In this document: positions 1 to 46,456 of the stretch, piece after piece | Numbering within the stretch: position 1 is the stretch's first letter | Layout of the letters: each line of letters begins with the position of its first letter | Source: a virus | Taxonomy: Duplodnaviria > Heunggongvirae > Uroviricota > Caudoviricetes | Direction: 5' to 3' (one strand) | Length of the DNA stretch: 46,456 nt | Virus record (IMG/VR): IMGVR_UViG_2563366990_000004 | Notes under the pieces: generated by a model | Seen by the model: the letters and a program-made list of their open reading frames with translations, nothing else | Told to the model about the DNA's origin: nothing | The model's database searches: none | Translations under genes and position numbers: made by a program

Positions 1-79
1 AAATACTGTCACGGAAAGTGCAGGCCTGGATGTGATGGAAATCATGTTTCCGGCGCATCCTGTTGATATGGATAATTTT

Positions 80-409
80 TCAGATTTCCGGAAGTCCGTA
101 TTTTGCCCGTGCGCGGTTACATGCTTCATTCGCGATGCCATTTTCGCCGGACATTGCGAATTCCCGGCATGTGGACGGACGGTTCTTGTAAACAGAGCAA
201 TATGCGTTTTTACCCGGAGTTCCCGCCAGAGCGACACATCGGGGATTTTTCTGACTGGTGCCGCGCATACAGCGATGAAAGGGGGATATTTGCTCAGTGA
301 GACTGACCGGAACCTTTCCGCCAGCATCGTCAGCTTCTGCCCAGTAAAAAGAGACGCGGAAAAATGCACAACAGGCACCACACGTCATGCATGGATTGGG
401 GTTATTCAT
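80..409 (-). CDS. YkgJ-family cysteine-cluster protein (UPF0153-like); probable host gene flanking the prophage
   Basis: 109-aa ORF with N-terminal [16 protein letters not shown] cysteine cluster and further conserved Cys/His as in YkgJ-type proteins; lies on the opposite side of the tRNA-fragment att core from the integrase. The overlapping + strand ORF 32..424 is treated as its shadow. Confidence 0.5.
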
Positions 410-548
410 AATTCATCGGTATAGCGATAAATCGTAAAGAGAACAATGTACCTAGTGTGTATTGAGCTAAATATACCAATTAGTATACCAAGTGTATACT
501 AAGAGCAAAAAAAGAAAGGGGCTACCATTTGGTAACCCCTTGATTGTT

Positions 549-608
549 TGGCGGAAGCGCAGAGATTCGAACTCTGGAACCCTTTCGGGTCGCCGGTTTT
601 CAAGACCG
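549..608 (-). tRNA. 3'-terminal fragment (~60 nt) of a tRNA-Ser(UGA)-like gene; prophage attachment-site core at the integrase-proximal junction
   Basis: Reverse complement reads CGGTCTTGAAAACCGGCGACCCGAAAGGGTTCCAGAGTTCGAATCTCTGCGCTTCCGCCA: anticodon stem-loop (anticodon TGA), long variable arm, T-arm (GTTCGAATC), acceptor 3' strand plus CCA. No matching D-arm or 5' acceptor strand follows; phage DNA starts at 609. Confidence 0.55.
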
Positions 609-749
609 AAGAAAAACAAATAAAAATCAGTGTAATACGTGAAGCTGCTGAAAATTTAATCAAATTTAACACCAAGAAAAATCAAGGTGTTAGGAAGTTG
701 CTCATAGCTAGTATACCAAGTATTTTTGCCAGAAAATTTTCTGTATTGC

Positions 750-1769
750 CTACTTGCTAACCACGAGCGGCAGATCCAGTGTTGGTGTGATTTTTGTTTT
801 ACGATCGTAAATCAACACCTGATTTTCTGTTTTATGCCCGCTGAAAATTTGTTTGTCGCGACTGCTGCCTTCGTAATCAGAGATCCCCTTGGCTTTTATA
901 TCGTGAAAATTGCACCCGAACGGAACGCCAACTTTTTGCTCGGCTGAGCGTTTAGCCTGATTCCACCAGTTGTTCAGCGTTTTAGCTATGACTTTCCCGC
1001 CTTTGGTTGTATTGATCACATATTCGCATGTACAGGAAGATACATTTCGGGCTAACTGGATCGCTGTACGTAATCGCGGTGACCATTCCTTGATTTGTTT
1101 GGTGCCGGTTTTGTTTTGCTCAATGTAGATCCCTTTATCCATAATATCCTGCCATTTCAACTCAAGCACATCACCGAGCCTTGCCGCACAGAGATAGGAA
1201 ATCTCCATTGCAATGCGTAACTGTGGAATTGCTTCCGCATATATCGCTGCATACTGTTCATCGGTGATGTAAACAGTGCGGGCTTTAAGAGAGAATTTTC
1301 TGACTCCTTTGCATGGGTTATTCTTCACGTATCCACGCTCATATCCCCACCCGTATACTCGACTCAGGCTTGCCAGTTCATGATTTGCCTGGGTCTTGCT
1401 CTCAAGCCCTCGTTTATCCATGAAAATTCTTACCTGCTCAGTTTTGACATTATCAGCAAGCACTTTTCCGAATACCATCAGCAACGCCTTCTGATGTTGT
1501 CGATAATCTTTTTGGGTTCGGGGGGCCAGTTCTGTAAATGCAGGGGAGTCCATAAACATGTGCCATAATTTAGCTACGGTCATTATGTTGTGGAGTTTTG
1601 CTTTTTCCAGTTCATAATTTTGCCAGACTTTAGCTACGCTGGTTTTCCGCACTCTTCCTAGCCCTATAGTTCTTGTACTTCCTTCTGGTTTCCACACGTA
1701 ACTGTAACCATTCGATCTAACCCGCGGTGGCAGTACATTATCTTTTTTATTTTTTCTTGGTCTTCCCAT
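750..1769 (-). CDS. int: Phage integrase, tyrosine recombinase (lambda-Int family)
   Basis: 339-aa ORF next to the att core; N-terminal arm-binding-like region and C-terminal catalytic-type region (…HDIKAKGISDYEGS…HKTENQVLIYDRK) ending in a conserved Tyr context; preceded by an overlapping excisionase gene. Confidence 0.88.
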   Translation of the reverse strand: MGRPRKNKKDNVLPPRVRSNGYSYVWKPEGSTRTIGLGRVRKTSVAKVWQNYELEKAKLHNIMTVAKLWHMFMDSPAFTELAPRTQKDYRQHQKALLMVFGKVLADNVKTEQVRIFMDKRGLESKTQANHELASLSRVYGWGYERGYVKNNPCKGVRKFSLKARTVYITDEQYAAIYAEAIPQLRIAMEISYLCAARLGDVLELKWQDIMDKGIYIEQNKTGTKQIKEWSPRLRTAIQLARNVSSCTCEYVINTTKGGKVIAKTLNNWWNQAKRSAEQKVGVPFGCNFHDIKAKGISDYEGSSRDKQIFSGHKTENQVLIYDRKTKITPTLDLPLVVSK

Positions 1770-1989
1770 TGTTCAGCGCCTCAAAATCGGGTTCAGCAGA
1801 AACCAGTTCAGATGTTTTTGGCATCGTTGTCAGTCCGTGTGGAATATCCCTGCGTAGAACTATTGGTTCGTTTTTAGGACCGATTACAAATGGGATGCCG
1901 TGCAGTCTTAACTGGTGTTGCTGTTTTGTGTATCGCTCGTATTTCGTGATCTCTTTAATCTCTGCTGGAGATAGAGTTAATTCGTACAT
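1747..1989 (-). CDS. xis: Excisionase-like protein (Xis)
   Basis: 80-aa basic ORF immediately upstream of and overlapping int by 23 nt on the same strand, the classic xis-int arrangement. Confidence 0.6.
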   Translation of the reverse strand: MYELTLSPAEIKEITKYERYTKQQHQLRLHGIPFVIGPKNEPIVLRRDIPHGLTTMPKTSELVSAEPDFEALNNGKTKKK

Positions 1990-2056
1990 GTGGTCACGTG
2001 CCTTTACAGCATGACCGCCGCCACTATAGCTGGTGGGCGGCGATATGGGTTGAACA

Positions 2057-4495
2057 TTAAAAATCAGCCTGACTCGGGATCAGTTTTTGCCAGATAGCTG
2101 AAACGTATTTTGCCTGATAACGGGCGTCATCAAGTGCATTATGGCGCTCACCTTCGAATGGAATAGCCGTTCTGGCATCGAAGTCTATGGCTTTCCCCAG
2201 CTCAACGATTGTGCGTACATCGCGATCGTTGTAGTAACGCCACGGGCAGGGGATCCCCTGCCGTTCGTATGAACGGCGCAAAATCGTGTTGTCGAAGTTG
2301 GCTCCATTTCCCCAGACCTGAACAAAAAATTCACCGGAGTTTTCGTCGATAAATTCCCGCAGTTGTAACAGTGCATCATCTAACGGGATTTCATCGGTCA
2401 TAATGGCAGATTGCGCTTCGCGTGATTGCTTAAGCCACCATTTAATGGTGTCCCGATCAATGACTCCGCCAGCAGTTTCCAGATCGATAGTCTTACTAAA
2501 TTCCGGTCCCATATCTCCGGTTTGCGGATCGAAAAATATTGCACCTATTGAGATGATCGGGGCATTAGGATTTTTTCCCATGGTTTCAAGGTCGATCATT
2601 AGATGGTCACACGTCCTGCTGGTGGATGTGATTTCGTGATGACCGTTCACCGCAATTAAGGGATCTGCCGCTTCGCCAGTTTCACTATCGCTGGTGTGAT
2701 GCTGATCGTTACCAGCATTCTCATTGTTCGGATGTTCAGCGCCTTCTATTTCCTCCGGATCATCTTCCTGAACTTCAGCCTGATTTTTTTCATCGAATGT
2801 TTCCTGGTATGTTGCGTCGCCCATCACCGCGCCACAGTCAGGACAGTTGCCGCCACCGCTCTGACCGCAGGCGGTGCAGACTTTTTCCTCTTCCTGTTGC
2901 GCTACTGGTTCGGATTGTTTCGTTTCTGGCTCGTCTTGTAACGCATTTTGGCTGTTTTGTTCTGCTTTCTGGTCGTTCTGTTCCGTTTCTAGCTGGTTCT
3001 GGTTCACAGAATCGCAGGTTTCAATCCCCTTAACCCATTTCGAATCATTCGGGTCGCTAATCCCTTCAACAAACTCACCACGAGAAGCGGCAAGCAATTT
3101 GTCGGCATCTGGTCGACTGATGTCTGCTGCCTCCATAATTTTATTTACTTCTTCAGCGGTAACTTTTACCTGTGACTTGTCATCCAGCGGCTGCGGGTCC
3201 TGATGATGTTCAACTGTATCCGCTGCCATTGTTTCAGCCGTTGCCTGTTCATCTGCCATTGCGCCAGATGGTTGCGGGTTTTCTTCATCATTTTTTTCTT
3301 CTTCTGTTTTGCACTCAGCAGCCAGTCCGTCGTTAATTTCTTCCAGGATATCTTTTTCCGGTGTATGCCGGGCAGCCATGAGCGTTTCAGCTGTGGGATT
3401 CTCGTGATCAGTTTCTGTCAGGTTGGCATTGATATACCCCTGAAGGCGTCCCGGGTAGTGATAAAACTCAGGGTGGGCGCTCCGGATAAGTGCAAAAATA
3501 GCTGCGCGGGAATAGTCCAGGATACCAGGGGTTGCGCGAAGTGCTGCGGACCATTCCCTGAACGGACTTTCTTTTTTCAGGACGATTTCTTTTGCGCGAC
3601 GATAAACGCTCACGGGTATTTCATAAATATTAAAATCCATCGGAAGCGTGGCTGCTGCAGCCTCCACATCCAGAGTATCGAGGGTGTGTACTAAGTCAGG
3701 ATTACGATCGGTTTTATTTCCGCCACCGGCATTTGCACCGGAAGCCGTGCGGGTGATGCGAGAAACACGATTTCCTTTCATCCACTCTTTTGTCAGCAGA
3801 CCTCGATCGGTATAGTCAGCGTCCAGGTATGCTTCGAAAAAAGCAGTCATTAACCCCAGACTGGAATTAACGGGATTAGGGAAAACTTTGTCTGTGTCGC
3901 GTACCAGTTTATGAAGGTCGCGAATCTCCAGCGGGTCGAGCAGCTTTGTGTTGTGGGAAATAGCCAGGGCAGTAACAGCCGGCAGTTCTTCAGCTCGTGC
4001 GATATGTAATGCCTGAAGTTCTTCCCGTGAAACGTGCGTTACCGGTTTTTCGCTGCCATGTTGCGCAAGCCAGCGAATGGGTAGTTCCTGACCGGAAATT
4101 GGCAGGAGCATATTATCCTCAATCTCAGCCATGTCTTCGCCATTGACGTTGGTATTGTCAGTGCTGGCTGGTTTTTCCTGAACTGAGGGGGAAGGCGCTA
4201 TAAATATCATTGTGATGCCATCTTCCCCGCCTTTTTCATAGCGGTTGCAGAATTCAGTATCAAACACGCCTTCCGGTGGAAGGTCATTCACAACGGGGAA
4301 ATGGACGCGGACGGGTTTTTTGAAATCATCAGCGTCGTAGCCTGCCTCGTCCATTGCAACAACGCACCGCGAGATTGCTACAGATAATTTCTTTTCTGTA
4401 CTCCAGTAAAAACCCCCTTTAATCCCAAAGCGTTTTCTGACCTTGTCATTTTTTGCTTCGCAATATAGCGCAAATTCTTCTTTATCAGTGCTCAT
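2057..4495 (-). CDS. Large early-region exonuclease with C-terminal DnaQ-like (DEDDh) 3'-5' exonuclease domain; central acidic low-complexity linker and CxxC…CxxC zinc ribbon
   Basis: 812-aa ORF. C-terminal 180 aa contain IDLETMG … NGANFD … HNALDDA motifs typical of DnaQ/RNase T-like exonucleases. Sits where Rac carries recE; no RecT/Bet-like annealase gene is visible nearby. Confidence 0.7.
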   Translation of the reverse strand: MSTDKEEFALYCEAKNDKVRKRFGIKGGFYWSTEKKLSVAISRCVVAMDEAGYDADDFKKPVRVHFPVVNDLPPEGVFDTEFCNRYEKGGEDGITMIFIAPSPSVQEKPASTDNTNVNGEDMAEIEDNMLLPISGQELPIRWLAQHGSEKPVTHVSREELQALHIARAEELPAVTALAISHNTKLLDPLEIRDLHKLVRDTDKVFPNPVNSSLGLMTAFFEAYLDADYTDRGLLTKEWMKGNRVSRITRTASGANAGGGNKTDRNPDLVHTLDTLDVEAAAATLPMDFNIYEIPVSVYRRAKEIVLKKESPFREWSAALRATPGILDYSRAAIFALIRSAHPEFYHYPGRLQGYINANLTETDHENPTAETLMAARHTPEKDILEEINDGLAAECKTEEEKNDEENPQPSGAMADEQATAETMAADTVEHHQDPQPLDDKSQVKVTAEEVNKIMEAADISRPDADKLLAASRGEFVEGISDPNDSKWVKGIETCDSVNQNQLETEQNDQKAEQNSQNALQDEPETKQSEPVAQQEEEKVCTACGQSGGGNCPDCGAVMGDATYQETFDEKNQAEVQEDDPEEIEGAEHPNNENAGNDQHHTSDSETGEAADPLIAVNGHHEITSTSRTCDHLMIDLETMGKNPNAPIISIGAIFFDPQTGDMGPEFSKTIDLETAGGVIDRDTIKWWLKQSREAQSAIMTDEIPLDDALLQLREFIDENSGEFFVQVWGNGANFDNTILRRSYERQGIPCPWRYYNDRDVRTIVELGKAIDFDARTAIPFEGERHNALDDARYQAKYVSAIWQKLIPSQADF

Positions 4496-4587
4496 TGATA
4501 AACCTCATAACTATTTTAAGGTTGTACGAACCCCTGCCATTGCTGGCATGCTTAATCAACGGGTATGGCGTTAATATGGCTGGTGGA

Positions 4588-4776
4588 TTATCCAGCCGGT
4601 ATTTCGTTATTCAGGTACAGCGATACTTTTTTTAACGGGAGGCATTCGCCAGAAATTTTTTGCTCGTCTCTTGCCCGGAGGCATGATTCTTTACTGGCAT
4701 AAATTCCGGTAATCACATTCTGTGGCTCACCCGTTATAAGAAAAACAGTCATTACCAGTGCAAATGCAGAAGTCAC
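4588..4776 (-). CDS. Hypothetical small early protein with hydrophobic N-terminus
   Basis: 62-aa ORF in the early-left operon, translationally coupled to the upstream ORF (4-nt overlap 4773-4776). Confidence 0.35.
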   Translation of the reverse strand: MTSAFALVMTVFLITGEPQNVITGIYASKESCLRARDEQKISGECLPLKKVSLYLNNEIPAG

Positions 4777-4961
4777 TGCTGCCCCCCGAAAATACCAAGT
4801 TTAAGAAGGGCAATTCTGGAGAGTATGGAATTATCATTGAGAAGATAAGGCTCATATTTTCTCATCTTAATGGCATCTTCAGTAAACTCCCGGTTACTGA
4901 GCAGAACACCAATATCAAAACACCCTTCAGACGTATTAACGTTTGGTAATAACGTTTCCAT
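4773..4961 (-). CDS. Hypothetical small early protein
   Basis: 62-aa ORF, same strand and operon context as the exonuclease; overlapping stop/start with the next ORF. Confidence 0.35.
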   Translation of the reverse strand: METLLPNVNTSEGCFDIGVLLSNREFTEDAIKMRKYEPYLLNDNSILSRIALLKLGIFGGQQ

Positions 4962-5446
4962 TATCGTGTCCTCAACAATGAATTTTGTGATGTGGTGCCT
5001 GGTGCCTCCAGGTGACGTTAACCAGTTAACAATTAACGCCGGAATACAGAAGGATGCCCGTTACGCCCCGTAAAAGACCACTTTACGGATTTAACTGTTC
5101 CGCGTGCGCATAGCCGCATTCACCGCATCACAAAATTCACTTTAAAAAGGATGGCAGAGCAGTCATGGAGTCGAACTGATGCCACCAAAGACTACACATG
5201 GATATTGTGGCGGGGCTGTCACTTAAGCGTATGGTCAGCCTGACAACCCGGTGTCCTCAAGGGGAAGGAATAACCCCGCCATACTTACCGCCGCGCCATT
5301 TCGCGGATTGCCACAACCGGAAGCGCACGGTCGAATTAAATTTAACGACAAAGTACAGAGAGACGAGCTTCTCCGTGCGCTTTCGTGTTATGCCCTGACT
5401 TTTCAGGGTAAATTAACCAGTGGCAACCTGTTTTTACTGGTGCTAA

Positions 5447-5653
5447 TCAGTTAGTGTTTCTGGCTAACCAGCGACGCGCGCCAGCTTCGGTTTTAAACTT
5501 TTTACTTTTGGTATACGTCATCGCGGTAAACGTGCCGTCCTGGTTAGGGAACACACCGCATACCAGAGATTCGTTGTTGCCAAGATTGAGCGTATCCATG
5601 TTGACCTCATTTCCCCTTAACGCCGGGGTAGCGGAACAAAAAACCTGCTGCAT
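5447..5653 (-). CDS. Hypothetical small early-left protein (first leftward gene after the OL-like operator; possible shorter product from internal Met at 5599)
   Basis: 68-aa ORF; position equivalent to the first pL-transcribed gene of lambdoid phages but not Arg-rich N-like. Confidence 0.35.
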   Translation of the reverse strand: MQQVFCSATPALRGNEVNMDTLNLGNNESLVCGVFPNQDGTFTAMTYTKSKKFKTEAGARRWLARNTN

Positions 5654-5764
5654 AGTTAAACGTAATCCCCGCCGTCATGTTCATACGCCTCAGGCTGGCT
5701 ACTTAACCCCTGACCACTGCCGGGTAACTCGAAGTATTGCCCTGCGTTCTGTGGGTCGGGGTGG

Positions 5765-5830
5765 GTGTATGGATACAATTTACAAATTAAAATTTAACTG
5801 GTCAACATGTTTATTATTAAATTTGTAATT
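5765..5830. promoter_or_regulatory. OL-like operator/promoter region with inverted repeat TTACAAAT … ATTTGTAA
   Basis: TTACAAAT at 5780-5787 and ATTTGTAA at 5821-5828 in an AT-rich spacer; the same half-sites recur between the repressor and cro-like genes (7033-7070). Confidence 0.4.
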
Positions 5831-5873
5831 GCGAGCTGTTGCATTAGTCCCAAAATGGGACTACTATACAGTT

Positions 5874-6176
5874 ATGAAGATTATCTCAGTTAAAACACTC
5901 AGGGATTTTTGGGCGGAGAATCCTGATGCAGAACAACCGCTAAGGGCATGGGTGGATGAGGCGGCAAAAGCTGACTGGAAAAGCCCAGCAGACATTAAGG
6001 CACAATACCGAACGGCCAGTATATTGAAAAACCGGCGCGTGGTATTCAACGTAAAAGGTAATCATTACCGTTTAATTGTTGCAATTGCGTATCAGCGAGG
6101 ATGGGTATTTGTTAAATTCATCGGAAACCACAAGGAATACGATGCTATTGATGCTGATACCATCGAACTGGAGTAA
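5874..6176 (+). CDS. higB: HigB-family type II toxin (mRNA interferase)
   Basis: Product MKIISVKTLRDFW…VFNVKGNHYRLIVAIAYQRGWVFVKFIGNHKEYD matches the HigB signature (compare E. coli HigB …VFNVGGNELRVVAMV…HKEYD). Toxin-first order, stop 2 nt before the antitoxin start. The track ORF begins at a TTG (5829); ATG 5874 preferred. Confidence 0.8.
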   Translation: MKIISVKTLRDFWAENPDAEQPLRAWVDEAAKADWKSPADIKAQYRTASILKNRRVVFNVKGNHYRLIVAIAYQRGWVFVKFIGNHKEYDAIDADTIELE

Positions 6177-6178
6177 GC

Positions 6179-6538
6179 ATGAACATCAAACCTATTCGTA
6201 CAGAGCAAGATTATGAAGCCGCGTTGCGTGCTGTTGAACCCATGTTCGACAATGAGCCCGAAATTGACACGCCTGAGGGGGATTTTTTTGAGGTGATGTG
6301 TTTGCTAATAGAGGAATATGAAAAAAAACATTATCCCATTGAGCCACCATCCCCAATTGAAGCTATAAGATTTCGCATGGAACAGCAGGGGCTGACTGTG
6401 AAAGATTTGGAACCCGCAATTGGGAAAAAAAATCGGGTTTATGAGGTGTTGAATGGTACCAGAAGCCTTACGTTACCAATGATTCGCCGTCTTCATAATC
6501 AATTTGGTATCCCCCTGGAAAGCCTGGTTGGATTATAA
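6179..6538 (+). CDS. higA: HigA-family antitoxin (XRE-type HTH)
   Basis: 119 aa; C-terminal HTH LTVKDLEPAIGKKNRVYEVLNGTRSLTLPMIRRLHNQFGIP resembles E. coli HigA (LTLSDLPEIGSKSMVSRVLSGKRKLTLEHAKKLATRFGIS); tightly coupled to higB. Confidence 0.8.
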   Translation: MNIKPIRTEQDYEAALRAVEPMFDNEPEIDTPEGDFFEVMCLLIEEYEKKHYPIEPPSPIEAIRFRMEQQGLTVKDLEPAIGKKNRVYEVLNGTRSLTLPMIRRLHNQFGIPLESLVGL

Positions 6539-6584
6539 AATCTGCTAGTCATTTGCCTGATGCTCGTTCCAGAAAAGGAATGCA

Positions 6585-6983
6585 TCAGGCAGTTTTGTTT
6601 TTCTGCCGCAGTAACTCTTCAAGTTTCCGTTTATAGAAATCGCGTTTTTGCTCCATATCACGAATGATCTGCTCTGCGTCGCTTTGAGGTAACTCATCTA
6701 AAAGCGATATGATTTTTCGTTGTTGTTCTGTAAGTTGCGGTTGGTTGTCATTACTGGATACAGCCATTTTATCGCCGAGAGTTTCTTCTTCCATAAAGAA
6801 CCAATGGACGGGATGTTGTGAGAGCTCTGCTAATTTTTCCAGTTTATCCATTCTTGGCATCACGCCTTTCAACCAACCTTGCACGGATTGGGGTTTTACA
6901 CCAAGACGTCTTCCCAGCTCTGACTGGTTTATATTCAATTCCTGCAACACCTGCTGAAGGCGTTTTACAAAGATCATCACCAC
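6585..6983 (-). CDS. Prophage repressor, XRE-family HTH without peptidase domain (RacR/DicA-like, CI functional analogue)
   Basis: 132 aa, N-terminal HTH (LNINQSELGRRLGVKPQSVQGWLKG); divergently transcribed from a Cro/YdaS-like gene across a 120-bp operator region. Confidence 0.75.
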   Translation of the reverse strand: MVMIFVKRLQQVLQELNINQSELGRRLGVKPQSVQGWLKGVMPRMDKLEKLAELSQHPVHWFFMEEETLGDKMAVSSNDNQPQLTEQQRKIISLLDELPQSDAEQIIRDMEQKRDFYKRKLEELLRQKNKTA

Positions 6984-7103
6984 CCCTCGTAAACTAGTTC
7001 CGCGATCCTACAGAAAAAATTGATAAGTGGCATTACAAATAGAAGTTGAAATTTAAATTTAAATTTGTAATCATCGGTGTCATCGTAAAGTTCGGAGGGA
7101 AAC
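6984..7103. promoter_or_regulatory. OR-like divergent promoter/operator region between repressor and cro-like gene
   Basis: Inverted repeat TTACAAAT (7033-7040) … ATTTGTAA (7063-7070) with AAATTTAAATTTAAATTT between; candidate rightward promoter TTGAAA (7046-7051) with AATCAT 17 nt downstream. Confidence 0.45.
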
Positions 7104-7364
7104 ATGCAAAAAAGTACTCAAGTGAAAATCCTGTCAATAATGAGCCAATCAGAATTAGGGCGTCGTCTTGGTAAAACACCGCAAACCATAAGTGGGTGGT
7201 TTAAAAAACGAGTGCCAGCGGAGGAGGTTATACCAGCATGTGAGGCGCTTGACTGGGGAGTAACTCCGCATGAATTGCGCCCTGATAAATACCCTAATCC
7301 AACCGATGGTTTACCTGTTGAGTATCAGGCTAACGCACAAGCAGCGGCGGGAGTTGATTCATGA
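7104..7364 (+). CDS. Cro-like DNA-binding protein (YdaS family)
   Basis: 86 aa; HTH SQSELGRRLGKTPQTISGWF and the YdaS-type motif WGVTPHELRPDKYP; first rightward gene after the operator. Confidence 0.7.
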   Translation: MQKSTQVKILSIMSQSELGRRLGKTPQTISGWFKKRVPAEEVIPACEALDWGVTPHELRPDKYPNPTDGLPVEYQANAQAAAGVDS

Positions 7365-7798
7365 AAATCAAGCATGAGCACATCCGCATGGCGATGAATG
7401 CGTGGCTGCTTTATCCGAGGGTAGGGCGCAAAAAAATCGCTGATGATATAGCGACAGCATATTTTGAGCTTGAAATGACTTATCCACCAATGCATGACAC
7501 CTCTACGACAGAGGGTATTGGATTGAATATACAAAATATTTTTCGCTGGCTTGAAAAGGATACGCCTGATGCTGTTGAAAAAATTCAGGCACTAATTCCG
7601 GCTATCCTGACTGTTCTTCCGCGTGAACTGCGTTATCACCTCAGTATTTTTGACACTGTTGAGCGCCGTGCATTACTGGCGGCGCAGGAAGCGTTGAGCA
7701 CGGCAATTGATGCACATGATGATGCTGTCCAGGCCGTTTACCGGAAAGCGTATTTCAGCGACGGCGGGTCATCCGGCGAGTCTGTTGTGGTGCATTGA
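7361..7798 (+). CDS. YdaT-family protein (CII-like regulator position)
   Basis: 145 aa, overlapping start/stop with the YdaS-like gene; same racR-ydaS-ydaT arrangement as the Rac prophage. Confidence 0.65.
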   Translation: MKIKHEHIRMAMNAWLLYPRVGRKKIADDIATAYFELEMTYPPMHDTSTTEGIGLNIQNIFRWLEKDTPDAVEKIQALIPAILTVLPRELRYHLSIFDTVERRALLAAQEALSTAIDAHDDAVQAVYRKAYFSDGGSSGESVVVH

Positions 7799-7884
7799 TA
7801 TTTATGCCAGCCCCCTGCTGATTCTGTTGATTGGGGAATCACAGAATATCACCAGAGGATGGTTCGTCACAAGATGAGGCAATT

Positions 7885-8895
7885 ATGGCCGCATTACCAT
7901 ACATGCAACTGTACATAGCTGATTACCTGGCTGACACCATGCATTTGTCCGCAGAGGAGCACGGTGCGTATTTGTTGCTGATGTTCAATTACTGGCAAAC
8001 AGGGAAACCAATACCTAAAAACAGGCTGGCAAAAATTTCCCGTCTGACTAACGAGCGATGGGCTGATGTGGAACCATCCTTGCGGGAGTTTTTTTGCGAT
8101 AACGGCGATGAATGGGTGCATCTTCGGATTGAGGAAGATCTGGCATCAGTCAGGGAAAAATTGACCAAAAAATCAGCCGCCGGAAAAGCATCTGTTCAGG
8201 CCAGAAGAAGCAGAAAGGAAGTATATGTTCAAACAAAACAAGAGAGAGATTTAACAGGTGTTCAAACAAATGTTGGTGTTGTGTTTGAACATGACGCAAA
8301 CACAAAAGCAACTAATAAAGATACAGATCTAAAAGAATTAAACCCCACACATAACGTGCGTGAACGCGAGAGTATTCCGACCAGTGAGTTGCATGGTGCG
8401 CCGTTGCAGACAGCCGAACCTGAATACCTGGACGGCCTGAGCGAACCGATCGGGAAATTTTCGATGACCACTGTCTGGCAGCCGTCGCCGGATTTTCGAC
8501 AACGGGCAGCAGTGTGGGGTATGGCTCTGCCTGAGCCGGAATTTACACCTGCTGAGCTTGCCGCATTCCGGGATTACTGGATGGCGGAGGGGAAGGTTTT
8601 CACACAGGTTCAGTGGGAGCAGAAATTTGCCCGCCACGTGCAGCACGTCAGGGCACAGGTAAAACCAGTCAGCAAGGGGGTAAGCCATGCAGCATCAGGT
8701 GGCACGGCATCACGGGCAATTCAGGAAATCCGGGCAGCACGCGAACAGTGGGAACGAGACAACGGATTTATCAGCAACGGAAACGGCCTGGAAGCTGTGG
8801 GAGCTTATGGGGGAGGTGTATTCGAACCGCTGGACTCAGAAGAACGGGGCCGCACCTTCGAAGCTCTGGATTGCCCAGATTGGCGCGATGACTGA
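7885..8895 (+). CDS. Replication initiation protein, DUF1376/YdaU-like (functional analogue of lambda O)
   Basis: N-terminal MAALPYMQLYIADYLADTMHLSAEEHGAYLLLMFNYWQTGKPIP is the YdaU/DUF1376 signature; ATG 7885 has a GAGG RBS (track ORF starts at TTG 7831). AT-rich iteron cluster lies inside the gene. Confidence 0.7.
   Translation: MAALPYMQLYIADYLADTMHLSAEEHGAYLLLMFNYWQTGKPIPKNRLAKISRLTNERWADVEPSLREFFCDNGDEWVHLRIEEDLASVREKLTKKSAAGKASVQARRSRKEVYVQTKQERDLTGVQTNVGVVFEHDANTKATNKDTDLKELNPTHNVRERESIPTSELHGAPLQTAEPEYLDGLSEPIGKFSMTTVWQPSPDFRQRAAVWGMALPEPEFTPAELAAFRDYWMAEGKVFTQVQWEQKFARHVQHVRAQVKPVSKGVSHAASGGTASRAIQEIRAAREQWERDNGFISNGNGLEAVGAYGGGVFEPLDSEERGRTFEALDCPDWRDD
8224..8340. repeat. Candidate origin of replication: iterons plus AT-rich stretch inside the initiator gene
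   Basis: GTTCAAACAAA twice in direct orientation and an inverted copy TGTTTGAACA, followed by AACTAATAAAGATACAGATCTAAAAGAATTAAAC; matches the lambda arrangement of ori iterons within O. Confidence 0.5.
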
Positions 8896-17177: not shown

Positions 17178-17995
17178 AACTGGAAGATTTACCGAAATAC
17201 TACTCCCCAAAATCCCCCGGCCTGACTGATGCATCGGCCTCAACGTCGAAAGATGCGCTGAGTATCACTGATGTGATGGCCGCGCAGGGCATGACACAGA
17301 ATCGGGCTGAGATGGGGTTTTCTGCGTTCCTTGGGAAAATGGGCATTAGTATGAATGACAGAGAGCGGGCAACAGAATTGCTGACAGAATATGCACTCAG
17401 TCGGTGTGATCGCGTGGCGGCGTTAAGAAAACTCCCGGCAGAAATAAAACCGGCAGTGATGCGTATTATGGCTTCGTATGCGTTTGAAGATTATGCCCGT
17501 AGCGCGGCGAGCAAAAAACAGTGCCCCTGCTGTCACGGAAAAAAATTTATTGAAAGCGAGGTTTTTACAAACAAGATCCAGTATCCGGATGGTAAGCCGC
17601 CAGTGTGGGCAAAGTGCACAAAAGGCGTGTATCCGTCTTACTGGGAGGAATGGAAAAAAGTCAGGGAGGTGGTAAAAGTTGCCTGTCCGGAGTGTGGAGG
17701 GAAGGGAGAGGTATCCACTGCCTGTAAAGATTGTCGTGGGCGCGGTGTTGCCATTCATCGTGAAGAGTCGGAAAAACAGGGTGTGCCGGTTTTCAGAAAC
17801 TGTCAGCGTTGTGGTGGGCGTGGCTATGAAAGATTACCTTCAACGGAGGCATTTAATGCCATATGTAATGTAACCGATGCCATATCTCTCGATACATGGA
17901 AAAAAACAGTTAAACGTTTTTACGATACGCTGGTGGTGCAGTTTGATATTGAAGAAGCATGGGCAGAACAACAACTGAAAAAGGTGACCAGATAG
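17174..17995 (+). CDS. Q: Late-gene antitermination protein Q (QuuQ-like) with zinc-finger repeats
   Basis: 273 aa; N-terminus MKLEDLPKYYSPKSP…LSITDVMAAQGM and repeated CxxCxGxG motifs; immediately followed by a lambda-like pR'/qut. Confidence 0.7.
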   Translation: MKLEDLPKYYSPKSPGLTDASASTSKDALSITDVMAAQGMTQNRAEMGFSAFLGKMGISMNDRERATELLTEYALSRCDRVAALRKLPAEIKPAVMRIMASYAFEDYARSAASKKQCPCCHGKKFIESEVFTNKIQYPDGKPPVWAKCTKGVYPSYWEEWKKVREVVKVACPECGGKGEVSTACKDCRGRGVAIHREESEKQGVPVFRNCQRCGGRGYERLPSTEAFNAICNVTDAISLDTWKKTVKRFYDTLVVQFDIEEAWAEQQLKKVTR

Positions 17996-18000
17996 CTTTG

Positions 18001-18050
18001 TTGATTTTTCCCGAATCTGTGGTAAATTTGCCCTAACGATGGGTGTTTTA
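18001..18050 (+). promoter_or_regulatory. Late promoter pR' with qut-like element
   Basis: -35 TTGATT (18001-18006), 16-nt spacer, -10 TAAATT (18023-18028), then TGCCCTAACGATGGGTGTTTT, closely matching lambda pR' (TAAATTTGACTCAACGATGGGTTAATT). Confidence 0.65.
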
Positions 18051-18077
18051 TGCCTGACGTTAGAAGATTTTTTACAC

Positions 18078-18100
18078 CCCGCCGCCTGGCGGGTTTTTTT
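18078..18100 (+). terminator. tR'-like intrinsic terminator
   Basis: CCCGCC-GCCT-GGCGGG hairpin followed by TTTTTTT, ~50 nt downstream of the pR' -10. Confidence 0.65.
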
Positions 18101-18222
18101 ATGACTGAAATCACGCCAGTACAGTAAACGCGCTGGTGGCGGTGAATACCGGTCTTTCAGCTTGCTGGCTTTTTCGACAAGAGTTATTGGTGTGTCACGT
18201 TAACCGGAAAAGGGAAAAAGAC

Positions 18223-18420
18223 ATGCTGAAACAGCAGGATATGACCGAAACCGCCAGAGTGGTGTTTAATGAATTAAGCGTCACCGAACCGGCGACTGTC
18301 GGGGAGATTGCACAGAATACTTACCTTTCACGTGAACGCTGCCAGTTAATACTGACCCAGCTGGTTATGGCGGGGCTGGCAGACTATCAGTTCGGTTGTT
18401 ACAGACGCCTTCAGTCCTGA
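18223..18420 (+). CDS. Small winged-helix-like protein (65 aa)
   Basis: ATG 18223 after an A-rich RBS region; product MLKQQDMTETARVVFNELSVTEPATVGEIAQNTYLSRERCQLILTQLVMAGLADY…; hairpin plus T-run at 18407-18430 overlaps its stop. Confidence 0.45.
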   Translation: MLKQQDMTETARVVFNELSVTEPATVGEIAQNTYLSRERCQLILTQLVMAGLADYQFGCYRRLQS

Positions 18421-18430
18421 AGGCTTTTTT
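18407..18430 (+). terminator. Intrinsic terminator-like hairpin
   Basis: GCCTTC-AGTCCT-GAAGGC followed by TTTTTT. Confidence 0.45.
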
Positions 18431-18570
18431 ATTTGTGGTAAATGGGCGGCTGGTGGGTGTTAGGGGCACTCACCAGCCATCTGCTCATGCGTCCGGATCA
18501 CAAGCAAACCTCAGGCCCACTGCTTTGCGCAAAAGCAGAATGAGCCTATCAGAGACAGGCTTAATGATCC

Positions 18571-19623
18571 ATGCTTAGTACTGTAAAAATATCCAGTTGT
18601 GAGTTAATCAACGCCGACTGCCTGGAATTTATCCGGTCGTTACCCGAAAATTCTGTTGACCTGATAGTCACGGACCCGCCGTACTTTAAAGTGAAGCCTG
18701 AGGGCTGGGATAACCAGTGGAAGGGCGACGATGATTACCTGAAGTGGCTGGACCAGTGTCTTGCGCAGTTCTGGCGGGTGCTGAAACCTGCCGGAAGTCT
18801 TTACCTGTTCTGTGGCCATCGCCTGGCATCTGACATTGAAATCATGATGCGTGAACGCTTCAGTGTGCTGAACCATATTATCTGGGCGAAGCCGTCCGGA
18901 CGCTGGAACGGGTGCAACAAGGAAAGCCTGAGGGCGTATTTCCCCGCCACAGAGCGCATTCTGTTCGCGGAACATTATCAGGGGCCGTATCGTCCGAAAG
19001 ATGCCGGGTATGAGGCGAAGGGCAGGGCACTGAAACAGCATGTGATGGCCCCGCTGATTGCTTACTTTCGTGATGCACGTGCTGCCCTGGGGATAACGGC
19101 AAAACAGATTGCTGATGCCACAGGAAAGAAAAACATGGTGTCGCACTGGTTCAGTGCCAGTCAGTGGCAGCTACCGGACGAAAGCGATTATCTGAAATTA
19201 CAGGCGCTGTTTGCCCGGGTGGCAGAAGAGAAGCATCAGCGCGGAGAACTGGAAAAGCCACATCACCAACTGGTCAGCACATACAGTGAACTGAACCGAC
19301 AGTATACGGAACTGCAGAGTGAATATAAGCATCTGCGGCGGTATTTCGGTGTGACGGCGCAGGTGCCGTACACCGATGTGTGGACGCATAAACCGGTGCA
19401 GTACTATCCCGGGAAACATCCGTGCGAAAAACCGGCAGAAATGCTGCAGCAGATAATCAGCGCGAGCAGTCGTCCGGGTGACTTGGTTGCAGATTTCTTC
19501 ATGGGGTCGGGCTCAACCGTCAAAGCAGCGCTGGCACTGGGGCGTCGTGCAACTGGTGTTGAGCTGGAGAGTGAACGTTTTTTACAGACAGTGAAGGAGA
19601 TCCGGGACGATTTTTGCAGGTGA
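18571..19623 (+). CDS. Orphan DNA methyltransferase (beta-class amino-MTase: N-terminal DPPY motif, C-terminal FxGxG SAM motif)
   Basis: 350 aa; DLIVTDPPYF near the N-terminus and DLVADFFMGSGSTVKAA near the C-terminus; no restriction endonuclease gene adjacent. Confidence 0.85.
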   Translation: MLSTVKISSCELINADCLEFIRSLPENSVDLIVTDPPYFKVKPEGWDNQWKGDDDYLKWLDQCLAQFWRVLKPAGSLYLFCGHRLASDIEIMMRERFSVLNHIIWAKPSGRWNGCNKESLRAYFPATERILFAEHYQGPYRPKDAGYEAKGRALKQHVMAPLIAYFRDARAALGITAKQIADATGKKNMVSHWFSASQWQLPDESDYLKLQALFARVAEEKHQRGELEKPHHQLVSTYSELNRQYTELQSEYKHLRRYFGVTAQVPYTDVWTHKPVQYYPGKHPCEKPAEMLQQIISASSRPGDLVADFFMGSGSTVKAALALGRRATGVELESERFLQTVKEIRDDFCR

Positions 19624-19711
19624 CAGAGGTTGAGGAAAGGTTGAAGGGAGGATCATTTGTTATTGTTGTATATAATTATTCTACCCCTTTCCTGAGTCAG
19701 GTAAATATATA

Positions 19712-20434
19712 ATGGCAGTTGTCTGTTCTGTAATTCTGGTTTGTTCCCCGATCAATATTTTTATTGAGAAAGACAAACTTTCACTTGTGCCGGGCATGGT
19801 CATTCTGGTCACCAGAAACATCAGGGAGCTTTTTCGCACTTACACAGACCGGGTTAAGGTTGCTGATATAAATCACGATATAGTCAGTCAATATCTGGAA
19901 GGTGGGCGAAGGCGGATGAGCTCCCCACAGGCATGTTTTCCGCATTATCTCACTTCTGGCATTCATCAGCCTGTACTGGCAGAGGCGTTAATTACTAATC
20001 ATGGATTTCCCAGTGCTCCTTCTGGTGATTTGTCCACGATGACAGGGCTTTCATGTCTTTCTCTGTTTGCCAACGATGAGAGCCTGTCATCATTTTTGTC
20101 AAGGTGTTTAAGCAATACAAGCGATAAAGTCAGGGCAATAATTCAGAGCGATATATCCGTAAACTGGAAGCTTGGTGTTATTGCGTTACAACTGCATATG
20201 AGCGAAAGCTTGTTAAAGAAAAAGCTTAAAGATGAAGGAAACAGCTTCAGCCGCCTGTTGCTGGAAGAGAGGATGCGGGGGGCAGTAAATATGTTATGCT
20301 TTCAATATGGACGGGGAGCGATAGTGGCAGAAAAATGCGGTTATTCAAGCCTGTCTTACTTTATATCAGTATTCCACAGGTATTATGGAGTACCTCCTGA
20401 CAAATATGTGTCTCTGCATATGGTTGACTTTTAA
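19712..20434 (+). CDS. AraC/XylS-family transcriptional regulator (cargo gene)
   Basis: 240 aa; C-terminal double-HTH region (…FSRLLLEERMRGAVNML…IVAEKCGYSSLSYFISVFHRYYGVPP); visibly AT-rich relative to flanking phage genes. Confidence 0.75.
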   Translation: MAVVCSVILVCSPINIFIEKDKLSLVPGMVILVTRNIRELFRTYTDRVKVADINHDIVSQYLEGGRRRMSSPQACFPHYLTSGIHQPVLAEALITNHGFPSAPSGDLSTMTGLSCLSLFANDESLSSFLSRCLSNTSDKVRAIIQSDISVNWKLGVIALQLHMSESLLKKKLKDEGNSFSRLLLEERMRGAVNMLCFQYGRGAIVAEKCGYSSLSYFISVFHRYYGVPPDKYVSLHMVDF

Positions 20435-20556
20435 TTTCATCCTGCTGGCGGATGGAGTGCTGGTGGTCGGCATTGTGGTGGTGCTTTTTCCTTTGGTTAA
20501 AAAGGACATGCCAGGTAGTTAGCGGGTATCAGTCATGCCCAGAAAATTTTAAATGT

Positions 20557-20795
20557 CTCACAATTCAGACGGTTGACAGTTGTCTGTTTTGCGGGGAGTT
20601 TGTTAAAAGAAACTGGCATGGTGAATCCCCCTGAGCGGAGGGGCGACTGGTGCATCAGGTGTTATCTTTGATACCCAGGAAAGTGAACGCGCGGGTTCGG
20701 TGGCACCGGGCTGAACTCACCGGGAGGCACCCGGCACTATGCGCATGATGTACAGATACGCGGCTTCAGCCCCTCTCCGGAGGGGCTTTTCTGTG
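20557..20795 (+). repeat. Repeat unit A (~240 bp) ending in an intrinsic terminator
   Basis: Starts CTCACAATTCAGACGGTTGACAGTTGTCTG; internal hairpin CCCCCTGAGCGGAGGGG; shared block GCGGGTTCGGTGGCACCGGGCTGAACTCACCGGGAGGCACCCGGCA; ends CAGCCCCTCTCCGGAGGGGCTTTTCT. Confidence 0.6.
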
Positions 20796-21042
20796 CCTTA
20801 TGCATCACAGTTTCTGGAACCCTGAGTACTACAGTATCAGTCAGGGTGCTATATTTGCAGATGTGATGAAAGCCTGCCGGCAGGCAGGGCGTATCGGAAA
20901 TGACCCAGTAAGAGAAAACGTTGACTCAGATACCGGTGCTGAGTTACCGGGAAACCGGCATCACATGACCGCTATCCTTCATGGCTCTCTCAGGAGAGCC
21001 TTTTTACTGGAGAAAACCGCTTCCCCGTAAAATGCCGTGTTG

Positions 21043-21282
21043 CTCACAATTCAGTCAGTTGAAGGTTGTCTGCCCGACTGAGAATTTGTTAAAAAATTTC
21101 TGCATGATGAATCCCCCTGTGCGGAGGGGCGGCTGGTGTACGGAATGGTCTCTGATGATCGTTAGCGAGAATGACGCGGGTTCGGTGGCACCGGGCTGAA
21201 CTCACCGGGAGGCACCCGGCATCATGTAATGAACGGTACATAGCGCTACTCTTCAGCCCCTCTCCGGAGGGGCTTTCTTATG
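21043..21282 (+). repeat. Repeat unit B (~240 bp), diverged copy of unit A, ending in an intrinsic terminator
   Basis: CTCACAATTCAGTCAGTTGAAGGTTGTCTG…CCCCCTGTGCGGAGGGG…GCGGGTTCGGTGGCACCGGGCTGAACTCACCGGGAGGCACCCGGCA…CAGCCCCTCTCCGGAGGGGCTTTCTT; a further hairpin with minus-strand terminator polarity at 21290-21315. Confidence 0.6.
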
Positions 21283-21511
21283 GATAAAAAAAGCCCGCAT
21301 GGTGAGATGCGGGCAGCAAGGAATAAACAACAAAACGTGAAGTAATCAATTTTTCAGCTGGCGAATAATACCCGACAGTAATCACTCTGCGCAACTGCGC
21401 GGCCTTTTTCGTATTGCGGGCTGTAGTCTTCCTCCTGCCATTGTCCTGTAACTTCCGGACTTCAGCCCGCCCCTCATCTGACTCACAACATTATCCCGAC
21501 CGGGAGGATTC

Positions 21512-23479
21512 ATGGCATTTAAACACTATGACGTGGTCAGGGCGGCGTCGCCGTCAGACCTTGCGGAGCGACTGACTCAAAAACTGAAGGAGGGGTGGCA
21601 GCCATTTGGCAGTCCTGTCGCCATCACGCCTTATACCCTGATGCAGGCCATTGCGGCGGAAGGTGATGTCACCACACCTGTGGTGGTGAAGCCGTCGGAT
21701 GGAGAAGGCACAGTTATCAGCGCCACCAGCGACCCGGAGTATTACTTTGTTGTGGTTCTGGCAGGGCAGTCAAACGGCATGTCGTATGGTGAAGGCCTTC
21801 CGCTGCCGGAGACATATGACCGTCCGGACCCGCGTATTAAGCAGCTGGCGCGCCGAAGTACGGTGACACCGGGAGGTGCCGCCTGTAAGTATAACGACAT
21901 TATTCCGGCGGACCATTGTCTGCATGATGTGCAGGACATGAGCCGTCTTAACCATCCGAAAGCGGACCTGTCAAAGGGGCAGTACGGAACCGTGGGGCAG
22001 GGGCTGCATATCGCCAAAAAACTGCTGCCGTTTATACCGGCGAATGCGGGCATTCTGCTGGTTCCGTGCTGCCGTGGTGCTTCGGCATTCACAACGGGTG
22101 CAGACGGCACATACAGCGAATCAGCCGGTGCATCGGAAAATTCACTGCGCTGGGGTGTGGGTAAGCCGCTGTATCAGGATTTGGTGAGCCGGACTAAAGC
22201 CGCACTGGCGAAGAACCCGAAAAACCGTCTGCTTGCGGTGGTGTGGATGCAGGGAGAAGGTGATGTGGCAGTGGGGACGCATGCGCAGCATTCAGGGCTG
22301 TTTAGTGCGATGGTGAATCAGTTCAGAACGGACCTTGCCGGTCAGGCATCACAGAGCACAGGAGGCAGCGCATCAGCGGTACCGTGGGTTTGCGGGGACA
22401 CAACGTATTTCTGGAAGCAGCGTCATGCGGAAGGGTATGCATCAGTATACGGAGGGTATAAGGGTAAGGAGTCGCAGAACATTTTCTTTGTACCGTTAAT
22501 GACGGATGAGAATGGTGCGAATGTGCAGACCAATGACCCGGCAGAAGACCCGGACCTGGAAGCCGTCGGTTATTACGGTTCAAAGTGGCGTAATGACCAG
22601 AAGACCTGGACATCTGTGGACAGGGCCAGCCATTTCAGTTCATGGGCTCGCCGTGGGATTATTTCCGACCGTCTGGCAACGGCGATTCTGGTGCATGCCG
22701 GGAGAACCGCTGAATTCATTACCGGAAAACAGCCTGATACGGTGAAGCCCACCGGACCTTCCGGTGAAGGCCCGGAGAGAGAGCCGGAAGCCCCGGTCAG
22801 TAACCGAACCCTGATGAGTCTGCTGGCGTCCGGTGAAGACCTGGCATCACAGGGCTGGCGCTATTATCACAAACCGGCGAGCGGAGACAGTGTTGATAAA
22901 AACATCGCTGAGGCTGTGGTCAGTGATGAGGGTGCCACCGGTGGTAAGGCCCTGCAACTGAACAAACCGGAAAGCCACATCTGGTTTCTGGAGCATGATG
23001 CCGCCGGGCAGGGGGCAGAGTTGCTGAAGAAAGGCGGACGTGTGAGCGTGCGGTTTAAGGTGCCGGGCGCACTGGTGCCGAATCAGTTTGCCCTGGGTAT
23101 TTACTGGCAGTTGTCGTCCCTGCCGGAGGGAGTGACGCTGTCAGAGGAAGGCAACGACATGCTGATGTCCTTCTTCCTGCAGACGGATGCGACGAACCTG
23201 AACGCGATGTACCACAAGAAGCAGAATGCGAAGCTGGATACGTTCGGGGTCTTTGATAACGGATGGCACACACTGGCTTTTGAGTTTGCCGGAAACAACA
23301 GCATTCAGGTGACGCCGGTACTGGATGAGAAACGGGGTACACCGTTCACACTGGTGAAATCTCCGGCATCAGGGGCGGCGGACAAACTGCAACTGACAGG
23401 CATATCAAAGGCGGCGACATATACGCTGCTGATTGACAGTGTGAAGGTGGAAGTGAACAACGCGGATGCCGCGGCATGA
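21512..23479 (+). CDS. nanS-p: NanS-p-type sialate O-acetylesterase (N-terminal DUF1737, SASA/SGNH esterase core)
   Basis: 655 aa; N-terminus MAFKHYDVVRAASPSDLAERLTQKLKEGWQPFG (DUF1737-like) and esterase motif VVLAGQSNGMSYG; sits between Q and the lysis genes as nanS-p does in Stx and related lambdoid phages. Confidence 0.75.
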   Translation: MAFKHYDVVRAASPSDLAERLTQKLKEGWQPFGSPVAITPYTLMQAIAAEGDVTTPVVVKPSDGEGTVISATSDPEYYFVVVLAGQSNGMSYGEGLPLPETYDRPDPRIKQLARRSTVTPGGAACKYNDIIPADHCLHDVQDMSRLNHPKADLSKGQYGTVGQGLHIAKKLLPFIPANAGILLVPCCRGASAFTTGADGTYSESAGASENSLRWGVGKPLYQDLVSRTKAALAKNPKNRLLAVVWMQGEGDVAVGTHAQHSGLFSAMVNQFRTDLAGQASQSTGGSASAVPWVCGDTTYFWKQRHAEGYASVYGGYKGKESQNIFFVPLMTDENGANVQTNDPAEDPDLEAVGYYGSKWRNDQKTWTSVDRASHFSSWARRGIISDRLATAILVHAGRTAEFITGKQPDTVKPTGPSGEGPEREPEAPVSNRTLMSLLASGEDLASQGWRYYHKPASGDSVDKNIAEAVVSDEGATGGKALQLNKPESHIWFLEHDAAGQGAELLKKGGRVSVRFKVPGALVPNQFALGIYWQLSSLPEGVTLSEEGNDMLMSFFLQTDATNLNAMYHKKQNAKLDTFGVFDNGWHTLAFEFAGNNSIQVTPVLDEKRGTPFTLVKSPASGAADKLQLTGISKAATYTLLIDSVKVEVNNADAAA

Positions 23480-23629
23480 TAAAAAAGGCCGCCAGCAATG
23501 AAGGAAAGGGATGAACTTTGTCCACTACATGAATGCTGGCGGCTGGTAAAACGACCATGATGACACCGAAGTCTGCGGTGTTTTTCTACAAAAATAAGTA
23601 AATCATGTCAACTATCACGGTGAGAAACC

Positions 23630-23812
23630 ATGACATTTCTGAACCAGTTAATGCTGTACTTCTGTACGGCGGTCTGTGTGCTGTATCTTCTTTCGGGTGG
23701 GTACAGGGCTGTGCGCGATTTCTGGCGCAGGCAGATTGATAAAAGGGCCGCAGAGAAAATCAGCGCCAGTCAGTCAGCCGGAAGCAAACCCGAAGAGCCG
23801 CTCATTCCGTAG
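23630..23812 (+). CDS. Small putative membrane protein (60 aa)
   Basis: Hydrophobic N-terminal helix (LMLYFCTAVCVLYLLSGG) then charged tail; upstream of the holin. Confidence 0.4.
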   Translation: MTFLNQLMLYFCTAVCVLYLLSGGYRAVRDFWRRQIDKRAAEKISASQSAGSKPEEPLIP

Positions 23813-23849
23813 TCACTTTCTTAACAACACCTTTCAACGAGAAAATCCT

Positions 23850-24095
23850 ATGTCAGAAATAAAATCGCTGGTCACTGCTGAAGCAGTGAAGGAAGTCCTG
23901 CGCTCTGAAGAAGTCAGAAGCGCACTGAAACAGAAACTCCGCCAGAACCTTGAGTCGCGTCTTGATGCAGAAGTGGATGCCATTCTGGATGAACTGCTGG
24001 GCGCACCGGCAGTTCCTGAGCCGGAAGGCATTGCGGGTGACGGGAGTGCTTCAGATGGCGGTGAACCCACACCCGACAGCGACATGATGATGTAA
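23850..24095 (+). CDS. Hypothetical protein (81 aa)
   Basis: ATG 23850; product [42 protein letters not shown]… with acidic C-terminus; late-operon strand. Confidence 0.5.
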
Positions 24096-24171
24096 GCATG
24101 CGCAAGGGACCATCGGTGTGTGTCGGTGGTCTTTATATTGTTGTGAGCTTCCGGATTGCGGGAGACGGGGT

Positions 24172-24387
24172 ATGTACCAGATGGAAAAAATCACAACAGG
24201 TGTGTCATACACCACGTCAGCGGTGGGAACGGGCTACTGGTTCCTGCAGTTGCTGGACAGGGTTTCCCCGTCTCAGTGGGCGGCAATAGGCGTGCTGGGG
24301 AGTCTGCTGTTTGGGCTGCTGACATACCTGACTAACCTGTATTTCAAGATTAAAGAAGACCGTCGTAAGGCGGCGCGGGGAGAGTAG
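24172..24387 (+). CDS. S: Class II holin, phage-21 S-type pinholin with dual start (Met1/Met4)
   Basis: 71 aa; [71 protein letters not shown] is close to S21 (…[52 protein letters not shown]). Confidence 0.85.
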
Positions 24388-24390
24388 ACG

Positions 24391-25548
24391 ATGAATAAAC
24401 AATACGAACTGGTTGTTAAAGGGATAAATAATTACCCGGATAAGATTACTGTTACTGTGGCACTGGAAATTGCCGGGCAGCCGTCGTTGTTGTCGCCATA
24501 TGTGGCGATTAGTCTTGACCGTACTGAAGGTGCCAAGCTGGAATTTTACGAAGCTGAGGCGAAAAAGAAGGCGAAGCAGTTTTTCATGGATATTGCTGCC
24601 GCTTTATGTGAAGGGGATGAACAGTCACGGGAAAAGCGCCTCTGTTCAGAAGAGCGGTATACCATACAAATTAACAATGCATATAACACGATACAGTCAG
24701 AAAAAGATGATATCGAATCACGCATTGAAAAACTGGAGAACAGCGTCGTTGAACTGAATAAAAAACTGTCGGTGCAGATCCCTTCCGAAGGTGAAAAAAA
24801 ACGCCGTGATGAGCAGTTCGCGGCGTTTTACGATTATTGCCGGAAAGTGATGAGCAGAAATCTCGCAGAGTGTTTCCGTATTCAAAAAAACAGAGAGCGC
24901 TCTGCAAATAGTGAGATTCTGGATAATTTTTTAAAGGGGACGCATCTCGCCAGTGATTGTTTCATTGCTCATTCTTTTGGTGGCTTTCATGAGGCCATCA
25001 AACATGATGTTGAGAGAAGTCCAGGTATCCTCTGTTCCATTCCCGTAAGCATCGAAATAGACACAAATACGATAACCGGTGAACTCGTTACCGCCGGAGT
25101 CGGTATATTCCGTCATGAGGGGAACGATGCCAAAGGTTCCTTTACAAAAATCGGGCCGTTCTTTCTGAAGGTAGATTTCAGTGACCAGGAATGGGAGTGT
25201 AACCGGCCATCCTTTGTTGTATCCGGTGATGACGGGAAAATAACTATCTCAGAAAATGGAAAAGTAACACCGCCATCGCACCAGCACTGTGAGACGCTCA
25301 TTGAATTTGCCATTGATTACCTGAAGAACAATAAAAAGCAGGGACTAATGAAGCGCATTGGTCGTTGCATGGGGTATCTGCAGGTAGCCGCTGAGATTGA
25401 AGCGCTGGTCAGTGGTGCTGATAAGGATGCAGTTGTGCGGGAGACCGTTCTTCGTGATTTCAATACTCCACCCTTTAAGACTGAGCCAGATGATTGGATC
25501 CAGCCGGGGCTGACTTATCTGAAAGGGCGGTTTGGGGCGGTTATCTGA
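24391..25548 (+). CDS. Unknown 385-aa protein inserted between holin and endolysin (no recognisable family; central coiled-coil; possible AHSFGG elbow-like motif)
   Basis: Long uninterrupted ORF starting 4 nt after the holin stop; AT-rich; no signal peptide or TM segment evident. Confidence 0.6.
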   Translation: MNKQYELVVKGINNYPDKITVTVALEIAGQPSLLSPYVAISLDRTEGAKLEFYEAEAKKKAKQFFMDIAAALCEGDEQSREKRLCSEERYTIQINNAYNTIQSEKDDIESRIEKLENSVVELNKKLSVQIPSEGEKKRRDEQFAAFYDYCRKVMSRNLAECFRIQKNRERSANSEILDNFLKGTHLASDCFIAHSFGGFHEAIKHDVERSPGILCSIPVSIEIDTNTITGELVTAGVGIFRHEGNDAKGSFTKIGPFFLKVDFSDQEWECNRPSFVVSGDDGKITISENGKVTPPSHQHCETLIEFAIDYLKNNKKQGLMKRIGRCMGYLQVAAEIEALVSGADKDAVVRETVLRDFNTPPFKTEPDDWIQPGLTYLKGRFGAVI

Positions 25549-25861
25549 ACTTAAGCGATAGTTTATTGAAGAGCCGTTTTTTTTGCAGACAGGCAAAGTT
25601 TTTATCCCATGAACAACCCGGGTGACTGAGTTCGTCATTAAACCATTTGTTAATGTTGTGCTTCAGATGCTGAAGCATCAATGGTGTTAATGTGGTGATA
25701 ATGATATCCAGTGTTTCTGTTGAAAGCATGCCGTAAGGCTCTGAGAGAATGGCCTGAGTGGTTTCGCTATTATCCGGGATAAGCGCTTTTAATTCTGATT
25801 TAACATTTTCGTTCATTATCTGCAAAAACTCTTTGCGTAAATTGTTGTCATTATTATTCAT
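25541..25861 (-). CDS. Unknown 106-aa protein, convergent with and overlapping the 3' end of the 385-aa gene
   Basis: ORF on the opposite strand within the same AT-rich insertion; starts MNNNDNNLRKEF…; 8-nt overlap of the 3' ends. Confidence 0.45.
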   Translation of the reverse strand: MNNNDNNLRKEFLQIMNENVKSELKALIPDNSETTQAILSEPYGMLSTETLDIIITTLTPLMLQHLKHNINKWFNDELSHPGCSWDKNFACLQKKRLFNKLSLKFR

Positions 25862-25986
25862 TTATAAAATCTCATTTGTTGTTACCGGGTGTGTCCTGGT
25901 GCCTGTTGATTATATTCATCGTGAGTACCGGATTATATATCTGACATATCCAGGAATAAGAGAGCTATAAATCCTGATAAATATCC

Positions 25987-26520
25987 ATGAACACCAAAAT
26001 CAAATACGGCCTGTCGGCTGCCGTTCTGGCGCTGATTGCCGCAGGTGCGCCTGCGCCTGAAATCCTCGACCAGTTTCTGGATGAAAAAGAAGGCAACCAC
26101 ACCACGGCATACCGTGATGGCGCGGGTATCTGGACCATCTGCCGGGGTGCCATCATGGTGGATGGTAAGCCTGTGATTCCTGGCATGAAGCTGTCGAAGG
26201 GGAAATGCGACCGGGTTAACGCTATCGAACGGGATAAGGCGCTGGCATGGGTGGAGAAAAACATCAGAGTGCCACTGACCGAACCCCAGAAAGCGGGTAT
26301 TGCGTCATTCTGCCCGTATAACATTGGCCCCGGTAAGTGTTTCCCGTCGACGTTTTATAAACGAATTAATGCAGGCGATCGCAGGGGAGCGTGTGAAGCG
26401 ATTCGCTGGTGGATTAAGGACGGTGGCAGAGACTGCCGTATCCGCTCAAATAATTGCTACGGTCAGGTATCCCGTCGCGACCAGGAGAGTGCGCTGGCAT
26501 GCTGGGGTATCGACAGGTAG
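25987..26520 (+). CDS. R: SAR endolysin (T4-lysozyme family with N-terminal signal-anchor-release domain)
   Basis: 177 aa; N-terminal weakly hydrophobic Gly/Ala-rich stretch (LSAAVLALIAAGAPAP) then lysozyme core resembling R21 (…GIWTICRGAIMVDGKPV…); partners a pinholin. Confidence 0.85.
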   Translation: MNTKIKYGLSAAVLALIAAGAPAPEILDQFLDEKEGNHTTAYRDGAGIWTICRGAIMVDGKPVIPGMKLSKGKCDRVNAIERDKALAWVEKNIRVPLTEPQKAGIASFCPYNIGPGKCFPSTFYKRINAGDRRGACEAIRWWIKDGGRDCRIRSNNCYGQVSRRDQESALACWGIDR

Positions 26521-26611
26521 TAGAATATTTTGCTGAAAAATGACGTTGACCAACGCGGACGGATAACACGAAATCCTGCGAACTGGCAAAACCTAAGTGA
26601 ATAAAAGTAAA

Positions 26612-26647
26612 AACCCCGTTTGTTGGCAGCAAGCGGGGTTTTGTGTT
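26612..26647 (+). terminator. Intrinsic terminator-like hairpin downstream of the endolysin
   Basis: AACCCCG … CGGGGTT stem with ~15-nt loop followed by TTTTGTGTTT. Confidence 0.35.
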
Positions 26648-26678
26648 TCCTGACTCCGGAAAAGTCAAAGGAGAAAGT

Positions 26679-26816
26679 GTGTTTGATTTTAGCAAACTGA
26701 TTCGGGAGATTCGAGTGATGGCTGAAAAATTATCCACCTGGAAGTTCATCCTTATCTGGCTGGTGTTTGTGATTATGGCCTCCGGTTATTTCATCGGTCA
26801 GATACGCTGGTGGTGA
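26679..26816 (+). CDS. Possible small membrane protein (45 aa) between endolysin and Rz
   Basis: GTG 26679 preceded by AAGGAG at 5-nt spacing; C-terminal hydrophobic helix ([20 protein letters not shown]); stop 1 nt before the Rz start. Confidence 0.3.
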
Positions 26817-26817
26817 A

Positions 26818-27285
26818 ATGAACCGCGTTCTGTGTGTGGTCATCATTGCCCTGCTGGTGGCCTGTGGTGCGCTTAGTCTGGGGCTGAATCATTACCGCGA
26901 TAACGCCATCACCTACAAAGCGCAGCGCGATAAAAAAGCCAGAGAGCTGGAGCAGGCAAACGCAACCATTACTGATATGCAGGTGCGCCAGCGTGATGTT
27001 GCTGCGCTCGATGCAAAATACTCGAGGGAATTAGCCGATGCGAGAGCTGAAAATGAAACTCTGCGTGCTGATGTTGCCGCTGGTCGTAAGCGCCTGCGGA
27101 TCAACGCCACCTGCCACGGTACCGTGCGTGAAGCCACCAGCACCTCCGGCGTGGATAATGCAACCGGCCCCCGACTGGCAGACACCGCTGAACGGGATTA
27201 TTTCATCCTCAGAGAACGGTTGATGACAATGCAGAAGCAGCTGGAAGGGGCGAAGGAATATATCCGCACTCAGTGTATTAACTAG
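26818..27285 (+). CDS. Rz: Rz i-spanin
   Basis: 155 aa; N-terminal TM then coiled-coil; close to lambda Rz (…[45 protein letters not shown]…). Confidence 0.85.
27053..27223 (+). CDS. Rz1: Rz1 o-spanin lipoprotein embedded in the +1 frame of Rz
   Basis: [56 protein letters not shown]; lipobox VVSAC and proline-rich body as in lambda Rz1. Confidence 0.8.
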
Positions 27286-27308
27286 TATTTTTGTTATCCG
27301 GAGAATGC

Positions 27309-27533
27309 ATGAAGAAATTACTGGTAACCGTAGAACCTTTTCAGGGAACAATTCCGTTCCGTATTTTGCAGCGTGGTCGTGTTCTTGTTGAAGGTTCGTT
27401 CAGTGGTAAATGTACGCAATTACACTCCCGGACCTTTCAGGTGAATGCCACGAATGAAGAGCTAACCGTTGAGTGTACGATGAATGCCGCTAAATGCCGC
27501 ATGGTATCCGCTGCATTACAGCCAGTGTGTTGA
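27309..27533 (+). CDS. Hypothetical small Cys-containing protein (74 aa) between Rz and cos
   Basis: ORF from internal Met MKKLLVTVEPFQGT…; occupies the position where lambda carries bor on the other strand, but is not Bor-like. Confidence 0.35.
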   Translation: MKKLLVTVEPFQGTIPFRILQRGRVLVEGSFSGKCTQLHSRTFQVNATNEELTVECTMNAAKCRMVSAALQPVC

Positions 27534-27792
27534 GCGACCTTATTATCCATGCGCGGTATTGTCGCCGTATTCCCGTATTAACAGAGACCGCAGCCCGACA
27601 GGGAGACTCCTCTGCGCGAGTGTGCGGGGATAATCAAAAACGATACACACCGGGGTTTACCGCGTTAACGGAGCGCGGCGTTGTCCCCTCATGGTCGCTG
27701 GTCCGGTGCGATGGTGGAAGAAACTGGATTTTGTTGCAACTGATAACCATTATCATTTTCGCGGGTCCTTTCCGGCGATCCGGGCCGTTACG

Positions 27793-27804
27793 GGGCGGCG
27801 ACCT
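27793..27804 (+). other. cosN cohesive-end site; surrounding cos region ~27780-27980
   Basis: ACGGGGCGGCGACCTCGCGGGTTTTCACTATTTATGAAAATTTTCCGG matches the lambda left end (GGGCGGCGACCTCGCGGGTTTTCGCTATTTATGAAAATTTTCCGG), ~180 bp upstream of Nu1. Confidence 0.8.
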
Positions 27805-27980
27805 CGCGGGTTTTCACTATTTATGAAAATTTTCCGGGAAAAAGCATGTCAGTTCTTCTTGCTGTTAACATATTGTTTTTAAAGAAATAATCATCAAGAA
27901 AGAAACGACATCAGAACGCTGAAAAATCTGTCTTTTTTGGCATTTCATGTCGTAACTGATTTTTGATAAGGAATTGATGA

Positions 27981-28529
27981 ATGAATGTTAATAAAAAGAA
28001 GCTTGCTGAAATTTTTAATGTCGATATACGCACTATTGATCGCTGGCAAACTCAGGGGCTCCCTCAGATATCTGGTGGAGGAAAAGGTGTTGAGGTCATC
28101 TTTGATTCTGCGAAGGCGATCGAATGGTATGCTCAGCGCGAAGCTGATATTGAAAATGAAAAACTCCGTAAAGAGGTCGAGGATTTGAGGGCTGCCAGCG
28201 AATCAGACCTTCAGCCCGGCACCATTGATTACGAACGTTACCGACTGACGAAGGCACAGGCAGATGCACAGGAGCTGAAAAATGCTCGTGAGGAAGGCCT
28301 TGTCCTCGAGACGGAGTTATTTACCTACATCTTTCAGCGAGTGGCACAGAATATATCTGGGATCCTTGTCCGTGTCCCTCAGACACTGCAGCGTAAATAC
28401 CCTGAGATATCACCCGCACATCTTGATGCTATGAAAACTGAAATCGCGAAAGCATCCGATGTGGCTTCTGAAGCCGGTGAGAATGTGCGCAGGTGGATTG
28501 ATGATTTCAGACGAACTGAGGGCGGCTAA
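27981..28529 (+). CDS. nu1: Terminase small subunit Nu1
   Basis: [36 protein letters not shown]… versus lambda Nu1 MEVNKKQLADIFGASIRTIQNWQEQGMPVLRGGGKG…. Confidence 0.9.
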
Positions 28530-30429
28530 TTCTGCAGGAGCGATAGCAACCGGCCTTCTTGCGCTAAAAATTCCTGTCCCCCTGACGACAGTTCAGTGGG
28601 CAGATCGACACTATTACCTTCCGAAAGAGTCATCTTACACCCCGGGGCGGTGGGAAACACTGCCATTTCAGGTTGCCATCATGAACAGCATGGGGAATGA
28701 CCGGATCCGCACGGTTAATCTGATTAAATCTGCCCGTGTTGGTTATACAAAGATGTTGCTGGGAGTGGAGGCTTATTTTATTGAGCATAAATCACGCAAC
28801 AGCCTTCTTTTCCAGCCTACGGATTCTGCTGCTGAAGATTTTATGAAATCTCATGTGGAACCCACGATCAGGGATGTGTCGGTTTTACTCGATCTTGCAC
28901 CGTGGTTTGGGCGTAAACATCGTGATAATACCCTCACGCTGAAACGCTTTTCATCGGGTGTGGGTTTCTGGTGCCTGGGTGGTGCGGCAGCAAAAAACTA
29001 CCGTGAAAAATCCGTGGATGTGGTCTGCTATGACGAACTTTCCTCGTTCGAGCCGGATGTTGAAAAAGAGGGCTCGCCAACTCTGCTGGGGGATAAGCGT
29101 ATTGAGGGCTCGGTATGGCCAAAATCCATTCGCGGCTCGACGCCTAAAATAAAAGGCACCTGCCAGATCGAAAAAGCGGCCAACGAGTCGGCGCATTTCA
29201 TGCGTTTTTATGTGCCCTGCCCGCACTGTGGGGAGGAGCAGTATCTGAAATTTGGCGATGAATCCACGCCTTTTGGGCTTAAATGGGAGAAGGACAGTCC
29301 CGAAAGTGTTTTCTACCTCTGTGAACATCATGGCTGCGTGATCCATCAGTCTGAGCTTGACCAGAGCAACGGGCGGTGGATCTGTGAAAACACGGGGATG
29401 TGGACCCGTGACGGTCTGACGTTTTTCAGCGCTGCGGGTAATGAAATTCCGCCGCCGCGCTCCATCACATTCCATATCTGGACGGCGTACAGTCCGTTCA
29501 CCACCTGGGTACAGATTGTCTATGACTGGCTGGATGCACTGAAAGATCCCAACGGCCTGAAAACTTTTGTGAACACCACGCTGGGCGAGACCTGGGAAGA
29601 GGCCGTGGGCGAAAAACTCGATCACCAGGTGCTGATGGATAAGGTTGTGCGTTACACGGCGGCGGTACCTGCCCGGGTGGTTTATCTGACGGCGGGCATT
29701 GACTCGCAGCGTAACCGTTTTGAGATGTATGTCTGGGGATGGGCTCCGGGAGAGGAAGCCTTTCTGGTGGATAAAATCATCATTATGGGGCGTCCTGATG
29801 AGGAAGAGACTCTGTTACGTGTGGATGCGGCGATCAACAAAAAATACCGCCATGCAGACGGAACCGAAATGACCATTTCCCGTGTCTGCTGGGACACCGG
29901 GGGGATCGATGGCGAAATCGTTTATCAGAGGTCAAAAAAACACGGTGTTTTCCGGGTGCTGCCGGTAAAAGGCGCATCTGTCTATGGCAAGCCGGTGATC
30001 ACCATGCCAAAAACCCGCAATCAGCGGGGCGTGTATCTGTGTGAAGTGGGGACGGACACCGCAAAAGAAATTCTCTATGCCCGTATGAAAGCCGATCCCA
30101 CGCCTGCGGATGAAGCCACGTCGTATGCCATCCGTTTTCCTGATGATCCGGAGATTTTTTCGCAGACAGAGGCGCAGCAACTGGTCGCGGAAGAGCTTGT
30201 GGAGAAGTGGGAAAAAGGAAAGATGCGTCTGCTGTGGGATAACAAAAAGCGGCGTAACGAAGCGCTGGACTGCCTGGTGTATGCCTACGCGGCATTACGT
30301 GTGTCCGTGCAACGCTGGCAGCTTGATCTGGCTGTACTGGCAAAATCCCGGGAAGAAGAGACGACCCGGCCAACCCTGAAAGAACTGGCAGCGAAGCTGT
30401 CCGGAGGAGTGAATGGTTACAGTCGCTGA
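28501..30429 (+). CDS. A: Terminase large subunit A
   Basis: Near-collinear with lambda gpA (…[48 protein letters not shown]…). Start set at ATG 28501 by alignment to the gpA N-terminus, overlapping Nu1 by 29 nt. Confidence 0.9.
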
Positions 30430-30619
30430 ACTGCAGGCGCTGCGTCAGGCGCGCCTTGATTTATTAACCGGTAAACGGGTGGTGTCTGTCCAGAAAGATG
30501 GTCGCAGAATTGAATATACGGCGGCTTCTCTGGATGAGCTTAACCGTGCGATCAATGATGCGGAGTCGGTACTGGGGACAACCCGACGTCGCCGTCGTCC
30601 GCTGGGAGTGAGGTTATGA
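30413..30619 (+). CDS. W: Head-tail joining protein W
   Basis: 68 aa; …LTGKRVVSVQKDGRRIEYTAASLDEL… versus lambda W …[26 protein letters not shown]…. Confidence 0.85.
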   Translation: MVTVAELQALRQARLDLLTGKRVVSVQKDGRRIEYTAASLDELNRAINDAESVLGTTRRRRRPLGVRL

Positions 30620-32208
30620 AACGAACGCCTGTCCTGATTGATGTGAACGGCGTTCCGCTTCGGGAGAGCCTCAGCTACCACGGGGGCGGTGCAGGATTTG
30701 GTGGGCAAATGGCAGAGTGGTTGCCACCCTCGCAGAGTGCCGATGCGGCCCTGCTGCCCGCGTTGCGTCTGGGGAATGCCCGTGCAGATGATCTGGTACG
30801 CAATAACGGGATAGCGGCTAATGCGGTGGCCCTGCATAAGGATCATATTGTCGGGCATATGTTTCTGATCAGCTACCGTCCGAACTGGCGCTGGCTGGGG
30901 ATGCGGGAGACTGCGGCAAAAAGCTTTGTCGATGAGGTGGAGGCGGCCTGGTCGGAATACGCCGAAGGGATGTTTGGCGAGATCGACGTGGAAGGAAAAC
31001 GCACGTTCACGGAATTTATCCGTGAAGGCGTGGGCGTTCATGCGTTTAACGGCGAAATCTTTGTGCAGCCGGTCTGGGATACGGAAACCACGCAGTTATT
31101 CCGCACGCGTTTTAAAGCCGTGAGTCCGAAACGGGTGGACACGCCAGGACACGGTATCGGGAATCGTTTTCTGCGGGCCGGGGTGGAGGTCGATCGATAT
31201 GGGCGTGCCGTTGCGTACCATATCTGTGAGGATGATTTTCCTCGCTCCGGGAGTGGACGATGGGAACGGATCCCGCGTGAACTTCCCACCGGGCGTCCGG
31301 CCATGCTGCATATTTTCGAGCCGGTGGAGGACGGGCAGACCCGTGGGGCCAATCAGTTTTACAGCGTCATGGAACGGCTGAAGATGCTCGATTCCCTGCA
31401 GGCAACACAGCTTCAGTCAGCCATTGTTAAAGCCATGTATGCAGCGACGATTGAAAGTGAACTTGATACCGAAAAGGCCTTTGAATATATCGCGGGGGCA
31501 CCGCAGGGTCAGCAGGATAATCCGCTCATTAATATTCTGGAGAAGTTCTCCAGTTGGTATGACACGAATCACGTGACGCTGGGCGGTGTCAAAATTCCGC
31601 ACCTTTTCCCCGGTGATGATCTGAAACTGCAGACCGCGCAGGATTCAGACAATGGATTTTCTGCGCTTGAACAGGCGCTGCTGCGGTATATCGCCGCCGG
31701 TCTTGGCGTTTCCTACGAACAGTTGTCCCGTGATTACTCGAAGGTCAGTTACTCAAGTGCCCGCGCCTCCGCCAATGAGTCGTGGCGCTATTTTATGGGG
31801 CGGCGAAAATTTATTGCGGCCCGGCTGGCCACGCAGATGTTTTCCTGCTGGCTGGAAGAGGCACTTCTTCGGGGGATTATCCGTCCGCCACGGTCACGTT
31901 TTGATTTTTATCAGGCGCGATCAGCCTGGTCACGGGCAGAGTGGATTGGTGCCGGAAGAATGGCCATTGACGGGCTCAAGGAGGTCCAGGAATCAGTGAT
32001 GCGCATTGAGGCCGGACTGAGCACGTATGAGAAAGAGCTGGCGCTGATGGGTGAGGATTATCAGGACATTTTCCGCCAGCAGGTCAGGGAATCCGCAGAG
32101 CGGGAAAAAGCCGGACTCTCACGTCCGGTGTGGATAGCACAGGCGTATCAGCAGCAGATAGCGGAGAGCCGCAGGCCGGAAGAGGAGACAAGACCACGTG
32201 AGACGTAA
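30616..32208 (+). CDS. B: Portal protein B
   Basis: 530 aa, lambda gpB size and position after W; 4-nt overlap with W. Confidence 0.9.
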   Translation: MKRTPVLIDVNGVPLRESLSYHGGGAGFGGQMAEWLPPSQSADAALLPALRLGNARADDLVRNNGIAANAVALHKDHIVGHMFLISYRPNWRWLGMRETAAKSFVDEVEAAWSEYAEGMFGEIDVEGKRTFTEFIREGVGVHAFNGEIFVQPVWDTETTQLFRTRFKAVSPKRVDTPGHGIGNRFLRAGVEVDRYGRAVAYHICEDDFPRSGSGRWERIPRELPTGRPAMLHIFEPVEDGQTRGANQFYSVMERLKMLDSLQATQLQSAIVKAMYAATIESELDTEKAFEYIAGAPQGQQDNPLINILEKFSSWYDTNHVTLGGVKIPHLFPGDDLKLQTAQDSDNGFSALEQALLRYIAAGLGVSYEQLSRDYSKVSYSSARASANESWRYFMGRRKFIAARLATQMFSCWLEEALLRGIIRPPRSRFDFYQARSAWSRAEWIGAGRMAIDGLKEVQESVMRIEAGLSTYEKELALMGEDYQDIFRQQVRESAEREKAGLSRPVWIAQAYQQQIAESRRPEEETRPRET

Positions 32209-33703
32209 TCTTTCACACATTATTGCCGCAGCATTCAATGAACCGCTGCTTCTGGAGCCCGCCTATGCGCGGGTTTTCTTTTGCGCGCTCGGGCGCGAGA
32301 TGGGGGCAGCAAGTCTTTCGGTACCACAACAGCAGGTGCAGCTTGATGCTCCCGGAATGCTGGCTGAAACGGACGAGTACATGGCCGGAGGTAAACGACC
32401 GGCCCGTGTTTACCGGGTGGTGAACGGTATTGCTGTACTGCCGGTGACCGGCACGCTGGTGCACCGGCTGGGTGGCATGCGGCCATTTTCCGGAATGACA
32501 GGCTATGACGGCATTGTTGCCTGTCTTCAGCAGGCAATGGCGGACACCTCTGTCCGGGGCGTACTGCTGGATATTGACAGTCCGGGCGGGCAGGCCGCCG
32601 GTGCGTTTGACTGCGCTGACATGATTTACCGCCTCCGGCAGCAGAAGCCGGTCTGGGCACTGTGTAATGACACGGCCTGTTCTGCGGCCATGCTGCTGGC
32701 GTCGGCCTGCTCCCGACGGCTGGTTACCCAGACATCCCGTATCGGCTCCATTGGCGTGATGATGGGCCATGTCAGCTATGCCGGTCATCTGGCGCAGGCC
32801 GGGGTGGATATCACGCTGATTTATGCCGGGGCGCATAAGGTGGATGGCAATCAGTTTGAAGCCTTATCGGCAGAGGTGTGTCAGGACATGCAGCAGCGCA
32901 TTGATGCGGCGCACCGGATGTTTGCCGAAAAAGTGGCGATGTATACGGGGCTGTCTGTGGAAGCTGTCACGGGGACAGAGGCTGCCGTTTTTGAAGGTCA
33001 GTCCGGTATTGAGGCCGGGCTGGCGGATGAGTTAATCAATGCGTCGGATGCCATCAGCGTGATGGCTGCGGCGCTGAACACACATGATACAGGAGGCACT
33101 ATGCCGCAATTAACTGCAACGGAAGCCGCCGCGCAGGAGAACCAGCGAGTGATGGGGATCCTGACGTGTCAGGAAGCGAAAGGACGTGAACAGCTTGCCA
33201 CGATGCTGGCAGGACAACAGGGCATGAGCGTTGAACAGGCCCGGGCGATTCTGGCTGCGGCAGCACCACAGCAGCCGGTGGCATCCGCGCAGAGTGAAGC
33301 CGATCGCATTATGGCGTGTGAAGAAGCTAAAGGTCGTGAACAACTGGCGGCAACGCTGGCGGCGATGCCGGAGATGACGGTGGAAAAAGCCCGCCCGATC
33401 CTGGCGGCTTCACCGCAGGCGGATGCCGGACCCTCACTCCGTGATCAGATTATGGCTTTGGATGAGGCAAAAGGGGCTGAGGCGCAGGCTGAAAAACTGG
33501 CGGCGTTTCCCGGAATGACGGTGGAGGCTGCCCGCGACATTCTGTCCTCATCGCCGGATAAAGCAGAACCGGTTTCTGCATCCACAACCGCCATGTTTGA
33601 ACGCATCATGGCGAACCATTCACCGGCAGCCGTGCAGGGTGGCGTGTCACAGACGTCGGCAGACGGTGATGCGGACGTGAAAATGCTCATGGCCATGCCA
33701 TGA
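32198..33703 (+). CDS. C: Prohead protease/minor capsid protein C (S49/ClpP-like) with nested Nu3-like scaffold region
   Basis: N-terminal half aligns with lambda C (…FNEPLLLEPAYARVFF…VVNGIAVLPV.GTLV…GMTGY.GI…LQQA…GVLLDIDSPGG…FDCADMI…KPVWAL.ND…); C-terminal Ala-rich region carries three ~47-50-aa tandem repeats. GTG start. Confidence 0.85.
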   Translation: MRRNLSHIIAAAFNEPLLLEPAYARVFFCALGREMGAASLSVPQQQVQLDAPGMLAETDEYMAGGKRPARVYRVVNGIAVLPVTGTLVHRLGGMRPFSGMTGYDGIVACLQQAMADTSVRGVLLDIDSPGGQAAGAFDCADMIYRLRQQKPVWALCNDTACSAAMLLASACSRRLVTQTSRIGSIGVMMGHVSYAGHLAQAGVDITLIYAGAHKVDGNQFEALSAEVCQDMQQRIDAAHRMFAEKVAMYTGLSVEAVTGTEAAVFEGQSGIEAGLADELINASDAISVMAAALNTHDTGGTMPQLTATEAAAQENQRVMGILTCQEAKGREQLATMLAGQQGMSVEQARAILAAAAPQQPVASAQSEADRIMACEEAKGREQLAATLAAMPEMTVEKARPILAASPQADAGPSLRDQIMALDEAKGAEAQAEKLAAFPGMTVEAARDILSSSPDKAEPVSASTTAMFERIMANHSPAAVQGGVSQTSADGDADVKMLMAMP

Positions 33704-33739
33704 AGTCAGTGCTGACCATCAATATGAGGTTTTTACAAT

Positions 33740-34087
33740 ATGGTAACGAAAACCATCACTGAACAACGTGCAGAAGTACGTATTTTTGCCGGTAATGATC
33801 CGGCTCATACCGCCACAGGCAGCAGCGGGATTTCTCAGGCAACACCGGCACTGACGCCCCTGATGCTGGATGAAGCCAGCGGGAAACTGGTGGTCTGGGA
33901 CGGACAGAAAGCCGGTAGTGCGGCTGGCATACTGGTACTGCCGCTTGAAGGCACAGAGACGGTGCTGACGTATTACAAGTCGGGAACCTTTGCGACGGAG
34001 GCAATCCGCTGGCCTGAAAGTGTGGATGAACACAAAAAGGCCAACGCCTTTGTCGGCACAGCCCTGAGTCACGCGGCGCTGCCGTAA
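33740..34087 (+). CDS. D: Head decoration protein D
   Basis: …DPAHTATGSSG…TPLMLDEASGKLVVWDG…GILVLPLEG…YYKSGTF… matches lambda gpD. Confidence 0.85.
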   Translation: MVTKTITEQRAEVRIFAGNDPAHTATGSSGISQATPALTPLMLDEASGKLVVWDGQKAGSAAGILVLPLEGTETVLTYYKSGTFATEAIRWPESVDEHKKANAFVGTALSHAALP

Positions 34088-34144
34088 CACGTTATCAGGC
34101 CACCGCGTTGGCCTGACTGATTTCTGAATGAAAGGAACTGATTT

Positions 34145-35173
34145 ATGGGATTGTTTACGACCCGCCAGTTACTCGGTTATACCGAACAAAAAGTGAAATT
34201 TCGTGCGCTGTTTCTGGAACTGTTTTTCCGCCGTACGGTGAATTTCCACACCGAAGAGGTGATGCTGGACAAAATTACCGGAAAAACGCCGGTGGCAGCC
34301 TATGTCTCCCCGGTTGTTGAAGGAAAAGTGCTGCGTCATCGTGGTGGTGAAACCCGCGTGTTACGTCCGGGCTACGTCAAGCCGAAACACGAATTTAATT
34401 ACCAGCAGGCGGTGGAGCGCCTTCCCGGTGAAGATCCGGCGCAGCTGAACGACCCGACCTACCGTCGTCTGCGTATCATCACCGATAACCTCAAACAGGA
34501 AGAGCACGCCATTGTCCAGGTGGAAGAAATGCAGGCGGTGAATGCCGTGCTGTATGGCAAATACACCATGGAAGGGGAGCAGTTTGATACTGTCGAGGTG
34601 GATTTCGGGCGCTCTGAAGGAAATAACATTGAGCAGGCTGACGGTAAAAAATGGTCTGAGCAGGACCGTGATACGTTTGATCCGACGCATGATATTGACC
34701 TCTACTGCGATCAGGCCAGCGGCCTTGTGAATATCGCCATTATGGACGGTACGGTCTGGCGTCTGCTGAATGGCTTTAAGCTGTTCCGCGAAAAACTGGA
34801 TACCCGTCGCGGCTCAAATTCACAACTCGAAACGGCAGTGAAAGATCTGGGCGCAGTGGTGTCCTTCAAGGGGTATTACGGCGATCTGGCCATTGTGGTG
34901 GCGAAAACGTCTTATGTGGCAGAGGACGGTACCGAAAAACGTTATCTGCCGGAGGGCACGCTGGTCCTGGGAAATACGTCAGCGGAGGGCATCCGTTGCT
35001 ATGGTGCCATTCAGGATGCGCAGGCGTTGTCCGAAGGTGTGGTGGCCTCTTCCCGTTATCCGAAACACTGGATGACCGTGGGCGATCCGGCCCGTGAATT
35101 CACCATGACGCAGTCCGCTCCGCTGATGGTGCTGCCGGATCCGGATGAGTTTGTGGTGGTACAGGTGAAATAA
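34145..35173 (+). CDS. E: Major capsid protein E
   Basis: 342 aa; collinear with lambda gpE (…YVSPVVEGKVLRHRGGETRVLRPGYVKPKHE…GDPAREFTMTQSAPLMVLPDPDEFVVVQV…). Confidence 0.9.
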   Translation: MGLFTTRQLLGYTEQKVKFRALFLELFFRRTVNFHTEEVMLDKITGKTPVAAYVSPVVEGKVLRHRGGETRVLRPGYVKPKHEFNYQQAVERLPGEDPAQLNDPTYRRLRIITDNLKQEEHAIVQVEEMQAVNAVLYGKYTMEGEQFDTVEVDFGRSEGNNIEQADGKKWSEQDRDTFDPTHDIDLYCDQASGLVNIAIMDGTVWRLLNGFKLFREKLDTRRGSNSQLETAVKDLGAVVSFKGYYGDLAIVVAKTSYVAEDGTEKRYLPEGTLVLGNTSAEGIRCYGAIQDAQALSEGVVASSRYPKHWMTVGDPAREFTMTQSAPLMVLPDPDEFVVVQVK

Positions 35174-35181
35174 TCCGGGAG

Positions 35182-35210
35182 CGGGGGCGAAATGCCCCCG
35201 TGTCTTTTTT
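35182..35210 (+). terminator. Intrinsic terminator-like hairpin directly after the major capsid gene
   Basis: CGGGGGC-GAAAT-GCCCCCG followed by TGTCTTTTTT, 9 nt after the E stop. Confidence 0.45.
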
Positions 35211-35224
35211 CACAGGGGGCTGAG

Positions 35225-35608
35225 ATGGCAACAAAAGAAGAAAATCTGAATCGTCTTCGTCAACTGGCTGGTCTGCTGGGGCGCGAGGCGGATATGTCGG
35301 GGAGTGCTGCGGATATTGCTCAGCGTGTGTCTGAGTGGGAAGAGGAGCTTGCTGCTTCCCGGGAGGGCATTATGCACTCTGATGAGAGCGGGTCTGATCA
35401 AAATGACACAGACGATGGTGAGCCGTTGAACAACACGGATGCTCCGGATGATGTTAAAGCCGTCCGTGTGCGCAAGTGCCTGCATGTGATGGGGTATTGC
35501 CCGGAGACAGGCCGTCCTGTTGAGCTTACGTTCCGGGGGATGCGTGTTCTGGTGCCATCATCACTGGCAATGGCCATGATACAGCACGGAACGGCTGAGT
35601 ATGCGTGA
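35225..35608 (+). CDS. FI: DNA-packaging protein FI
   Basis: ATG 35225 with GGGGGCTGAG RBS; N-terminus MATKEENLNRLRQLAGLL… resembles lambda FI (MTKDELIARLRSLGEQL…) and position between E and FII. Confidence 0.7.
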   Translation: MATKEENLNRLRQLAGLLGREADMSGSAADIAQRVSEWEEELAASREGIMHSDESGSDQNDTDDGEPLNNTDAPDDVKAVRVRKCLHVMGYCPETGRPVELTFRGMRVLVPSSLAMAMIQHGTAEYA

Positions 35609-35954
35609 TGTTCAGAATGCCTTTGATGCCGCCCTTGTGGGGGTGGACAGCACGATTGTTGAAGTGATGGGGATCCGTGTGCAGTTTACCTCCGGAGCAC
35701 AACGTGGCGGTGAAGTTCAGGGGGTTTTTGACGATCCGGAGTCGCTGGGGTTTGCCGGTGGCGGGGTCCGTATTGAAGGAAGCAGCCCGTCATTATTTGT
35801 GCGGACGGATACGGTGCGTGCCGTGCGGCGTGGTGACACGCTGACCATTAACGGCGAGATGTTCTGGGTGGATCGTGTTTCTCCGGATGACGGGGGCAGC
35901 TGTTATCTCTGGCTCAACCGTGGGCAACCACCCGCTGTTAACCGGCGACGATAA
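35601..35954 (+). CDS. FII: Head-tail connector FII
   Basis: 117 aa; …GVFDDPESLGFAGGGVRIEGSSPSLFVRTDTVRAVRRGDTLTI…FWVDRVSPDDGGSCYLWLNRGQPPAVNRRR nearly identical to the lambda FII C-terminus. Confidence 0.88.
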   Translation: MRDVQNAFDAALVGVDSTIVEVMGIRVQFTSGAQRGGEVQGVFDDPESLGFAGGGVRIEGSSPSLFVRTDTVRAVRRGDTLTINGEMFWVDRVSPDDGGSCYLWLNRGQPPAVNRRR

Positions 35955-35969
35955 ACGCAGGGTGAAATT

Positions 35970-36545
35970 ATGGCGATAAAAGGGCTTGATCAGGCGATTG
36001 ATAATCTGAGCCGGGTTCGTAAAAACGCCATTCCGGCGGCTTCAGCAATGACGATTAACCGCGTGGCCACAACGACGATTAATCAGTCTTCATCACAGGT
36101 TGCCCGGGAGACAAAGGTACGCCGGAAACTGGTTAAGGAACGGTCCAGACTGAAACGGGCCACGGTCAGAAATCCGAATGCCAGAATTATCGTTAACCGC
36201 GGTGATCTCCCTGTTATTAAGCTGGGGATCAGAATGCTGGGGCGTCGTCCGGACAGCATACTCAAAGCCGGTCAGCATCGTTATCAGCGGGCATTTATCC
36301 AGCGATTAAATAATGGGCGCTGGCATGTTATGCAACGTCTTCCCCAGGCCAGATATGAGAAGGGCAATGACGACAAGGGCAGGAAAAAGCGTAATCGCCT
36401 TCCCATTCAGGTGGTGAAAATCCCGATGGCGGCCCCACTGAAACAGGCGTTTGATGAAAACGTTGACCGTATCCGTCGTGAACGCCTGCCCAAAGAACTG
36501 GCATATGCGCTGAAACAACAACTGAGGATTGCGATAAAACGATGA
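35970..36545 (+). CDS. Z: Minor tail protein Z
   Basis: MAIKGLDQAIDNLSRVRKNAIPAASAMTINRVA…VARETKVRRKLVKERSRLKRATV… matches lambda Z. Confidence 0.88.
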   Translation: MAIKGLDQAIDNLSRVRKNAIPAASAMTINRVATTTINQSSSQVARETKVRRKLVKERSRLKRATVRNPNARIIVNRGDLPVIKLGIRMLGRRPDSILKAGQHRYQRAFIQRLNNGRWHVMQRLPQARYEKGNDDKGRKKRNRLPIQVVKIPMAAPLKQAFDENVDRIRRERLPKELAYALKQQLRIAIKR

Positions 36546-36937
36546 AACATACTGATATCCGTGCAGCCGTACTGGATGCACTGGAGAAGCATGACACCGG
36601 GGCGACGCTGTTTGATGGTCGCCCCGCTGTTTTTGAGGAGGCGGATTTTCCGGCGGTCGCGGTTTATCTGACGGATGCAGAGTATACCGGTGAAGAGCTG
36701 GATGCTGATACCTGGCGGGCCACACTGCATATTGAGGTGTTTTTACCGGCACAGGTACCGGATTCAGAGCTTGATCAGTGGATGGAAAGCCGGATTTACC
36801 CGGCGATGGCGGCGATCCCTGCACTGGCAGGCATGATTACCACGATGGTTACGCAGGGCTATGAGTATCGTCGTGATGACGATATGGCATTGTGGAGCTC
36901 TGCAGATCTGACTTATTCCATTACATACGAGATGTGA
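36542..36937 (+). CDS. U: Tail terminator protein U
   Basis: [44 protein letters not shown]…, lambda U-like over its full length. Confidence 0.88.
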
Positions 36938-36944
36938 GGATGAT

Positions 36945-37694
36945 ATGGCAACACCAAATCCCCTGGCGCCGGTAAAAGGTTCCGGCACCACGCTCTGGGT
37001 TTACACCGGTAAGGGCGATGCTTATGCAAACCCGCTGTCAGATGATGAGTGGACGCGTCTGGCAAAAATAAAGGATCTGACCCCCGGCGAGATGACGGCG
37101 GAATCCTACGACGATAACTATCTGGATGATGAGGATGCCGACTGGGTATCCACCGGGCAGGGGCAGAAATCCGCCGGTGACACCAGTTTTACGCTGGCCT
37201 GGAAGCCCGGCGAGAAAGGGCAGCGTGATTTGATTGCCTGGTTTGACAGCAGTGAGACCCGGGCCTACAAAATCCGCTTCCCGAACGGTACGGTGGATGT
37301 GTTCCGTGGCTGGGTGAGCGCCATTGGTAAAGCGGTGACCGCCAAAGAAGTGATTACCCGTACGGTAAAAATCACCAATATCGGTCGTCCTTCGCTGGCG
37401 GAGGATCGGGGAGAAATCACACCGGTCACCGGTATTACCGTGACGCCACTAACGGGGAATGTGGCAAAAGGTCAGAGCACCACCCTGACAGTGGCCGTTC
37501 AGCCGGAAGGCGCAACGGATAAAACATTCCGCGCAACGTCGGCAAATCAGAATTTCGCCACCATTACCGTGAAAGGGAACACGATCACCGTGAAAGGTGT
37601 TGCGGCAGGTAAAGCGCAGATCCCTGTTGTCACCGGCAACGGTGAGTTTGCGGCGGTGGCGGAGATCACCGTCACGGATGGCGCTGCGGGCTGA
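36945..37694 (+). CDS. V: Major tail protein V (with C-terminal Ig-like domain)
   Basis: 249 aa at the lambda V position; C-terminal region with Big_2-like pattern (…[32 protein letters not shown]…). Confidence 0.85.
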
Positions 37695-37710
37695 GGGGAG
37701 GAGATCAAGC

Positions 37711-38133
37711 ATGTTCCTGAAAACAGAACAATTTGAATATAACGGTGTGTCCGTCACGCTGTCGGAGCTGTCCGCGCTGCAGCGGTTTGATTATATGAAG
37801 TTTGTTTCAGACGCAGAACAACAGGGGACAACGAAGCATGATGTCGTGCACATTAACCAGCGATATCTGGAAACGGCATCCCTGCTTGTGGCGATGTCGC
37901 TATGGCATTCCCATTCCCTCAAAGGCACTCTGGCCTCTCCGGAGACAGAGATGCAGCAGATCCGCCGTGAAGTGATGCTGGGATGGCCTGCTGATGCACT
38001 GAATCAGGCAACGAACCGGGTGCTTTATCTTTCAGGTATGCTGGATAACCGGCACGATGCCGATCCTGAACAAACCGGGAAAGCAGAAGCGACTGAGCCG
38101 GTAACATCAAAAAAGCATTCGAAGGCGAGCTGA
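37711..38133 (+). CDS. G: Tail assembly chaperone G
   Basis: MFLKTEQFEYNGVSVTLSELSALQRFDYMKF…LLVAMSLWH… matches lambda G; ATG 37711. Confidence 0.85.
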   Translation: MFLKTEQFEYNGVSVTLSELSALQRFDYMKFVSDAEQQGTTKHDVVHINQRYLETASLLVAMSLWHSHSLKGTLASPETEMQQIRREVMLGWPADALNQATNRVLYLSGMLDNRHDADPEQTGKAEATEPVTSKKHSKAS

Positions 38134-38573
38134 ACTTTGTCCTGAAACTGGCGCGAGAGATGGGGAGACCCGACTGGCGCGCCATGCTTGCCGGGATGAC
38201 ATCCACCGAATATGCCGACTGGCGACGTTTTTACTGCACGCATTATTTTCAGGATACCCAACTGGACGCTCATTTTTCCGGGCTGATGTACGCCGTACTC
38301 AGCCTGTTTTTTGGCGATCCGGATATGCATCCGGCGGATTTCAGTCTGCTTGCGCCAGTGTGTGAGGAAGAGCAGACGGAGATGCCGGACGAGGAAGACA
38401 TGCTGATGCAGAAAGCGGCAGGAGTTGCCGGAGGCGTCCGGTTCTGTGGGGTGGGTGGGGGCGATATTTCACCTTCTGCGGATGTGGTGGATGTCAGCGA
38501 AGATGATGTTGCATTAATGATGGCTTCAGCGGGGATTTCCGGAGGTGTGAGATATGTCCCAGCCAGCGGGTGA
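38109..38573 (+). CDS. T: T segment of the G-T tail assembly chaperone, reached by -1 programmed frameshift from G (fusion 37711..38573)
   Basis: Slippery heptamer A-AAA-AAG at 38109-38115 in the G zero frame; the -1 frame is open from there to 38573 and contains the track ORF 38160..38573. Confidence 0.7.
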   Translation, partial: KKAFEGELNFVLKLAREMGRPDWRAMLAGMTSTEYADWRRFYCTHYFQDTQLDAHFSGLMYAVLSLFFGDPDMHPADFSLLAPVCEEEQTEMPDEEDMLMQKAAGVAGGVRFCGVGGGDISPSADVVDVSEDDVALMMASAGISGGVRYVPASG

Positions 38574-41166
38574 TCTTGTTATTGATTTGAGTCTGGATGC
38601 GGCCCGGTTTGATGAACAGATGGCCCGGGTACGCCGCCATTTTTCCAGTCTGGAGGCGGATGCCAGAAAAACCGCCAGTACTGTTGAACAGGGGCTGAGC
38701 CGACAGGCGCTGGCTGCACAAAAAGCCGGGATATCAGTCGGACAGTATAAGGCTGCCATGCGCACACTGCCCGCACAGTTCACGGATATTGTCACTCAGC
38801 TTGCCGGTGGTCAGAATCCCTTCCTTATCATGCTGCAGCAGGGGGGGCAGATCAGCGATTCATTCGGTGGACCGCTCAGCCTGCTTACCCTGCTGAAGGA
38901 GGAACTTCTCGGGATCAGGGATGCCTCTGAATCATCAGAGGATTCGCTGTCAGATACGGCAAATGCACTGGCTGAAAATGCCCGGAATGCCGGTGAACTG
39001 GGACGATTTATGTCGGTGGCCCGTGTGGCGGCAGGTGGCGGGGTTGCCGTACTGGCCGCGCTTGCTGCTGCCGCCTGGCAGGCAGAGCAGGCTGACCGGG
39101 CCTTATTGCGTTCACTGACCCTGACCGGAGGGGCGGCTGCCACCACAACGGCAGAATTGTGGAAAATGGCCGGGGTGATCAGCGATGAAGCCGGTGGTGG
39201 TATCAGACAGGCGGCAGAAAATCTGGCCCGTCTGGCAGAAAGCGGGAAATATACCGCCGGGCAGCTACGGATCATGGGGGAAACCTCTCAGAGATGGCTG
39301 CAGACGGTGGGGGACGATGCCGGGAAGGTGGAAAAAGCCTTTGAAGGGATTGCAGCAGATCCGGTGAAGGCGCTGGCCTCCCTGAATCAGCAGTATAACT
39401 TCCTGAGCGTTTCCCAGTTACGCCATATTGATGAGCTTGAGCGCACGAAAGGTAAACAGGCTGCGGTGACGGAGGCGATGTCCCTGTTTGCGGATGTCAT
39501 GAATGCACGTCTGGAGCAACTTGATAAAGCGGCCACGCCGGTGGAAAAAATCTGGGACGATGTTAAAACCTGGACTTCTGACGCATGGGCATGGATAGGT
39601 GATCATACACTGGGGGCACTCAGTCTGATCACTGACGTGGTGGCAGGAACCGTTGAACAGGTGAAGCTGCTGCTTGTGCAGGGGGATCTGGCGCTGGCTG
39701 AATTTATTCAGTCAGCCTGGGAAACGACAAAGAATGTGCCCGGCGTTGGTGCGTTGTTTGGTGAACTGGCAGAAGAGAACCGCGTATTTATTGAGAAAAC
39801 AAAACGCGATGAACTGGCGCTGAGAAAATCCATTGCGGAACGGGATGTGCGTATACGCCAGGGGGAAATGGGGTACATCAACCGTTCGCGTGCAACAGGC
39901 GTCAGCAAAGGTCCGGGGCAGCAGGAAGCCGTCAGCCGTCTGGCTGAAGAGCTGACAGGTAAAAAGCATACATCACCGAAAACGCGCTCTGCCGGGGAGA
40001 GGGAAGAGGAGCAGGCAAGAGAGGCTCTGCTTGCCCTTGAAGCTGAGCTCAGGACGCTGGAAAAACACAGCGGTGCGAATGAGAAAATCAGTCGGCAGCG
40101 CCGTGATTTATGGAAGGCGGAAAGTCAGTATGCGGTCCTGAAAGAGGCTGCCACGAAACGACAGTTATCCGGGCAGGAAAAATCCCTGCTGGCGCATAAA
40201 GACGAGACGCTGGAGTACAAACGCCAGCTGGCTGAGCTGGGCGACAAGGTTGAATACCAGAAACGCCTGAATGAGCTGGCACAGCAGGCGGTGCGGTTTG
40301 AAGAGCAGCAGAGCGCGAAGCAGGCCGCCATCAGCGCAAAAGCCCGTGGTCTCACCGACCGTCAGGCACAGCGGGAGTCTGAAGAGCAGCGTCTTCGTGA
40401 CGTGTACGGCGATAATCCGCAGGCGCTGGCACAGGTCACCGGGGCACTGAAACAGACATGGGCGGATGAAGACATGCTGCGCGGTGACTGGCTGGCCGGG
40501 CTGAAGTCCGGCTGGGGGGAGTGGGCGGAAAGTGCGACGGACAGTTTTTCGCAGGTTAAAAGTGCGGCCACGCAGACCTTTGATGGTATTGCACAGAATA
40601 TGGCGGCGATGCTGACCGGTGCAGAGGCAGACTGGCGGGGATTCACCCGTTCGGTGCTGTCCATGATGACAGAAATCCTGCTTAAACAGGCCATGGTGGG
40701 AATTGTCGGGCGTATCGGCAGCGCCATTGGTGGTGCTTTCGGTGGTGGTGCATCTGCTTCCTCGGGGACGGCCATTGAGGCTGCGGCGGCGAACTTCCAT
40801 TTCGCGACCGGAGGATTTACGGGGACGGGCGGCAAATATGAGCCTGCGGGGATAGTTCACCGCGGGGAGTTTGTTTTCACGAAAGAGGCAACCAGCCGGA
40901 TAGGTGTGGGGAATCTTTACCGTCTGATGCGCGGCTATGCGGAAGGTGGTTATGTGGGTGGTGCCGGAAGTCCGGCGCAGATGCGGCGGGCGGAAGGTAT
41001 TAATTTTAATCAGAACAATCACGTGGTGATTCAGAACGACGGTATAAACGGACAGGCGGGGCCGCAGCTGATGAAGGCGGTGTATGACATGGCCCGTAAG
41101 GGGGCGCAGGATGAACTCCGGCTGCAGTTGCGTGATGGCGGTATGTTATCAGGGAGCGGGCGATGA
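38554..41166 (+). CDS. H: Tail tape-measure protein H
   Basis: 870 aa; N-terminus MSQPAGDLVIDLSLDAARFDEQMARVRRHFS… and long stretches near-identical to lambda H (e.g. …LLALEAELRTLEKHSGANEKISRQRRDLWKAESQYAVL…). Confidence 0.9.
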   Translation: MSQPAGDLVIDLSLDAARFDEQMARVRRHFSSLEADARKTASTVEQGLSRQALAAQKAGISVGQYKAAMRTLPAQFTDIVTQLAGGQNPFLIMLQQGGQISDSFGGPLSLLTLLKEELLGIRDASESSEDSLSDTANALAENARNAGELGRFMSVARVAAGGGVAVLAALAAAAWQAEQADRALLRSLTLTGGAAATTTAELWKMAGVISDEAGGGIRQAAENLARLAESGKYTAGQLRIMGETSQRWLQTVGDDAGKVEKAFEGIAADPVKALASLNQQYNFLSVSQLRHIDELERTKGKQAAVTEAMSLFADVMNARLEQLDKAATPVEKIWDDVKTWTSDAWAWIGDHTLGALSLITDVVAGTVEQVKLLLVQGDLALAEFIQSAWETTKNVPGVGALFGELAEENRVFIEKTKRDELALRKSIAERDVRIRQGEMGYINRSRATGVSKGPGQQEAVSRLAEELTGKKHTSPKTRSAGEREEEQAREALLALEAELRTLEKHSGANEKISRQRRDLWKAESQYAVLKEAATKRQLSGQEKSLLAHKDETLEYKRQLAELGDKVEYQKRLNELAQQAVRFEEQQSAKQAAISAKARGLTDRQAQRESEEQRLRDVYGDNPQALAQVTGALKQTWADEDMLRGDWLAGLKSGWGEWAESATDSFSQVKSAATQTFDGIAQNMAAMLTGAEADWRGFTRSVLSMMTEILLKQAMVGIVGRIGSAIGGAFGGGASASSGTAIEAAAANFHFATGGFTGTGGKYEPAGIVHRGEFVFTKEATSRIGVGNLYRLMRGYAEGGYVGGAGSPAQMRRAEGINFNQNNHVVIQNDGINGQAGPQLMKAVYDMARKGAQDELRLQLRDGGMLSGSGR

Positions 41167-41492
41167 AAACCTTTCGCTGGAAAGTGAAGCCGGATATGGA
41201 GGTGAACTCGCAGCCGTCGGTGCGTGAAGTGCGTTTTGGTGACGGGTACTCACAGCGTATGGCGGCAGGGCTGAATGCTGACCTGAAAACATACCGGGTG
41301 ACGCTTTCCGTGACCCGGGAGGAGGCCCGGCATCTGGAAGCGTTTCTGGCAGAGCACGGGGGCTGGAAGGCATTTTTGTGGAAGCCACCCTATGCATACC
41401 GGCAGATAAAGGTGACCTGCGCCGGGTGGTCTGCGCGGGTCGGGATGTTGCGCGTTGAGTTCAGCGCGGAGTTTAAGCAGGTGGTGAACTGA
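41163..41492 (+). CDS. M: Minor tail protein M
   Basis: MKTFRWKVKPDMEVNSQPSVREVRFGDGYSQR… matches lambda M. Confidence 0.88.
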   Translation: MKTFRWKVKPDMEVNSQPSVREVRFGDGYSQRMAAGLNADLKTYRVTLSVTREEARHLEAFLAEHGGWKAFLWKPPYAYRQIKVTCAGWSARVGMLRVEFSAEFKQVVN

Positions 41493-42190
41493 TGCAGGAT
41501 ATTCACGAAGAAAGCCTGAACGAGTCGGTTAAGTCAGAGCAGTCACCGCGGGTGGTGCTCTGGGAAATCGACCTGACGGTGCAGGGCGGTGAGCGGTATT
41601 TTTTCTGCAATGAGCTGAATGAAAAAGGGGAGCCGGTGACCTGGCAGGGGCGGAAGTATGAGGCGTACCCGATTGAGGGCAGCGGCTTTGAGATGAACGG
41701 AAAGGGCAGCAGTGCCCGCCCGTCGCTGACGGTCTCCAATCTTTTCGGCCTTGTCACCGGGATGGCGGAGGATTTGCAGAGCCTGGTGGGTGCCACGGTG
41801 GTCCGTCGCCGGGTGTATGCGCGTTTTCTGGATGCGGTGAATTTTGTGGCAGGCAATCCTGAGGCCGACCCGGAGCAGGAGCTGACGGACCGGTGGGTGG
41901 TGGAGCAGATGTCATCGCTGACGGCCATGACGGCCTCGTTTGTGCTGGCGACACCGACGGAGACGGACGGTGCGCTGTTTCCCGGTCGCATCATGCTGGC
42001 GAACACCTGTATGTGGGATTACCGGGGCGATGAGTGCGGGTATAACGGTCCGGCAGTGGCGGATGAGTTCGACAACCCCACCACGGATATCCGGAAGGAC
42101 AGATGCAGTAAATGCATGCGCGGGTGTGAGATGCGCGGCATGGCGGCCAATTTTGGCGGTTTCCTTTCCATCAATAAACTTTCGCAGTAA
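41492..42190 (+). CDS. L: Minor tail protein L
   Basis: 232 aa, lambda L length and position; ATGA overlap with M. Confidence 0.85.
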   Translation: MQDIHEESLNESVKSEQSPRVVLWEIDLTVQGGERYFFCNELNEKGEPVTWQGRKYEAYPIEGSGFEMNGKGSSARPSLTVSNLFGLVTGMAEDLQSLVGATVVRRRVYARFLDAVNFVAGNPEADPEQELTDRWVVEQMSSLTAMTASFVLATPTETDGALFPGRIMLANTCMWDYRGDECGYNGPAVADEFDNPTTDIRKDRCSKCMRGCEMRGMAANFGGFLSINKLSQ

Positions 42191-42200
42191 ATCCCGTTTT

Positions 42201-42944
42201 ATGACACAGACTGAATCAGCGATTCTGGTGCATGCCCGGCGGTGTGCGCCAGCGGAGTCGTGCGGCTTCGTGATAAGCACCCCGGAGGGCGAACGGTACC
42301 AGCCCTGCATGAATATCTCCGCAGAGCCGGAGGCGTATTTTCGTATTACACCGGAAGACTGGCTGCAGGCACAGATGCAGGGGGAGATTGTGGCGCTGGT
42401 CCACAGTCATCCCGGTGGTCTGCCCTGGCTGAGCGAGGCGGACCGGCGGCTGCAGATAAAGAGTGCCCTGCCCTGGTGGCTGGTCTGCCGGGGTGAAATT
42501 CACCGGTTCCGCTGTGTGCCGCACCTGACCGGACGGCGCTTTGAACACGGTGTGACGGACTGTTACACCCTGTTCCGGGATGCATACCATCTGGCGGGGA
42601 TAACGCTGCCGGATTTTGTGCGTGAGGATGACTGGTGGCGCAACGGCCAGAACCTGTACCTGGACAACCTGGCGGAAAACGGCTTTTACCGGGTGTCTCC
42701 GTCCTGTGCACAGGCGGGCGATATCCTGCTGTGCTGCTTCGGCGCATCGGTGCCGAATCATGCCGCCATTTACTGTGGCAACGGTGAACTGCTTCACCAT
42801 ATACCTGAACAACTGAGTAAACGGGAGAGGTATTCTGAAAAATGGCAACGACGAACGCATTCTGTCTGGCGTCACCGCCACTGGTCCGCATCTGCCTTCA
42901 CGGGGATTTACAACGATTTGGTCGCCGCATCAGCCTGTATGTGA
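42201..42944 (+). CDS. K: Tail assembly protein K (MPN/JAB plus NlpC/P60-like)
   Basis: ATG 42201; …ILVHARRCAPAESCGFVISTPEGERYQPCMNISAEPE…ALVHSHPGGLPWLSEADRR… matches lambda K. The track ORF starting at 41940 is an upstream extension through L and is rejected as the start. Confidence 0.85.
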   Translation: MTQTESAILVHARRCAPAESCGFVISTPEGERYQPCMNISAEPEAYFRITPEDWLQAQMQGEIVALVHSHPGGLPWLSEADRRLQIKSALPWWLVCRGEIHRFRCVPHLTGRRFEHGVTDCYTLFRDAYHLAGITLPDFVREDDWWRNGQNLYLDNLAENGFYRVSPSCAQAGDILLCCFGASVPNHAAIYCGNGELLHHIPEQLSKRERYSEKWQRRTHSVWRHRHWSASAFTGIYNDLVAASACM

Positions 42945-43522
42945 ACACGGCAGCGGAGGCCATCCGTGCCCTGTCGCTGCAGGTGCCGGGATTCCGCTGT
43001 CAGATGAACGAAGGCTGGTATCAGATACGTATTGCCGGTGAGGATACCGCGCCGGAGGCGGTGTATGCCTGTCTTCACGAACAACTGGGTGAGGGAGCGG
43101 TCATCCACATTGTGCCGCGACTGGCCGGAGCCGGGGGAAATGGTGTTTTTCAGGTGGTGCTGGGGGTTGCAGCGATTGTCGGGTCATTTTTCACTGGTGG
43201 TGCAACACTGGCGGCATGGGGCGCAGCCCTGAGTGCCGGAGGGCTGACTGCCACCACGATGCTGTTCTCACTGGGTGCCAGCATGATACTGGGTGGTGTG
43301 GCCCAGATGCTGGCCCCGAAGGCAAAGACGCCGGAGTACAAAAGTACGGATAACGGTAAACAGAACACGTATTTTTCGTCACTGGACAACATGATTGCCC
43401 AGGGTAACCCGATGCCGGTGCCTTACGGTGAAATGCTGGTTGGTTCACGACGGATATCCCAGGACATCAGCACCCGTGATGAGGGCGGAGACGGGAAAGT
43501 GGTGGTTATCGGGCGGGGATAA
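42842..43522 (+). CDS. I: Tail assembly protein I
   Basis: …ARICL.GDLQRFGRRI.L.V.T.AEAIRAL..Q.P.FR…GAVIHIVPR.AGA…GVFQ.VLG.AAI.GSFFT.GATLAAWGAA… matches lambda I. Confidence 0.85.
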   Translation: MATTNAFCLASPPLVRICLHGDLQRFGRRISLYVNTAAEAIRALSLQVPGFRCQMNEGWYQIRIAGEDTAPEAVYACLHEQLGEGAVIHIVPRLAGAGGNGVFQVVLGVAAIVGSFFTGGATLAAWGAALSAGGLTATTMLFSLGASMILGGVAQMLAPKAKTPEYKSTDNGKQNTYFSSLDNMIAQGNPMPVPYGEMLVGSRRISQDISTRDEGGDGKVVVIGRG

Positions 43523-44233
43523 AAATAAAAAAAATCCCGCAGAGTTAGCGGAGCTGCGGGAAATAACGATGAAGATTAACGTTATGGAGTTATTTTTTTG
43601 GGCAGAAAAACATTAACGCAGCGAAATTATAAGCGCTACATGGATTTTGCGAAAATGTGAAGAAATTCAGAAATTTTTTGCTGCAGAGGTGCAGGGAGCT
43701 TGCCGGGTATTTGTGGCAGAAGACAGAAAACATCATGCCGGGGTTAAGGGATAAAAAAATCCCGCAGAGTCCGGAGACTGCGGGACAGAACCGATGAAGA
43801 TTAACGTTCAAGGAGTTTTGTTTTTATTGACCCGAAAAAACTGTAACGCCCCGGAATGATATCTGCCACGGGGACGTACAGAAAATGTGAAGAAATTCAG
43901 ACTTTTTCTGTCGCAGGTTTACAGAACGGATGACCGCCAGGGTACCAGTGGCGTAAATGAGCAGGATGTTGTGGTGTGGCTGAAGCAAAAAAATCTCCCG
44001 TAATATCGCCGGATACTGACGGGAGACGAATAGTCACCTTAAGGAGGTCTGATAATTATTGCTTTTATTGAGCAAAAAAACTGTAACGCTGCGTCATTAT
44101 AGTGGCTACAGGCAATTGCCGGAAATGTGAAGAATTTCAGAAATTTTATTCCGTCATGACACAGGCACCCTCCGGGGTGCCTGTTGTTTTTGGGCATAAA
44201 CAGATTCAGACATCAGACAGGAGAGGGGGACAG
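43523..44233. repeat. Repeat-rich non-coding spacer between tail genes I and J: three diverged direct repeat units with hairpins and a conserved AAATGTGAAGAAATTCAGA block
   Basis: Units at ~43525-43680, ~43750-43900 and ~43985-44155. Each has an A-run plus GC hairpin (AAAAAAATCCCGCAG…CTGCGGG, or AAAAAAATCTCCCGT…ACGGGAGA), AAAAA(A)CTGTAACGC-like block, and AAATGTGAAGAA(A/T)TTCAGA. Units 1 and 2 also share CGATGAAGATTAACGTT. Confidence 0.6.
44163..44195 (+). terminator. Intrinsic terminator immediately upstream of J
   Basis: GGCACCC-TCCG-GGGTGCC hairpin followed by TGTTGTTTTT. Confidence 0.5.
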
Positions 44234-46456
44234 AGTGGGTAAAGGGGGCGGCAAGGGGCACACACCGCGTGAGGCGAAGGACAATCTCAAATCCACGCAG
44301 ATGATGAGCGTGATTGATGCCATTGGTGAGGGACCGGTGGAAGGTCCGGTGAAGGGACTGCAGAGTATTCTGGTGAACAAAACCCCGCTGACGGACACGG
44401 ACGGTAATCCCGTGATACACGGTGTGACCGCCGTCTGGCGTGCCGGGGAGCAGGAGCAGACACCGCCGGAAGGCTTTGAGTCCTCCGGGGCAGAAACCGC
44501 ACTGGGCGTGGAGGTGACGAAGGCAAAGCCGGTGACGCGCACCATCACGTCAGCGAACATTGACCGTCTGCGGGTCACCTTCGGGGTGCAGTCACTGGTG
44601 GAGACCACCTCAAAGGGTGACCGTAATCCCTCTTCTGTCCGCCTGCTGATTCAGCTTGAGCGTAACGGGCACTGGGTGACGGAGAAGGATGTCACCATTA
44701 ACGGCAAGACCACCTCGCAGTACCTGACGTCGGTGATTCTGAATAATCTCCCTGAGCGCCCCTTTAACATCCGGATGGTCAGGGAGACGGCGGACAGCAC
44801 CACGGACCAGCTGCAGAACAGAACGCTGTGGTCGTCATACACCGAAATCATCGATGTGAAACAGTGCTACCCGAACACGGCTATTGTGGGGCTGCAGGTG
44901 GATGCGGAGCAGTTTGGTGGCCAGCAGCTGACGGTGAACTACCATATCCGTGGTCGCATCATTCAGGTGCCGTCAAACTATGACCCGGAAAAACGCACCT
45001 ACAGCGGTATCTGGGACGGCAGTCTGAAACCGGCATACAGCAATAACCCGGCCTGGTGCCTGTGGGACATGCTGACCCACCCGCGCTACGGCATGGGAAA
45101 ACGCCTGGGGGCCGCGGATGTGGACAAGTGGGCACTGTATGCCATCGGGCAGTACTGTGACCAGACGGTCCCGGATGGTTTCGGGGGCACAGAGCCGCGG
45201 ATGACTTTTAATGCGTACCTGTCACAGCAGCGTAAGGTCTGGGATGTCCTGGGGGATTTCTGCTCGGCGATGCGCTGTATGCCGGTATGGAACGGCCAGA
45301 CGCTGACGTTCGTTCAGGACCGCCCGTCGGATGTGGTGTGGCCCTACACCAACAGCGATGTGGTGGTGGATGATAACGGCGTGGGGTTCCGCTACAGCTT
45401 CAGTGCCCTGAAGGACCGGCACACGGCGGTGGAGGTGAATTACACCGACCCGCAGAACGGCTGGCAGACTTCCACGGAACTGGTGGAAGACCCGGACGCC
45501 ATCCTGCGCTACGGGCGCAACCTGCTGAAGATGGATGCGTTCGGCTGTACCAGCCGCGGTCAGGCCCACCGTGCCGGACTGTGGGTGATAAAGACCGAAC
45601 TGCTGGAAACGCAGACGGTGGATTTCACGCTCGGGTCACAGGGGCTGCGTCACACACCCGGTGACATCATTGAAATCTGTGATAACGACTATGCCGGGAC
45701 CCTGACCGGCGGACGCATCCTGTCCATCGATGCCGCCAGCCGTACCCTGACGCTGGACCGTGAGGTGATACTGCTGGAAGCAGGGACATCGATGGTGAAC
45801 CTGATTAACGGCAGCGGTAAGCCGGTGCGCGTGGACATCACTGCACACCCCGCCCCTGACCGGATACAGGTCAGCGCCCTGCCGGATGGCGTGGAGACAT
45901 ACGGTGTGTGGGGACTCTCCCTGCCGTCACTGCGTCGTCGCCTGTTCCGCTGTGTTTCCATCCGGGAAAACACGGACGGTACCTTTGCCATCACGGCGGT
46001 GCAGCATGTGCCGGAAAAAGAAGCCATTGTGGATAACGGGGCCCGCTTTGAGCCGATGTCCGGCTCACTGAACAGCGTCATCCCGCCGGCGGTGCAGCAC
46101 CTTACGGTGGAGGTGAGTGCCTCAGACGGCCAGTATCTGGCACTGGCGAAATGGGACACGCCGCGGGTGGTGAAGGGCGTGCGCTTCAGTCTGCGCCTGA
46201 CCAGCGGAAACGGTGAAAACAGCCGCCTGGTGACCACCGCCATCACTGCCGACACGGAGCACCGTTTCAGTGGCCTGCCTCTGGGGGAATACACCCTGAC
46301 GGTCAGGGCGATAAACAGCTACGGCCAGCAGGGCGAACCTGCCACCACCACGTTCCGGATTAACGCACCGGCAGCACCGGCCAGCATTGAACTGACGCCG
46401 GGGTATTATCAGATAACGGCGGTCCCGCATCTTACGGTGTATGACCCGACGGTACA
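44234..46456 (+). CDS. J: Tail tip/host-specificity protein J (3' end beyond the window)
   Basis: GTG 44234 preceded by GGAGAGGGGG; own translation [39 protein letters not shown]… is collinear with lambda J ([39 protein letters not shown]…) and stays open to the window end. Absent from the track because no stop lies in the window. Confidence 0.9.

Follow-up and report, generated by a model that had tools for sequence, protein, structure and literature searches.

Tyrosine integrases that target the 3' ends of tRNA genes are well known, among them those acting for P22 at thrW, for P4 at leuX and for lambdoid/Stx prophages at argW, serU and ssrA. The locus described here resembles these lambda-type systems in having a tyrosine integrase gene beside the site and a block that matches the 3' part of a tRNA gene exactly, along with repeated motifs on both arms and a small ORF over the start of int; in related genomes an intact tRNA is restored at one prophage end and a partial copy lies at the other. 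It differs from them in its target (serT), in the length of the identity block (62 bp) and in a terminator hairpin on the phage arm, none of which is a fundamental departure. It also resembles the tandem lambdoid prophages of STEC and EPEC, in which phage DNA lies on both sides of the att core at an internal junction, with one partial site near the host closing the array at one end and one intact tRNA at the other. In contrast to those arrays, the ends of any array here lie outside the window, by which we mean the whole stretch of 46,456 nucleotides that was analysed. Both serT and yccA are listed as prophage sites, and tandem prophage pairs have been described at single STEC sites (PMC8767318, PMC10673567, PMC8065619), including tandem prophage sites in O121:H19 (PMC8767318). 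A further tandem example is that of PPompW and Stx2a phages at ompW, and ompW tandem records were among our sequence matches.

A third point of comparison is the attP of the packaged Escherichia phage Evi (LR597642.1), which shares 87.6% identity with the window over 469-3000 and has the same order of elements: tail-fibre/cargo end, att arm with a terminator-like hairpin, 62-bp core, int, DUF4224 ORF and exonuclease. Evi differs from the window in carrying an EspV remnant rather than ykgJ to the left of 469, and its arms are 85-92% identical. We are confident that positions 469-749 form an attP-type site of a lambda-like temperate phage that integrates in the 3' part of serT, between yccA and hyaA in E. 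coli. The junction itself is probably internal to an array of at least two tandem prophages at serT. The features on which these assignments rest are as follows.

80-409, minus strand: YkgJ-family (CxxCxxCC) gene, 109 aa (Pfam PF03692, E=5.7e-12)
410-468, minus strand: region upstream of the YkgJ-like gene (promoter/5' leader), also present in serT prophages that carry YkgJ
469-546, no strand assigned: int-distal att arm, conserved in serT-integrating phages (arm identities, repeats, hairpin)
505-541, minus strand: terminator-like hairpin (516-541) with a T-run (505-515), from fold energy and a terminator scan
547-608, no strand assigned: 62-bp identity block, the same in attB, attL, attR, attP and the window
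549-608, minus strand: 3' 60 nt of tRNA-Ser(UGA) (serT), from the anticodon stem to CCA, an exact match to K-12 serT
609-749, no strand assigned: int-proximal att arm, A/T-rich (arm identities, one exact copy of GTATACCAAGT)
750-1769, minus strand: tyrosine integrase, 339 aa (Pfam PF00589, 33 bits, above the cut-off of 27.1)
1747-1989, minus strand: DUF4224 ORF, 80 aa, overlapping the start of int (Pfam PF13986, E=8.9e-9)
2057-4495, minus strand: RecE-like exonuclease, 812 aa, to the right of Int and the DUF4224 ORF

An earlier note on this DNA had described a tRNA-Ser(UGA) copy at 540-620 of which only the 3' ~60 nt are present, and our analysis bears this out. The minus strand of 549-608, CGGTCTTGAAAACCGGCGACCCGAAAGGGTTCCAGAGTTCGAATCTCTGCGCTTCCGCCA, agrees at every position with the 3' 60 nt of the 88-nt serT gene of E. 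coli K-12 (annotated at L008:1326-1413), and spans the anticodon stem-loop (anticodon UGA), the variable arm, the T arm, the 3' strand of the acceptor and the CCA. As a pattern it was matched once in the window and not at all in 100 shuffles. The 5' 28 nt of the tRNA (GGAAGTGTGGCCGAGCGGTTGAAGGCAC in K-12) are absent, and A/T-rich phage sequence runs from 609 instead. ARAGORN returned no tRNA gene over the whole 46.4-kb window and Rfam at gathering score found no tRNA in it, while a permissive Rfam scan of 400-800 gave chance-level matches only, including a 13-bit tRNA-Sec, and no hidden RNA family besides the tRNA fragment. The serT fragment, which has no complete cloverleaf, is not a functional tRNA gene. 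We also considered a degraded tRNA pseudogene and ruled it out: all 60 nt are those of serT, and the breakpoint coincides with the edge of the att core in attL, attR and attP.

To define the core we compared the window with the K-12 attB (yccA-serT-hyaA), the attL of SW070917 (yccA, core, int), the attR of STEC434 (YkgJ, core, 5' part of the tRNA, then hyaA), the attP of Evi and the junctions of JE86-ST02 and RM9387. Identity with the bacterial site runs 2 nt beyond the CCA, giving the 62-bp block at 547-608, which the interval proposed earlier brackets correctly, and the block is matched at 62 of 62 positions in every one of these sites. It is identical across attB, attL, attR, attP and the window, and strand exchange would have to fall within 547-608. 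The earlier note had named two findings that would refute it, a complete cloverleaf at the site and the lack of a second copy of the core. Neither discriminates between the readings, as extra copies of the core are expected of attL and of an attP-type site alike.

What distinguishes the two is the sequence on either side of the core. The left arm (469-546, 78 bp) is 99% identical to the prophage arm at attR and 92% identical to the Evi attP, compared with 69% to the host arm on the yccA side. For the right arm (609-749) the corresponding values are 98% to the phage arm in the SW070917 attL, 85% to the Evi attP and 52% to the host. As both arms are of phage type, the site has the arrangement phage, core, phage and is therefore of attP type rather than an attL. 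Similarity to the Evi attP, to junctions in O26/O121 genomes and to three IMG/VR contigs starts exactly at 469, which marks this position as the edge of a conserved att module. The cargo to the left of 469 differs from phage to phage. The adjoining region (410-468) is 98% identical to the STEC434 attR, RM9387 and JE86-ST02 and 53-58% identical to the Evi attP and the host arm, and phages with other cargo lack it in their attP.

Both arms contain copies of a short repeat. Three 11-bp repeats, ATATACCAATT, GTATACCAAGT and GTATACTAAGA, lie within 471-504. Exact copies of GTATACCAAGT occur only twice in the window, one on each arm (483-493 and 711-721), and degenerate versions are present at 471, 478 (minus strand) and 494. 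With at most two mismatches allowed, GTATACCAAGT is matched 12 times in the window, and five of these matches, both exact copies among them, fall within the ~250 bp of 471-721. The repeats are candidate arm-type sites for Int. The left arm also carries the terminator-like hairpin, which begins 8 nt downstream of the CCA end of the tRNA on the minus strand and has an 11-bp stem (-20.5 kcal/mol, z=-4.35) that is matched in an intrinsic-terminator scan. The host serT site has a hairpin of different sequence at the same position, and in the STEC434 attR it is the phage hairpin that comes after the intact serT. The phage hairpin may therefore replace the host terminator of serT at attR after integration, if it functions as its fold predicts. 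A separate observation in the same arm is a sigma-70-like promoter match at 470-498 on the minus strand (TATACA-17-TATATT with TG), which lies upstream of the ykgJ-like gene and overlaps the putative Int arm repeats; in the promoter scan near the att site this match was not above chance.

To the right of the core, phage DNA begins directly 5' of the tRNA fragment, as had been proposed, with the right arm, int, the DUF4224 ORF and the exonuclease following from 609 on. The integrase is intact and is 100% identical to those adjoining yccA in SW070917 and in prophage 2 of JE86-ST02. RefSeq-annotated integrases at serT and integrases at canonical attL sites likewise match it at 100%. Across ten sampled places, the identical Int protein adjoins yccA in nine and lies at a tandem junction in one. 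The position of the DUF4224 ORF would fit an excisionase or directionality factor, and the order int, DUF4224, exonuclease is kept in all relatives. Prophages with the identical exonuclease adjoin yccA in all of the contigs read (24/24), and the window from 502 to 14495 is 99.91% identical to a prophage adjoining yccA in GCA_028225015.1. Beyond the exonuclease the window holds a complete set of lambdoid early and late genes, among them a repressor-type regulator, replication genes, a Q-like antiterminator, a DNA methyltransferase and a terminase, along with portal, tape measure and other tail genes that were named via the annotation of matching E. coli prophages; gpJ is cut by the end of the window. 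The phage in the window has no stx genes and no tRNAs.

Several other elements were observed in this part of the window. Rfam matches at gathering score were found for the DicF sRNA (5149-5200, minus strand), the sok antitoxin RNA of a hok/sok module (13916-14088, plus strand) and two adjacent copies of the STnc100 sRNA (20587-20796 and 21073-21285, both plus strand), the pair lying between an ORF at 19712-20434 and a 655-aa ORF at 21512-23479. Two adjacent ORFs at 5829-6538 (plus strand) correspond to a HigB-toxin/HTH-antitoxin pair in a 99.9%-identical prophage (L029), and this module neighbours the immunity region. Between a tail-assembly (lambda I-like) gene and the start of gpJ, three diverged repeats of ~230 nt occupy 43510-44215, with 60-72% identity by the repeat finder and 73% mean column identity when aligned, and with no match to an Rfam family. 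Related prophages lose alignment across these repeats, and in strain 48 the corresponding gap is only 241 bp, so that the number of repeat copies seems variable.

On the left of the core the evidence departs from what had been proposed. The YkgJ-like gene was taken to be host-like DNA beyond the 3' end of the tRNA, and a YkgJ gene is indeed part of the E. coli core chromosome, with the K-12 protein sharing 83% amino acid identity with that of the window. However, the chromosomal ykgJ is located between yagU and ecpE with no tRNA nearby, and the host neighbour of serT on this side is yccA. The identical 109-aa protein follows directly after gpJ, hok, tail fibre and DUF4376 in 10/10 sampled places. 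Its other flank is hyaA/serT in five of these, potB in four and the int side of another prophage in one. In STEC434, the DNA of which is 98.6% identical to window 55-470, the order is gpJ, hok, tail fibre, DUF4376, YkgJ, intact tRNA-Ser and hyaA. In strains 89-3156 and NMBU-W12E19 a phage tail-end block ending in YkgJ abuts potB, a different integration site, and the 3' flank of the gene in the window (1-79) aligns to prophage copies and not to K-12. Since it follows tail genes in all ten places, occurs at two chromosomal sites and has a 3' flank of prophage type, the YkgJ-like gene travels with the phage. By these sequence comparisons it is cargo at the far right end of the genome of a lambdoid phage, and not host DNA. 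Displacement of the chromosomal ykgJ by rearrangement was also considered and ruled out, as the 3' flank and the att arm are both of prophage type. The gene is a paralogue of chromosomal ykgJ, and within the stretch of 80-468 that it forms with its upstream region ~45 nt of the latter are also conserved, which suggests that host ykgJ was captured together with its promoter. The boundary drawn at the tRNA copy therefore stands as a prophage end and att site on the 3' part of serT, while the neighbour across it is phage rather than host. The whole window appears to be without visible host DNA.

The arrangement of these prophages can be read in finished genomes. In E. coli strain 48, a single-copy reference, the order is hyaA, intact serT, YkgJ, DUF4376, tail fibre, hok, gpJ and, after the remaining phage genes, exonuclease, DUF4224, int and yccA; this prophage is ~50 kb long and shares 96.7% identity with the window in its late region. 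As seen in strain 48 and JE86-ST02, the intact tRNA lies at the hyaA end and the partial copy at the yccA end, in agreement with the earlier expectation that the intact gene should be found at the other end of the prophage, which in the reference genomes is the far, hyaA-proximal one. A junction of the window type (YkgJ, core, int) is rare, being present in 3 of the 5,426 complete E. coli genomes. JE86-ST02 has two such junctions ~50 kb apart within a three-prophage array that is bounded by yccA and int on one side and by YkgJ, intact serT and hyaA on the other. In RM9387 an upstream prophage is followed by a decayed second one, with a junction of the window type between YkgJ and int, and GCA_026135715.1 has one copy of the junction and one of the attR. 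In O26:H11 strain 11368 an attP-type junction lies inside a tandem array at serT, and many O26/O121 genomes have such a junction too; unlike the window, with its ykgJ-like cargo, they carry EspF/EspV effector genes on the left.

The JE86-ST02 array merits a brief description. It consists of three tandem serT prophages (NZ_AP022811.1, 1.162-1.304 Mb) totalling ~141 kb. The first and third have identical Int, exonuclease and gpJ proteins, and the middle prophage has a YadA-like (Eib-type) gene ahead of YkgJ.

Only 608 bp are visible to the left of the right edge of the core, with the window starting 79 bp past the ykgJ-like gene and the structural genes of the neighbouring phage lying outside it, and the identity of this short stretch bears on how the junction arose. 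A prophage in GCA_001902655.1 matches positions 1-608 at 100% on its attR side, and its late genes are 99.5% identical to window 40837-46456. The 4.3 kb between these two matching stretches hold the rest of gpJ, hok, tail fibre and DUF4376. By this comparison the left 608 bp appear to be the right end of a phage of the kind that fills the window, which fits a self-tandem array or circular or concatemeric phage DNA.

The alternative that survives best is that the DNA is free phage DNA, whether circular, concatemeric, circularly permuted or an excised form in the assembly. In that case the site would be the genuine attP of a single phage, the one that fills the window, and this phage would itself end on the right in ykgJ. 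Besides the match to GCA_001902655.1, this reading can account for the size of the phage, as adding 4.3 kb to the window gives ~50.7 kb, which matches the length of the single-copy prophage of strain 48, and for the arrangement in Evi, a packaged phage in which the same order is found. However, the exact junction is found in no phage record or IMG/VR contig: its exact 200-nt sequence had no match in the genome, viral or metagenome contig collections. A 99-nt degenerate attP pattern had none in the genome contigs and matched three IMG/VR contigs, all with other cargo to the left of 469. Finished chromosomes, on the other hand, hold tandem arrays with exactly this junction, and the window, which stops inside gpJ, gives no evidence of circularity. 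We regard free phage DNA as a rather unlikely source. A related possibility is that near-identical serT phages form a self-tandem array with a live attP inside it, or that a replicative form has been captured; this we likewise consider unlikely, and slightly more so.

An assembly artefact, in which the attR side and the attL side of a single prophage were misjoined via the 62-bp repeat, would explain why the junction is rare among complete genomes and why each half is near-identical to an ordinary attR or attL half. Long-read finished genomes contain the same junction, however, and the k-mers and reads in common use for assembly are longer than a 62-bp repeat, so that a misjoin there should seldom occur; we consider this explanation very improbable. 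Lastly, a simple attL, with host chromosome bearing the YkgJ gene on the left, a displaced host 3' tRNA fragment and a single prophage on the right, can draw on the chromosomal ykgJ, the ~45 nt resembling its upstream region and the fact that true attL sites do show partial tRNA copies beside int, but is hardly credible given the phage-type left arm, the constant association of YkgJ with phage tail genes and the prophage-type flank at 1-79.

The preferred reading, an attP-type site at the internal junction of tandem serT prophages, suggests the following course of events. The phage carries a 62-bp copy of the 3' end of serT, made up of 60 nt of the tRNA and a further 2 nt, and brings its own terminator-like hairpin as well as 11-bp motifs repeated on the two arms. 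The tyrosine integrase next to the site would recombine it with its 62-bp counterpart on the chromosome, the exchange presumably taking place inside the block, with the arm repeats likely to bind Int and the DUF4224 product possibly acting as excisionase. Integration would leave a displaced partial tRNA beside int at the yccA end and, at the hyaA end, an intact tRNA that may by then have its 3' part and terminator from the phage, and the phage hairpin would be expected to terminate serT transcripts at attR. A second phage could then enter by Int recombination with the core kept in the resident attL or attR, or by homologous recombination with the resident prophage, and either route would produce an internal attP-type junction. 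At the junction in the window, the left side is the right-end ykgJ-like cargo of a lambdoid phage and the right side the int, DUF4224 ORF and remainder of a ~50-kb phage.

The serT/yccA integration module and tandem lysogeny are already known biology, and reading the site as a live attP would not add a new kind of system either. If it were a live internal attP or part of a replicative form, Int could excise single, double or hybrid phage genomes, and the phage terminator together with the ykgJ promoter region over the arm repeats might tie the expression of serT and ykgJ to the state of integration. Overall, a rule that places the boundary wherever a partial tRNA meets a familiar, chromosomal-looking gene misplaces the edge between prophage and host at this locus; it would label a phage cargo gene as host and miss that the window is phage throughout. 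Spotting attP-type junctions helps to delimit tandem prophages, which prophage finders often merge or split wrongly, and such delimitation matters for the genome plasticity of STEC and EPEC.

What the first reader, a model, noticed from the sequence alone, without database searches (positions are those of the whole stretch)
2057..4961. Early-left operon has a DnaQ-type exonuclease without an obvious annealase partner
At the position where Rac encodes RecE/RecT and lambda Exo/Bet, this prophage has an 812-aa protein whose recognisable catalytic domain is DEDDh (DnaQ-like), not PD-(D/E)XK. I see no RecT/Bet/Erf-like gene. The two coupled small ORFs upstream are unassigned.
Basis: partly seen in the sequence, partly recalled or inferred. 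Interest (0 to 1): 0.4.

Follow-up and report, generated by a model that had tools for sequence, protein, structure and literature searches.

The report
RecE-like protein with swapped 3'-5' nuclease
This E. coli prophage carries a very common but untested relative of the recombination nuclease RecE, in which the usual 5'-3' nuclease is replaced by a T4 DexA-like 3'-5' exonuclease, and the phage has no strand-annealing partner and probably relies on the host RecBCD/Chi pathway.

Summary
Window 2057-4495 (-) encodes an intact 812-aa protein with a C-terminal DEDDh domain, and no annealase or RecBCD inhibitor is detectable anywhere in the window.

- Residues 50-615 are the RecE N-terminal region (56% identical to Rac RecE 42-592). 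Homology stops just before RecE's PD-(D/E)XK nuclease, so this is a RecE with a swapped nuclease.
- The two 62-aa ORFs are DicB and a YdfD-like (DUF1482) protein. With DicF and a YdfA-like gene they form a Qin-type dicBF operon.

The nuclease domain's closest solved relative is T4 DexA, a 3'-5' DNA exonuclease.

The lack of an annealase is systematic. None of 84 related fusion loci, and none of five divergent lineages, has one. All six RecE-type loci examined have RecT immediately downstream.

The prophage fits the published "no Rec module, high Chi" lambdoid class. It has 15 Chi sites where 2 are expected, 12 of them in the active orientation.

The family is abundant and already annotated in E. 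coli, but I found no experimental work on it. The biological role I propose, trimming 3' ends for host RecBCD/RecA recombination, is inference.

Verdict: a new variant of a known kind, of moderate interest.

The parts
2057..4495 (-). 812-aa RecE-N::DEDDh exonuclease gene, the last early-left gene before xis and int
   Evidence: ORF. Pfam PF06630 + PF16473. PHROG 607/2082. NCBIfam NF007259 matched over model positions 1-603 only, score 887, below the cutoff of 1269. E. coli proteins identical over aa 1-615, the part searched. dN/dS is 0.13 in the N-module and 0.155 in the DEDDh domain.
3356..4495 (-). Folded N-module, aa 1-380: an alpha/beta domain (1-100) plus helical domains (120-380), shared with RecE
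2621..3355 (-). Acidic, mostly disordered linker, aa 381-625, also shared with RecE. Contains the conserved LAASRGEFVxGISDPND motif and a CxxC...CxxC motif.
   Evidence: pLDDT below 50 for aa 380-462, 492-538 and 554-625. RecE homology runs to aa 615. dN/dS 0.37.
2834..2878 (-). CxxC-x7-CxxC zinc-ribbon-like motif (C540, C543, C551, C554) inside the linker
   Evidence: Read from the sequence. Conserved in Rac RecE. Weak Pfam DZR hit, E 0.037. Low model confidence.
2057..2620 (-). DexA/Rv2179c-like DEDDh 3'-5' exonuclease domain, aa 626-812. Catalytic residues D635, E637, D735, H785, D790.
   Evidence: Pfam PF16473, 5e-68. PDB sequence hit to 8KEL, 1.2e-6. Foldseek to 8KEL, 1.8e-8. Alignment with DexA and an EcD-like protein.
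2618..2625 (+). Chi octamer at codons 624-626, exactly at the linker/nuclease junction
   Evidence: Present at the junction in 83 of 84 fusion loci. Absent from Rac recE and from distant members.
2029..2036 (+). Chi octamer in the xis-exo intergenic region
4579..4586 (+). Chi octamer in the gap between the DUF1482 gene and exo
4588..4776 (-). YdfD-like DUF1482 small protein (62 aa)
   Evidence: Pfam PF07358, 6.6e-16. 48% identity to K-12 Qin YdfD, annotated 'lysis protein'. PHROG 1092.
4773..4961 (-). DicB cell-division inhibitor (62 aa). Its stop codon overlaps the DUF1482 start codon.
   Evidence: Pfam PF05358, 1.4e-36. NCBIfam NF049927, 111 bits, above the cutoff of 100. 61% identity to K-12 DicB.
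5149..5200 (-). DicF small RNA
   Evidence: Rfam RF00039, 48.9 bits against a gathering score of 48. Same order as in the Qin dicBF operon.
5447..5653 (-). YdfA-like DUF1391 gene, the first gene of the early-left operon
   Evidence: Pfam PF07151, 3.9e-29. Same position as ydfA in Qin.
1747..1989 (-). Excisionase (DUF4224)
   Evidence: Pfam PF13986. PHROG 1266, excisionase.
750..1769 (-). Tyrosine integrase
   Evidence: Pfam PF00589. PHROG integrase families.
6585..6983 (-). cI-like repressor, marking the immunity region. The early-left operon lies to its left, beyond a HigBA insert.
   Evidence: ORF. Annotated as a helix-turn-helix protein in the syntenic E. coli prophage.
16803..17177 (+). 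RusA Holliday-junction resolvase in the nin region. Context only: the phage resolves junctions but encodes no strand-pairing protein.
   Evidence: Pfam PF05866, 1.9e-16.

Best explanation
The gene encodes a three-part protein. It has the folded N-terminal module of RecE (aa 1-380), the RecE-type acidic disordered linker with a small zinc-ribbon-like motif (aa 381-625), and a T4 DexA/Rv2179c-like DEDDh 3'-5' exonuclease domain (aa 626-812) in place of RecE's PD-(D/E)XK 5'-3' nuclease.

It is the last gene of a Qin-type early-left operon (ydfA-like, DicF, DicB, YdfD-like, exo, xis, int). It should therefore be made when the prophage is derepressed.

It works without any phage annealase. The prophage belongs to the Chi-rich lambdoid class that has no Rec module and is proposed to obtain recombination-dependent replication from host RecBCD and RecA.

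Proposed role (inferred): the N-module brings the nuclease to phage DNA ends, as it presumably does for RecE. The DEDDh domain then trims 3' single-stranded tails. This yields blunt or near-blunt ends on which RecBCD can load and run to the correctly oriented Chi sites. RecA pairs the strands and phage RusA resolves the junctions.

Shown here: the domain identities, intact catalytic residues, purifying selection, the absence of an annealase, Chi enrichment, and a strict link between nuclease type and the presence or absence of RecT.

Inferred: DNA rather than RNA as substrate, 3'-5' polarity in this particular protein, end targeting by the N-module, and cooperation with RecBCD.
For: Identity of the parts:
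- Pfam PF06630 + PF16473.
- NCBIfam RecE model matched only over positions 1-603 of 877.
- BLASTP to Rac RecE: aa 50-615 align with RecE 42-592 at 56% identity, and nothing aligns after that.
- AF2 shows a folded N-module, a disordered linker and a folded DEDDh domain.
- The best solved relative is T4 DexA, by sequence and by fold. DexA and the E. coli homologue EcD are 3'-5' DNA exonucleases (PMC12153337).
- The catalytic D-E-D-H-D set is conserved in the window protein and in 9 of 10 divergent fusions.

The gene is functional:
- dN/dS is 0.13 for the N-module and 0.155 for the DEDDh domain.

No annealase:
- None in the window.
- 0 of 84 fusion loci carry RecT, Bet, Erf, Sak4, Gam, Abc2 or lambda Exo within up to 10 kb.
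- Five divergent fusion lineages are each followed directly by xis and/or int. On the three long contigs the whole stretch from cI to int shows no annealase; the other two contigs are only 2.7-4.6 kb.
- Another lambdoid prophage record, deposited as phage vB_EcoS-640R1 (a partial genome with host flanks), has the same module and no recombinase annotated in the 50 kb examined.
- In contrast, all six PD-(D/E)XK-type loci have RecT immediately downstream.

The N-module is an independent unit tied to end-processing nucleases:
- It occurs alone directly upstream of Gam, a RecT-family gene and a YqaJ nuclease.
- It occurs as a separate gene two genes downstream of a stand-alone Rv2179c-like exonuclease.
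- Of 79 representatives of 450 aa or more, 14 are DEDDh fusions, 20 are PD-(D/E)XK fusions and 45 have no detectable nuclease domain.

Reliance on host recombination:
- 15 Chi sites against 2.0 expected, 12 of them on the + strand. Chi is the most frequent octamer when strands are combined. All 15 lie between 2029 and 27141, and none lies in the structural genes.
- This meets the published criteria for the class, at least 8 active-orientation and at most 6 inactive-orientation sites (PMC12315714).
- The 80 related viral loci carry 326 active-orientation against 85 inactive-orientation Chi sites. The lambda, P22 and HK620 early-left regions have none.
- RusA is present.

From my own knowledge, not checked here: E. 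coli genetics (work I attribute to Thoms & Wackernagel and to Dermic) indicates that RecBCD needs blunt or nearly blunt ends and that host 3'-5' single-strand exonucleases blunt them.
Against: No biochemical or genetic data exist for this protein.

DnaQ-type 3'-5' exonucleases usually inhibit homologous recombination, because they destroy the invasive 3' tail. PMC12315714 says this explicitly.

That paper does not count DnaQ-type genes lying next to int as recombination genes. It also notes that no gene of unknown function is universal in the early-left regions of phages without a Rec module, so the exonuclease cannot be essential to that lifestyle.

Pfam names the domain after a mycobacterial exoribonuclease, and NCBI annotation often calls these proteins 3'-5' exoribonucleases. 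The next-best structural matches are RNase T and oligoribonuclease. RNA therefore cannot be excluded as the substrate.

The function of the N-module is unknown even in RecE (PMC11611040). Its predicted fold has no solved relative.

The 84 loci are closely related E. coli prophages and are not independent samples. The annealase references covered four families plus the Pfam and PHROG models, so a wholly novel annealase would be missed.
Confidence: 0.4

Rival explanations
1. Nuclease for defence or competition between phages, like HREX. As with the stand-alone E. coli DexA homologue EcD, the DEDDh domain would selectively degrade modified (for example 5hmC) or otherwise foreign DNA. This would protect the lysogen or the induced cell from T-even-like phages, with the N-module targeting incoming DNA ends.
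For: The closest characterised relatives are T4 DexA and EcD. Plasmid-borne EcD degrades T4 DNA, spares unmodified dsDNA and protects against T4 (PMC12153337). An EcD-like 189-aa protein, recovered here using the published primer, is 37% identical to window aa 633-805, E 1e-35. The same operon encodes DicB, reported to protect E. coli from phages (PMC6832061, title and abstract listed; paper not read). A PD-Lambda-2-like HigBA pair lies next to the operon.
Against: DexA W152, needed for 5hmC recognition, is Y755 here and varies among the fusions (Y, V, W, R, H). The position aligned to D169 is Ala, although the alignment is unreliable there. The residue aligned to DexA D90 is Asp here, whereas EcD has Ala. 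The gene sits in the repressed early-left operon with no convincing promoter of its own. It has no PADLOC match. The hypothesis does not explain fusion to the RecE N-module or the strict inverse relation with RecT.
Confidence: 0.2
2. Recombination by end-annealing without an annealase. The 3'-5' exonuclease would resect dsDNA ends to give 5' overhangs that anneal spontaneously or with host help. This resembles XthA-dependent in vivo cloning. The RecE N-module would confer the linear-linear recombination ability known for full-length RecE.
For: The N-terminal region of RecE enhances linear-linear recombination (PMC11611040, citing Fu et al. 2012). The same N-module and linker are kept here under purifying selection. 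The N-module also partners a separately encoded Rv2179c-like exonuclease in another element. From my own knowledge: the 3'-5' exonuclease XthA drives in vivo assembly of linear DNA in E. coli.
Against: In RecE the linear-linear activity was measured together with RecT. No annealase is present here. Chi enrichment suggests the phage relies on RecBCD instead. DexA-type enzymes are not known to be processive dsDNA resection enzymes.
Confidence: 0.1
3. RNA-directed function. The domain would act as a 3'-5' exoribonuclease, as many database names say. It could trim or degrade host or phage RNAs, for example the 3' ends of transcripts from the dicBF operon.
For: The Pfam family is named after the M. 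tuberculosis exoribonuclease Rv2179c. Structural neighbours include RNase T, Orn and REXO2. The gene lies in an operon whose small RNA, DicF, is cut out of a longer transcript (from my own knowledge).
Against: The best sequence and structure match is the DNA exonuclease DexA. The partner module comes from a DNA recombination nuclease and elsewhere sits beside Gam-Bet-Exo. Distant fusions occur in operons that have no DicF or DicB.
Confidence: 0.1
4. The protein still works as half of a two-component recombinase, with an annealase supplied in trans by another prophage in the same cell (for example Rac RecT or a Red-type Bet).
For: E. coli genomes hold many lambdoid prophages. The query region matched a median of 4 places per genome and up to 13. 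The linker shared with RecE could carry a partner-binding site.
Against: Known exonuclease-annealase pairs are encoded next to each other and are specific to each other (PMC11611040). The exonuclease has the opposite polarity. None of the 84 loci plus five divergent lineages has an adjacent annealase. The phage genome is Chi-rich, as expected when no phage recombinase or RecBCD inhibitor is in use.
Confidence: 0.07
5. A decaying, non-functional remnant of recE created by an accidental recombination.
For: Many E. coli prophages are defective. One divergent representative (P0138) has lost two catalytic residues.
Against: The 812-aa ORF is intact and the same length in most of the 120 listed homologues. 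dN/dS is 0.13-0.16 in both folded domains. The architecture has diversified: 14 clusters at the 50% identity level, with C-terminal domains 52-98% identical to the window's. It recurs in different prophage backgrounds and genera.
Confidence: 0.03

Closest known systems
Rac prophage RecE (exonuclease VIII) with RecT
   Same: The N-terminal module and the acidic linker are the same: aa 50-615 are 56% identical to RecE 42-592, with long near-identical blocks and the same CxxC...CxxC motif. [quoted passage not shown]
   Different: The C-terminal nuclease is DEDDh (predicted 3'-5') instead of PD-(D/E)XK (5'-3'). No recT follows the gene. The RecE equivalog model scores 887, below its cutoff of 1269. 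The first 50 residues differ from RecE.
T4 DexA and the E. coli stand-alone homologue EcD (HREX; PMC12153337; PDB 8KEL/8KEN)
   Same: Same DEDDh fold and the same catalytic residues. DexA is the best match in the PDB by sequence (E 1.2e-6) and by structure (Foldseek E 1.8e-8). The EcD-like protein is 37% identical.
   Different: DexA and EcD are single-domain proteins of 189-227 aa, whereas here the domain is the C-terminus of an 812-aa RecE-like protein. The Trp that recognises 5hmC is Tyr here. The genomic context also differs: EcD lies in another prophage type, next to a Dam-like methylase.
[quoted passage not shown] 2025, PMC12315714; Bobay et al. 2013 as cited there)
   Same: Lambdoid layout with no annealase and no RecBCD inhibitor. 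There are 12 Chi sites in the active orientation and 3 in the other. Chi is the commonest octamer, and the sites are concentrated towards the right end of the virion map. That paper notes DnaQ-type nuclease genes close to int.
   Different: LLS itself has other early-left genes. In the text I could read, the paper does not describe the DnaQ-type nuclease as a RecE N-module fusion, and it excludes such genes from the recombination functions. Its supplementary tables were not available to me.
Qin cryptic prophage dicBF operon of E. coli K-12 (ydfA-ydfB-ydfC-dicF-dicB-ydfD-ydfE-intQ)
   Same: Same order: DUF1391 gene, DicF, DicB, then a DUF1482 (YdfD) gene with the same 4-nt overlap between dicB and ydfD. 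A large gene and the integrase follow.
   Different: The large gene in K-12 (the ydfE pseudogene, cut by IS2) is not homologous to the window protein. Here that position holds the intact RecE-N::DEDDh gene.
Lambda Red (Exo-Bet-Gam) preceded by a free RecE N-module protein (locus L128)
   Same: The same N-module family (PF06630) at the same place in the early-left operon.
   Different: In L128 the N-module has no nuclease domain of its own. It is followed by Gam, a RecT-family annealase and a YqaJ 5'-3' exonuclease. The window has none of these three.

Membership tests
RecE / exodeoxyribonuclease VIII (NCBIfam NF007259 equivalog) | N-terminal Exonuc_VIII region (Pfam PF06630) and linker homologous to Rac RecE | tested here: met
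   PF06630, E 2.6e-35. BLASTP 56% identity over aa 50-615.
RecE / exodeoxyribonuclease VIII (NCBIfam NF007259 equivalog) | C-terminal PD-(D/E)XK 5'-3' nuclease domain (RecE about 600-866; Pfam PF12684 in homologues) | tested here: not met
   No similarity beyond RecE residue 592. The model matched only positions 1-603 of 877. There is no PF12684 hit.
RecE / exodeoxyribonuclease VIII (NCBIfam NF007259 equivalog) | Whole-protein score above the curated cutoff | tested here: not met
   886.8 bits against a cutoff of 1269.
Two-component phage recombinase (5'-3' exonuclease plus adjacent single-strand annealing protein: Red, RecET) | An adjacent annealase gene (RecT, Bet, Erf, Rad52 or Sak4 family) | tested here: not met
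   None in the window. 0 of 84 related loci. 0 of 5 divergent lineages.
Two-component phage recombinase (5'-3' exonuclease plus adjacent single-strand annealing protein: Red, RecET) | A PD-(D/E)XK or YqaJ-type 5'-3' dsDNA exonuclease | tested here: not met
   No match to the lambda Exo or RecE nuclease domains in six frames.
DEDDh (DnaQ-like) 3'-5' exonucleases, Rv2179c-like/DexA subfamily (Pfam PF16473) | Profile match above the gathering score | tested here: met
   228.6 bits against a cutoff of 27, covering profile positions 2-177 of 177.
DEDDh (DnaQ-like) 3'-5' exonucleases, Rv2179c-like/DexA subfamily (Pfam PF16473) | Catalytic Asp-Glu-Asp-His-Asp residues | tested here: met
   D635, E637, D735, H785 and D790 align with DexA D7, E9, D119, H186 and D191.
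DEDDh (DnaQ-like) 3'-5' exonucleases, Rv2179c-like/DexA subfamily (Pfam PF16473) | RNase H-like DnaQ fold | tested here: met
   In the AF2 model most 10-residue blocks of aa 628-805 have pLDDT about 80-93, with a dip to 55-76 around aa 670-700. Foldseek best hits are DexA 8KEL, RNase T and Orn.
DEDDh (DnaQ-like) 3'-5' exonucleases, Rv2179c-like/DexA subfamily (Pfam PF16473) | 3'-5' exonuclease activity and substrate (DNA or RNA) | not testable with these tools
   Needs an enzyme assay.
HREX (5hmC-recognising DexA/EcD exonucleases; PMC12153337) | Trp equivalent to DexA W152, and an acidic residue equivalent to D169, for 5hmC recognition | tested here: not met
   W152 aligns with Y755. The position varies among the fusions. 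The D169 column shows Ala, but the alignment is unreliable there, so that part is inconclusive.
HREX (5hmC-recognising DexA/EcD exonucleases; PMC12153337) | Loss of the DexA tetramer residue D90, as in the defensive EcD form | tested here: not met
   The aligned residue is Asp in the window protein and Ala in the EcD-like protein.
HREX (5hmC-recognising DexA/EcD exonucleases; PMC12153337) | Selective degradation of modified phage DNA and protection from T4 | not testable with these tools
   Needs nuclease and plaque assays.
[quoted passage not shown] | No annealase, SSB, nuclease module or RecBCD inhibitor of the recognised Rec-module types | tested here: met
   The only nuclease is the DnaQ-type gene next to int, which that paper does not count.
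[quoted passage not shown] | At least 8 Chi sites in the active orientation and at most 6 in the inactive one | tested here: met
   12 on the + strand and 3 on the - strand, against 2.0 expected in total. The + strand is the strand of rightward and late transcription. Equating it with the active orientation is my inference from the lambda map.
[quoted passage not shown] | Growth enhanced by host RecBCD | not testable with these tools
   Needs plating on recBCD mutants.
Qin-type dicBF operon | DicF small RNA, DicB and YdfD in that order downstream of a ydfA-like gene | tested here: met
   Rfam DicF 48.9 bits against a gathering score of 48. DicB and DUF1482. DUF1391. K-12 map.

The most novel reading that the evidence does not exclude
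The RecE N-terminal module would be a portable platform for targeting DNA ends or a host factor, which phages arm with nucleases of either polarity. The DEDDh-armed form would then define a third strategy, needing no annealase: the phage nuclease prepares DNA ends for host RecBCD-Chi-RecA recombination. This contrasts with replacing the host pathway (Red, RecET) or doing nothing. The Chi octamer kept exactly at the linker/nuclease junction in 83 of 84 loci would mark the hotspot through which nuclease domains are exchanged.
Probability: 0.2. Interest if true: 0.6.

Novelty: new variant of a known kind. Interest (0 to 1): 0.4.

Why it matters
RecE's N-terminal 600 residues are a long-standing blank, described as "of unknown function" in the 2023 review PMC11611040. 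This work shows that region behaving as an independent unit under purifying selection. It occurs fused to a 5'-3' nuclease (always with RecT alongside), free beside Gam-Bet-Exo, free beside a stand-alone DexA-like exonuclease, or fused to that exonuclease (never with an annealase). That pattern gives a concrete handle on what the module does.

The practical relevance is modest. The protein is present in a large share of E. coli prophages, including those of pathogenic strains, and is inconsistently annotated as exodeoxyribonuclease VIII, exonuclease or 3'-5' exoribonuclease. RecE variants are also of interest for recombineering and direct cloning.

Tried and rejected
1. Homology of the large protein to K-12 Qin YdfE, suggested by synteny: BLASTP found none.

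2. A hidden annealase or RecBCD inhibitor in unassigned ORFs of the early-right region (12644-13087, 13087-13788, 14787-15245, 14348-14701 and others). Pfam and PHROG gave only families of unknown function, and six-frame tblastn was negative.

4. An own promoter for the exonuclease gene. The consensus scan found fewer promoter-like sites than in shuffled sequence, and only a weak 9-of-12 match upstream of the gene.

5. Membership of a known defence system. PADLOC gave no hit for the exonuclease, DicB, DUF1482 or DUF1391 proteins.

6. Whether the tested EcD protein is simply a fragment of this 812-aa family. It is not. Using the published forward primer I recovered a stand-alone 189-aa ORF (Ala at residue 78, matching C-terminus). 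It is only 37% identical and lies in a different prophage type.

7. The first homologue search returned only near-identical E. coli proteins and gave no view of architectural diversity. The search of 50%-identity representatives was needed for that.

8. The GTDB genome scan gave only 10 loci. The viral-contig scan supplied the other 80.

9. The supplementary tables of PMC12315714, which might list this gene type phage by phage, are not held.

Full report
**1. The observation.** The 812-aa ORF is at 2057-4495 (-), and the two 62-aa ORFs are at 4588-4776 (-) and 4773-4961 (-). The small ORFs overlap by four bases. A 92-nt gap separates them from the large gene. Downstream on the same strand lie an excisionase (1747-1989) and a tyrosine integrase (750-1769). 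Upstream lie a DicF small RNA (5149-5200, Rfam) and a DUF1391 gene (5447-5653). Next come an oppositely oriented HigB/HigA pair (5829-6538) and a cI-like repressor (6585-6983). Cro-like, YdaT, DUF1376/DnaT and P-like replication genes follow. This is the early-left arm of a lambdoid prophage, and the large gene occupies the place that recE has in Rac.

**2. Identity of the large protein.** Pfam finds two domains: Exonuc_VIII (PF06630, aa 51-189, E 2.6e-35) and Rv2179c-like (PF16473, aa 631-802, E 5e-68).
- The NCBIfam equivalog model for exodeoxyribonuclease VIII matches aa 1-615 to model positions 1-603 of 877. Its score of 887 is below the cutoff of 1269.
- BLASTP against Rac RecE aligns aa 50-615 with RecE 42-592 at 56% identity, with long nearly identical blocks. 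Nothing aligns after that point, which is where RecE's PD-(D/E)XK nuclease begins.
- The protein is therefore a RecE whose nuclease has been exchanged. It is not homologous to K-12 YdfE, the pseudogene at the same position in Qin.

**3. Predicted structure.** An AF2 model of aa 1-400, built on a 75-sequence alignment of diverse homologues, is confident (mean pLDDT 91.3). It shows an alpha/beta domain (aa 1-100) followed by helical domains.
- The full-length model shows a folded N-module (aa 1-380) and an acidic linker of about 245 residues with pLDDT mostly below 50. The linker contains a CxxC-x7-CxxC motif. A folded DEDDh domain follows (aa 628-805).
- By fold, the nearest solved structure is T4 DexA (8KEL, Foldseek E 1.8e-8), followed by RNase T and oligoribonucleases.
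- DexA is also the only PDB hit by sequence.
- The catalytic residues D635, E637, D735, H785 and D790 align with DexA D7, E9, D119, H186 and D191.

**4. The two small ORFs.** ORF 4773-4961 is DicB (Pfam 1.4e-36; NCBIfam above its cutoff; 61% identical to K-12 DicB). ORF 4588-4776 is a DUF1482 protein, 48% identical to K-12 YdfD, which is annotated as a lysis protein. With DicF and the DUF1391 (ydfA-like) gene, the operon matches the Qin dicBF operon. Neither small ORF resembles an annealase.

**5. Is an annealase really absent?**
- Pfam and PHROG scans of about 40 ORFs across the early-left, early-right and nin regions found replication, Ead/Ea22, DUF968/HNH, RusA, Q, methylase, AraC-type, NanS-like esterase, lysis and terminase genes. 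They found no RecT, Bet, Erf, Rad52, Sak4, Gam or Abc2 family.
- Six-frame tblastn with Rac RecT, lambda Bet/Exo/Gam, P22 Erf/Abc1/Abc2/Arf and HK620 Sak4/SSB gave no hit better than E 0.1. Only the RecE N-terminal region matched.

**6. Is the absence systematic?** I collected 90 related loci with up to 10 kb on each side: 10 from species-representative genomes and 80 from viral contigs.
- Of the 84 loci that carry the DEDDh fusion, none has a RecT, Bet, Erf, Sak4, Gam, Abc2 or lambda Exo homologue.
- 79 of the 84 have DicB and the DUF1482 gene immediately upstream at fixed spacing, although their integrases and repressors differ.
- All four Rac-type loci have recT directly downstream.
- These loci are close relatives, so I also sampled divergent lineages from a search of 50%-identity cluster representatives. 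That search gave 260 hits at E 1e-3 or better.
- Of the 79 representatives of 450 aa or more, 14 have the DEDDh domain and 20 have the RecE-type nuclease. The other 45 have no nuclease domain detectable by BLAST. Pfam finds only PF06630 in 43 of those 45 scanned.

**7. Gene neighbourhoods in the divergent lineages.**
- Five divergent DEDDh fusions are each followed directly by xis and/or int. On the three long contigs a short operon (Rrf2-like genes) precedes them and no annealase is present anywhere between cI and int; the fourth has KilR upstream. That contig and the fifth are only 4.6 and 2.7 kb.
- Two divergent PD-(D/E)XK fusions are each followed by a RecT-family gene.
- One protein with the N-module only is followed by Gam, a RecT-family gene and a YqaJ exonuclease, which together form a complete Red-like set.
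- Another is followed by a Gp157-family gene.
- A third lies two genes downstream of a stand-alone 193-aa Rv2179c-like exonuclease that is 38% identical to the window's C-terminal domain. The two parts are fused in one lineage and separate neighbours in another, which argues that the N-module and the DexA-like nuclease work together.
- A prophage record deposited as phage vB_EcoS-640R1 (ON470612, a partial genome with host flanks) has the same int-xis-exo-YdfD-DicB module plus RusA. No recombinase is annotated in the 50 kb examined.

**8. Is the gene functional?** Pairwise dN/dS against 19 homologues is 0.13 for the N-module, 0.37 for the linker and 0.155 for the DEDDh domain.
- Divergence is discordant along the gene. 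In L026 the N-module has dS 0.04 and the nuclease 0.9. In L090 the pattern is reversed. The gene is therefore itself mosaic, with exchange between module and nuclease.
- A Chi octamer lies exactly at the junction (codons 624-626, window 2618-2625) in 83 of 84 fusion loci. It is absent from Rac recE and from distant members.

**9. Recombination strategy of the prophage.** The window has 15 Chi sites where 2.0 are expected by chance.
- Twelve are on the strand of rightward and late transcription.
- Chi is the most frequent octamer when both strands are combined.
- All 15 sites lie between 2029 and 27141, about one per 1.8 kb. None lies in the structural genes at 28-46 kb.
- Zheng et al. [quoted passage not shown] Those phages have at least 8 Chi sites in the active orientation and at most 6 in the other, concentrated towards the right end. 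The authors propose that they use host RecBCD for recombination-dependent replication, and they credit Bobay et al. 2013 with the earlier statistical observation.
- The same paper notes DnaQ-like nucleases in some Rec modules, and sporadic DnaQ-type genes next to int that it does not count as Rec genes. It also notes "RecE-2" proteins without a nuclease domain.
- The 80 related viral loci carry 326 Chi sites in the active orientation against 85 in the other. The lambda, P22 and HK620 early-left regions have none.
- The phage encodes RusA. That fits junctions being made by host RecA and resolved by the phage.

**10. What is known about the nuclease type.** Kang et al. 2025 (PMC12153337) solved T4 DexA. 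They showed that a stand-alone E. coli homologue, EcD, degrades 5hmC-containing T4 DNA, spares unmodified dsDNA and protects cells from T4. They named the strategy HREX.
- Using their forward primer I recovered an EcD-like 189-aa ORF with Ala at residue 78 and a matching 3' end.
- It is 37% identical to the window domain and sits in a different prophage type.
- DexA W152, the residue that recognises 5hmC, is Tyr755 here and varies among the fusions. The residue aligned to the tetramer residue D90 is retained as Asp.
- The window protein is therefore a relative of HREX enzymes but does not meet that family's proposed specificity features.
- PADLOC has no model that matches it.

**11. Interpretation.**
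- Firmly supported: this is a RecE N-module and linker fused to a DexA-like DEDDh exonuclease. The gene is intact and under selection, and it is expressed from a dicBF-type early-left operon.
- Well supported: it acts without a phage annealase, in a phage that has the genomic signature of dependence on RecBCD and Chi.
- Inferred, about 0.3-0.4: the N-module targets DNA ends and the nuclease trims 3' tails so that RecBCD can load.
- Rivals, in order: an HREX-like discriminating or defensive nuclease, annealase-free end-annealing recombination, an RNase role, a partner supplied in trans, and a dead remnant.
- The main counter-argument to the favoured role is that 3'-5' exonucleases usually antagonise recombination, and that not all phages without a Rec module carry this gene.

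**12. Novelty.** The protein family is abundant. The query region matched somewhere in all 5426 complete E. coli genomes. The Pfam architecture is precomputed in the databases, and the lack of an annealase in such prophages is published at the class level. In the literature I could search I did not find three things described:
- the RecE N-module::DEDDh architecture as such;
- the strict coupling of nuclease type to the presence of RecT;
- the several states of the N-module (fused to either nuclease, or free).

I rate it a new variant of a known kind, of moderate interest.

Noticed in passing
window 2618-2625 (+); also L009-L098: A Chi octamer lies exactly at the boundary between the RecE-type linker and the DEDDh domain (codons 624-626, peptide TSTS). 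It is there in 83 of 84 fusion loci, but not in Rac recE or in distant fusions (L125, L127). Two more Chi sites flank the gene, at 2029 and 4579. It could be a coding coincidence that spread by descent, or a recombination hotspot for domain exchange.
   Followed up: partly
window 2057-4495 compared with L026, L090 and others: The gene is itself mosaic. Synonymous divergence of the N-module and of the nuclease domain is discordant between loci (for example dS 0.04 against 0.9, and 0.54 against 0.025). This implies repeated recombination within the gene.
   Followed up: partly
window 5829-6176 (+) and 6179-6538 (+): A HigB/HigA-like pair is inserted between the repressor and the early-left operon. 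It matches PADLOC PD-Lambda-2_A (5e-40). It also matches the first 119 of 402 positions of PD-Lambda-2_B (1.7e-42). So it is either a plain toxin-antitoxin pair or a truncated defence system.
   Followed up: no
window 13916-14088 (+): Rfam match to the sok antitoxin RNA (110.8 bits), indicating a hok/sok-type module in the early-right region.
   Followed up: no
window 20587-20796 (+) and 21073-21285 (+): Two tandem copies of the small RNA family STnc100 (142 and 165 bits) lie just upstream of a 655-aa NanS-like esterase gene (21512-23479; DUF1737 + SASA + DUF6645). A DNA methylase (18571-19623) and an AraC-type regulator (19712-20434) precede them.
   Followed up: no
L119 4465-5445 (-), L122 5187-6167 (-): In the prophages that carry the EcD-like stand-alone exonuclease, a Dam-like methylase two genes downstream ends in a segment about 60% identical to the zinc-ribbon part of the RecE linker (RecE 517-548). 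This short motif appears to move between proteins.
   Followed up: no
L012 and L013, 10001-13133: An E. coli locus and a Shigella locus have a 474-aa protein made of the RecE N-module only (65% identical to window aa 1-472). A lambda Gam homologue (81% identity) follows about 1.2 kb downstream. No nuclease or annealase hit was found nearby.
   Followed up: partly
P0138 (752-aa cluster representative): One divergent RecE-N::DEDDh fusion has Lys and Ala at two catalytic positions (the equivalents of E9 and D119 in DexA). It is probably an inactive nuclease that has been kept for another reason, or is decaying.
   Followed up: no
L125, L126, L127, L131 (about 7500-7860 or 5533-5859): In other genera the DEDDh fusion is preceded not by DicB and YdfD but by a conserved protein of about 110 aa with an Rrf2-like Pfam hit. 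The whole early-left operon there has only three or four genes.
   Followed up: no
P0124 (703 aa) and P0255 (615 aa): Two cluster representatives join a RecE N-module directly to RecT-like sequence. P0124 residues 520-703 are 97% identical to Rac RecT. These are probably deletion or frameshift fusions, or assembly artefacts.
   Followed up: no

Follow-up and report, generated by a model that had tools for sequence, protein, structure and literature searches.

A self-contained higBA toxin-antitoxin cargo very probably lies between matching left and right operators of a DicA-like repressor in a lambdoid Escherichia coli prophage

The closest precedent for the locus described here is the paaR2-paaA2-parE2 system of the cryptic prophage CP-933P in E. 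coli O157:H7, located in the equivalent slot and bordered by the same flanks. In CP-933P there is experimental support that PaaR2 and YdaS bind OR and repress PL, which carries matching operators, the PaaR2 operator consensus being GTTTAGTAA (PMC8630535), and YdaT is the CII analogue (PMC8630535, PMC9986795). Another described system, PD-lambda-2, has three components, of which B carries a C-terminal peptidase and is itself toxic (Vassallo et al. 2022; PMC9519451); toxicity in this system thus comes from the HigA-like fusion protein and not from its HigB-like partner, and the P4 antitoxin-like C protein is required for defence (PMC9519451). Because toxin-antitoxin (TA) and defence cargo beside prophage repressors is already well documented, the present locus changes no concept, and it is an ordinary though neatly resolved case of prophage operators flanking TA cargo. 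Our literature searches found no description of this particular higBA/immunity arrangement.

The locus lies in a viral stretch of 46,456 bases (hereafter the window, to which all positions refer), which by its sequence features holds the immunity region of a Rac/Qin-like lambdoid prophage. The original prediction for this region was that an inverted repeat found upstream of higB and again in the repressor/cro-like divergent promoter region represents OL- and OR-type operators of one repressor, and that a HigB-HigA pair in the place of lambda rexAB is thereby put under lysogeny-linked control. We estimate a probability of about 80% that the locus belongs to a Rac/Qin-like lambdoid E. coli prophage as its immunity region, with one motif shared by OL and OR, and that higBA is a self-contained cargo which has a promoter and operator of its own and is expressed largely independently of the switch. 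Very probably, the DicA-like prophage repressor has its left and right operators in the two matching inverted repeats, and higBA, located between them, is very probably an inserted, self-contained cargo with its own candidate promoter and putative operator. The sequence features and their co-inheritance were computed, and from them we infer which protein binds which site and where transcripts start.

The gene calls of the original prediction are borne out by domain matches, namely, HigB (PF09907), HigA (HTH_3), the repressor (HTH_3) and a Cro-like protein (YdaS type). The repressor gene (6585-6977, minus strand) encodes 130 aa with an N-terminal HTH (HTH_3, E 6e-9) and a DicA-like C-terminal part, and its product matches the DicA model NF007257 over the full length at a sub-threshold E of 2.7e-13. 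The S24 (LexA-like) self-cleavage domain is absent from the repressor, for which Pfam gives only HTH_3 and HTH_26, and the protein is predicted to be non-cleavable and not SOS-inducible in the manner of lambda CI. Its recognition helix, VKPQSVQGWL, is invariant among repressor homologues down to 47% identity. We rejected its identification as PaaR2, since the N-terminus and operators of PaaR2 differ. Across an intergenic region of 126 bp (6978-7103), the repressor gene diverges from that of a Cro analogue of the YdaS family (86 aa; 7104-7364, plus strand; PF15943), the HTH of which shares 58% identity with the repressor HTH over 26 aa (E 2e-9); with an HTH near-identical to that of the repressor, Cro would bind the same operator sites. 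A YdaT family protein is encoded at 7361-7798 (plus strand; PF06254).

The inverted repeat TTACAAAT…ATTTGTAA is present at 5780-5828 and again at 7033-7070, as first noted. The 8-mer TTACAAAT occurs five times in the window, compared with 1.4 expected, and four of the five copies are the repeat arms, at 5780-5787 (plus strand), 5821-5828 (minus), 7033-7040 (plus) and 7063-7070 (minus); the fifth, at 1884, is isolated and has no partner. The similarity extends beyond the 8-mer: the 18-mer TTACAAATTAAAATTTAA at 5780-5797 is 94% complementary to 7053-7070, with a single mismatch, and when up to three mismatches are allowed, its pattern has four matches in the window, all of them within the two repeats, compared with 0.06 expected. 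None of 2000 dinucleotide shuffles of the two intergenic regions yielded an 18-mer with at most one mismatch. Instead of forming a single long palindrome with two half-sites, each of the OL and OR repeats more plausibly comprises two ~18-bp sites. At OL, the site OL1 (TTACAAATTAAAATTTAA, plus strand) covers the spacer and -10 of PL and is the best-conserved block of the OL alignment, and OL2 (TTACAAATTTAATAATAA on the minus strand, 5811-5828) precedes both the PL -35 and, at a distance of 10 bp, the higBA -35. At OR, site a (TTACAAATAGAAGTTGAA, 7033-7050, plus strand) is located on the repressor-gene side and overlaps the PR -35, and site b (TTACAAATTTAAATTTAA on the minus strand, 7053-7070) covers the spacer and the beginning of the -10 of PR. 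The best-conserved half of the sites, ATTACAAAT, points outward in each region; from centre to centre, the two sites are separated by 31 bp at OL and by 20 bp at OR.

A consensus scan identified a candidate PL (5777-5805, minus strand), consisting of TTGACC (5805-5800), a 17-nt spacer and TAAATT (5782-5777), and its TTGAC -35 together with a TAGATT or TAAATT -10 is kept in the OL regions of Salmonella, Sodalis, Arsenophonus and Phlomobacter. The candidate PR found by consensus scan (7046-7074, plus strand) consists of TTGAAA, a 17-nt spacer and AATCAT with an upstream TG. As one site per region covers the spacer and -10 of PL or PR, bound repressor would shut both early operons. A leftward scan match, ATGACA-16-TAAATT (7083-7056), was rejected as PRM because its -35 is not kept even in E. 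coli variants of 95% identity. By eye, another PRM candidate, ATGCCA-17-TAGGAT, is seen at about 7031-7003. Through its overlap with PL, the OL motif would act on a leftward early operon of the ydfA-ydfB-ydfC-DicF-dicB type, and OR on the divergent transcription of the repressor and the YdaS-type Cro. The first gene of the leftward operon is ydfA-like (DUF1391; 5447-5599, minus strand; Pfam E 3.9e-29), for which a 153-nt CDS is annotated in a 99.8% identical RefSeq record; the DicF RNA lies at 5149-5200 (minus strand), and dicB is annotated in this record as well. A conserved leader block of this operon (5612-5770, minus strand) is common to heteroimmune sister prophages, and its right end delimits the exchangeable immunity module on the left; for a query spanning 5400-7400, the matches of many E. 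coli records are confined to query positions ~213-370 and ~1985-2001, and the same G-rich block adjoins the OL equivalent in the sister loci L216 and L217.

The toxin gene higB (5874-6176, plus strand), with a real ATG at 5874, encodes a 100-aa HigB toxin of the RelE superfamily and of the E. coli K-12 YgjN type, the PF09907 match of which (E 1.7e-32) covers profile positions 1-74 of 74. It is directly followed on the same strand, in toxin-first order, by higA (6179-6538), encoding a 119-aa antitoxin with a C-terminal XRE-type HTH (HTH_3, residues 63-115). HigB is predicted to be a ribosome-dependent mRNase toxin neutralised by HigA. The pair is located between the left repeat and the repressor 3' end, on the plus strand and hence opposite to the repressor gene, as the original prediction had it, and there is no further ORF between higA and the convergent repressor gene.

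The candidate higBA promoter (5839-5867, plus strand), read from the sequence, comprises TTGCAT (5839-5844), a 17-nt spacer and TACTAT (5862-5867). It scores 7/12, which is below the threshold of the consensus scan, and equivalent hexamers flank the palindrome in every higBA homologue compared. Since the higB ATG follows the -10 after 6 nt, the higBA mRNA may be leaderless. The spacer contains an exact palindrome, GTCCCAAAATGGGAC (5847-5861), a putative HigA operator through which HigA or the HigB-HigA complex would autoregulate the promoter. This is the only match to the palindrome in the window even at up to two mismatches, and there are no extra HigA palindromes elsewhere in the window that would hint at cross-regulation of the switch. 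Homologues of 72-98% identity have this palindrome in the corresponding place upstream of higB, whether the context is lambdoid or not; in non-lambdoid phage contigs with higBA homologues, the GTCCC-N5-GGGAC palindrome is kept between the -35-like and -10-like hexamers, and the TTACAAAT repeat is absent. At the other end, a hairpin (6553-6592) followed by GUUUUGUUUUUCU forms a likely intrinsic higBA terminator (6553-6604, plus strand) that overlaps the stop and last codons of the convergent repressor gene. The hairpin has perfect 10-nt arms and a fold energy of -23.5 kcal/mol (z -3.1), and no U-tract follows it on the minus strand. The cargo (about 5829-6584) would thus have been inserted between the repressor stop codon and OL2, with transcription from its own promoter toward the repressor gene, probably leaderless, and ending at the hairpin over the repressor stop codon. 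Such a promoter would make higBA constitutive in the lysogen and largely independent of the switch.

The repeat pair accompanies the repressor family in five genera (E. coli, Salmonella, Sodalis, Arsenophonus and Phlomobacter), where family members have an OR repeat and an OL repeat with an embedded TTGAC -35. There is no higBA in the Arsenophonus and Phlomobacter loci, in which OL follows the repressor stop codon after ~60-70 bp, and the Sodalis loci also carry OL and OR repeats without higBA. A scan of species-representative genomes with the repressor alignment returned five loci only, all of them from Arsenophonus or Phlomobacter. No clear OL cluster was found in two Salmonella relatives (L198 and L200) or a Serratia relative (L206), though the OR repeat is present in them. 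The paired motif persists alongside repressors of as little as ~50% protein identity, although the flanks have diverged, and it is absent from the heteroimmune sister prophages L216, L217 and L218, which have the same ydfA and ydaT flanks and a different repressor. Each of these three has its own motif shared between OL and OR, the one in L217 being AAAAACTGTTGA. The operator motif is apparently specific to the immunity type and goes with the repressor. Thus, the reading of the repeats as OL and OR has gained support from their association with the repressor family in several genera, whether or not higBA is present, from their absence in heteroimmune sisters and from their overlap with leftward and rightward promoter-like sites. 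The slot between the repressor gene and OL is an exchange point, and its content in relatives is higBA, paaA2-parE2, a PLD-family nuclease-like gene, or nothing.

Two other explanations of the repeats have to be weighed against these observations. Given the XRE-type HTH of HigA and the location of the left repeat in front of higB, the TTACAAAT repeats might be operators of HigA or HigB-HigA, with the antitoxin regulating both its own operon and the repressor/cro switch. We consider this highly improbable, as the repeats stand at OR and OL in the Arsenophonus, Phlomobacter and Sodalis loci that have no higBA, higBA homologues elsewhere are without them, and the HigA HTH has no similarity to that of the repressor or Cro. 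The match could also be a chance resemblance of two A+T-rich promoter regions with no shared binding protein, given that both repeat cores are about 80% A+T and that a scan of IMG/VR viral contigs for the generic pattern TTACAAAT-N15-40-ATTTGTAA produced many unrelated matches. These matches were rejected as chance occurrences in A+T-rich contigs, and L115, the sole IMG/VR locus with two of them, turned out to be duplicated coding sequence. However, when only the ~80% A+T cores were shuffled, again none of 2000 shuffles reached the observed 18-mer match, and the co-conservation of the paired motif with the repressor despite diverged flanks, together with its absence from heteroimmune relatives, makes a chance origin extremely improbable.

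As to the control of higBA, the proposed link to lysogeny is unsupported, because the promoter-like site and palindrome of higBA are kept in unrelated phage contexts without the TTACAAAT repeat. The sequence instead comes close to the outcome that the original prediction had set against its own, an unrelated autoregulated higBA promoter, in that a promoter-like site and a palindrome belonging to higBA are present. It is nevertheless conceivable, though fairly unlikely, that binding of the repressor at the left repeat has a further effect on higBA, repressing or activating it, so that TA expression follows the lysogenic or induced state. The closeness of OL2 to the higBA -35 makes such cross-talk possible, and the same 10-nt gap, with a different sequence, separates the two in a Salmonella module with 79% HigB identity. 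Moreover, higBA homologues in non-lambdoid contexts have another HigA palindrome 31 bp upstream of the first, roughly at the place taken here by OL2, and in CP-933P a TA pair in the same slot is under the control of a CI-like regulator (PMC8630535). On the other hand, the palindrome and promoter-like hexamers of higBA are retained here just as in contexts without such a repressor, the strand of higBA makes co-transcription with the repressor impossible, HigA has its own HTH, unlike PaaA2, and the OL2 centre, about 54 bp upstream of the likely start, is at a position typical neither of repression nor of lambda PRM-type activation. A more specific and in our view unlikely scenario is that higBA lost its distal HigA operator on capture and OL2 took its place, the repressor or Cro at OL2 then co-regulating higBA with HigA. 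If this were true, loss of the repressor through induction, superinfection or recombinational immunity replacement would shift the HigA:HigB balance and free the mRNase, and higBA would be a sensor of the switch state.

We retain the reading of higBA as a self-contained cargo. By megablast, 148 of 5426 complete E. coli genomes contain the module at 5775-7360 as a unit, with higBA in 148 and the repressor/cro pair in 148, and no additional genome in this set has the repressor without higBA or higBA without the repressor. As the two counts are the same in complete E. coli genomes, evidence for the separation of repressor and higBA had to come from more distant relatives; the E. coli copies, which are mostly >99% identical, provide little independent support. 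About 3% of complete E. coli genomes have this immunity type, O26, O103 and O111 strains among them, and the sequence-level map now covers its repressor, Cro analogue, OL and OR sites, candidate promoters and exact cargo limits. The biological role of higBA could be addiction that stabilises the immunity region or prophage, or the abortion of infection by other phages.

Compared with described systems, the pair resembles the E. coli K-12 YgjN/YgjM proteins (PDB 5IFG, 5YCL, 6KML) in its Pfam HigB family, toxin-first order and antitoxin with a C-terminal HTH. However, the similarity is distant (E 2e-7 for HigB against HigB of 5IFG/5YCL, and E 3e-9 for HigA against 5IFG_B/5YCL_A), and the K-12 pair is chromosomal and located outside a prophage immunity region. 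In PADLOC, HigB gives an end-to-end match to PD-Lambda-2_A (E 3e-40, profile positions 1-96 of 97), and HigA matches PD-Lambda-2_B at E 1.7e-42 over profile positions 1-119 of 402; the locus differs from PD-lambda-2 in that the B equivalent has only 119 aa and no C-terminal peptidase, and in that there is no C gene, the convergent repressor gene being next after higA.

The likeness to the DicA/DicC region of Qin in E. coli K-12 lies in the full-length though sub-threshold match to the DicA model and in the ydfA-type leftward operon with DicF. As the model match reaches only about 50 bits compared with a cut-off of 101, the repressor is not a DicA ortholog. In Qin, the ydfA operon promoter comes straight after a repressor gene, with no TA pair known between dicA and ydfA; this layout matches the empty slot of Arsenophonus. 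As in lambda cI-rexA-rexB, a cargo proposed to be expressed in the lysogen lies between the repressor 3' end and OL/PL, and one operator family is common to OL and OR. The positions of the repressor stop (6585), higBA (5874-6538) and the end of OL2 (5828) confirm the predicted equivalence to the rexAB slot. Unlike higBA, lambda rexAB is co-transcribed with cI, and it is unrelated in sequence; higBA shares neither strand nor transcript with the repressor. Furthermore, lambda CI has an S24 self-cleavage domain, which the present repressor lacks, and lambda has three 17-bp operators per region compared with two clear sites here.

The likeness to CP-933P includes the prophage backbone, the TA pair between repressor and OL, a CI-like, non-cleavable HTH repressor, and YdaS and YdaT as the respective analogues of Cro and CII, and the sister locus L217 likewise has an HTH regulator, a RelB-annotated antitoxin and a RelE/ParE toxin between the same ydfA and ydaT flanks. 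The differences are that PaaR2 of CP-933P is another protein (starting with MQKKE) with other operators, and that paaA2-parE2 shares its transcript with the repressor gene and encodes an antitoxin, PaaA2, devoid of a DNA-binding domain, whereas higBA lies on the strand opposite to the repressor gene and brings an HTH antitoxin and a palindrome of its own. The three-component PaaR2-PaaA2-ParE2 type is marked by an antitoxin without a DNA-binding domain and by dependence on the CI-like regulator whose gene comes first in the same operon, and higBA shows neither of these features. The two loci thus offer a natural comparison within the same slot and backbone, in which the TA pair of the present prophage would have kept its own regulation, whereas that of CP-933P depends on the phage repressor.

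The region contains genes for a ydfA-like protein (5447-5599, minus strand; DUF1391, by Pfam and RefSeq annotation), the toxin HigB (5874-6176, plus strand; PF09907, E 1.7e-32), the antitoxin HigA (6179-6538, plus strand; HTH_3), a 130-aa repressor (6585-6977, minus strand) with an HTH alone, no S24 domain and a full-length, sub-threshold match to DicA, a YdaS-type Cro (7104-7364, plus strand; PF15943) and YdaT (7361-7798, plus strand; PF06254). DicF RNA is encoded on the minus strand at 5149-5200, so the leftward operon is of the Qin ydfABC-dicF-dicB kind. Farther left, an 812-aa ORF (2057-4495, minus strand) has a long acidic low-complexity middle and an exonuclease-like C-terminus; its counterpart carries an exonuclease/RecE family annotation, and some related records show it split or as a pseudogene. 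The STnc100 sRNA family is represented by two tandem copies (20587-20796 and 21073-21285; 141.8 and 164.6 bits).

We counted five occurrences of TTACAAAT in the window, where 1.4 would be expected. Four occurrences form the arms of two inverted repeats, the left one, OL (5780-5787 on the plus and 5821-5828 on the minus strand), and the right one, OR (7033-7040 on the plus and 7063-7070 on the minus strand), exactly where the original prediction had placed them, while the fifth, at 1884, is unpaired. The similarity is longer than the 8-mer, as the 18-mers at 5780-5797 and 7053-7070 are 94% complementary, and TTACAAATTWAAATTTAA has four matches in the window with up to 3 mismatches, all within the two repeats, against 0.06 expected. 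An 18-mer shared with at most 1 mismatch arose in 0 of 2000 dinucleotide-preserving shuffles of both intergenic regions, and in 0 of 2000 when the ~80% A+T cores alone were shuffled.

A consensus scan returned a candidate leftward promoter (TTGACC-17-TAAATT, 5805-5777, minus strand) and a candidate rightward promoter (TTGAAA-17-AATCAT with an upstream TG, 7046-7074, plus strand), which align base for base across the 18-mer. OL1 (5780-5797) overlies the spacer and -10 of the former, and OR site b (7053-7070) the spacer and the beginning of the -10 of the latter, while OL2 (5811-5828) and OR site a (7033-7050) lie on the far side of the -35 in their regions. The centre-to-centre distances between sites, 31 bp at OL and 20 bp at OR, are near whole helical turns and would suit cooperative binding. 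For the repressor's own promoter, we did not rely on a scan candidate at 7083-7056, the -35 of which is not constant in closely related E. coli variants. Next to OR on the repressor side, a block at 7005-7027 (CTACAGAAAAAATTGATAAG) has been retained in the E. coli and Salmonella relatives. It may serve as the promoter of the repressor gene or as a site for the CII-like YdaT; its sequence differs from the published YdaT site, TTGATT-N6-AATCAA.

Across repressor homologues of 47-100% identity, the recognition helix VKPQSVQGWL never varies. The slot downstream of the repressor gene holds higBA, on the strand opposite to the repressor, in E. coli (89% repressor identity) and Salmonella (74%), a protein of 424 aa with a PLD domain, encoded on the same strand as the repressor, in Salmonella diarizonae, a PaaA2-like gene and a TM2 protein in a second Salmonella locus, two small ORFs in Serratia, and nothing in Sodalis, Arsenophonus and Phlomobacter. 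The S. diarizonae protein (3506-4780 of its locus, in rexAB-like orientation) weakly matches defence nucleases such as DrmC, DpdK and ZacB, and is possibly encoded by a repressor-linked defence gene. The OR repeat (ATTACARAT … ATTTGYAAT) lies between ydaS and the repressor gene in all loci with a repressor homologue, and beyond the slot the E. coli loci, Salmonella L196, Sodalis, Arsenophonus and Phlomobacter have a second repeat, which contains a TTGAC -35 and in the last two begins just 60-70 bp past the repressor stop codon. The OL of Arsenophonus reads AATTACAAATTAAATTATAAATCATGTTGACAGTTTAAATTTTAATTTGTAGATT and that of the window AATTACAAATTTAATAATAAACATGTTGACCAGTTAAATTTTAATTTGTAAATT (minus strand), in unrelated flanks. 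As negative controls we used three heteroimmune sister prophages with the same ydfA and ydaT flanks, the repressors of which are an unnamed HTH protein, a PaaR2 of the CP-933P type and RacR. None of the three has the T[AG]CA[AG]AT cluster, and each has its own motif common to the OL- and OR-equivalent regions: AATGTACT/AGTACATT (L216, ~675-720 and 1236-1260), AAAAACTGTTGA (L217, the CP-933P type, ~640-665 and 1672-1690) and TTGTCAATAGGCTATGCCTAAT (L218, the RacR type, ~655-680 and 1300-1325). These comparisons support the proposal that the two repeats are OL- and OR-type operators of one repressor.

HigA and HigB also have homologues (72-94% identity) in viral contigs from another, non-lambdoid type of phage, amid structural-looking genes, where the TTACAAAT repeat is absent upstream of higBA. 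All of them have a GTCCC-N5-GGGAC palindrome between -35-like and -10-like hexamers, and in most the palindrome recurs 31 bp farther upstream. The proximal palindrome, GTCCCAAAATGGGAC, is matched exactly in the window at 5847-5861, its sole match there at up to 2 mismatches, and lies in the 17-nt spacer between TTGCAT (5839-5844) and TACTAT (5862-5867), the candidate higBA promoter. Moreover, the HTH of the repressor is 58% identical to that of Cro over 26 residues (E 2e-9), and no similarity was found between the HTHs of HigA and the repressor. Taken together, the separate contexts, the negative controls and the HTH comparisons indicate that the TTACAAAT repeats probably belong with the repressor/Cro pair and the palindrome with HigA. 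In a non-lambdoid phage type (L055-L060 and L064-L072, ~2230-3360 in each), a HigA with 93% identity to that of the window occurs without its HigB, directly following an unrelated pair of RelE-type HigB and VapI-type HigA; in L064-L072 it is reduced to the first 65 residues.

The -10-like hexamer is just 6-7 nt from the higB ATG in the window (5862-5876) and in three diverged homologues (L061, L062 and Salmonella L196), and no Shine-Dalgarno sequence was found upstream of higB in these four. As the ATG comes only 6 nt past the -10 and the arrangement recurs, the higB mRNA is likely leaderless, as it may be in part of the family; the L049-L054 group has a longer leader with AAGGA. At the left edge of the cargo, 10 nt (5829-5838) separate OL2 from the higBA -35, a gap of equal length and differing sequence in the module from Salmonella, whose HigB is 79% identical. 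The likely higBA terminator, at the right edge, is a hairpin (6553-6592; -23.5 kcal/mol, z -3.1) with GUUUUGUUUUUCU after it. Its right arm includes the repressor stop codon and the U-tract (6585-6604 region) is the complement of the conserved final Lys/Asn codons of the repressor, so the convergent genes share these bases. On the minus strand no U-tract follows the hairpin, and hence the repressor transcript may extend into higBA as antisense.

We detected the immunity module in 148 of the 5426 complete E. coli genomes, with identity above 99% in most, including O26:H11 11368 and O103 and O111 strains. Both higBA and the repressor/cro pair were detected in 148 genomes, and no further genome among the 5426 has the repressor only or higBA only. 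In many other E. coli prophages the match is restricted to the flanks (~5612-5770 and the ydaT start) with different repressors between them, and therefore ~5775-7360 represents an exchangeable immunity cassette, with the left repeat at its left edge. Between the candidate leftward promoter and ydfA, a G-rich block (5612-5770, …GTGGGTCGGGGTGGGT…) is ~90% conserved across prophages with differing immunity regions, and might function as a leader or in antitermination.

We thus favor, at a probability of about 0.8, a lambda-like switch carrying higBA as autonomous cargo, with features, significance and co-inheritance computed and binding partners, transcription starts and higBA function predicted from them. 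The DicA-like repressor, YdaS-type Cro and YdaT would act with OL and OR as mapped, and higBA would be expressed in the lysogen, autoregulated through its own palindrome, and serve in addiction or abortive infection. A minority possibility is that the repressor also controls higBA, as OL2 lies near the higBA -35 and sits where the distal palindrome, now lost, would be; however, higBA has its own HTH antitoxin and its own palindrome, and the lysogeny-linked control deduced from its placement in the original prediction is not supported. The prophage carries a second toxin-antitoxin system, of type I, as a sok antitoxin RNA (Rfam, 110.8 bits) lies at 13916-14088 and a near-identical record has an annotated Hok/Gef family gene on the rightward side, flanked by the replication genes and the gene for antiterminator Q.

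The proposed rexAB-equivalent slot holds as far as position is concerned, since higBA lies where lambda carries rexAB, but the likeness is positional alone. The solved HigB-HigA pair of E. coli K-12 is only distantly related to the window's proteins. The anti-lambda system PD-lambda-2 is much closer, HigB resembling its A component and HigA the N-terminal part of its B component. However, PD-lambda-2 requires a third gene and a fusion to a peptidase (PMC9519451), and since both are missing at the higBA locus, we rejected the pair's membership in this system. The closest precedent is CP-933P of E. coli O157:H7, which carries paaA2-parE2 in the same slot with the same flanks, and in which PaaR2 and YdaS bind OR and both repress a PL that carries matching operators (PMC8630535). 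The CP-933P pair is co-transcribed with its regulator and its antitoxin lacks a DNA-binding domain, whereas higBA lies on the other strand with its own HTH antitoxin and operator.

Follow-up and report, generated by a model that had tools for sequence, protein, structure and literature searches.

Introduction

[quoted passage not shown] The family PF03589 to which lambda Q belongs has been named the Q-lambda family and is distinct from the Q21 (PF06530) and Q82 (PF06323) families (PMC9388147). Gene 23 of phage P22 also encodes a Q-lambda-family antiterminator, and P22 differs very little from lambda in its promoter and pause element. The Q protein of phi80 (gp17) is the closest to the one described here among the compared named phages that have an annotated late promoter. 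Curated records of P22 and phi80 place a promoter, a qut or Q site, an RNA start, and a terminator at the same relative positions as the elements described below, and in the phi80 record the Q site is annotated inside the promoter spacer. In the Stx1 and Stx2a phages of strain Sakai, pR' is furthermore the source of StxS, a 258-nt sRNA that is processed to 74 nt and for which activation of rpoS and binding of Hfq have been demonstrated (PMC7547250).

Here, we analyzed 46,456 nt of DNA (hereafter, the window) from a virus of the Caudoviricetes (Duplodnaviria; Heunggongvirae; Uroviricota; IMG/VR record IMGVR_UViG_2563366990_000004). Our results suggest that the region around positions 17996 to 18100 is very probably the late-gene regulatory cassette of a lambdoid Escherichia coli prophage, whose Q belongs to the Q-lambda family in its long, phi80-like form. 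We regard it as a typical, uncharacterised member of a textbook antitermination system.

Results

Organization of the Cassette and Its Q Gene

A preliminary description of the window had proposed a lambda-type pR'/qut/tR' cassette in this region. This proposal was borne out, in that a Q-lambda-family gene adjoins the cassette and all of the elements were found, at the following positions:

17174-17995, + strand: Q antiterminator gene (273 aa; Q-lambda family, with a second, phi80-type zinc ribbon)
18001-18006, + strand: pR' −35 hexamer TTGATT (lambda and P22 have TTGACT, and phi80 an annotated TTGCAT, at the same position)
18007-18022, + strand: 16-nt spacer TTTCCCGAATCTGTGG, a candidate QBE for this Q type by position and conservation
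18020-18028, + strand: extended −10, TGgTAAATT, with a hexamer (TAAATT) identical to that of lambda pR'
18028-18033, + strand: TTGCCC, at the place of the lambda −35-like TTGACT in the alignment with lambda, 1 bp upstream of the pause element
18035-18043, + strand: sigma70-dependent pause element AACGATGGG (AACGAT plus GGG), identical to lambda +1 to +9
18050-18052, + strand: predicted pause site, about +16 to +18
18078-18100, + strand: tR' intrinsic terminator, CCCGCC-GCCT-GGCGGG followed by TTTTTTT, from a terminator scan and folding
18035-18100, + strand: predicted terminated pR' leader RNA of about 64-66 nt (5' hairpin, single-stranded AGAAGAUUUUUUACA, terminator hairpin, U7)

The Q gene is encoded on the same strand as the cassette, with 5 bases between its stop at 17995 and the start of the −35 hexamer at 18001. 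Its product is full length, occurs in identical copies in several independent viral contigs, and has a profile match to PF03589 (E = 5e-52). The only other Pfam match of this protein was a weak one to the DnaJ zinc finger; neither Q21 (PF06530) nor Q82 (PF06323) was matched. Lambda Q was recovered with this Q by tblastn, and the window Q matches the solved lambda Q chains 7UBM (7UBM_Q, E = 1e-41) and 4MO1. Identity to lambda Q is 32% (BLASTP, E = 4e-41), with a 68-aa insertion in the window Q that duplicates the zinc ribbon; lambda Q is 66 aa shorter and lacks the second ribbon. Identity to phi80 gp17 is 41% over the full length, second zinc ribbon included. P22 is unlike the window in having a short Q (207 aa), a lambda-type spacer and QBE, and a terminator hairpin of unrelated sequence.

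The second CxxC...CxxC zinc ribbon, which accounts for the weak DnaJ-type (CXXCXGXG) match, is encoded at window positions 17513-17830 (Q residues 114-218). It is also present in the Q proteins of phi80, SfV, and the K-12 prophage Qin, and is absent from lambda Q. In lambda, the zinc-ribbon arm of Q contacts QBE positions 11-13, and the duplication may therefore relate to the differing spacer sequence of the window.

A pause of the phage 82 type (at +25, with GCC at +15 to +17) was considered for this locus and rejected, as its geometry did not fit, the window Q hits lambda Q, and PF03589 is the Q-lambda family (PMC9388147).

Predicted Late Promoter, Spacer, and Pause Element

Positions are numbered from the first A of AACGAT, following the P22 record, where this base is the 5' nucleotide of the P-late RNA; transcription in the window would thus start at 18035. 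Window and lambda pR' are identical at 21 of 24 bases between −14 and +10, and the two share a PF03589 Q, the −10 hexamer TAAATT, AACGATGGG at +1 to +9 with a 6-bp gap from the −10, and a terminator ahead of co-oriented lysis and head/tail genes. The window differs from lambda in using a TG-extended −10 instead of the stronger lambda −35, and in having TTGCCC instead of the −35-like TTGACT. Assignment of TTGCCC as a −35-like element is weak because this segment varies among close relatives. The pause-element homologue of phi80 is AACGCTGGG; its −35 and −10 hexamers differ from those of the window, as does its spacer (TCGCGGA against TTCCCGA at the equivalent place).

The spacer is 1 bp shorter than the QBE-containing spacer of lambda and unrelated to it in sequence, and it is kept only among phages with this Q type. 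With this Q type it is nearly invariant, in phages Evi, mEp460_ev081, and HK225, in E. coli, and in prophages of Klebsiella, Enterobacter, Kluyvera, Erwinia, and Chimaeribacter. Since nothing is shared with the lambda QBE, it is the position of TTTCCCGAATCTGTGG, where lambda Q binds and the phi80 Q site is annotated, and its conservation within the class that suggest that it is bound by its cognate Q. The earlier characterization of promoter and qut as close to those of lambda therefore held for the −10, the pause element, and their spacing, and failed for the spacer. Put differently, 'lambda-like' appears to be right for the signals of polymerase and sigma and wrong for the determinant of Q specificity.

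The exact 9-mer AACGATGGG has one copy in the whole window, and a 22-nt motif comprising the spacer plus −10 is likewise unique there (chance expectation, 0). Because each of the two motifs occurs once, no second qut-like site is present in the window, including the repeats at 20557-21282. Among related loci, AACGATGGG was found with at most one mismatch in most of 59 surveyed cassettes, and the ordered elements were conserved in 48 distinct cassettes located 3' of Q-lambda-family genes in many genera of Enterobacterales. A comparison of 28 distinct close relatives showed divergence in the 3' end of Q and in the flank beyond the terminator, while everything from the −35 through +33 is nearly invariant (TTGATT fully so).

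A generic promoter scan of the window made no call at pR', because only 8 of the 12 hexamer positions match and the TG extension is not credited. The elements of a sigma70 promoter directly 3' of Q are nonetheless present and placed like the annotated promoters of P22 and phi80, the activity of this promoter being predicted. Application of the rules for the lambda and phage 82 pR' promoters (PMC5001585) predicts the pause noted above, where G at +8, T at +17, and G at +18 fit the G-10/Y-1/G+1 pause consensus.

Terminator and Leader Length

The tR' hairpin consists of a stem of six G-C pairs (18078-18083 with 18088-18093) closed by the loop GCCT (hairpin dG −11.9 kcal/mol) and followed by T7 at 18094-18100. 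It spans +44 to +66, the T7 ending at +66. From the end of the −10 at 18028 to the first stem base at 18078, the distance agrees with the reported value of about 50 nt. This distance had been set against the 194 nt of the lambda 6S RNA, with the implication that it was unusually short, and the terminated RNAs do differ in length (about 65 nt in the window and 193-194 nt in lambda).

To place this difference in context, we compiled Q-lambda-family loci from one genome per species together with phage loci, identified the best AACGATGGG match after each Q gene, and then took the first hairpin plus T-run, which yielded 59 cassettes. The median end of the T-run was +63, and in 50 of the 59 it fell between +53 and +72. 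Outliers were lambda (+193, a value read by hand because the hairpin finder misses the long-range tR' hairpin of lambda) and a few cassettes between +97 and +166. In the P22 record tR' (t-late) is annotated at +31 to +59, and the phi80 terminator ends at about +74. Homologues of the window tR' are annotated at the equivalent place in HK225 and SfV, and K-12 Qin shares this layout. The implied oddity of the short distance is thus not upheld; the predicted leader of the window (+66) is typical of the Q-lambda family, in which lambda is the outlier.

Predicted Leader RNA

Folding of the 66-nt leader gave −19.3 kcal/mol (z = −2.2), with a U-rich stretch ahead of the terminator hairpin and with AGAAGAUUUUUUACA predicted to be unpaired. 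In the 28 distinct close relatives, the leader is invariant from +11 to +33 and nearly so from +7 to +10 (+10 varies). Between subclasses of the Q-lambda family, leader sequences differ apart from AACGATGGG and CGTT. An inverted repeat formed by AACG (+1 to +4; 18035-18038) and CGTT (about +20 to +27; 18058-18061) is kept in 41 Q-lambda-family leaders (loci L001-L168), those of lambda and P22 included. The repeat is 94% pairable, yet its spacing is variable and covariation is absent, and a selected RNA helix is therefore unsupported. RNAalifold gave no meaningful consensus structure for the 41 leaders.

No Rfam family reached threshold on the leader; the scores for OmrA-B (20.6 bits, below the threshold of 40; E = 0.25) and for the Trp leader were at chance level. 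A full-text literature search with six strings (the window spacer plus −10, and leader variants) returned no paper in which they are printed, and a search for quuQ/ydfT together with sRNA or terminator found nothing relevant. We also considered HnrS, a 66-nt multicopy prophage sRNA that is recognized by 15 nt perfectly complementary to where the mazF coding sequence ends (PMC13502914). This identity was ruled out, as a query with the K-12 mazF 3' end found no complement anywhere in the window at up to 2-3 mismatches.

Genes and Terminators Downstream

The order of genes after tR' is a 65-aa ORF, a DNA methylase, a YdeO/GadX-like AraC regulator, two STnc100 copies, a DUF1737/SASA esterase, and DUF826 and DUF1327 proteins, followed by the lysis and morphogenesis genes. 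The features located were:

18223-18420, + strand: 65-aa ORF (phrog_331), the stop of which overlaps the second terminator
18407-18430, + strand: second intrinsic terminator (terminator scan), conserved in relatives
19712-20434: AraC-family regulator, most like YdeO/GadX, in the putatively Q-gated cargo region
20587-20796 and 21073-21285: two tandem STnc100 copies (Rfam, 165 and 142 bits), both closed by the terminator AGCCCCTCTCCGGAGGGGCT
20768-20787, 20983-21000, and 21255-21274, + strand: three terminator-like hairpins (scan), two of which end the STnc100 copies
25758-25970, + strand: holin, assigned by synteny only, with no profile match
25987-26520, + strand: endolysin
26818-27285, + strand: Rz-like spanin
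27981-46456, + strand: morphogenesis operon (small and large terminase, portal, major head protein, tape measure, and others), co-oriented with pR'

Kilobases of cargo and further terminators had been described ahead of the lysis and structural genes, and this description is accurate: about 7.7 kb, all on the + strand, precede the holin. The corresponding distance is about 0.6 kb in lambda, and phi80 has no cargo block, its holin lying within about 0.35 kb. Cargo and several terminators before the lysis genes are an arrangement also found in Stx phages, and the lysis region is syntenic with those of phage Stx2_EH1910 and K-12 Qin. It had also been suggested that all genes beyond tR' depend on Q-modified polymerase. 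For the lysis and morphogenesis genes, such dependence on Q is a sound inference; the cargo genes (the methylase, the YdeO/GadX-like regulator, STnc100, and the esterase) may have promoters of their own.

Several other features of the window were observed. The two STnc100 copies, located between the AraC-like regulator and the esterase gene, are the repeat units of the preliminary description. The AraC-family regulator itself is similar to the Psr/PatE-type regulators of the acid-resistance island, which prophages encode (PMC13502914). Between the 65-aa ORF and the methylase lies a 150-nt intergenic stretch (18421-18570) that is 92% identical across phages with unrelated Q and contains hairpins at 18448-18478, about 18521-18539, and 18543-18561; it matched no Rfam family and may serve the methylase as a conserved leader or regulatory RNA. 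ATCTGTGGTAAAT (18015-18027) and ATTTGTGGTAAAT (18431-18443) form a 13-nt direct repeat whose copies are 416 nt apart, the second lying 3' of the second terminator. That this second occurrence of ATYTGTGGTAAAT is a duplicated qut was ruled out, as it belongs to a module common to phages with unrelated Q and has no pause element; it is probably either a promoter-like −10 for the methylase or a chance match. Upstream of Q, the early region is Qin-like, with Rfam matches to DicF (5149-5200, − strand) and to sok of hok/sok (13916-14088, + strand), and with ydfU (DUF968) and rusA.

Distribution and Mosaicism

Of 5426 complete E. coli genomes, 2518 (46%) contain the 110-bp element with an identity of at least about 86%; O157:H7, O55:H7, O111, and ST131 are among them. 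The Stx2a-converting phage Stx2_EH1910 carries a cassette of 98% identity, followed downstream by a methylase, tRNAs, and stx2a.

Comparison of relatives localized joints at window positions 18078-18103. In Evi and mEp460_ev081, which have the same Q, homology ends at the end of the T-run; in many Stx2 phages and in phiP27, it starts at the first base of the terminator stem. Upstream of the shared terminator, phiP27 has a different region, and Stx2_14040 has a Q of the Q21 family, with the same tR' hairpin 3' of that gene. Because homology breaks on both of its sides, the terminator appears to be a joint for the exchange of Q/qut modules.

Survey loci L148-L167 comprise identical 207-aa lambda Q genes on short contigs of assemblies labelled Bacillota, Bradyrhizobium, Kitasatospora, Segatella, and others. 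These almost certainly reflect lambda DNA contamination or spike-in in public assemblies.

Discussion

The arrangement described here is consistent with the mechanism established for lambda and related phages (PMC9388147; PMC5001585). RNA polymerase with sigma70 would initiate constitutively at pR' (+1 at about 18035), and rebinding of sigma region 2 to the −10-like AACGAT (+1 to +6) would then pause polymerase near +16/+17. Without Q, elongation would resume and end at the hairpin and U7 (+44 to +66), with release of an RNA of about 65 nt. After induction, Q bound at its site in the spacer would load with NusA onto the paused complex and narrow the RNA-exit channel, such that terminator hairpins would be unable to form. 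Polymerase modified in this way would pass tR' and all later terminators, transcribe the roughly 7.7 kb of cargo, and so reach the lysis and morphogenesis genes. The elements, their order, spacing, and conservation, and the Q family are observed; promoter activity, the position of the pause, binding of Q to the spacer, and readthrough are predicted by homology.

Alternative roles for the locus can be weighed against this mechanism. It is very improbable that the site is not the late promoter, that its hairpin instead ends the early operon running from pR to Q, and that the late genes are driven from elsewhere, for example from near STnc100 at 20557-21282. The silence of the generic scan at pR' and its weak call at 20397-20424 are consistent with such an arrangement. 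Cargo genes at this location often have promoters of their own that are active in lysogens, as is generally known of Stx-phage morons, and this too would agree with it. However, the pause element and the Q-type-specific spacer occur nowhere else in the window, Q needs a QBE plus a pause element to load (PMC9388147), and what the repeats contain is STnc100 sRNA, each copy ending in a terminator, and no qut. Moreover, in P22 and phi80 the homologues of the site are annotated as late promoters. We also consider it quite improbable that the cassette is an inert relic of a defective prophage that is conserved by descent alone and controls nothing. The prophage may indeed be cryptic, given that its early region (DicF, sok/hok, ydfU) resembles that of the cryptic Qin of K-12, and the defective Qin itself retains a homologous pR'-tR'. 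Inertness is harder to reconcile with a full-length Q that is identical in independent viral contigs, with lysis and morphogenesis genes that are long ORFs with strong family matches, and with the nearly identical cassette upstream of stx2a in Stx2_EH1910.

A further possibility concerns the terminated RNA of about 66 nt, which might in addition act in trans as an Hfq-binding sRNA in lysogens, as a short counterpart of StxS; we consider this unlikely. Like StxS, the RNA predicted here from sequence would be a constitutive pR' transcript that in lysogens stops at tR', short of the toxin or cargo genes. Beyond this precedent, antiterminated promoters have been proposed as a source of sRNAs (PMC7547250). 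The predicted order, from a 5' hairpin through a single strand rich in A and U to a terminator with a U7 tail, is typical of Hfq-dependent sRNAs, the invariant and nearly invariant leader positions extend well past the pause site, and the element is present in close to half of the complete E. coli genomes. The U7 tail and the unpaired AGAAGAUUUUUUACA are the terminator and single-stranded region sought in sRNAs, a permissive criterion that would be expected of any tR' as well. Against a function in trans stand the lack of an Rfam family at threshold, the absence of the leader and spacer strings from the literature searched, the conserved AACG/CGTT repeat without covariation, and an invariance that could come from recent spread by recombination. 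In particular, because the leader differs between Q-lambda subclasses save for AACGATGGG and CGTT, a role in cis fits better than a shared target in trans. Hfq binding and target pairing by the leader RNA may nevertheless occur, and if so, +7 to +33 would be the seed and the RNA would have a host-directed function besides the gating of late genes.

Collectively, our analysis supports the reading of this locus as a Q-dependent late-gene cassette and, for a Q type that E. coli prophages carry very commonly, locates the late promoter, the pause element, tR', and a likely Q site. These assignments are of modest practical value, being useful for annotation and for the design of reporter and qut-mutant experiments. 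The cassette in Stx2_EH1910 suggests that there is at least one phage in which stx2a is under the control of this Q type. In addition, one tR' hairpin serves unrelated Q families (Q-lambda and Q21), which points to module swapping at the terminator. Finally, the survey corrects an expectation centered on lambda: leaders of about 55-70 nt are the rule for the Q-lambda family, and the 194-nt 6S RNA of lambda is the exception.

What the first reader, a model, noticed from the sequence alone, without database searches (positions are those of the whole stretch)
18223..20434. Regulatory cargo just downstream of Q/pR': small wHTH protein, orphan DNA methyltransferase, AraC-family regulator
Three non-structural genes follow the late promoter and its terminator. 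The methyltransferase has no partner endonuclease, so it is a candidate anti-restriction or epigenetic factor. The AraC-family gene is strongly AT-rich and has no obvious phage role; prophage AraC-type regulators can rewire host virulence or stress genes.
Basis: partly seen in the sequence, partly recalled or inferred. Interest (0 to 1): 0.55.

Follow-up and report, generated by a model that had tools for sequence, protein, structure and literature searches.

The report
Prophage late-operon cargo: methylase plus Psr-type regulator
Just after the late promoter of an E. coli lambda-like prophage sit a small DNA-binding protein, a close copy of the known non-specific adenine methylase M.EcoGII, and a divergent relative of the known PsrA/PsrB acid-resistance and virulence regulators; all three are real, but they belong to kinds already described.

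Summary
All three genes exist at the stated coordinates, intact, directly behind a lambda-type pR' promoter and its terminator.

- **Methyltransferase (18571-19623).** It is 94% identical to M.EcoGII, the non-specific N6-adenine methylase of E. coli prophages. That enzyme is silent in lysogens and toxic when expressed. A lysogen-versus-cured methylome would therefore probably show nothing, and that result would not refute activity.
- **AraC gene (19712-20434).** It is a divergent member of the PsrA/PsrB clade: 63% identical overall and 77% in the DNA-binding domain. It occupies the slot that psrA holds in Sakai prophage Sp4 and that tRNAs plus stx2 hold in Stx2 phages. dN/dS against psrA is about 0.2. 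GC is 43% against 52% for the window, so it is moderately rather than strongly AT-rich.
- **65-aa protein (18223-18420).** It is a confidently predicted winged helix of unknown function.

One addition goes beyond the finding. The small protein and a conserved, hairpin-rich 150-nt leader precede M.EcoGII-type genes across many Enterobacterales genera, behind three different Q families. This suggests a dedicated gate on a toxic enzyme.

Verdict: an ordinary, largely known cargo set. The AraC protein is a new member of a known kind.

The parts
17174..17995 (+). Q antiterminator, lambda-Q type with an inserted DnaJ-like zinc-finger segment
   Evidence: PF03589 E=5e-52 and PF00684. Lambda Q structures 7ubm/4mo1 match residues 1-113 and 183-273.
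18001..18044 (+). pR' late promoter (TTGATT 18001-06, TAAATT 18023-28) with the AACGATGGGT element (18035-44) that it shares with lambda pR'
   Evidence: Alignment with lambda 44480-44820 keeps GGTAAATTTG..AACGATGGGT. The generic promoter scan did not call it because it scores only 8 of 12 consensus positions.
18078..18100 (+). tR'-like intrinsic terminator
   Evidence: Six G-C pairs, a loop of 4, then TTTTTTT. Present in the minimum-energy fold, z=-3.2.
18223..18420 (+). 65-aa winged-helix protein of unknown function, the conserved upstream partner of the methylase
   Evidence: AlphaFold2 pLDDT 90.5 with three helices and a beta-hairpin wing. Foldseek returns generic winged-helix domains, TM up to 0.81. 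TrmB hit 18.1 bits is below the 25.6 cutoff. PHROG 331, unknown function. Adjacent to the methylase in 62/75 viral loci and about 62 of 86 genome loci with upstream sequence.
18407..18434 (+). Terminator-like hairpin overlapping the stop codon of the winged-helix gene (P0)
   Evidence: Seven pairs followed by TTTTTTATTT. A hairpin is kept at this place in other genera with different stem sequences.
18421..18570 (+). Conserved non-coding leader of the methylase. P1 hairpin 18448-18478 (its 5' arm contains a Chi octamer). P2 18480-85 with 18503-08. P3 18520-26 with 18532-38. GGATCA 18495-18500 can pair with TGATCC 18565-18570 next to the ATG.
   Evidence: 79% mean identity over 48 sequences from more than 15 genera, with 1-nt indels. 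Fold z=-4.4. 94% of cells paired against 29-42% in slid controls, with 6 pairs showing double changes. P1 is kept with many different stems in Xenorhabdus and Photorhabdus. No Rfam match.
18571..19623 (+). Orphan beta-class N6-adenine DNA methyltransferase of the M.EcoGI/M.EcoGII family
   Evidence: PF01555 E=1.7e-43. 325/347 residues identical to M.EcoGII (sequence taken from a supplement of PMC11551740). DPPY is N-terminal and FxGxG C-terminal.
19660..20434 (+). Psr-clade AraC/XylS regulator cassette. A conserved TATAAT lies at 19671-19676 and the CDS at 19712-20434.
   Evidence: 63% identical to full-length PsrA, 77% in the DNA-binding domain. Upstream homology with psrA and the Stx2k-phage gene begins about 50 nt before the ATG. 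dN/dS 0.19-0.24. AlphaFold2 pLDDT 87 with an Rns/CsvR/ToxT-like fold.
20435..20522 (+). 3' remnant of a DUF3927 gene, marking the right junction of the AraC cassette
   Evidence: 17/25 residues identical to the C-terminus of the DUF3927 protein of strain SCU-125. The DNA alignment resumes here.
20587..21285 (+). Two full copies and one degenerate copy of the prophage sRNA STnc100 (20587-20796, 20837-21012 weak, 21073-21285)
   Evidence: Rfam RF02076 at 141.8, 35.7 and 164.6 bits against a gathering score of 47. The same arrangement occurs in strain SCU-125.
21512..23479 (+). 655-aa esterase with DUF1737, SASA and DUF6645 domains, which closes the cargo slot
   Evidence: Pfam hits. The same gene follows stx2 or the tRNAs in the related phages examined.

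Best explanation
This is the variable cargo slot at the head of the late operon of an E. coli lambdoid prophage of the Stx-phage type. It holds two independent modules.

**Module 1: winged-helix gene, leader and methylase.** The methylase is an M.EcoGII-type non-specific N6-adenine methyltransferase. Its gene lies behind tR' and behind at least one more terminator-like hairpin. It should therefore be transcribed only when Q makes RNA polymerase terminator-resistant after induction. The enzyme would then methylate adenines in replicating phage DNA in any sequence context, which protects progeny DNA against many restriction systems in the next host. Keeping the gene off in the lysogen avoids the toxicity of genome-wide adenine methylation. 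The winged-helix protein and the conserved structured leader travel with the enzyme and most likely tighten or time its expression.

**Module 2: the AraC cassette.** This is a separately acquired Psr-clade AraC/XylS regulator. It replaces the tRNA, TerB or stx cargo found at this place in related phages. By analogy with PsrA, PsrB and PatE, it most likely activates host acid-resistance genes (gadE, hdeAB, yhiF). In a strain carrying the LEE island it would thereby lower type III secretion.

**Shown here:** gene integrity, family assignments, synteny, cassette junctions, the promoter and terminators, purifying selection, and conservation of the pair and of the leader.

**Inferred:** enzymatic non-specificity, Q-dependence of expression, the anti-restriction benefit, the targets of the AraC protein, and any role for the winged-helix protein or the leader.
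For: **Methylase.**
- 94% identical to M.EcoGII over 347 residues. The stretch given as the target-recognition domain (160-237) has only three substitutions.
- M.EcoGII is non-specific, silent in its lysogen and harmful when expressed constitutively (PMC5778455). The ST131 homologue is silent by RT-PCR (PMC4659465).
- The gene order winged-helix gene then methylase sits before ileZ-argN-argO and stx2AB in phage Stx2a_1447.

**Position.**
- Lambda-type pR' and tR'.
- A second terminator-like hairpin at 18407-18434.

**Pairing of the winged-helix gene with the methylase.**
- The winged-helix gene directly precedes the methylase in 62 of 75 IMG/VR loci.
- It also does so in about 62 of 86 genome loci with upstream sequence (8 extra context loci plus the species representatives), out to Xenorhabdus, Photorhabdus and Providencia, at near-constant spacing.
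- The pair lies behind Q proteins of three different Pfam families.

**Leader.** Conservation, fold z=-4.4 and covariation.

**AraC protein.**
- PsrA 63%, PatE 37-39%, GadW 34%, YdeO 29%, AppY 28%, GadX 27%.
- psrA (ECs_1087) sits in the same slot after the same winged-helix gene in Sakai Sp4.
- Functions of PsrA, PsrB and PatE are taken from review PMC10877973.
- dN/dS about 0.2.
Against: - No expression or activity data exist for this locus.
- The M.EcoGII sequence I compared against was machine-read from a supplement and may contain reading errors.
- The AraC protein is much further from PsrA (63%) than PsrA is from the PsrB-like cluster (89%), and its N-terminal domain is only 53% identical. 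Its signal input, and possibly its targets, may therefore differ.
- No convincing sigma-70 promoter was found for the AraC gene. There is only a conserved TATAAT with a poor -35, so it may be expressed only as part of the late transcript.
- The winged-helix gene also occurs without the methylase (Sakai Sp4; 13 of 75 viral loci).
- The methylase with its leader occurs without a detectable winged-helix gene in about 16 species, 13 of which are in the leader alignment. A strict functional dependence between the two is therefore not supported.
Confidence: 0.75

Rival explanations
1. The methylase is a sequence-specific enzyme that is active in the lysogen. It would act as an epigenetic regulator of host genes.
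For: It is an orphan enzyme. Its best NCBIfam hit is to the YhdJ model.
Against: The YhdJ score is 111.7 bits against a cutoff of 292. The protein is 94% identical to the non-specific M.EcoGII. Close homologues are not expressed in lysogens. The gene lies behind two or three terminator-like hairpins.
Confidence: 0.06
2. The AraC-type protein serves the phage itself. It might regulate the adjacent STnc100 sRNAs, the esterase, the lysis genes or the methylase, rather than the host acid-resistance and type III secretion network.
For: It lies in the late operon with no terminator between the methylase stop codon and its own start. It has no strong promoter of its own. Its N-terminal domain is only 53% identical to that of PsrA.
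Against: The closest characterised relatives (PsrA, PsrB, PatE) all act on host gadE and hdeA. The DNA-binding domain is 77-78% identical to that of PsrA. Related phages carry unrelated cargo in this slot (tRNAs, TerB, stx) and still have the same downstream genes, so no phage function depends on the AraC gene.
Confidence: 0.15
3. The winged-helix protein is a dedicated controller or partner of the methylase. It could be a transcription factor acting on the leader, or a protein that restrains the enzyme, and not an unrelated neighbour.
For: Adjacency at near-constant spacing persists from Escherichia to Xenorhabdus even where the winged-helix protein is only 38-50% identical. The pair lies behind three unrelated Q families. 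The spacer between the two genes is conserved.
Against: Each gene occurs without the other. The leader stays with the methylase when the winged-helix gene is absent. There is no similarity to restriction-modification controller proteins. The fold match is generic.
Confidence: 0.35
4. The genes are decaying, functionless remnants of a defective prophage.
For: Many E. coli prophages are cryptic. No complete RefSeq E. coli genome carries this AraC allele.
Against: All three ORFs are full length relative to their homologues. The catalytic motifs are intact. dN/dS is about 0.2. The window carries a full set of integrase, repressor, replication, Q, lysis, terminase, head and tail genes. Identical context is seen in all 24 contigs read.
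Confidence: 0.04

Closest known systems
M.EcoGII / M.EcoGI (E. coli O104:H4 C227-11) and M.EcoMV (ST131 EC958): non-specific beta-class N6-adenine methyltransferases of prophages
   Same: 94% identity over 347 residues, about the same length (350 vs 349 aa), and the same order DPPY, central recognition domain, FxGxG. It is an orphan enzyme on a lambdoid prophage.
   Different: About 20 substitutions, mostly in the 240-275 linker and the last 25 residues. Activity was not measured here. The upstream winged-helix gene and the leader are not mentioned in the three M.EcoGII papers I read.
PsrA (ECs_1087 / Z1789) and PsrB (Z2104): prophage-encoded secretion regulators of EHEC O157:H7
   Same: It has the closest sequence relatives (60-65%). 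The two-domain AraC/XylS architecture is the same. The DNA-binding domain is 77-78% identical. The slot is the same: after Q and the same winged-helix gene, and before the STnc100 sRNA and the esterase.
   Different: Only 53% identity in the N-terminal domain. It is 240 rather than 237 aa. Here it follows a methylase and has displaced the tRNA genes. This allele is absent from all 5,426 complete RefSeq E. coli genomes searched. Association with effector loci or pch genes could not be checked, because the window ends within the tail genes.
PatE (Z0321 / ECs_0287), GadW, GadX, YdeO, AppY: acid-resistance AraC regulators of E. coli
   Same: The same subfamily. The NCBIfam YdeO model aligns over the whole length. 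The GadX DNA-binding domain 3mkl matches at E=4e-42.
   Different: Identity is 27-39%. All NCBIfam scores are far below the equivalog cutoffs (YdeO 112 vs 348; GadX 89 vs 500).
Rns / CsvR / ToxT: virulence AraC regulators with a fatty-acid-binding N-terminal domain
   Same: These are the best full-length structural matches to the predicted model (Foldseek E about 1e-10; profile E about 1e-26).
   Different: 16-23% identity and TM only about 0.5. Conservation of the ligand pocket was not examined.
The stx / tRNA cargo slot of Stx-converting phages (for example Stx2a_1447, phiSTEC1575-Stx2k)
   Same: The gene order is the same: Q, winged-helix gene, methylase and/or AraC gene, cargo, esterase, lysis genes.
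   Different: This window has no tRNA genes and no stx.

Membership tests
M.EcoGI/M.EcoGII non-specific adenine methyltransferases | Beta-class motif order: N-terminal DPPY, central recognition domain, C-terminal FxGxG | tested here: met
   VTDPPY at residues 33-38 and FFMGSGS at 309-315. PF01555 covers residues 29-339.
M.EcoGI/M.EcoGII non-specific adenine methyltransferases | Close full-length sequence identity to the characterised enzyme, including the recognition domain | tested here: met
   325/347 residues identical, with three substitutions in residues 160-237. The reference sequence was machine-read from a supplement.
M.EcoGI/M.EcoGII non-specific adenine methyltransferases | Orphan enzyme on a prophage, with no cognate endonuclease | tested here: met
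   The neighbours are the winged-helix ORF and the AraC gene. There are no endonuclease domains and no PADLOC hit for either neighbour.
M.EcoGI/M.EcoGII non-specific adenine methyltransferases | Methylates adenine in any sequence context | not testable with these tools
   Requires expression followed by SMRT, nanopore or LC-MS analysis.
M.EcoGI/M.EcoGII non-specific adenine methyltransferases | Not expressed in the lysogen | not testable with these tools
   The position behind tR' and a second hairpin is consistent with this. Silence has been reported for homologues only.
Psr (PsrA/PsrB) prophage AraC-like regulators | C-terminal AraC-type double helix-turn-helix domain | tested here: met
   PF00165 and PF12833 over residues 158-232. 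GadX DNA-binding domain match at E=4e-42.
Psr (PsrA/PsrB) prophage AraC-like regulators | Closer to PsrA/PsrB than to any other characterised AraC regulator | tested here: met
   63% to PsrA against 37% to PatE and 27-34% to GadW, GadX, YdeO and AppY. It is nonetheless far more distant than the PsrA cluster is from the PsrB-like cluster (89%).
Psr (PsrA/PsrB) prophage AraC-like regulators | Encoded in a lambdoid prophage between Q and the lysis genes | tested here: met
   The same slot and the same upstream winged-helix gene as psrA in Sakai Sp4.
Psr (PsrA/PsrB) prophage AraC-like regulators | Linked to effector loci and Pch regulators on the same prophage | not testable with these tools
   The window ends within the tail genes. 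The region where effectors usually lie is not included.
Psr (PsrA/PsrB) prophage AraC-like regulators | Activates gadE, yhiF and hdeA and thereby represses type III secretion | not testable with these tools
   Requires an experiment.
YdeO / GadX equivalogs (NCBIfam) | Score above the curated equivalog cutoff | tested here: not met
   YdeO 111.7 bits against 348. GadX 89.1 bits against 500.
TrmB family (PF01978), the name NCBI gives the 65-aa protein | Pfam gathering score reached | tested here: not met
   18.1 bits against 25.6. No NCBIfam hit.
Winged helix-turn-helix fold | Three helices followed by a beta-hairpin wing | tested here: met
   AlphaFold2 pLDDT 90.5 with H4-16, H26-33, H37-49, E53-56 and E59-62. 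Foldseek TM 0.7-0.8 to IclR and MarR winged-helix domains.
Known RNA families (Rfam 15), for the methylase leader | Match at or near a family's gathering score | tested here: not met
   Only noise at or below 16.6 bits in 18390-18600. Nothing was found in the 5-kb scan apart from STnc100.

The most novel reading that the evidence does not exclude
The 65-aa winged-helix protein and the conserved 150-nt multi-hairpin leader may form an undescribed control module that gates a toxic, non-specific adenine methylase.

The module accompanies M.EcoGII-type genes across Enterobacterales. The leader has no Rfam family. Its P1 helix is maintained by compensatory changes, and the methylase start codon has no obvious Shine-Dalgarno sequence and is flanked by a conserved pairing partner.

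Separately, the AraC protein may be a distinct Psr paralogue. Its divergent Rns/ToxT-like N-terminal domain could respond to a different signal.
Probability: 0.3. Interest if true: 0.55.

Novelty: new member of a known kind. Interest (0 to 1): 0.3.

Why it matters
**For annotation.** The methylase should be labelled an M.EcoGII-type non-specific adenine methylase rather than 'site-specific DNA-methyltransferase'. The AraC gene should be labelled a Psr-family regulator rather than 'helix-turn-helix domain-containing protein'.

**For experiment design.** Methylome comparison of lysogens will miss this enzyme. It has to be assayed after induction or after cloning.

**For biology.** The locus shows again that the position occupied by stx in Stx phages is a general exchange point for host-modulating cargo. 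If the winged-helix protein and the leader do control the methylase, that would explain how prophages safely carry an enzyme that is toxic to the host, and it might be useful for those who use M.EcoGII as a tool. The divergent Psr allele widens the set of prophage regulators that may tune acid resistance outside O157.

Tried and rejected
- **Rfam on the leader.** Searches of 17000-22000 and of the leader alone gave no family for the leader or for the pR'-tR' transcript.
- **RNAalifold on the leader.** It gave a weak consensus of -18 kcal/mol with a covariation term of -0.75. My own helix set does better but was derived from the same sequences, so it is biased.
- **Start-codon pairing.** The proposed pairing that hides the start region (18495-18500 with 18565-18570, plus CATG with the ATG) is 97.5% conserved. 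It has no double changes and is indistinguishable from column shuffles, so it remains unsupported by covariation.
- **Chi as the reason for leader conservation.** Rejected. Providencia and Xenorhabdus keep the P1 helix but lose the Chi octamer.
- **The leader as a coding region.** Rejected because of the 1-nt indels.
- **Promoters.** The generic promoter scan found no + strand promoter for the AraC gene or the methylase.
- **tRNAs.** No tRNA genes are present, although they are present in this slot in the related prophages examined.
- **Defence-system profiles.** PADLOC gave nothing for the winged-helix or AraC proteins.
- **lambda orf-64.** It occupies the same position in lambda but is unrelated to the winged-helix protein.
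- **Literature.** The primary PsrB paper (PMC4288888) is not held and the Tree et al. 2011 paper was not found. Psr functions therefore rest on a review.
- **Complete genomes.** No complete RefSeq E. coli genome carries the AraC allele, so annotated context had to come from draft contigs.
Full report
**Observation**

- Pfam assigns the second to DNA methylase PF01555 (E=1.7e-43).
- Pfam assigns the third to the AraC helix-turn-helix families PF00165 and PF12833.
- The first has only a sub-threshold TrmB hit (18.1 bits against a cutoff of 25.6).

All three exact protein sequences are present in public E. coli assemblies.

**Setting**

The window is a complete-looking lambdoid prophage. It carries an integrase, an HTH_3 (Cro/CI-type) repressor-like gene, replication genes, RusA, Q, lysis genes, terminase, and head and tail genes.

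The gene at 17174-17995 is a Q antiterminator (PF03589, E=5e-52). It is of the lambda-Q type with an inserted zinc-finger segment (7ubm E=1e-41).

The 83 nt after Q align with lambda pR'. They keep TTGATT (18001-06), the TAAATT -10 hexamer (18023-28) and the AACGATGGGT element (18035-44). From my own knowledge, that element is the sigma-dependent pause signal of lambda pR'.

A six-G-C-pair hairpin followed by T7 at 18078-18100 is the tR' equivalent.

**The methyltransferase**

The protein has the beta-class motif order: VTDPPY near the N-terminus and FFMGSGS near the C-terminus. It is 325/347 residues (94%) identical to the M.EcoGII sequence printed in a supplement of PMC11551740. That text was machine-read, so a few of the differences may be reading errors.

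What is known about the family:
- M.EcoGII is the non-specific adenine methylase of an E. coli O104:H4 prophage.
- It is not expressed in the lysogen and harms cells when expressed constitutively.
- It belongs to a very large prophage family that includes M.EcoGI (PMC5778455).
- The ST131 enzyme M.EcoMV, 99% identical to M.EcoGI, gave no motif and was silent by RT-PCR (PMC4659465).

NCBIfam's YhdJ and CcrM models score far below their cutoffs. The neighbours are not endonucleases.

The enzyme is therefore an orphan, and anti-restriction is the best-supported role.

**The small protein**

AlphaFold2 on a 21-sequence alignment gives pLDDT 90.5 and a three-helix plus beta-hairpin topology. Foldseek finds only generic winged-helix domains such as those of IclR and MarR. 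PHROGs lists the family as unknown. 'wHTH' is therefore right and 'TrmB family' is not established.

The informative result is genomic:
- The gene directly precedes an M.EcoGII-type gene in 62 of 75 IMG/VR loci with enough downstream sequence.
- In 86 genome loci with upstream sequence (species representatives carrying the methylase plus the 8 Salmonella and Klebsiella context loci), a homologue lies upstream at near-constant spacing in about 62. These include Xenorhabdus, Photorhabdus, Providencia and Rosenbergiella, where it is only 38-54% identical.
- The pair sits behind Q proteins of three different Pfam families.
- Each gene can also occur alone.

**The leader**

The 150-nt spacer between the two genes is as conserved as coding sequence across more than 15 genera, with a mean identity of 79%. 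It carries 1-nt indels, so it is not coding. The window sequence folds with z=-4.4.

I proposed a set of helices: P1 18448-18478, P2 18480-85 with 18503-08, and P3 18520-26 with 18532-38.
- 94.4% of cells are paired, against 29-42% when the partners are slid.
- Six pairs show double changes.
- One P2 pair shows C-G, A-U and U-A.

I derived this structure from the same sequences, so these figures are biased upward.

In Xenorhabdus and Photorhabdus, 27 distinct sequences keep a hairpin at the P1 position with quite different stems, often followed by a U-run. The Chi octamer in the 5' arm of P1 is lost in Providencia and Xenorhabdus while the helix persists, so the structure rather than Chi is what is conserved.

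The leader stays with the methylase when the winged-helix gene is absent. It matches no Rfam family.

I read it as extra insulation of a dangerous gene, acting as a terminator and perhaps as a translational control. This is inference.

**The AraC gene**

Closest database relatives outside its own small cluster are 57-65% identical E. coli proteins of about 237 aa. One of those clusters is PsrA of O157:H7 Sakai (ECs_1087, named in PMC13502914).

| Comparison | Full length | DNA-binding domain | N-terminal domain |
|---|---|---|---|
| PsrA | 63% | 77% | 53% |
| PatE (inferred to be ECs_0287) | 37-39% | 49% | 31% |
| GadW | 34% | 47% | 26% |
| YdeO | 29% | 42% | 20% |
| AppY | 28% | 43% | 18% |
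| GadX | 27% | 45% | 13% |

- NCBIfam equivalog cutoffs are not met for any of these.
- dN/dS against psrA is 0.24, and 0.17 in the DNA-binding domain, so the gene has evolved under purifying selection.
- The predicted structure (pLDDT 87) resembles Rns, CsvR and ToxT over its full length, and GadX in the DNA-binding domain.
- GC is 43.3% against 51.8% for the window.

PsrA, PsrB and PatE activate gadE and hdeA and lower LEE expression (review PMC10877973). That is the most likely function here, by homology only.

**Slot and junctions**

The same position holds different cargo in different phages:
- In Sakai Sp4 the order is Q, a CAAX-protease gene, the winged-helix gene, psrA, ileZ-argN-argO, an STnc100-like sequence, then the esterase.
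- In phage Stx2a_1447 it is the winged-helix gene, the methylase, the three tRNAs, stx2AB, then the esterase.
- In phiSTEC1575-Stx2k a 63%-identical AraC gene precedes the tRNAs and stx2k.
- In strain SCU-125 the slot holds tRNAs, TerB and DUF3927.

In the window, homology with the psrA cassette begins about 50 nt upstream of the ATG and includes a shared TATAAT at 19671-76. The -35 region is poor. The right junction lies inside a DUF3927 remnant at 20435-20522.

The AraC gene is thus a separate cassette that has replaced the tRNA, TerB or stx cargo. The arrangement is identical in all 24 contigs read that carry the exact protein. It is absent from 5,426 complete RefSeq E. coli genomes and from the 80 closest IMG/VR loci.

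**Verdict**

- The methylase is an already known enzyme family.
- The AraC protein is a new, divergent member of the known Psr kind.
- The winged-helix protein is real but uncharacterised.

The only element that may be new is the conserved association of winged-helix gene, leader and methylase. I could not find it mentioned in the M.EcoGII papers I read.

Noticed in passing
window 18421-18570: The spacer between the winged-helix gene and the methylase is a conserved, probably structured, non-coding leader found upstream of M.EcoGII-type genes in more than 15 Enterobacterales genera. It has no Rfam family. A conserved GATC lies just before the ATG, and there is no obvious Shine-Dalgarno sequence.
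   Followed up: partly
window 20587-20796, 20837-21012, 21073-21285: Two full copies and one degenerate copy of the prophage sRNA STnc100 (RF02076; 141.8, 35.7 and 164.6 bits) lie between the AraC gene and the esterase gene. Each ends in a terminator-like hairpin. The same duplication occurs in E. coli SCU-125, whereas Sakai Sp4 has one copy.
   Followed up: partly
whole window; for example 17929, 18132, 18449, 20459: The Chi octamer GCTGGTGG occurs 15 times against 2.0 expected from shuffles. Twelve are on the + strand, and four of those fall within 2.6 kb around the finding.
   Followed up: partly
window 20435-20522: A 3' remnant of a DUF3927 gene directly follows the AraC stop codon. It marks the recombination junction of the cassette.
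   Followed up: yes
window about 14086-15325: A hok/gef-type toxin ORF and a ParE/ParD toxin-antitoxin pair lie in the nin region upstream of the DUF968 gene. These are Pfam calls on identical contigs, mapped to the window by offset. This is also the most AT-rich part of the window (38.6% GC).
   Followed up: no
window 17174-17995: The Q protein is lambda-Q-like at both ends but carries an insertion of about 70 residues with DnaJ-type CXXCXGXG zinc-finger repeats.
   Followed up: no
window 1-46456: No tRNA genes occur anywhere in the window, although ileZ-argN-argO occupy this slot in the related prophages examined (SCU-125, Sakai Sp4, Stx2a_1447).
   Followed up: yes
window 21512-23479: A 655-aa esterase with DUF1737, SASA and DUF6645 domains lies downstream. 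It has the architecture of the gene that follows stx in Stx phages. A minus-strand terminator-like hairpin at 21293-21314 lies just upstream of it.
   Followed up: no

Follow-up and report, generated by a model that had tools for sequence, protein, structure and literature searches.

The stretch of DNA analysed here (the window: 46,456 nucleotides of a Caudoviricetes virus, IMG/VR record IMGVR_UViG_2563366990_000004) raises the question of what fills the interval between an AraC-family regulator gene, at a position equivalent to that of stx, and the nanS-p esterase gene. A sequence-only reading had proposed two promoter-to-terminator small-RNA units there, as cargo of the phage. All the sequence features that it described were found where it had placed them, and its core idea is supported, units A and C being full-length, high-scoring copies of the small RNA (sRNA) STnc100; the cargo role and the copy number are not, and the choice of −35 element is probably wrong. 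We consider it likely that the locus 20452-21320 is, as a whole explanation, a tandem array of three STnc100-family sRNA genes (A and C canonical, B a divergent paralogue) together with a convergent sRNA gene on the minus strand. The whole array and the convergent gene sit in a conserved non-coding module upstream of nanS-p in a lambdoid prophage, and are laid out as follows.

19712-20434, plus strand: AraC-family regulator gene, the cargo at the stx-equivalent position (Pfam HTH_AraC, HTH_18)
about 20443-20522, plus strand: 3′ remnant of a DUF3927 gene (Pfam PF13064, profile positions 28-51 of 53 only)
20557-20615, plus strand: upstream block and putative promoter of unit A (read from the letters; conserved block)
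20616-20795, plus strand: predicted RNA of unit A, canonical STnc100, about 180 nt (Rfam, our own model R1, MFE fold, terminator scan, covariation)
20616-20742, plus strand: core of unit A, with P1 at 20616-20623/20735-20742, P2 at 20628-20631/20640-20643, the pseudoknot at 20647-20653/20703-20709, P4 at 20693-20700/20711-20718 and P5 at 20720-20724/20730-20734
20743-20767, plus strand: variable tail of unit A, followed by its terminator (20768-20787) and U-run
20847-21005, plus strand: unit B, a divergent STnc100-like gene, with an extended −10 TGcTATATT at 20847-20855, a predicted RNA at about 20861-21005 and a terminator at 20983-21000 plus T5 (Rfam match below threshold, R1, MFE fold, terminator scan)
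20861-20868/20959-20966, plus strand: P1 of unit B, in which P2 is replaced by GCCUGCCGGCAGGC, P4 is GACUCAG/CUGAGUU and P5 is CCGG-GAAA-CCGG
21043-21101, plus strand: upstream block and putative promoter of unit C (TTGAAG, TTGTCT, TGtTAAAAA)
21102-21282, plus strand: predicted RNA of unit C, canonical STnc100, about 181 nt (Rfam, R1, terminator scan)
21102-21227, plus strand: core of unit C (pseudoknot 21133-21139/21188-21194), followed by its tail (21228-21254), terminator (21255-21274) and U-run
21293-21471, minus strand: convergent Hfq-type sRNA gene (terminator scan; four-sequence alignment, by which its 5′ end is placed)
21387-21407, plus strand: additional terminator-like hairpin and T-run in the nanS-p leader (terminator scan)
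21512-23479, plus strand: NanS-p-type sialate O-acetylesterase gene (Pfam DUF1737, SASA, DUF6645)

The two similar units that had been described as lying about 486 bp apart are direct repeats with a spacing of 485-487 bp. Specifically, 20557-20652 matches 21043-21138 (78% over 96 nt), 20690-20741 matches 21175-21226 (96% over 52 nt, a segment within which the 46-nt block previously called near-identical is in fact identical), and 20764-20789 matches 21251-21276 at 100%; the CCCCC..GGGG hairpin is likewise present in both units. Compared globally, 20557-20796 and 21043-21285 are 76% identical, whereas shuffled controls average 50% and do not exceed 55%. This identity is unevenly spread, the core segments of A and C being 89-94% identical and the variable region (55%) and tail (60%) lying near the shuffled background. 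The unit-specific variable regions are at 20654-20689 in A, about 20890-20925 in B and 21140-21174 in C. The count of two units has to be corrected, as both an Rfam match below threshold and a match to our own model place the divergent unit B between A and C; the array thus has three units that recur about every 243 bp, their P1 helices starting at 20616, 20861 and 21102. The same arrangement is found in two homologous loci (L001 and L002), in which the unit B region is 96% conserved, though the hairpin of its terminator differs in sequence. Of 5,426 complete Escherichia coli genomes, 344 contain 80% or more of the 1.08-kb region, and the core of unit C is identical to a core in E. coli 2012EL-2448.

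An Rfam search with each unit, which the sequence-only reading had suggested, identifies the repeats. Both match RF02076 (STnc100, ‘Gammaproteobacterial sRNA STnc100’) across the full model (positions 1-206), unit A at 20587-20796 with 141.8 bits and unit C at 21073-21285 with 164.6 bits, that is, at 3 to 3.5 times the gathering score of 47 bits. Unit B matches the same model at 20837-21012 with 35.7 bits (E=7e-6), which is below the gathering score and makes it, by the score criterion, a divergent relative and no STnc100 member. With model R1 the scores are 92.6 bits for A, 88.8 bits for C and 25.5 bits for B (20857-20970). The repeats are copies of a catalogued prophage sRNA, real but ordinary, and no novel type of element; STnc100 is listed with the bacterial sRNA families that are annotated most often (PMC9029176). 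As a discovery they add little, the family being already in Rfam.

A TTGACA-like hexamer had been noted at the start of each unit. Unit A does carry TTGACA (20573-20578), followed by a −35-like TTGTCT (20580-20585) and an extended −10 TGtTAAAAG (20601-20609), but unit C has TTGAAG at the place of the hexamer. TTGACA is probably not the −35, since with a 17-nt spacer it leads to GAGTTT, a poor −10, and the combination of TGtTAAAA and TTGTCT fits better. The best-conserved promoter element is the extended −10 (TGtTAAAAG/A), situated 6 nt upstream of P1; TTGTCT precedes it by 18 nt. Between units A and C the upstream blocks are 72% identical and have the same invariant elements, and a block TCACAATTCAG..GTTGA..GTTGnCTG..TTTGTTAAAA is invariant in A, C and two copies from Stx2a phages. 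A simple consensus promoter scan reported no promoter at the units, so that the unit promoters are best described as putative.

The position of the extended −10 upstream of P1 predicts a 5′ end at the first base of P1, a prediction made uncertain by the Rfam model, which begins 29 nt upstream of P1. For the related sRNA PasD2, whose promoter consists of TTGACT, an 18-nt spacer and TAAAAA, the 5′ end has likewise been put at the first base of P1, an estimate based on the size of the Northern band and on coverage in RNA-seq (Pearl Mizrahi et al. 2021; Zhu, Shabalina and Storz 2026 preprint), and sigma-70-like promoters can be read by eye immediately 5′ of P1 at unrelated genomic sites in Kosakonia, Kluyvera and Pantoea. 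At the other end, the units finish in the same GC hairpin plus T-run, as had been described; the terminator scan, with 8 terminator-like sites against 2.3 expected, reports these at 20768-20787 and 21255-21274. The U-tracts that follow are short (UUUUC and UUUCUU in A and C), which is weak for Hfq binding. Each unit would thus have its own sigma-70 promoter and its own intrinsic terminator, giving RNAs of about 145-181 nt in the lysogen.

Covariation shows that each RNA has a compact conserved core composed of P1, P2, an H-type pseudoknot, P4 and P5, followed by a variable single-stranded tail and the terminator, and that the pseudoknot is formed by the strand 3′ of P2 pairing with the hairpin loop of P4. 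In an unfitted MAFFT alignment of 49 cores, 91.8% of the cells are paired, against at most 46% when the partners are slid, and changes on both sides are seen in 16 of 30 pairs overall (7/8 in P1, 4/8 in P4 and 4/5 in the pseudoknot). In a second set of 86 copies, 93.5% of the cells are paired and 21 of 25 nested pairs have changed on both sides. For the pseudoknot itself, the duplex energy is −8.2 kcal/mol with the RNA's own loop versus −4.6 kcal/mol with loops swapped between RNAs, and none of 10,000 permutations reached the observed −8.2 kcal/mol (57 distinct helix sequences). The known elements of the STnc100 structure (closing helix, CCCCC/GGGG, GGGUU../..AACUC, the CCGGG/CCCGG hairpins and the terminator) are kept by compensatory change, and the loops of P2 and P5 are both nearly invariant. 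MFE folding reproduces P1, P2, P4, P5 and the terminator in unit A, and P1, a P2′, P4, P5 and the terminator in unit B (z = −2.9); for unit C it favours an alternative pairing of P2 with the terminator. The Rfam consensus structure for STnc100 differs in having no pseudoknot, and in a model start 29 nt before the 5′ end proposed here; the covariation-supported pseudoknot is absent both from the Rfam structure line and from the text of a preprint.

The view of the units as stx-equivalent cargo does not survive comparison with the region between Q and nanS-p in Stx phages, in which the Stx2a phages examined have STnc100 just downstream of the toxin genes. These phages carry one STnc100 copy between stx2B and nanS-p (PMC12370729). 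Since a copy is present beside stx2B as well, the sRNA belongs to the conserved backbone, ordered Q, methylase, [cargo], STnc100, nanS-p, and the cargo in the window is the AraC-family gene. The position of STnc100 next to stx2 and nanS-p has already been published. Units A and C align end to end with the copy after stx2B, including the upstream block and the terminator, and occupy the same position directly upstream of nanS-p; the difference is that the copy downstream of stx2B (EcOnc27/sRNA103) is single, whereas the window has three units in tandem. A statistical association with HUS outcome has been reported for single-nucleotide variants in the copy adjacent to stx2 (PMC12711010). For annotators, the consequence is that the module should be treated as sRNA genes, neither as empty spacer nor as cargo.

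The AraC-family gene has no megablast match in the 5,426 complete E. coli genomes, and its protein shares 63% amino-acid identity with an HTH protein of phage phiSTEC1575-Stx2k. In the backbone, identity with prophages of STEC O103/O111 reaches 97%. Homology to E. coli prophages begins at 20443, where the prophage sequence has been annotated as encoding a DUF3927 family protein. The DUF3927 remnant is thus the left edge of a conserved DUF3927/STnc100/nanS-p backbone, with the AraC-family cargo ending just upstream, and at the other side the nanS-p gene of homologous loci is annotated as a SASA family carbohydrate esterase.

The gene on the minus strand ends in a terminator at 21314-21293 (terminator scan), back-to-back with the terminator of unit C, and runs antisense to the nanS-p leader. 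Judged by its alignment, it is a homologue of E2348C_1409.E2348C_1408.IGR in EPEC and of EcOnc08/21/42 in EHEC: mean column identity is 93% in a four-sequence alignment that includes the sRNA region of prophage PP6 of E2348/69 (NC_011601 1444797-1444978), the terminator stem shows compensatory changes, and the seed CCUUGCUGCC is kept (the EcOnc08/21/42 seed being CCUUGC). Convergent sRNA dyads lie between the late promoter and the lysis genes in EHEC lambdoid prophages (Tree et al. 2014, as relayed in PMC7873438). With STnc100 the convergent sRNA completes such a published ‘dyad’, a minus-strand gene standing back-to-back with the STnc100 terminator as in the EHEC and EPEC examples, and the order STnc100, convergent sRNA, esterase being the same as in PP6. 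Unlike in the EHEC dyads, the plus-strand partner is triplicated in the window, and AsxR and AgvB (RF02703 and RF02702) have no match, either at the gathering score in the window or at E up to 10 on either strand of 20400-21520; AsxR/AgvB was accordingly rejected as the antisense partner in favour of an EcOnc08/21/42-type sRNA. In E2348/69, PasA/PasC lies downstream of nanS-p; no such homologue was found here, the sole match being a 20-nt terminator-like stretch at 4157-4176.

Several relatives of these RNAs have been studied. In EDL933, 11 STnc100 copies are transcribed, one of them confirmed by Northern blot (PMC5331693), and EcOnc27/sRNA103, downstream of stx2B, has Northern and Hfq-CRAC support and is bound by Hfq (PMC7873438; PMC12711010). 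Overexpression of sRNA103 has effects on fimZ and espA by an unclear mechanism, and STnc100 proper is without a validated target (PMC12711010; PMC7873438). The PasD1 and PasD2 sRNAs depend on Hfq for their stability and have many RIL-seq partners, with the chimeras and the seed mapping to the 3′ tail (Pearl Mizrahi et al. 2021; Zhu, Shabalina and Storz 2026 preprint). IpeX (3′ region of nmpC in DLP12) was rejected as a synonym, as neither Rfam nor our own core model finds an STnc100-like element in the quuD-nmpC region of DLP12 in K-12 (NC_000913 570000-582000).

PasD1/PasD2 (EPEC E2348/69; homologue of EHEC EcOnc13) are comparable in layout. They occupy the same slot, from DUF3927 through the sRNA to nanS-p or holin, share P1, P2, P4, the pseudoknot (AAUGAUC/GAUCAUU), the promoter just upstream of P1 and the order of tail and terminator, and are matched by our own core model at 36.6 bits (E=9e-7). 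However, they have no P5 hairpin and a different tail with the seed UGUGAG, which is absent from the tails of A, B and C; blastn of PasD against the window gives only a 13-29-nt match at the start of P1/P2, and PasD falls below the Rfam threshold for STnc100. The window units are therefore STnc100 proper and not PasD. Tandemly duplicated sRNA genes are also found in core genomes, as OmrA/OmrB and PrrF1/PrrF2, which have simple structures. There too, adjoining paralogues have scaffold segments in common, and it is the presumed target-binding segments that diverge; the window units differ in being prophage-borne and in having a large pseudoknotted core.

By homology, the RNAs of A, B and C would be associated with Hfq and act in trans by base-pairing, mainly via the 3′ tail, and since their tails and variable internal regions differ, their sets of targets probably do too. 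In cis, the plus-strand terminators may stop transcription that lacks Q modification, coming for instance from the AraC-family cargo gene, before it enters nanS-p and the lysis genes. Such a seed-plus-terminator model does not explain the deep conservation of the core, nor its occurrence without tail or terminator in abutting arrays, beside tRNAs and within the dicF-dicB transcript. One may therefore ask whether the core is itself the functional entity, a structured four-way junction with pseudoknot that binds protein or serves as a tRNA-like processing or decoy element, Hfq base-pairing being secondary or specific to the terminated lambdoid versions. The core loops GAAUCCCCCUnnGCGGnGGGGC and ACUCACCGGGAGGCACCCGGCA are near-invariant across eight genera (Escherichia, Citrobacter, Enterobacter, Kosakonia, Kluyvera, Pantoea, Erwinia and Rosenbergiella); cores lie head to tail with gaps of only 4-15 nt, too short to fit promoters or terminators (L019, with its array at 6397-7021, L024, L009, L022, L037) or directly against same-strand tRNA genes (L028, with the core to 4900 and tRNA-Met from 4901, L022 and L036); and an STnc100-like core without terminator stands between dicF and dicB both in the window and, unannotated, in K-12 (dicF-core-dicB at NC_000913 1649382-1649797). 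The topology is also suggestive, as P1 leads through a 3-nt junction into P2 and its 3′ strand is directly adjoined by P5, much like the D and T arms of tRNA. This cloverleaf analogy is our own reading of the topology, however, and the core is not recognised by ARAGORN or the Rfam tRNA models, the 5-nt loop of P5 shows no T-loop motif, and PasD, which has no P5, is nevertheless an abundant Hfq-dependent sRNA with its RIL-seq contacts in the 3′ tail. On balance we hold a functional core to be possible but doubtful, and regard as equally tentative the wider proposal of an autonomous pseudoknotted four-way-junction module of Enterobacterales prophages that functions without tail or terminator (arrays, tRNA clusters, dicF-dicB). 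If that proposal were true, the module might act in tRNA-like processing or punctuation, as a decoy or by binding protein, and the three window units would be the terminated, lambdoid form of such an array. The head-to-tail arrays and direct tRNA adjacency in other Enterobacterales, as well as the core between dicF and dicB, are absent from the Rfam structure line and from the text of a preprint. For the three-gene array preferred here, handles on the role of the RNA are offered by the third paralogue, the pseudoknot and the restriction of variation to one internal segment and the tail, and further ones by the arrays and tRNA adjacency in other genera and the K-12 dicF-dicB relative.

It is unlikely that the units act mainly in cis, as a terminator stack and structured leader that insulates the nanS-p/lysis cassette until Q-modified RNA polymerase reads through, with the RNA as a by-product. 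Four plus-strand terminator-like hairpins do lie between the AraC-family gene and nanS-p (20768, 20983, 21255 and 21387), and the module stands between cargo and nanS-p or lysis genes in the E. coli loci examined and directly after stx2B in Stx2a phages, but terminators alone leave unexplained the covarying structure of roughly 125 nt that precedes each of them, the putative promoters at P1 and the members outside late operons, such as the Kosakonia copy downstream of a peptidase M3 gene; homologous RNAs, moreover, accumulate and bind Hfq. Far less probable still is that the repeats are a decayed tRNA, stx or other coding gene, or encode small peptides. Decay from a tRNA or coding gene had been named beforehand as a possible outcome, and neither a tRNA nor a coding remnant was found within the units: ARAGORN detects no tRNA gene in the whole window, Rfam RF00005 has no match at E up to 10 in 20400-21520, and tRNA or stx remnants were discarded on the strength of these searches. 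The earlier impression that no convincing ORF separates the AraC-family gene from nanS-p is upheld, the only coding remnant being the 3′ fragment of DUF3927, to whose C-terminal part alone the ORF 20385-20522 has a Pfam match. Short ORFs do overlap the units (e.g. a frame MVNPPERRG... from 20618), and some STnc100 copies of EDL933 have ribosome footprints, with a ribosomal coverage value of at most 3.2 (PMC5331693). Against a peptide, the 76-aa ORF at 20800-21030 has no Pfam match and, despite 96% DNA conservation, loses both start codon (ATG to ATA) and frame (a 1-nt indel) in the two homologous loci; P1 is without ATG in most genera; the CCU-nnG-CGG-nGG-GGC stretch varies in the alignment at codon positions 1 and 2 and not 3; and the substitutions in the helices are compensatory.

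The entire window was scanned against Rfam at gathering thresholds (a score of 47 for RF02076), and the two ~240-bp repeat units seen in the sequence-only reading, for which an Rfam search had been proposed as a check, gave two full-length matches to the small RNA (sRNA) family STnc100.

RNA families matched in the window
20587-20796, plus strand: unit A, STnc100 (RF02076), full-length match, 141.8 bits
21073-21285, plus strand: unit C, STnc100 (RF02076), full-length match, 164.6 bits
5149-5200, minus strand: DicF, matched at gathering threshold
13916-14088, plus strand: sok antitoxin RNA (RF01794), 110.8 bits

On this assignment the repeats are a known element, of a family already described and ordinary for lambdoid prophages, and the sok RNA in the early prophage region indicates a putative hok/sok-type toxin-antitoxin locus. 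STnc100 ranks with the sRNA families annotated most often, and no function is assigned to it (PMC9029176). EDL933 carries 11 copies, with transcriptome reads for 11 of 11 and Northern blot confirmation of one (PMC5331693); one copy, 75 nt 3′ of stx2B, has been found in outer-membrane vesicles (PMC12370729), and the stx2B-downstream copy overlaps the Hfq-bound sRNA EcOnc27/sRNA103 (PMC12711010; PMC7873438), EcOnc27 being supported by Hfq-CRAC and Northern blotting (PMC7873438). A preprint by Zhu and co-workers (Storz laboratory, 2026) reports common ancestry and a common fold with STnc100 for PasD1 and PasD2 of EPEC. The useful corrections to the initial view of the locus are that there are three units, that they belong to the backbone and not to the cargo, that they have a putative convergent sRNA partner, and that their promoter is probably an extended -10.

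The repetition itself is real and well above chance, because the repeat finder recovers its blocks (20557-20652 vs 21043-21138, 78% over 96 nt; 20690-20741 vs 21175-21226, 96%, with an identical 46-nt block inside; 20764-20789 vs 21251-21276, 100%) at a spacing of 485-487 bp between units A and C, A and C are 76% identical in global alignment (shuffled controls: mean 50%, maximum 55%), the terminator scan reports the GC hairpin and T-run of both as terminator-like sites, and no tRNA genes were found in the window. Specifically, the scaffold segments of A and C are 89-94% identical, and the internal variable region (55%) and the 3′ tail (60%) lie close to the shuffled background.

Searching species-representative Enterobacterales genomes with an exact 20-mer of the conserved block yielded 46 loci, and 49 distinct cores were placed in an unfitted MAFFT alignment. 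In these cores the closing helix (P1), the hairpins P2, P4 and P5, and a pseudoknot in which 6-9 nt directly 3′ of P2 pair with the P4 loop (20647-53 with 20703-09 in unit A) are together 91.8% paired, against at most 46% when the partners are slid by 1-3 columns; pairs in which both sides have changed number 7 of 8 in P1, 4 of 8 in P4 and 4 of 5 in the pseudoknot. The alignment also served to build a covariance model (R1), which found 86 copies; in these, 21/25 nested pairs have changed on both sides. The pseudoknot has an energy of -8.2 kcal/mol with its own partner and -4.6 with loops swapped between RNAs, the observed value being reached in none of 10,000 loop-swap permutations (57 distinct helix sequences). 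It is absent from the Rfam consensus line and is not mentioned in the Zhu preprint; PasD2 keeps it (AAUGAUC/GAUCAUU) and lacks P5. In the lambdoid units, P2 (CCCCCUGnGCGGAGGGG; 20623-20644 / 21109-21130) is a near-copy of the terminator (GCCCCUCUCCGGAGGGGC; 20768-20787 / 21255-21274) and the two are able to exchange partners, the minimum free energy (MFE) fold of unit C pairing one with the other; this near-copy relation is not kept in other genera.

Where two units had been counted, the locus is a three-unit array (P1 starts at 20616, 20861 and 21102; period ~243 bp), because a divergent unit B both matches STnc100 and retains its helices. A permissive Rfam scan of 20400-21520 gives a third match at 20837-21012 (35.7 bits, E=7e-6, below the gathering score), and R1 also detects the unit, at 20857-20970.

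Elements of unit B
20861-68 / 20959-66, plus strand: P1, AUGUGAUG / CAUCACAU, closing helix retained
plus strand: P2, replaced: GCCUGCCGGCAGGC
plus strand: P4, GACUCAG / CUGAGUU, retained
plus strand: P5, CCGG-GAAA-CCGG, retained
20983-21000 followed by T5, plus strand: terminator
20847-55, plus strand: extended -10, TGcTATATT, 5 nt 5′ of P1

The MFE fold of unit B comprises exactly P1, the replaced P2, P4, P5 and the terminator (z = -2.9). Two E. coli prophages conserve this region at 96%; in both, the terminator differs in sequence and again forms a hairpin with T5 after it, and a 76-aa ORF overlapping the unit has lost its ATG and frame.

Genes around the array, identified by Pfam (DUF1378 and holin genes also neighbour the locus)
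17174-17995: Q antiterminator, P21-type
18571-19623: DNA methylase
19712-20434: AraC-family regulator
~20443-20522: C-terminal fragment of a DUF3927 gene
21512-23479: NanS-p esterase (DUF1737, SASA, DUF6645)

The units had been taken for cargo equivalent to stx. The variable cargo is instead the AraC gene, and the array is part of the backbone, because the gene order in Stx2a phages is Q, methylase, three tRNAs, stx2A, stx2B, one STnc100 and nanS-p, both flanks of 19582-20442 are 93-97% identical to STEC prophages, and nothing in 5,426 complete E. coli genomes matches this AraC segment at the nucleotide level. In an alignment with units A and C, the Stx2a-phage copy of STnc100 matches along the full stretch, upstream block to terminator. 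STEC O103/O111 prophages share 97% identity with the backbone at 16000-19581, and homology starts again at 20443, insertion of the AraC gene having truncated a DUF3927 gene; the best match of the AraC-family protein among phages has 63% identity (phiSTEC1575-Stx2k). The same array (two Rfam matches plus unit B) also accompanies other cargo, either a restriction-modification M subunit or TerB with DUF3927, and 344 complete E. coli genomes contain 80% or more of the 1.08-kb region.

Convergent partner of the array
21293 to ~21471, minus strand: sRNA gene antisense to the nanS-p leader, located by alignment with an EPEC sRNA region

The aligned EPEC sRNA is E2348C_1409.E2348C_1408.IGR (NC_011601 1444797-1444978; EHEC homologues EcOnc08/21/42), whose RIL-seq partners include cfa, dppA and tir; mean column identity is 93% and the seed CCUUGC is retained. 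The terminator (21314-21293, terminator scan) shows compensatory changes when compared with the EPEC copy. Array and minus-strand sRNA together match a published arrangement, the "dyad" of Hfq sRNAs located between late promoter and lysis genes (PMC7873438); AsxR and AgvB have no Rfam match in the window.

The upstream block, conserved to the same degree as the RNA, reads TCACAATTCAG..GTTGA..GTTGnCTG..TTTGTTAAAA without exception in A, C and two Stx2a-phage copies. Units A and C both carry TGtTAAAAG/A 6 nt 5′ of P1, and TTGTCT lies 18 nt further 5′; in PasD2 the hexamers TTGACT and TAAAAA are separated by an 18-nt spacer, and RNA-seq coverage together with Northern band size puts the estimated PasD2 5′ end at the first G of P1. 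Sigma-70-like hexamers (by eye) also lie just 5′ of P1 in Kosakonia, Kluyvera and Pantoea, within unrelated upstream sequences. From the conserved element, the PasD2 end and these hexamers, 5′ ends are predicted near 20616, 20861 and 21102, and 3′ ends near 20795, 21005 and 21282. The promoter is probably the extended -10 adjoining P1; the predicted promoters of the units are not among the calls of a simple consensus scan. The TTGACA pointed out initially is probably not the -35, as it would require a poor -10 (GAGTTT). CUCACA, the motif that the PasD seed targets according to EPEC RIL-seq, starts the upstream block of both canonical units (20557-20562, 21043-21048) and also lies within CUCACAAC (21482-21489), ~23 nt 5′ of the nanS-p start codon; these occurrences may be coincidental.

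The best-supported reading is that the array encodes three sRNAs predicted to be independently transcribed, terminated, Hfq-associated and trans-acting. Of the promoter-to-terminator units originally envisaged, the sRNA identity and the terminators stand, through the Rfam family and the scan, and the promoters are predictions. PasD1/2 are Hfq-dependent in stability and have many RIL-seq partners, and sampled PasD1 chimera coordinates (1060384-1060434; RNA 1060260-1060432) fall in the 3′ tail, as does the seed UGUGAG. Through their differing tails and variable regions, the three paralogues would have different targets; in cis, four plus-strand terminators (from the scan) should stop non-Q-modified transcription before nanS-p and the lysis genes.

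This seed-plus-terminator model leaves the deep conservation of the core, its arrays, its adjacency to tRNA and peptidase M3 genes and a copy between dicF and dicB unexplained; these features, and the lack of a terminator in dicF-dicB copies, leave room for a core function independent of tail base-pairing, which we consider rather unlikely. Side results that may be worth following up are the pseudoknot, the arrays with their tRNA linkage, and the dicF-dicB relative. In Pantoea, Citrobacter and Erwinia, cores abut head to tail, 3-7 copies with few nt (4-15) between them.

Core arrays in retrieved Enterobacterales loci
L019 6397-7837
L024 4134-5930
L009 3112-4489
L022 3738-5463
L037 217-739

Same-strand tRNA genes abut the core in L022, L028 and L036, and lie within a few hundred nt of it in L009, L021, L034, L040 and L044. 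In Kosakonia (L030, 4138-4310) a peptidase M3 gene is followed directly by an STnc100 member, and an STnc560 match lies ~1 kb off, in surroundings that do not look like prophage; the upstream sequence of this member is common to the Kosakonia/Enterobacter loci L007, L008, L013, L014, L023, L026, L029, L039, L041 and L043.

Further core in the window
4986-5132, minus strand: fourth STnc100-like core, R1 44.2 bits, E=9e-9

This core is located between DicF and a DicB-like 62-aa ORF (4773-4961, minus strand), and P1 is present in it, as are a pseudoknot (CAGUUAA/UUAACUG) and a compensated P5 (CCUGG/CCAGG), without a terminator. The Qin prophage of K-12 has an equivalent terminator-less core between dicF and dicB (NC_000913 1649451-1649584), at which the RefSeq record annotates no feature. 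R1 gives this K-12 core 47.5 bits; its Rfam score, 34.4 bits, falls short of the gathering score (47).

Follow-up and report, generated by a model that had tools for sequence, protein, structure and literature searches.

A three-domain NanS-p-type sialate O-acetylesterase gene in the late region of a lambdoid prophage without stx, and covariation of its N-terminal loop with head type

The window analyzed here, a stretch of 46,456 nucleotides of caudoviral DNA, holds an apparently complete prophage gene set—integrase, Q, lysis, head and tail—in which a nanS-p-type esterase gene is placed among the late genes. The genes run in the order Q, methylase, AraC-like gene, nanS-p, DUF1378, holin, lysozyme and Rz, with portal and tail genes and a lambda-type J protein also present. 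The relevant features are the following:

17174..17995 (+): antiterminator Q, 273 aa (Pfam Antiterm PF03589, E=5e-52)
18001..18100 (+): candidate late promoter pR' and tR'-like terminator (sequence reading; terminator scan)
18571..19623 (+): N6/N4 DNA methyltransferase (Pfam N6_N4_Mtase, E=2e-43)
19712..20434 (+): AraC-family (YdeO/GadX-like) regulator gene in the stx/tRNA slot (Pfam HTH_AraC/HTH_18)
20557..20789 (+): first copy of a ~235-bp direct repeat of the post-stxB segment of Stx phages (repeat search; blastn)
21043..21276 (+): second copy of the ~235-bp repeat (repeat search; blastn; terminator scan)
21512..23479 (+): nanS-p-type gene, 655 aa, intact, TGA stop included (ORF list; PHROG 143; Pfam; PDB; blastn)
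23630..23812 (+): DUF1378 small protein (Pfam, E=7e-38)
24118..24387 (+): P21-type holin S (Pfam Phage_holin_2_1, E=1.5e-32)
25987..26520 (+): endolysin, a phage lysozyme (Pfam, E=4e-23)
26818..27285 (+): Rz spanin (Pfam Phage_lysis, E=3e-49)
28459..30429 (+): lambda gpA-type large terminase, marker of head-module type (PHROG 15, E=0)
33740-34087 (+): gpD-like head decoration protein (PHROG 49 'head decoration')
34145-35173 (+): gpE-type major capsid protein (PHROG major head protein; Pfam Phage_cap_E, E=4e-67)

The ORF listing of the window gives nanS-p as a single ATG-initiated frame (21512..23479, + strand) of 655 aa, with the TGA stop at 23477-23479 and a strong Shine-Dalgarno sequence (GGAGG) 5 nt upstream of the ATG. 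The start codon can be regarded as fixed, since the N-terminus MAFKHYDV... is common to more than 200 homologues. A sequence-only reading of this DNA had described a 655-aa esterase with a GQSNGMSYG motif, and both were found, the motif at residues 85-93. The protein matches PHROG 143 over its whole length (E=0), NCBIfam has no model for it (LysJ matches only, which are spurious), and neither a signal peptide nor an N-terminal hydrophobic stretch was detected in its sequence. As judged from that sequence, the product is a three-domain NanS-p, in which DUF1737 is followed by a SASA/SGNH esterase and a DUF6645 lectin-like C-terminal domain:

21518..21661 (+): DUF1737 N-terminal domain, residues 3-50 (Pfam PF08410, E=1e-15; alignment with phi24B gp84)
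21722..22690 (+): SASA/SGNH type II esterase domain, residues 71-393 (phmmer to 3pt5; Pfam SASA)
21767..21772 (+): codons for Gln86 (oxyanion hole) and Ser87 (nucleophile), in GQSN (aligned to NanS Gln18/Ser19)
22631..22633 (+): codon for His374 (catalytic base), in SHFSS (aligned to NanS His301)
22901..23461 (+): C-terminal lectin-like jelly-roll domain, residues 464-650 (PDB 6yp6 'NanS-p', E=3e-62)

By phmmer, the esterase domain aligns with E. coli NanS (PDB 3pt5) at E=2e-117, with 57% identity over 318 aligned residues, and the Pfam SASA profile is matched at E=8e-12 and 45.7 bits, the cut-off being 24.8. The roles of the NanS catalytic residues Ser19, His301 (chain residue 312 in 3pt5) and Gln18 are taken from the literature (PMC9063846). 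Mutation of the catalytic Ser or His had been named beforehand as the outcome that would speak against an esterase; both Ser87 and His374 are conserved in the alignment to NanS, and the dyad, with Gln86 in the oxyanion hole, would form the catalytic apparatus. Architecture and intact catalytic residues thus support, by homology, the earlier assignment as a NanS-p-type sialate O-acetylesterase. The DUF6645 match spans residues 505-618 at full profile length (Pfam, E=7e-46), and the linkers read ...EGDVTTPVVV... and ...KPTGPSGEG.... The chromosomal NanS (YjhS) has the Ser/His dyad and oxyanion-hole Gln in common with the window protein but consists of one domain of about 326 aa without DUF1737, whereas the window protein adds a 70-residue DUF1737 region with linker and about 260 residues of linker and lectin-like domain. 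The window gene is phage-encoded and belongs to a late operon, while chromosomal NanS belongs to the nan regulon.

Many E. coli prophages are defective, and two of the related loci (L032 and L042) encode proteins truncated to only 77 aa, so the gene might be a relic of prophage decay that is inactive and serves no function at present. We regard this as extremely improbable in view of a full-length ORF (655 aa, compared with 630-658 aa in relatives) with its strong Shine-Dalgarno sequence, the conservation of every catalytic residue, the apparently complete gene set and a protein identity of 99.2% to the copy of an Stx2b prophage. At the nucleotide level, the nearest allele (99.3%), from E. coli STEC1590, is annotated as 'SASA family carbohydrate esterase' and follows stx2b directly, in agreement with the earlier claim that the gene is a homologue of the one found downstream of stx. 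The NanS-p proteins of EHEC (933W L0105/z1466; EDL933 NanS-p1 to p7; the O104:H4 alleles) share the three-domain architecture and the catalytic motif, and their genes are likewise positioned between Q/stx and the holin gene. The window allele is 67% identical overall to the 933W/phi24B type (78% in the catalytic, 60% in the C-terminal and 64% in the DUF1737 domain) and, unlike that type, belongs to the group found downstream of stx2b. Its best match in the phage database is about 80% identical at the nucleotide level.

Within the late region, the stretch just after Q, which we take to resemble lambda pR', contains the candidate promoter (TTGATT-16 nt-TAAATT with a TG upstream; AACGAT at 18035-18040) and the tR'-like terminator identified in the terminator scan (18078-18093 plus a T run). 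The methyltransferase shares 95% of its amino acids with the methylase of the Stx2a phage Stx2_95; in Stx2 phages, an N6/N4 methyltransferase is found upstream of stx. The AraC-family gene matches the NCBIfam YdeO model at E=4e-32, below the model's cut-off, and relatives with 60-64% amino acid identity occupy the equivalent position in 14 IMG/VR loci; megablast gave zero matches to this segment, relatives being of about 70% only. The exact Mtase-AraC-nanS-p mosaic was not recovered among complete E. coli genomes, in which no record spans at least 80% of window positions 19600-21511. The first repeat copy is closed by a terminator-like hairpin (20768-20787) and the second contains an identical one (21255-21274); the post-stxB segment of Stx2_95 matches both copies (blastn), and from the second copy onward the window runs collinear with the spacer that separates stxB from nanS-p in Stx phages. 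StxA and StxB from two Stx2 phages (Stx2a and Stx2b) retrieved nothing by tblastn across the 46-kb window (all E>1), which confirms the absence of stx noted previously, and ARAGORN detected no tRNA genes in the window, the stx-upstream slot included. The DUF1378 small-protein gene between nanS-p and the holin gene is conserved, and the late-operon position proposed earlier is borne out, with nanS-p located between the Q/stx slot and the holin gene. Terminator-like sites number 18 in the window, compared with 6.1 +/- 2.8 in shuffles; four of those on the + strand fall within 750 bp upstream of the nanS-p ATG, an interval in which a scan found no promoter-like site.

Drawing on what is shown above (the identity of the protein sequence, its domains and catalytic residues, the order of the genes and the lack of stx), we favor, with a probability of roughly 80%, a reading of the gene as an intact three-domain NanS-p sialate 9-O-acetylesterase that is a late, Q-dependent gene, with a product released at lysis and acting on mucin. 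RNA polymerase modified by Q would transcribe the gene from pR', shortly after the Q gene, and the late transcript would pass several intrinsic terminators, the methylase and the AraC-family gene in the stx slot before continuing into the lysis and head genes. Because a signal peptide is lacking, NanS-p would be made only in induced cells and leave them at lysis; 9-O-acetyl groups could then be stripped from the Neu5,9Ac2 of mucin glycans, opening the sialic acid to sialidases and sibling lysogens. Esterase activity and support of growth on Neu5,9Ac2 are reported for every tested NanS-p allele of EDL933 and O104:H4, and NanS-p homologues act on both Neu5,9Ac2 and mucin glycans (PMC8065619), while mitomycin C induces nanS-p along with stx (PMC10462455). 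By analogy with these characterized homologues, we infer esterase activity and induction-dependent expression for the window allele.

The sequence-only reading had also presented the gene as host-adaptation cargo carried, as a point worth noting, in the absence of stx. The absence of stx is nothing special, as nanS-p without stx is the majority state: stx is present at 50 of 173 distinct related IMG/VR loci, and at 5 of the 58 that share the N-domain type of the window. Moreover, nanS-p occurs in 1304 of 5426 complete E. coli genomes, with a median of 4 copies and about 6,700 copies in total, and nanS-p in non-Stx prophages has been published previously (PMC10462455, PMC8065619). NanS-p without stx is therefore common as well as published, and the finding as first stated adds little. 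As for the cargo claim, a pure lysogenic-conversion gene (moron) would feed the lysogen on O-acetylated sialic acids and travel with the stx/moron slot, its N-domain having no role in the virion. Part of this claim stands, namely that homologues let EDL933 and O104:H4 grow on Neu5,9Ac2 (PMC8065619); in addition, nanS-p adjoins a variable moron slot (stx in some phages, an AraC-like regulator here), and identical N-domains occur on two unrelated head modules. The notion of a gene serving the lysogen fits poorly, however, with the lack of a promoter-like site directly upstream of nanS-p, the several terminator-like hairpins there and the missing signal peptide. Homologue expression also goes up on induction (PMC10462455), so little NanS-p would be expected in the uninduced lysogen. 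Two further points against the cargo claim, the role of a homologue in the virion of phi24B and the behavior of the DUF1737 loop, are considered below; on balance, we find pure cargo unlikely.

According to a 2026 preprint (bioRxiv 10.64898/2026.04.10.717836), phi24B gp84 is a capsid decoration protein and a major virion protein, held by its DUF1737: the Tyr42 'tooth' of the anchor loop inserts into the hexon pore, and only the flat central hexon of the T=9 facet is bound. The same preprint tentatively proposes the SSP linker motifs of gp84 as autoprocessing sites and makes an analogy to mucus-adherence proteins. The window NanS-p and gp84 (vb_24B_21; C-terminal domain PDB 6yp6) are homologous over their full length and alike in late-gene position. 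The helix and core of DUF1737 are conserved between them (MAFKHYDVVRAASPSDLA..KLKEGWQP), whereas the anchor loop of the window protein is 3 residues shorter and of other sequence (SPVAITPYTLMQ, compared with SALISTAGYGAEFIQ in gp84). An anchor-loop Tyr is present in both—Tyr42 in gp84 and Tyr41 in the window, where it is included in the variant termed 'loop 1' (SPVAITPYTLMQAIA). None of the SSP motifs of gp84 appear in the window NanS-p sequence. The phages themselves differ, in that the window phage is a lambda-type siphovirus with gpE/gpD and phi24B a podovirus whose T=9 capsid has a protein of the Phage_capsid_3 family, and tblastn with the phi24B head/capsid genes revealed no similarity in the window. 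The window capsid, to which DUF1737 would need to attach, is of lambda type with its own gpD decoration and is presumably T=7, and a T=7 capsid has no flat central hexon like that of the T=9 facet. The presumed T=7 gpE/gpD capsid and the absent SSP motifs are observations that count against capsid attachment.

Across recombinant backgrounds, the loop variant of DUF1737 goes with the type of head module. In a sample of 74 distinct loci with a typed terminase, the terminase type being a proxy for capsid type, loop 1 was found with lambda-A at 19 loci, with the HK97-like type at 8 and with type B at 1; loop 2 with type B at 23 and lambda-A at 2; and loop 3 with the phi24B type at 20 and HK at 1. 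Four loci out of 74 thus break the rule. The AMI with terminase type, computed over loci that are not phylogenetically independent, was 0.72 for the loop; the values for the esterase body, the C-terminal domain and Q type were 0.07, 0.18 and 0.33, and that for the 1 kb downstream was -0.01 in a first 49-locus sample. When distinct mosaics are counted instead, 21 of 24 follow the loop/head rule, and each of the three loops is seen on one and the same combination of body and C-terminal type, always paired with its own head type. One example is locus L007, which is 98-99% identical to the window in body and C-terminal domain and only 65% in the N-domain, its head being of type B. STEC1590 has an HK97-like head with loop 1, and its residues 1-76 are 100% identical to those of the window. 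Plain linkage is not supported as the explanation for the association, the body, C-terminal domain and flanking DNA being far more weakly associated. An exact fit of one N-domain to one capsid was also rejected, as loop 1 is found with identical sequence on lambda gpE and on unrelated HK97-like heads. Both the four exceptions and the occurrence of loop 1 on two unrelated capsid families weigh against capsid attachment.

This tracking would be unexpected for free-floating cargo, which makes that reading questionable: the loop keeps matching the head while both flanks and the esterase body shuffle, and in phi24B the homologue is a major virion protein. It suggests that NanS-p may exit the cell attached to the capsid via DUF1737, like phi24B gp84, a proposal based on analogy that we place slightly below even odds. 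With loop 1 matching the head type, the enzyme could have two roles, that of a mucus-modifying decoration carried by the virion and that of a 'public good' released from the cell. More generally, DUF1737 could be an exchangeable capsid anchor, with loop variants 1, 2 and 3 fitted to lambda gpE/HK97-like, ClpP-fused Phage_capsid_4 and phi24B Phage_capsid_3 heads, so that NanS-p—the window copy included—would be a virion-displayed mucin-modifying enzyme in most E. coli lambdoid prophages and no moron; this generalization is tentative, and we give it somewhat less than an even chance. If it is true, the lysogen would gain its growth benefit as a side effect of a phage trait that serves in crossing or adhering to mucus.

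A virion-borne enzyme might also work on the bacterial surface, de-O-acetylating LPS O-antigen or capsule (e.g., O-acetylated polysialic acid) and aiding adsorption as tailspike deacetylases do. This possibility is raised as open in a review (PMC8065619) and agrees with the virion association in phi24B and with a weak match of residues 174-276 to a PHROG 'tail protein' family (E=1.4e-6). Nevertheless, we judge it improbable: the phi24B homologue sits on the capsid and not on the tail, the catalytic domain shares 57% of its residues with NanS, an enzyme specific for sialate, homologues use Neu5,9Ac2 and mucin glycans as substrates (PMC8065619), and the window encodes a separate lambda-type tail with a J protein.

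The gene itself is already known, and the head-matched anchor is the new, if modest, lead. Few 'accessory' genes of E. coli lambdoid prophages are as widespread as nanS-p, which is usually counted as host-adaptation or virulence-associated cargo; should its N-domain serve as a head-matched capsid anchor across all head lineages, the enzyme would be primarily a virion component. Its effects on gut colonization, on the passage of Stx and non-Stx phages through mucus and on phage spread between strains would then call for study on the particle itself, and the loop/head covariation makes the capsid-anchor reading directly testable. If virion-bound, NanS-p would be analogous to T4 Hoc ('bacteriophage adherence to mucus') as a glycan-binding and glycan-modifying module on the capsid surface; Hoc differs in having Ig-like domains, no enzyme activity and no sequence relationship to NanS-p. 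Finally, a genome-contig scan returned 13 loci, of which only those in Escherichia albertii and an Escherichia sp. encode relatives with all three domains (57-58%); the remaining matches were partial, such as a SASA domain alone in Proteus faecis.

The open reading frame at 21512..23479 (+ strand; ATG start, TGA stop, 655 aa) is the sole long one in that interval, and the further ORFs of 53-122 aa within it, in other frames or on the other strand, were regarded as incidental. A GGAGG in Shine-Dalgarno position lies 5 nt 5' of the ATG, and the start codon is fixed by the opening M[ATS][FI]KHYDVVRA, which is common to >200 related loci. Residues 85-93 read GQSNGMSYG; frame, length and motif are thus as the sequence-only reading had described them. 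Its identification of the product as a NanS-p sialate O-acetylesterase was likewise right, as shown by the following matches along the protein:

Full length: PHROG 143, an unnamed family (E=0)
Residues 3-50: Pfam DUF1737 (E=1e-15)
Residues 71-393: PDB 3pt5, E. coli O157:H7 NanS/YjhS (E=2e-117; 57% identity over 318 positions)
Residues 80-276: Pfam SASA (E=8e-12)
Residues 464-650: PDB 6yp6, 'NanS-p', the C-terminal domain of phi24B vb_24B_21 (E=3e-62)
Residues 505-618: Pfam DUF6645 (E=7e-46)

A profile search of NCBIfam returned no model for the protein, and no signal-like hydrophobic stretch was found at its N-terminus. NanS has no catalytic Asp; its catalysis relies on Ser19 and His301, and its oxyanion hole contains Gln18 (PMC9063846). 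In the alignment these residues correspond to Ser87, His374 and Gln86, so that the Ser and His whose mutation would have spoken against an active esterase are both conserved. Judged on the membership features that sequence can test, all of them present, the gene is a genuine and intact NanS-p member; by analogy with its relatives, the protein would most likely de-O-acetylate mucin-glycan Neu5,9Ac2 following lytic release.

In a 2026 preprint (10.64898/2026.04.10.717836), the phi24B homologue gp84 (vb_24B_21) ranks among the proteins most abundant in the virion; a hexamer of its DUF1737 domain plugs the hexon at the centre of each T=9 facet via a Tyr42 loop, and the protein is processed post-release. 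DUF1737 proteins in databases are, according to the same source, mostly single-domain. We confirmed Tyr42, Gly54 and SISSP at the reported positions of vb_24B_21. Like gp84, to which it is 67% identical, the window protein keeps the DUF1737 helix and core, whereas its loop is three residues shorter and of different sequence (SPVAITPYTLMQ, Tyr41), and the SSP motif of gp84 is absent from it. The head of the window phage is lambda-type, with no similarity to the phi24B head genes. In two IMG/VR loci (L032 and L042), the nanS-p frame ends at 77 aa, which leaves essentially a lone DUF1737 plus linker.

The relation between this anchor loop and head type was examined in 248 loci with 10-kb flanks, drawn from four IMG/VR scans and annotated records and collapsed to 206 distinct 3-kb cores, with the large terminase typed as head-module marker. 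Four terminase types corresponded to four capsid-protein families, and the loop fell into three discrete variants.

Table. DUF1737 loop variants by head type in the 74 distinct loci with a typed terminase.
Terminase type; capsid family; loop 1 (window); loop 2 (GPFSSYTDDGAALIQ); loop 3 (..AGYGAEFIQ)
lambda-A (window); Phage_cap_E; 19; 2; 0
HK97-like; Peptidase_S78 + Phage_capsid; 8; 0; 1
type B; CLP_protease + Phage_capsid_4; 1; 23; 0
phi24B-type; Phage_capsid_3; 0; 0; 20

Adjusted mutual information with terminase type reached 0.72 for the loop (Cramer's V 0.92), with 0/2000 permutations as high—the loci being akin by descent, permutation p-values overstate their independence. The corresponding values were 0.46 for DUF1737 residues 1-27, 0.33 for Q type, 0.18 for the C-terminal domain, 0.07 for the esterase body and 0.06 for stx status; in a first 49-locus sample, the 300 bp upstream gave 0.08-0.15 and the 1 kb downstream -0.01. 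It is thus at the anchor loop that the link with the head module is strongest, amid shuffled sequence on either side. All three loops occur on one body and C-terminal type, each with its own head type. In body cluster 0, loop 2 accompanied type B (15) and lambda-A (2), loop 3 phi24B-type (14) and HK (1), and loop 1 lambda-A or HK (9). Across 24 distinct mosaics of loop, body, C-terminal domain and terminase, 21 kept the loop/head rule. Within the allele group of the window, locus L007, which has stx2b and a type B head, is 98% identical to the window in the body, 99% in the C-terminal domain and only 65% in the N-domain. Such a pattern would be the expected product of selection for a physical fit between loop and head, and would be unexpected for unconstrained cargo.

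Several points temper the extension of the phi24B arrangement to the window phage. Loop 1 is found with two capsid families that are unrelated to each other, and residues 1-76 are 100% identical between the window protein and that of E. coli STEC1590, which has an HK97-like head. Four loci (L083, L125, L215 and L232) break the rule and may have acquired a mismatched anchor by recent recombination; their combinations of loop and terminase are loop 1 and type B, loop 3 and HK97-like (a stx1 phage) and, twice, loop 2 and lambda-A. Terminase type stands in for capsid type here, and the match between them was checked directly only for STEC1590, L007, L003, the window phage and a few other loci. Binding of gp84 is confined to the flat central hexon of the T=9 facet (10.64898/2026.04.10.717836), and a T=7 lambda-type head, unlike that of phi24B, has no such hexon. 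For these reasons, and given the kinship of the loci, we put the probability that the window NanS-p is attached to the virion at roughly 0.45. The view of the gene as cargo for the lysogen is supported only in part, with its late-gene position and the loop/head match standing against it. The head-matched loop constitutes a modest new lead, extending a very recent structural result on phi24B to further head lineages.

The gene lies within the late operon of an stx-free lambda-type prophage, arranged as follows:

750-1769, -, integrase
16803-17177, +, RusA
17174-17995, +, antiterminator Q (Pfam PF03589)
18571-19623, +, N6/N4 DNA methylase
19712-20434, +, AraC-family gene
20557-20789 and 21043-21276, direct repeat of the ~235-bp post-stxB segment of Stx phages (blocks 78-100% identical)
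23630-23812, +, DUF1378
24118-24387, +, P21-type holin
24391-25548, +, 385-aa protein with DUF1327 N-terminus
25987-26520, +, lysozyme
26818-27285, +, Rz
3' of Rz, +, lambda-type Nu1/A terminase, portal, gpC protease, gpD-like decoration protein, gpE capsid protein, gpV and tape measure

Right behind the Q stop, 18001-18100 holds a putative extended -10 promoter for late transcription (TTGATT-16 nt-TAAATT, with TG before TAAATT). Beyond it come AACGAT, at 18035-18040, and, at 18078-18100, a strong hairpin that is rich in GC and carries a T run; we take the whole segment to resemble closely lambda pR' with its sigma70-dependent pause element and tR'. The Q protein itself belongs to PF03589 despite this lambda pR'-like site. 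The stretch 17900-24400 is enriched in terminator-like sites (18 versus 6.1 +/- 2.8 in shuffles); 5' of nanS-p, the + strand has them at 18078, 18407, 20768, 20983, 21255 and 21387. The scan found no promoter-like site on the + strand directly 5' of the nanS-p ATG, the nearest being at 20397-20424, within the 3' end of the AraC-family gene. On the simplest reading of these elements, nanS-p would be a Q-dependent late gene, in agreement with published qPCR in which nanS-p rose together with stx2a upon mitomycin C induction (PMC10462455).

The absence of stx was borne out, tblastn of StxA/B (Stx2a, Stx2b) against the window giving nothing but E>1. The methylase stretch is collinear with the Stx2a phage Stx2_95 (95% nt), and collinearity resumes at 21044, the base after stxB, and runs onward; between the two stretches lie the AraC-family gene, exactly at the stx and tRNA gene position of Stx phages, and the extra copy of the post-stxB segment. 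ARAGORN found no intact tRNA gene within the window. Both repeat copies end in one identical terminator-like hairpin, AGCCCCTCTCCGGAGGGGCT, and the duplication looks like a recombination scar at the downstream border of an exchangeable stx/moron slot. The AraC-family protein (240 aa) is nearest to YdeO (NCBIfam E=4e-32) and GadX (3e-25), both below cut-offs. Megablast against 5426 complete E. coli genomes gave no hit for its gene; 806 genomes have relatives at ~70% nt, and in 14 IMG/VR loci the slot is likewise filled by an AraC-like gene (60-64% aa identity). The window regulator is a divergent allele. In EHEC, prophage-encoded regulators of the YdeO/GadX type (PsrA/PsrB, PatE) influence both acid resistance and LEE.

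As a finding, the nanS-p gene is already known, with matches in 1304 of the 5426 genomes at a median of 4 places per genome. The top match, at 99.3% nt and 99.2% aa and labelled 'SASA family carbohydrate esterase', lies immediately 3' of stxA2b/stxB2b in STEC1590, which confirms the proposed homology to the gene downstream of stx; the top match in the phage database reached ~80% nt only. The emphasis placed on carriage without stx fared less well: this is the usual condition, since, of 173 distinct loci from IMG/VR whose upstream sequence spans >=2.5 kb, only 50 have stx (5/58 with the N-domain type of the window) and nanS-p in non-Stx prophages is already in the literature (PMC10462455; PMC8065619).

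A divergent or non-coli Escherichia is a possible host: window 1-760 reaches no more than 93-96% identity to the best-matching of the 5426 E. coli genomes, and in a genome-contig scan the full-length NanS-p relatives (57-58%) all came from E. albertii and an Escherichia sp. Outside the integrase gene, 1-760 carries a YkgJ-family gene, which in E. coli neighbours a tRNA-Ser site.

The region 24391-25548 could represent a second moron or a defence insertion within the lysis cassette. In the 385-aa ORF, which lies between the holin and endolysin genes, DUF1327 covers residues 1-83, and the ~300 residues after it had no match in Pfam or NCBIfam. The ORF falls partly inside 25001-26000, the lowest-GC late-region stretch of the window (GC 0.43), and a 106-aa ORF lies on the opposite strand at 25541-25861.
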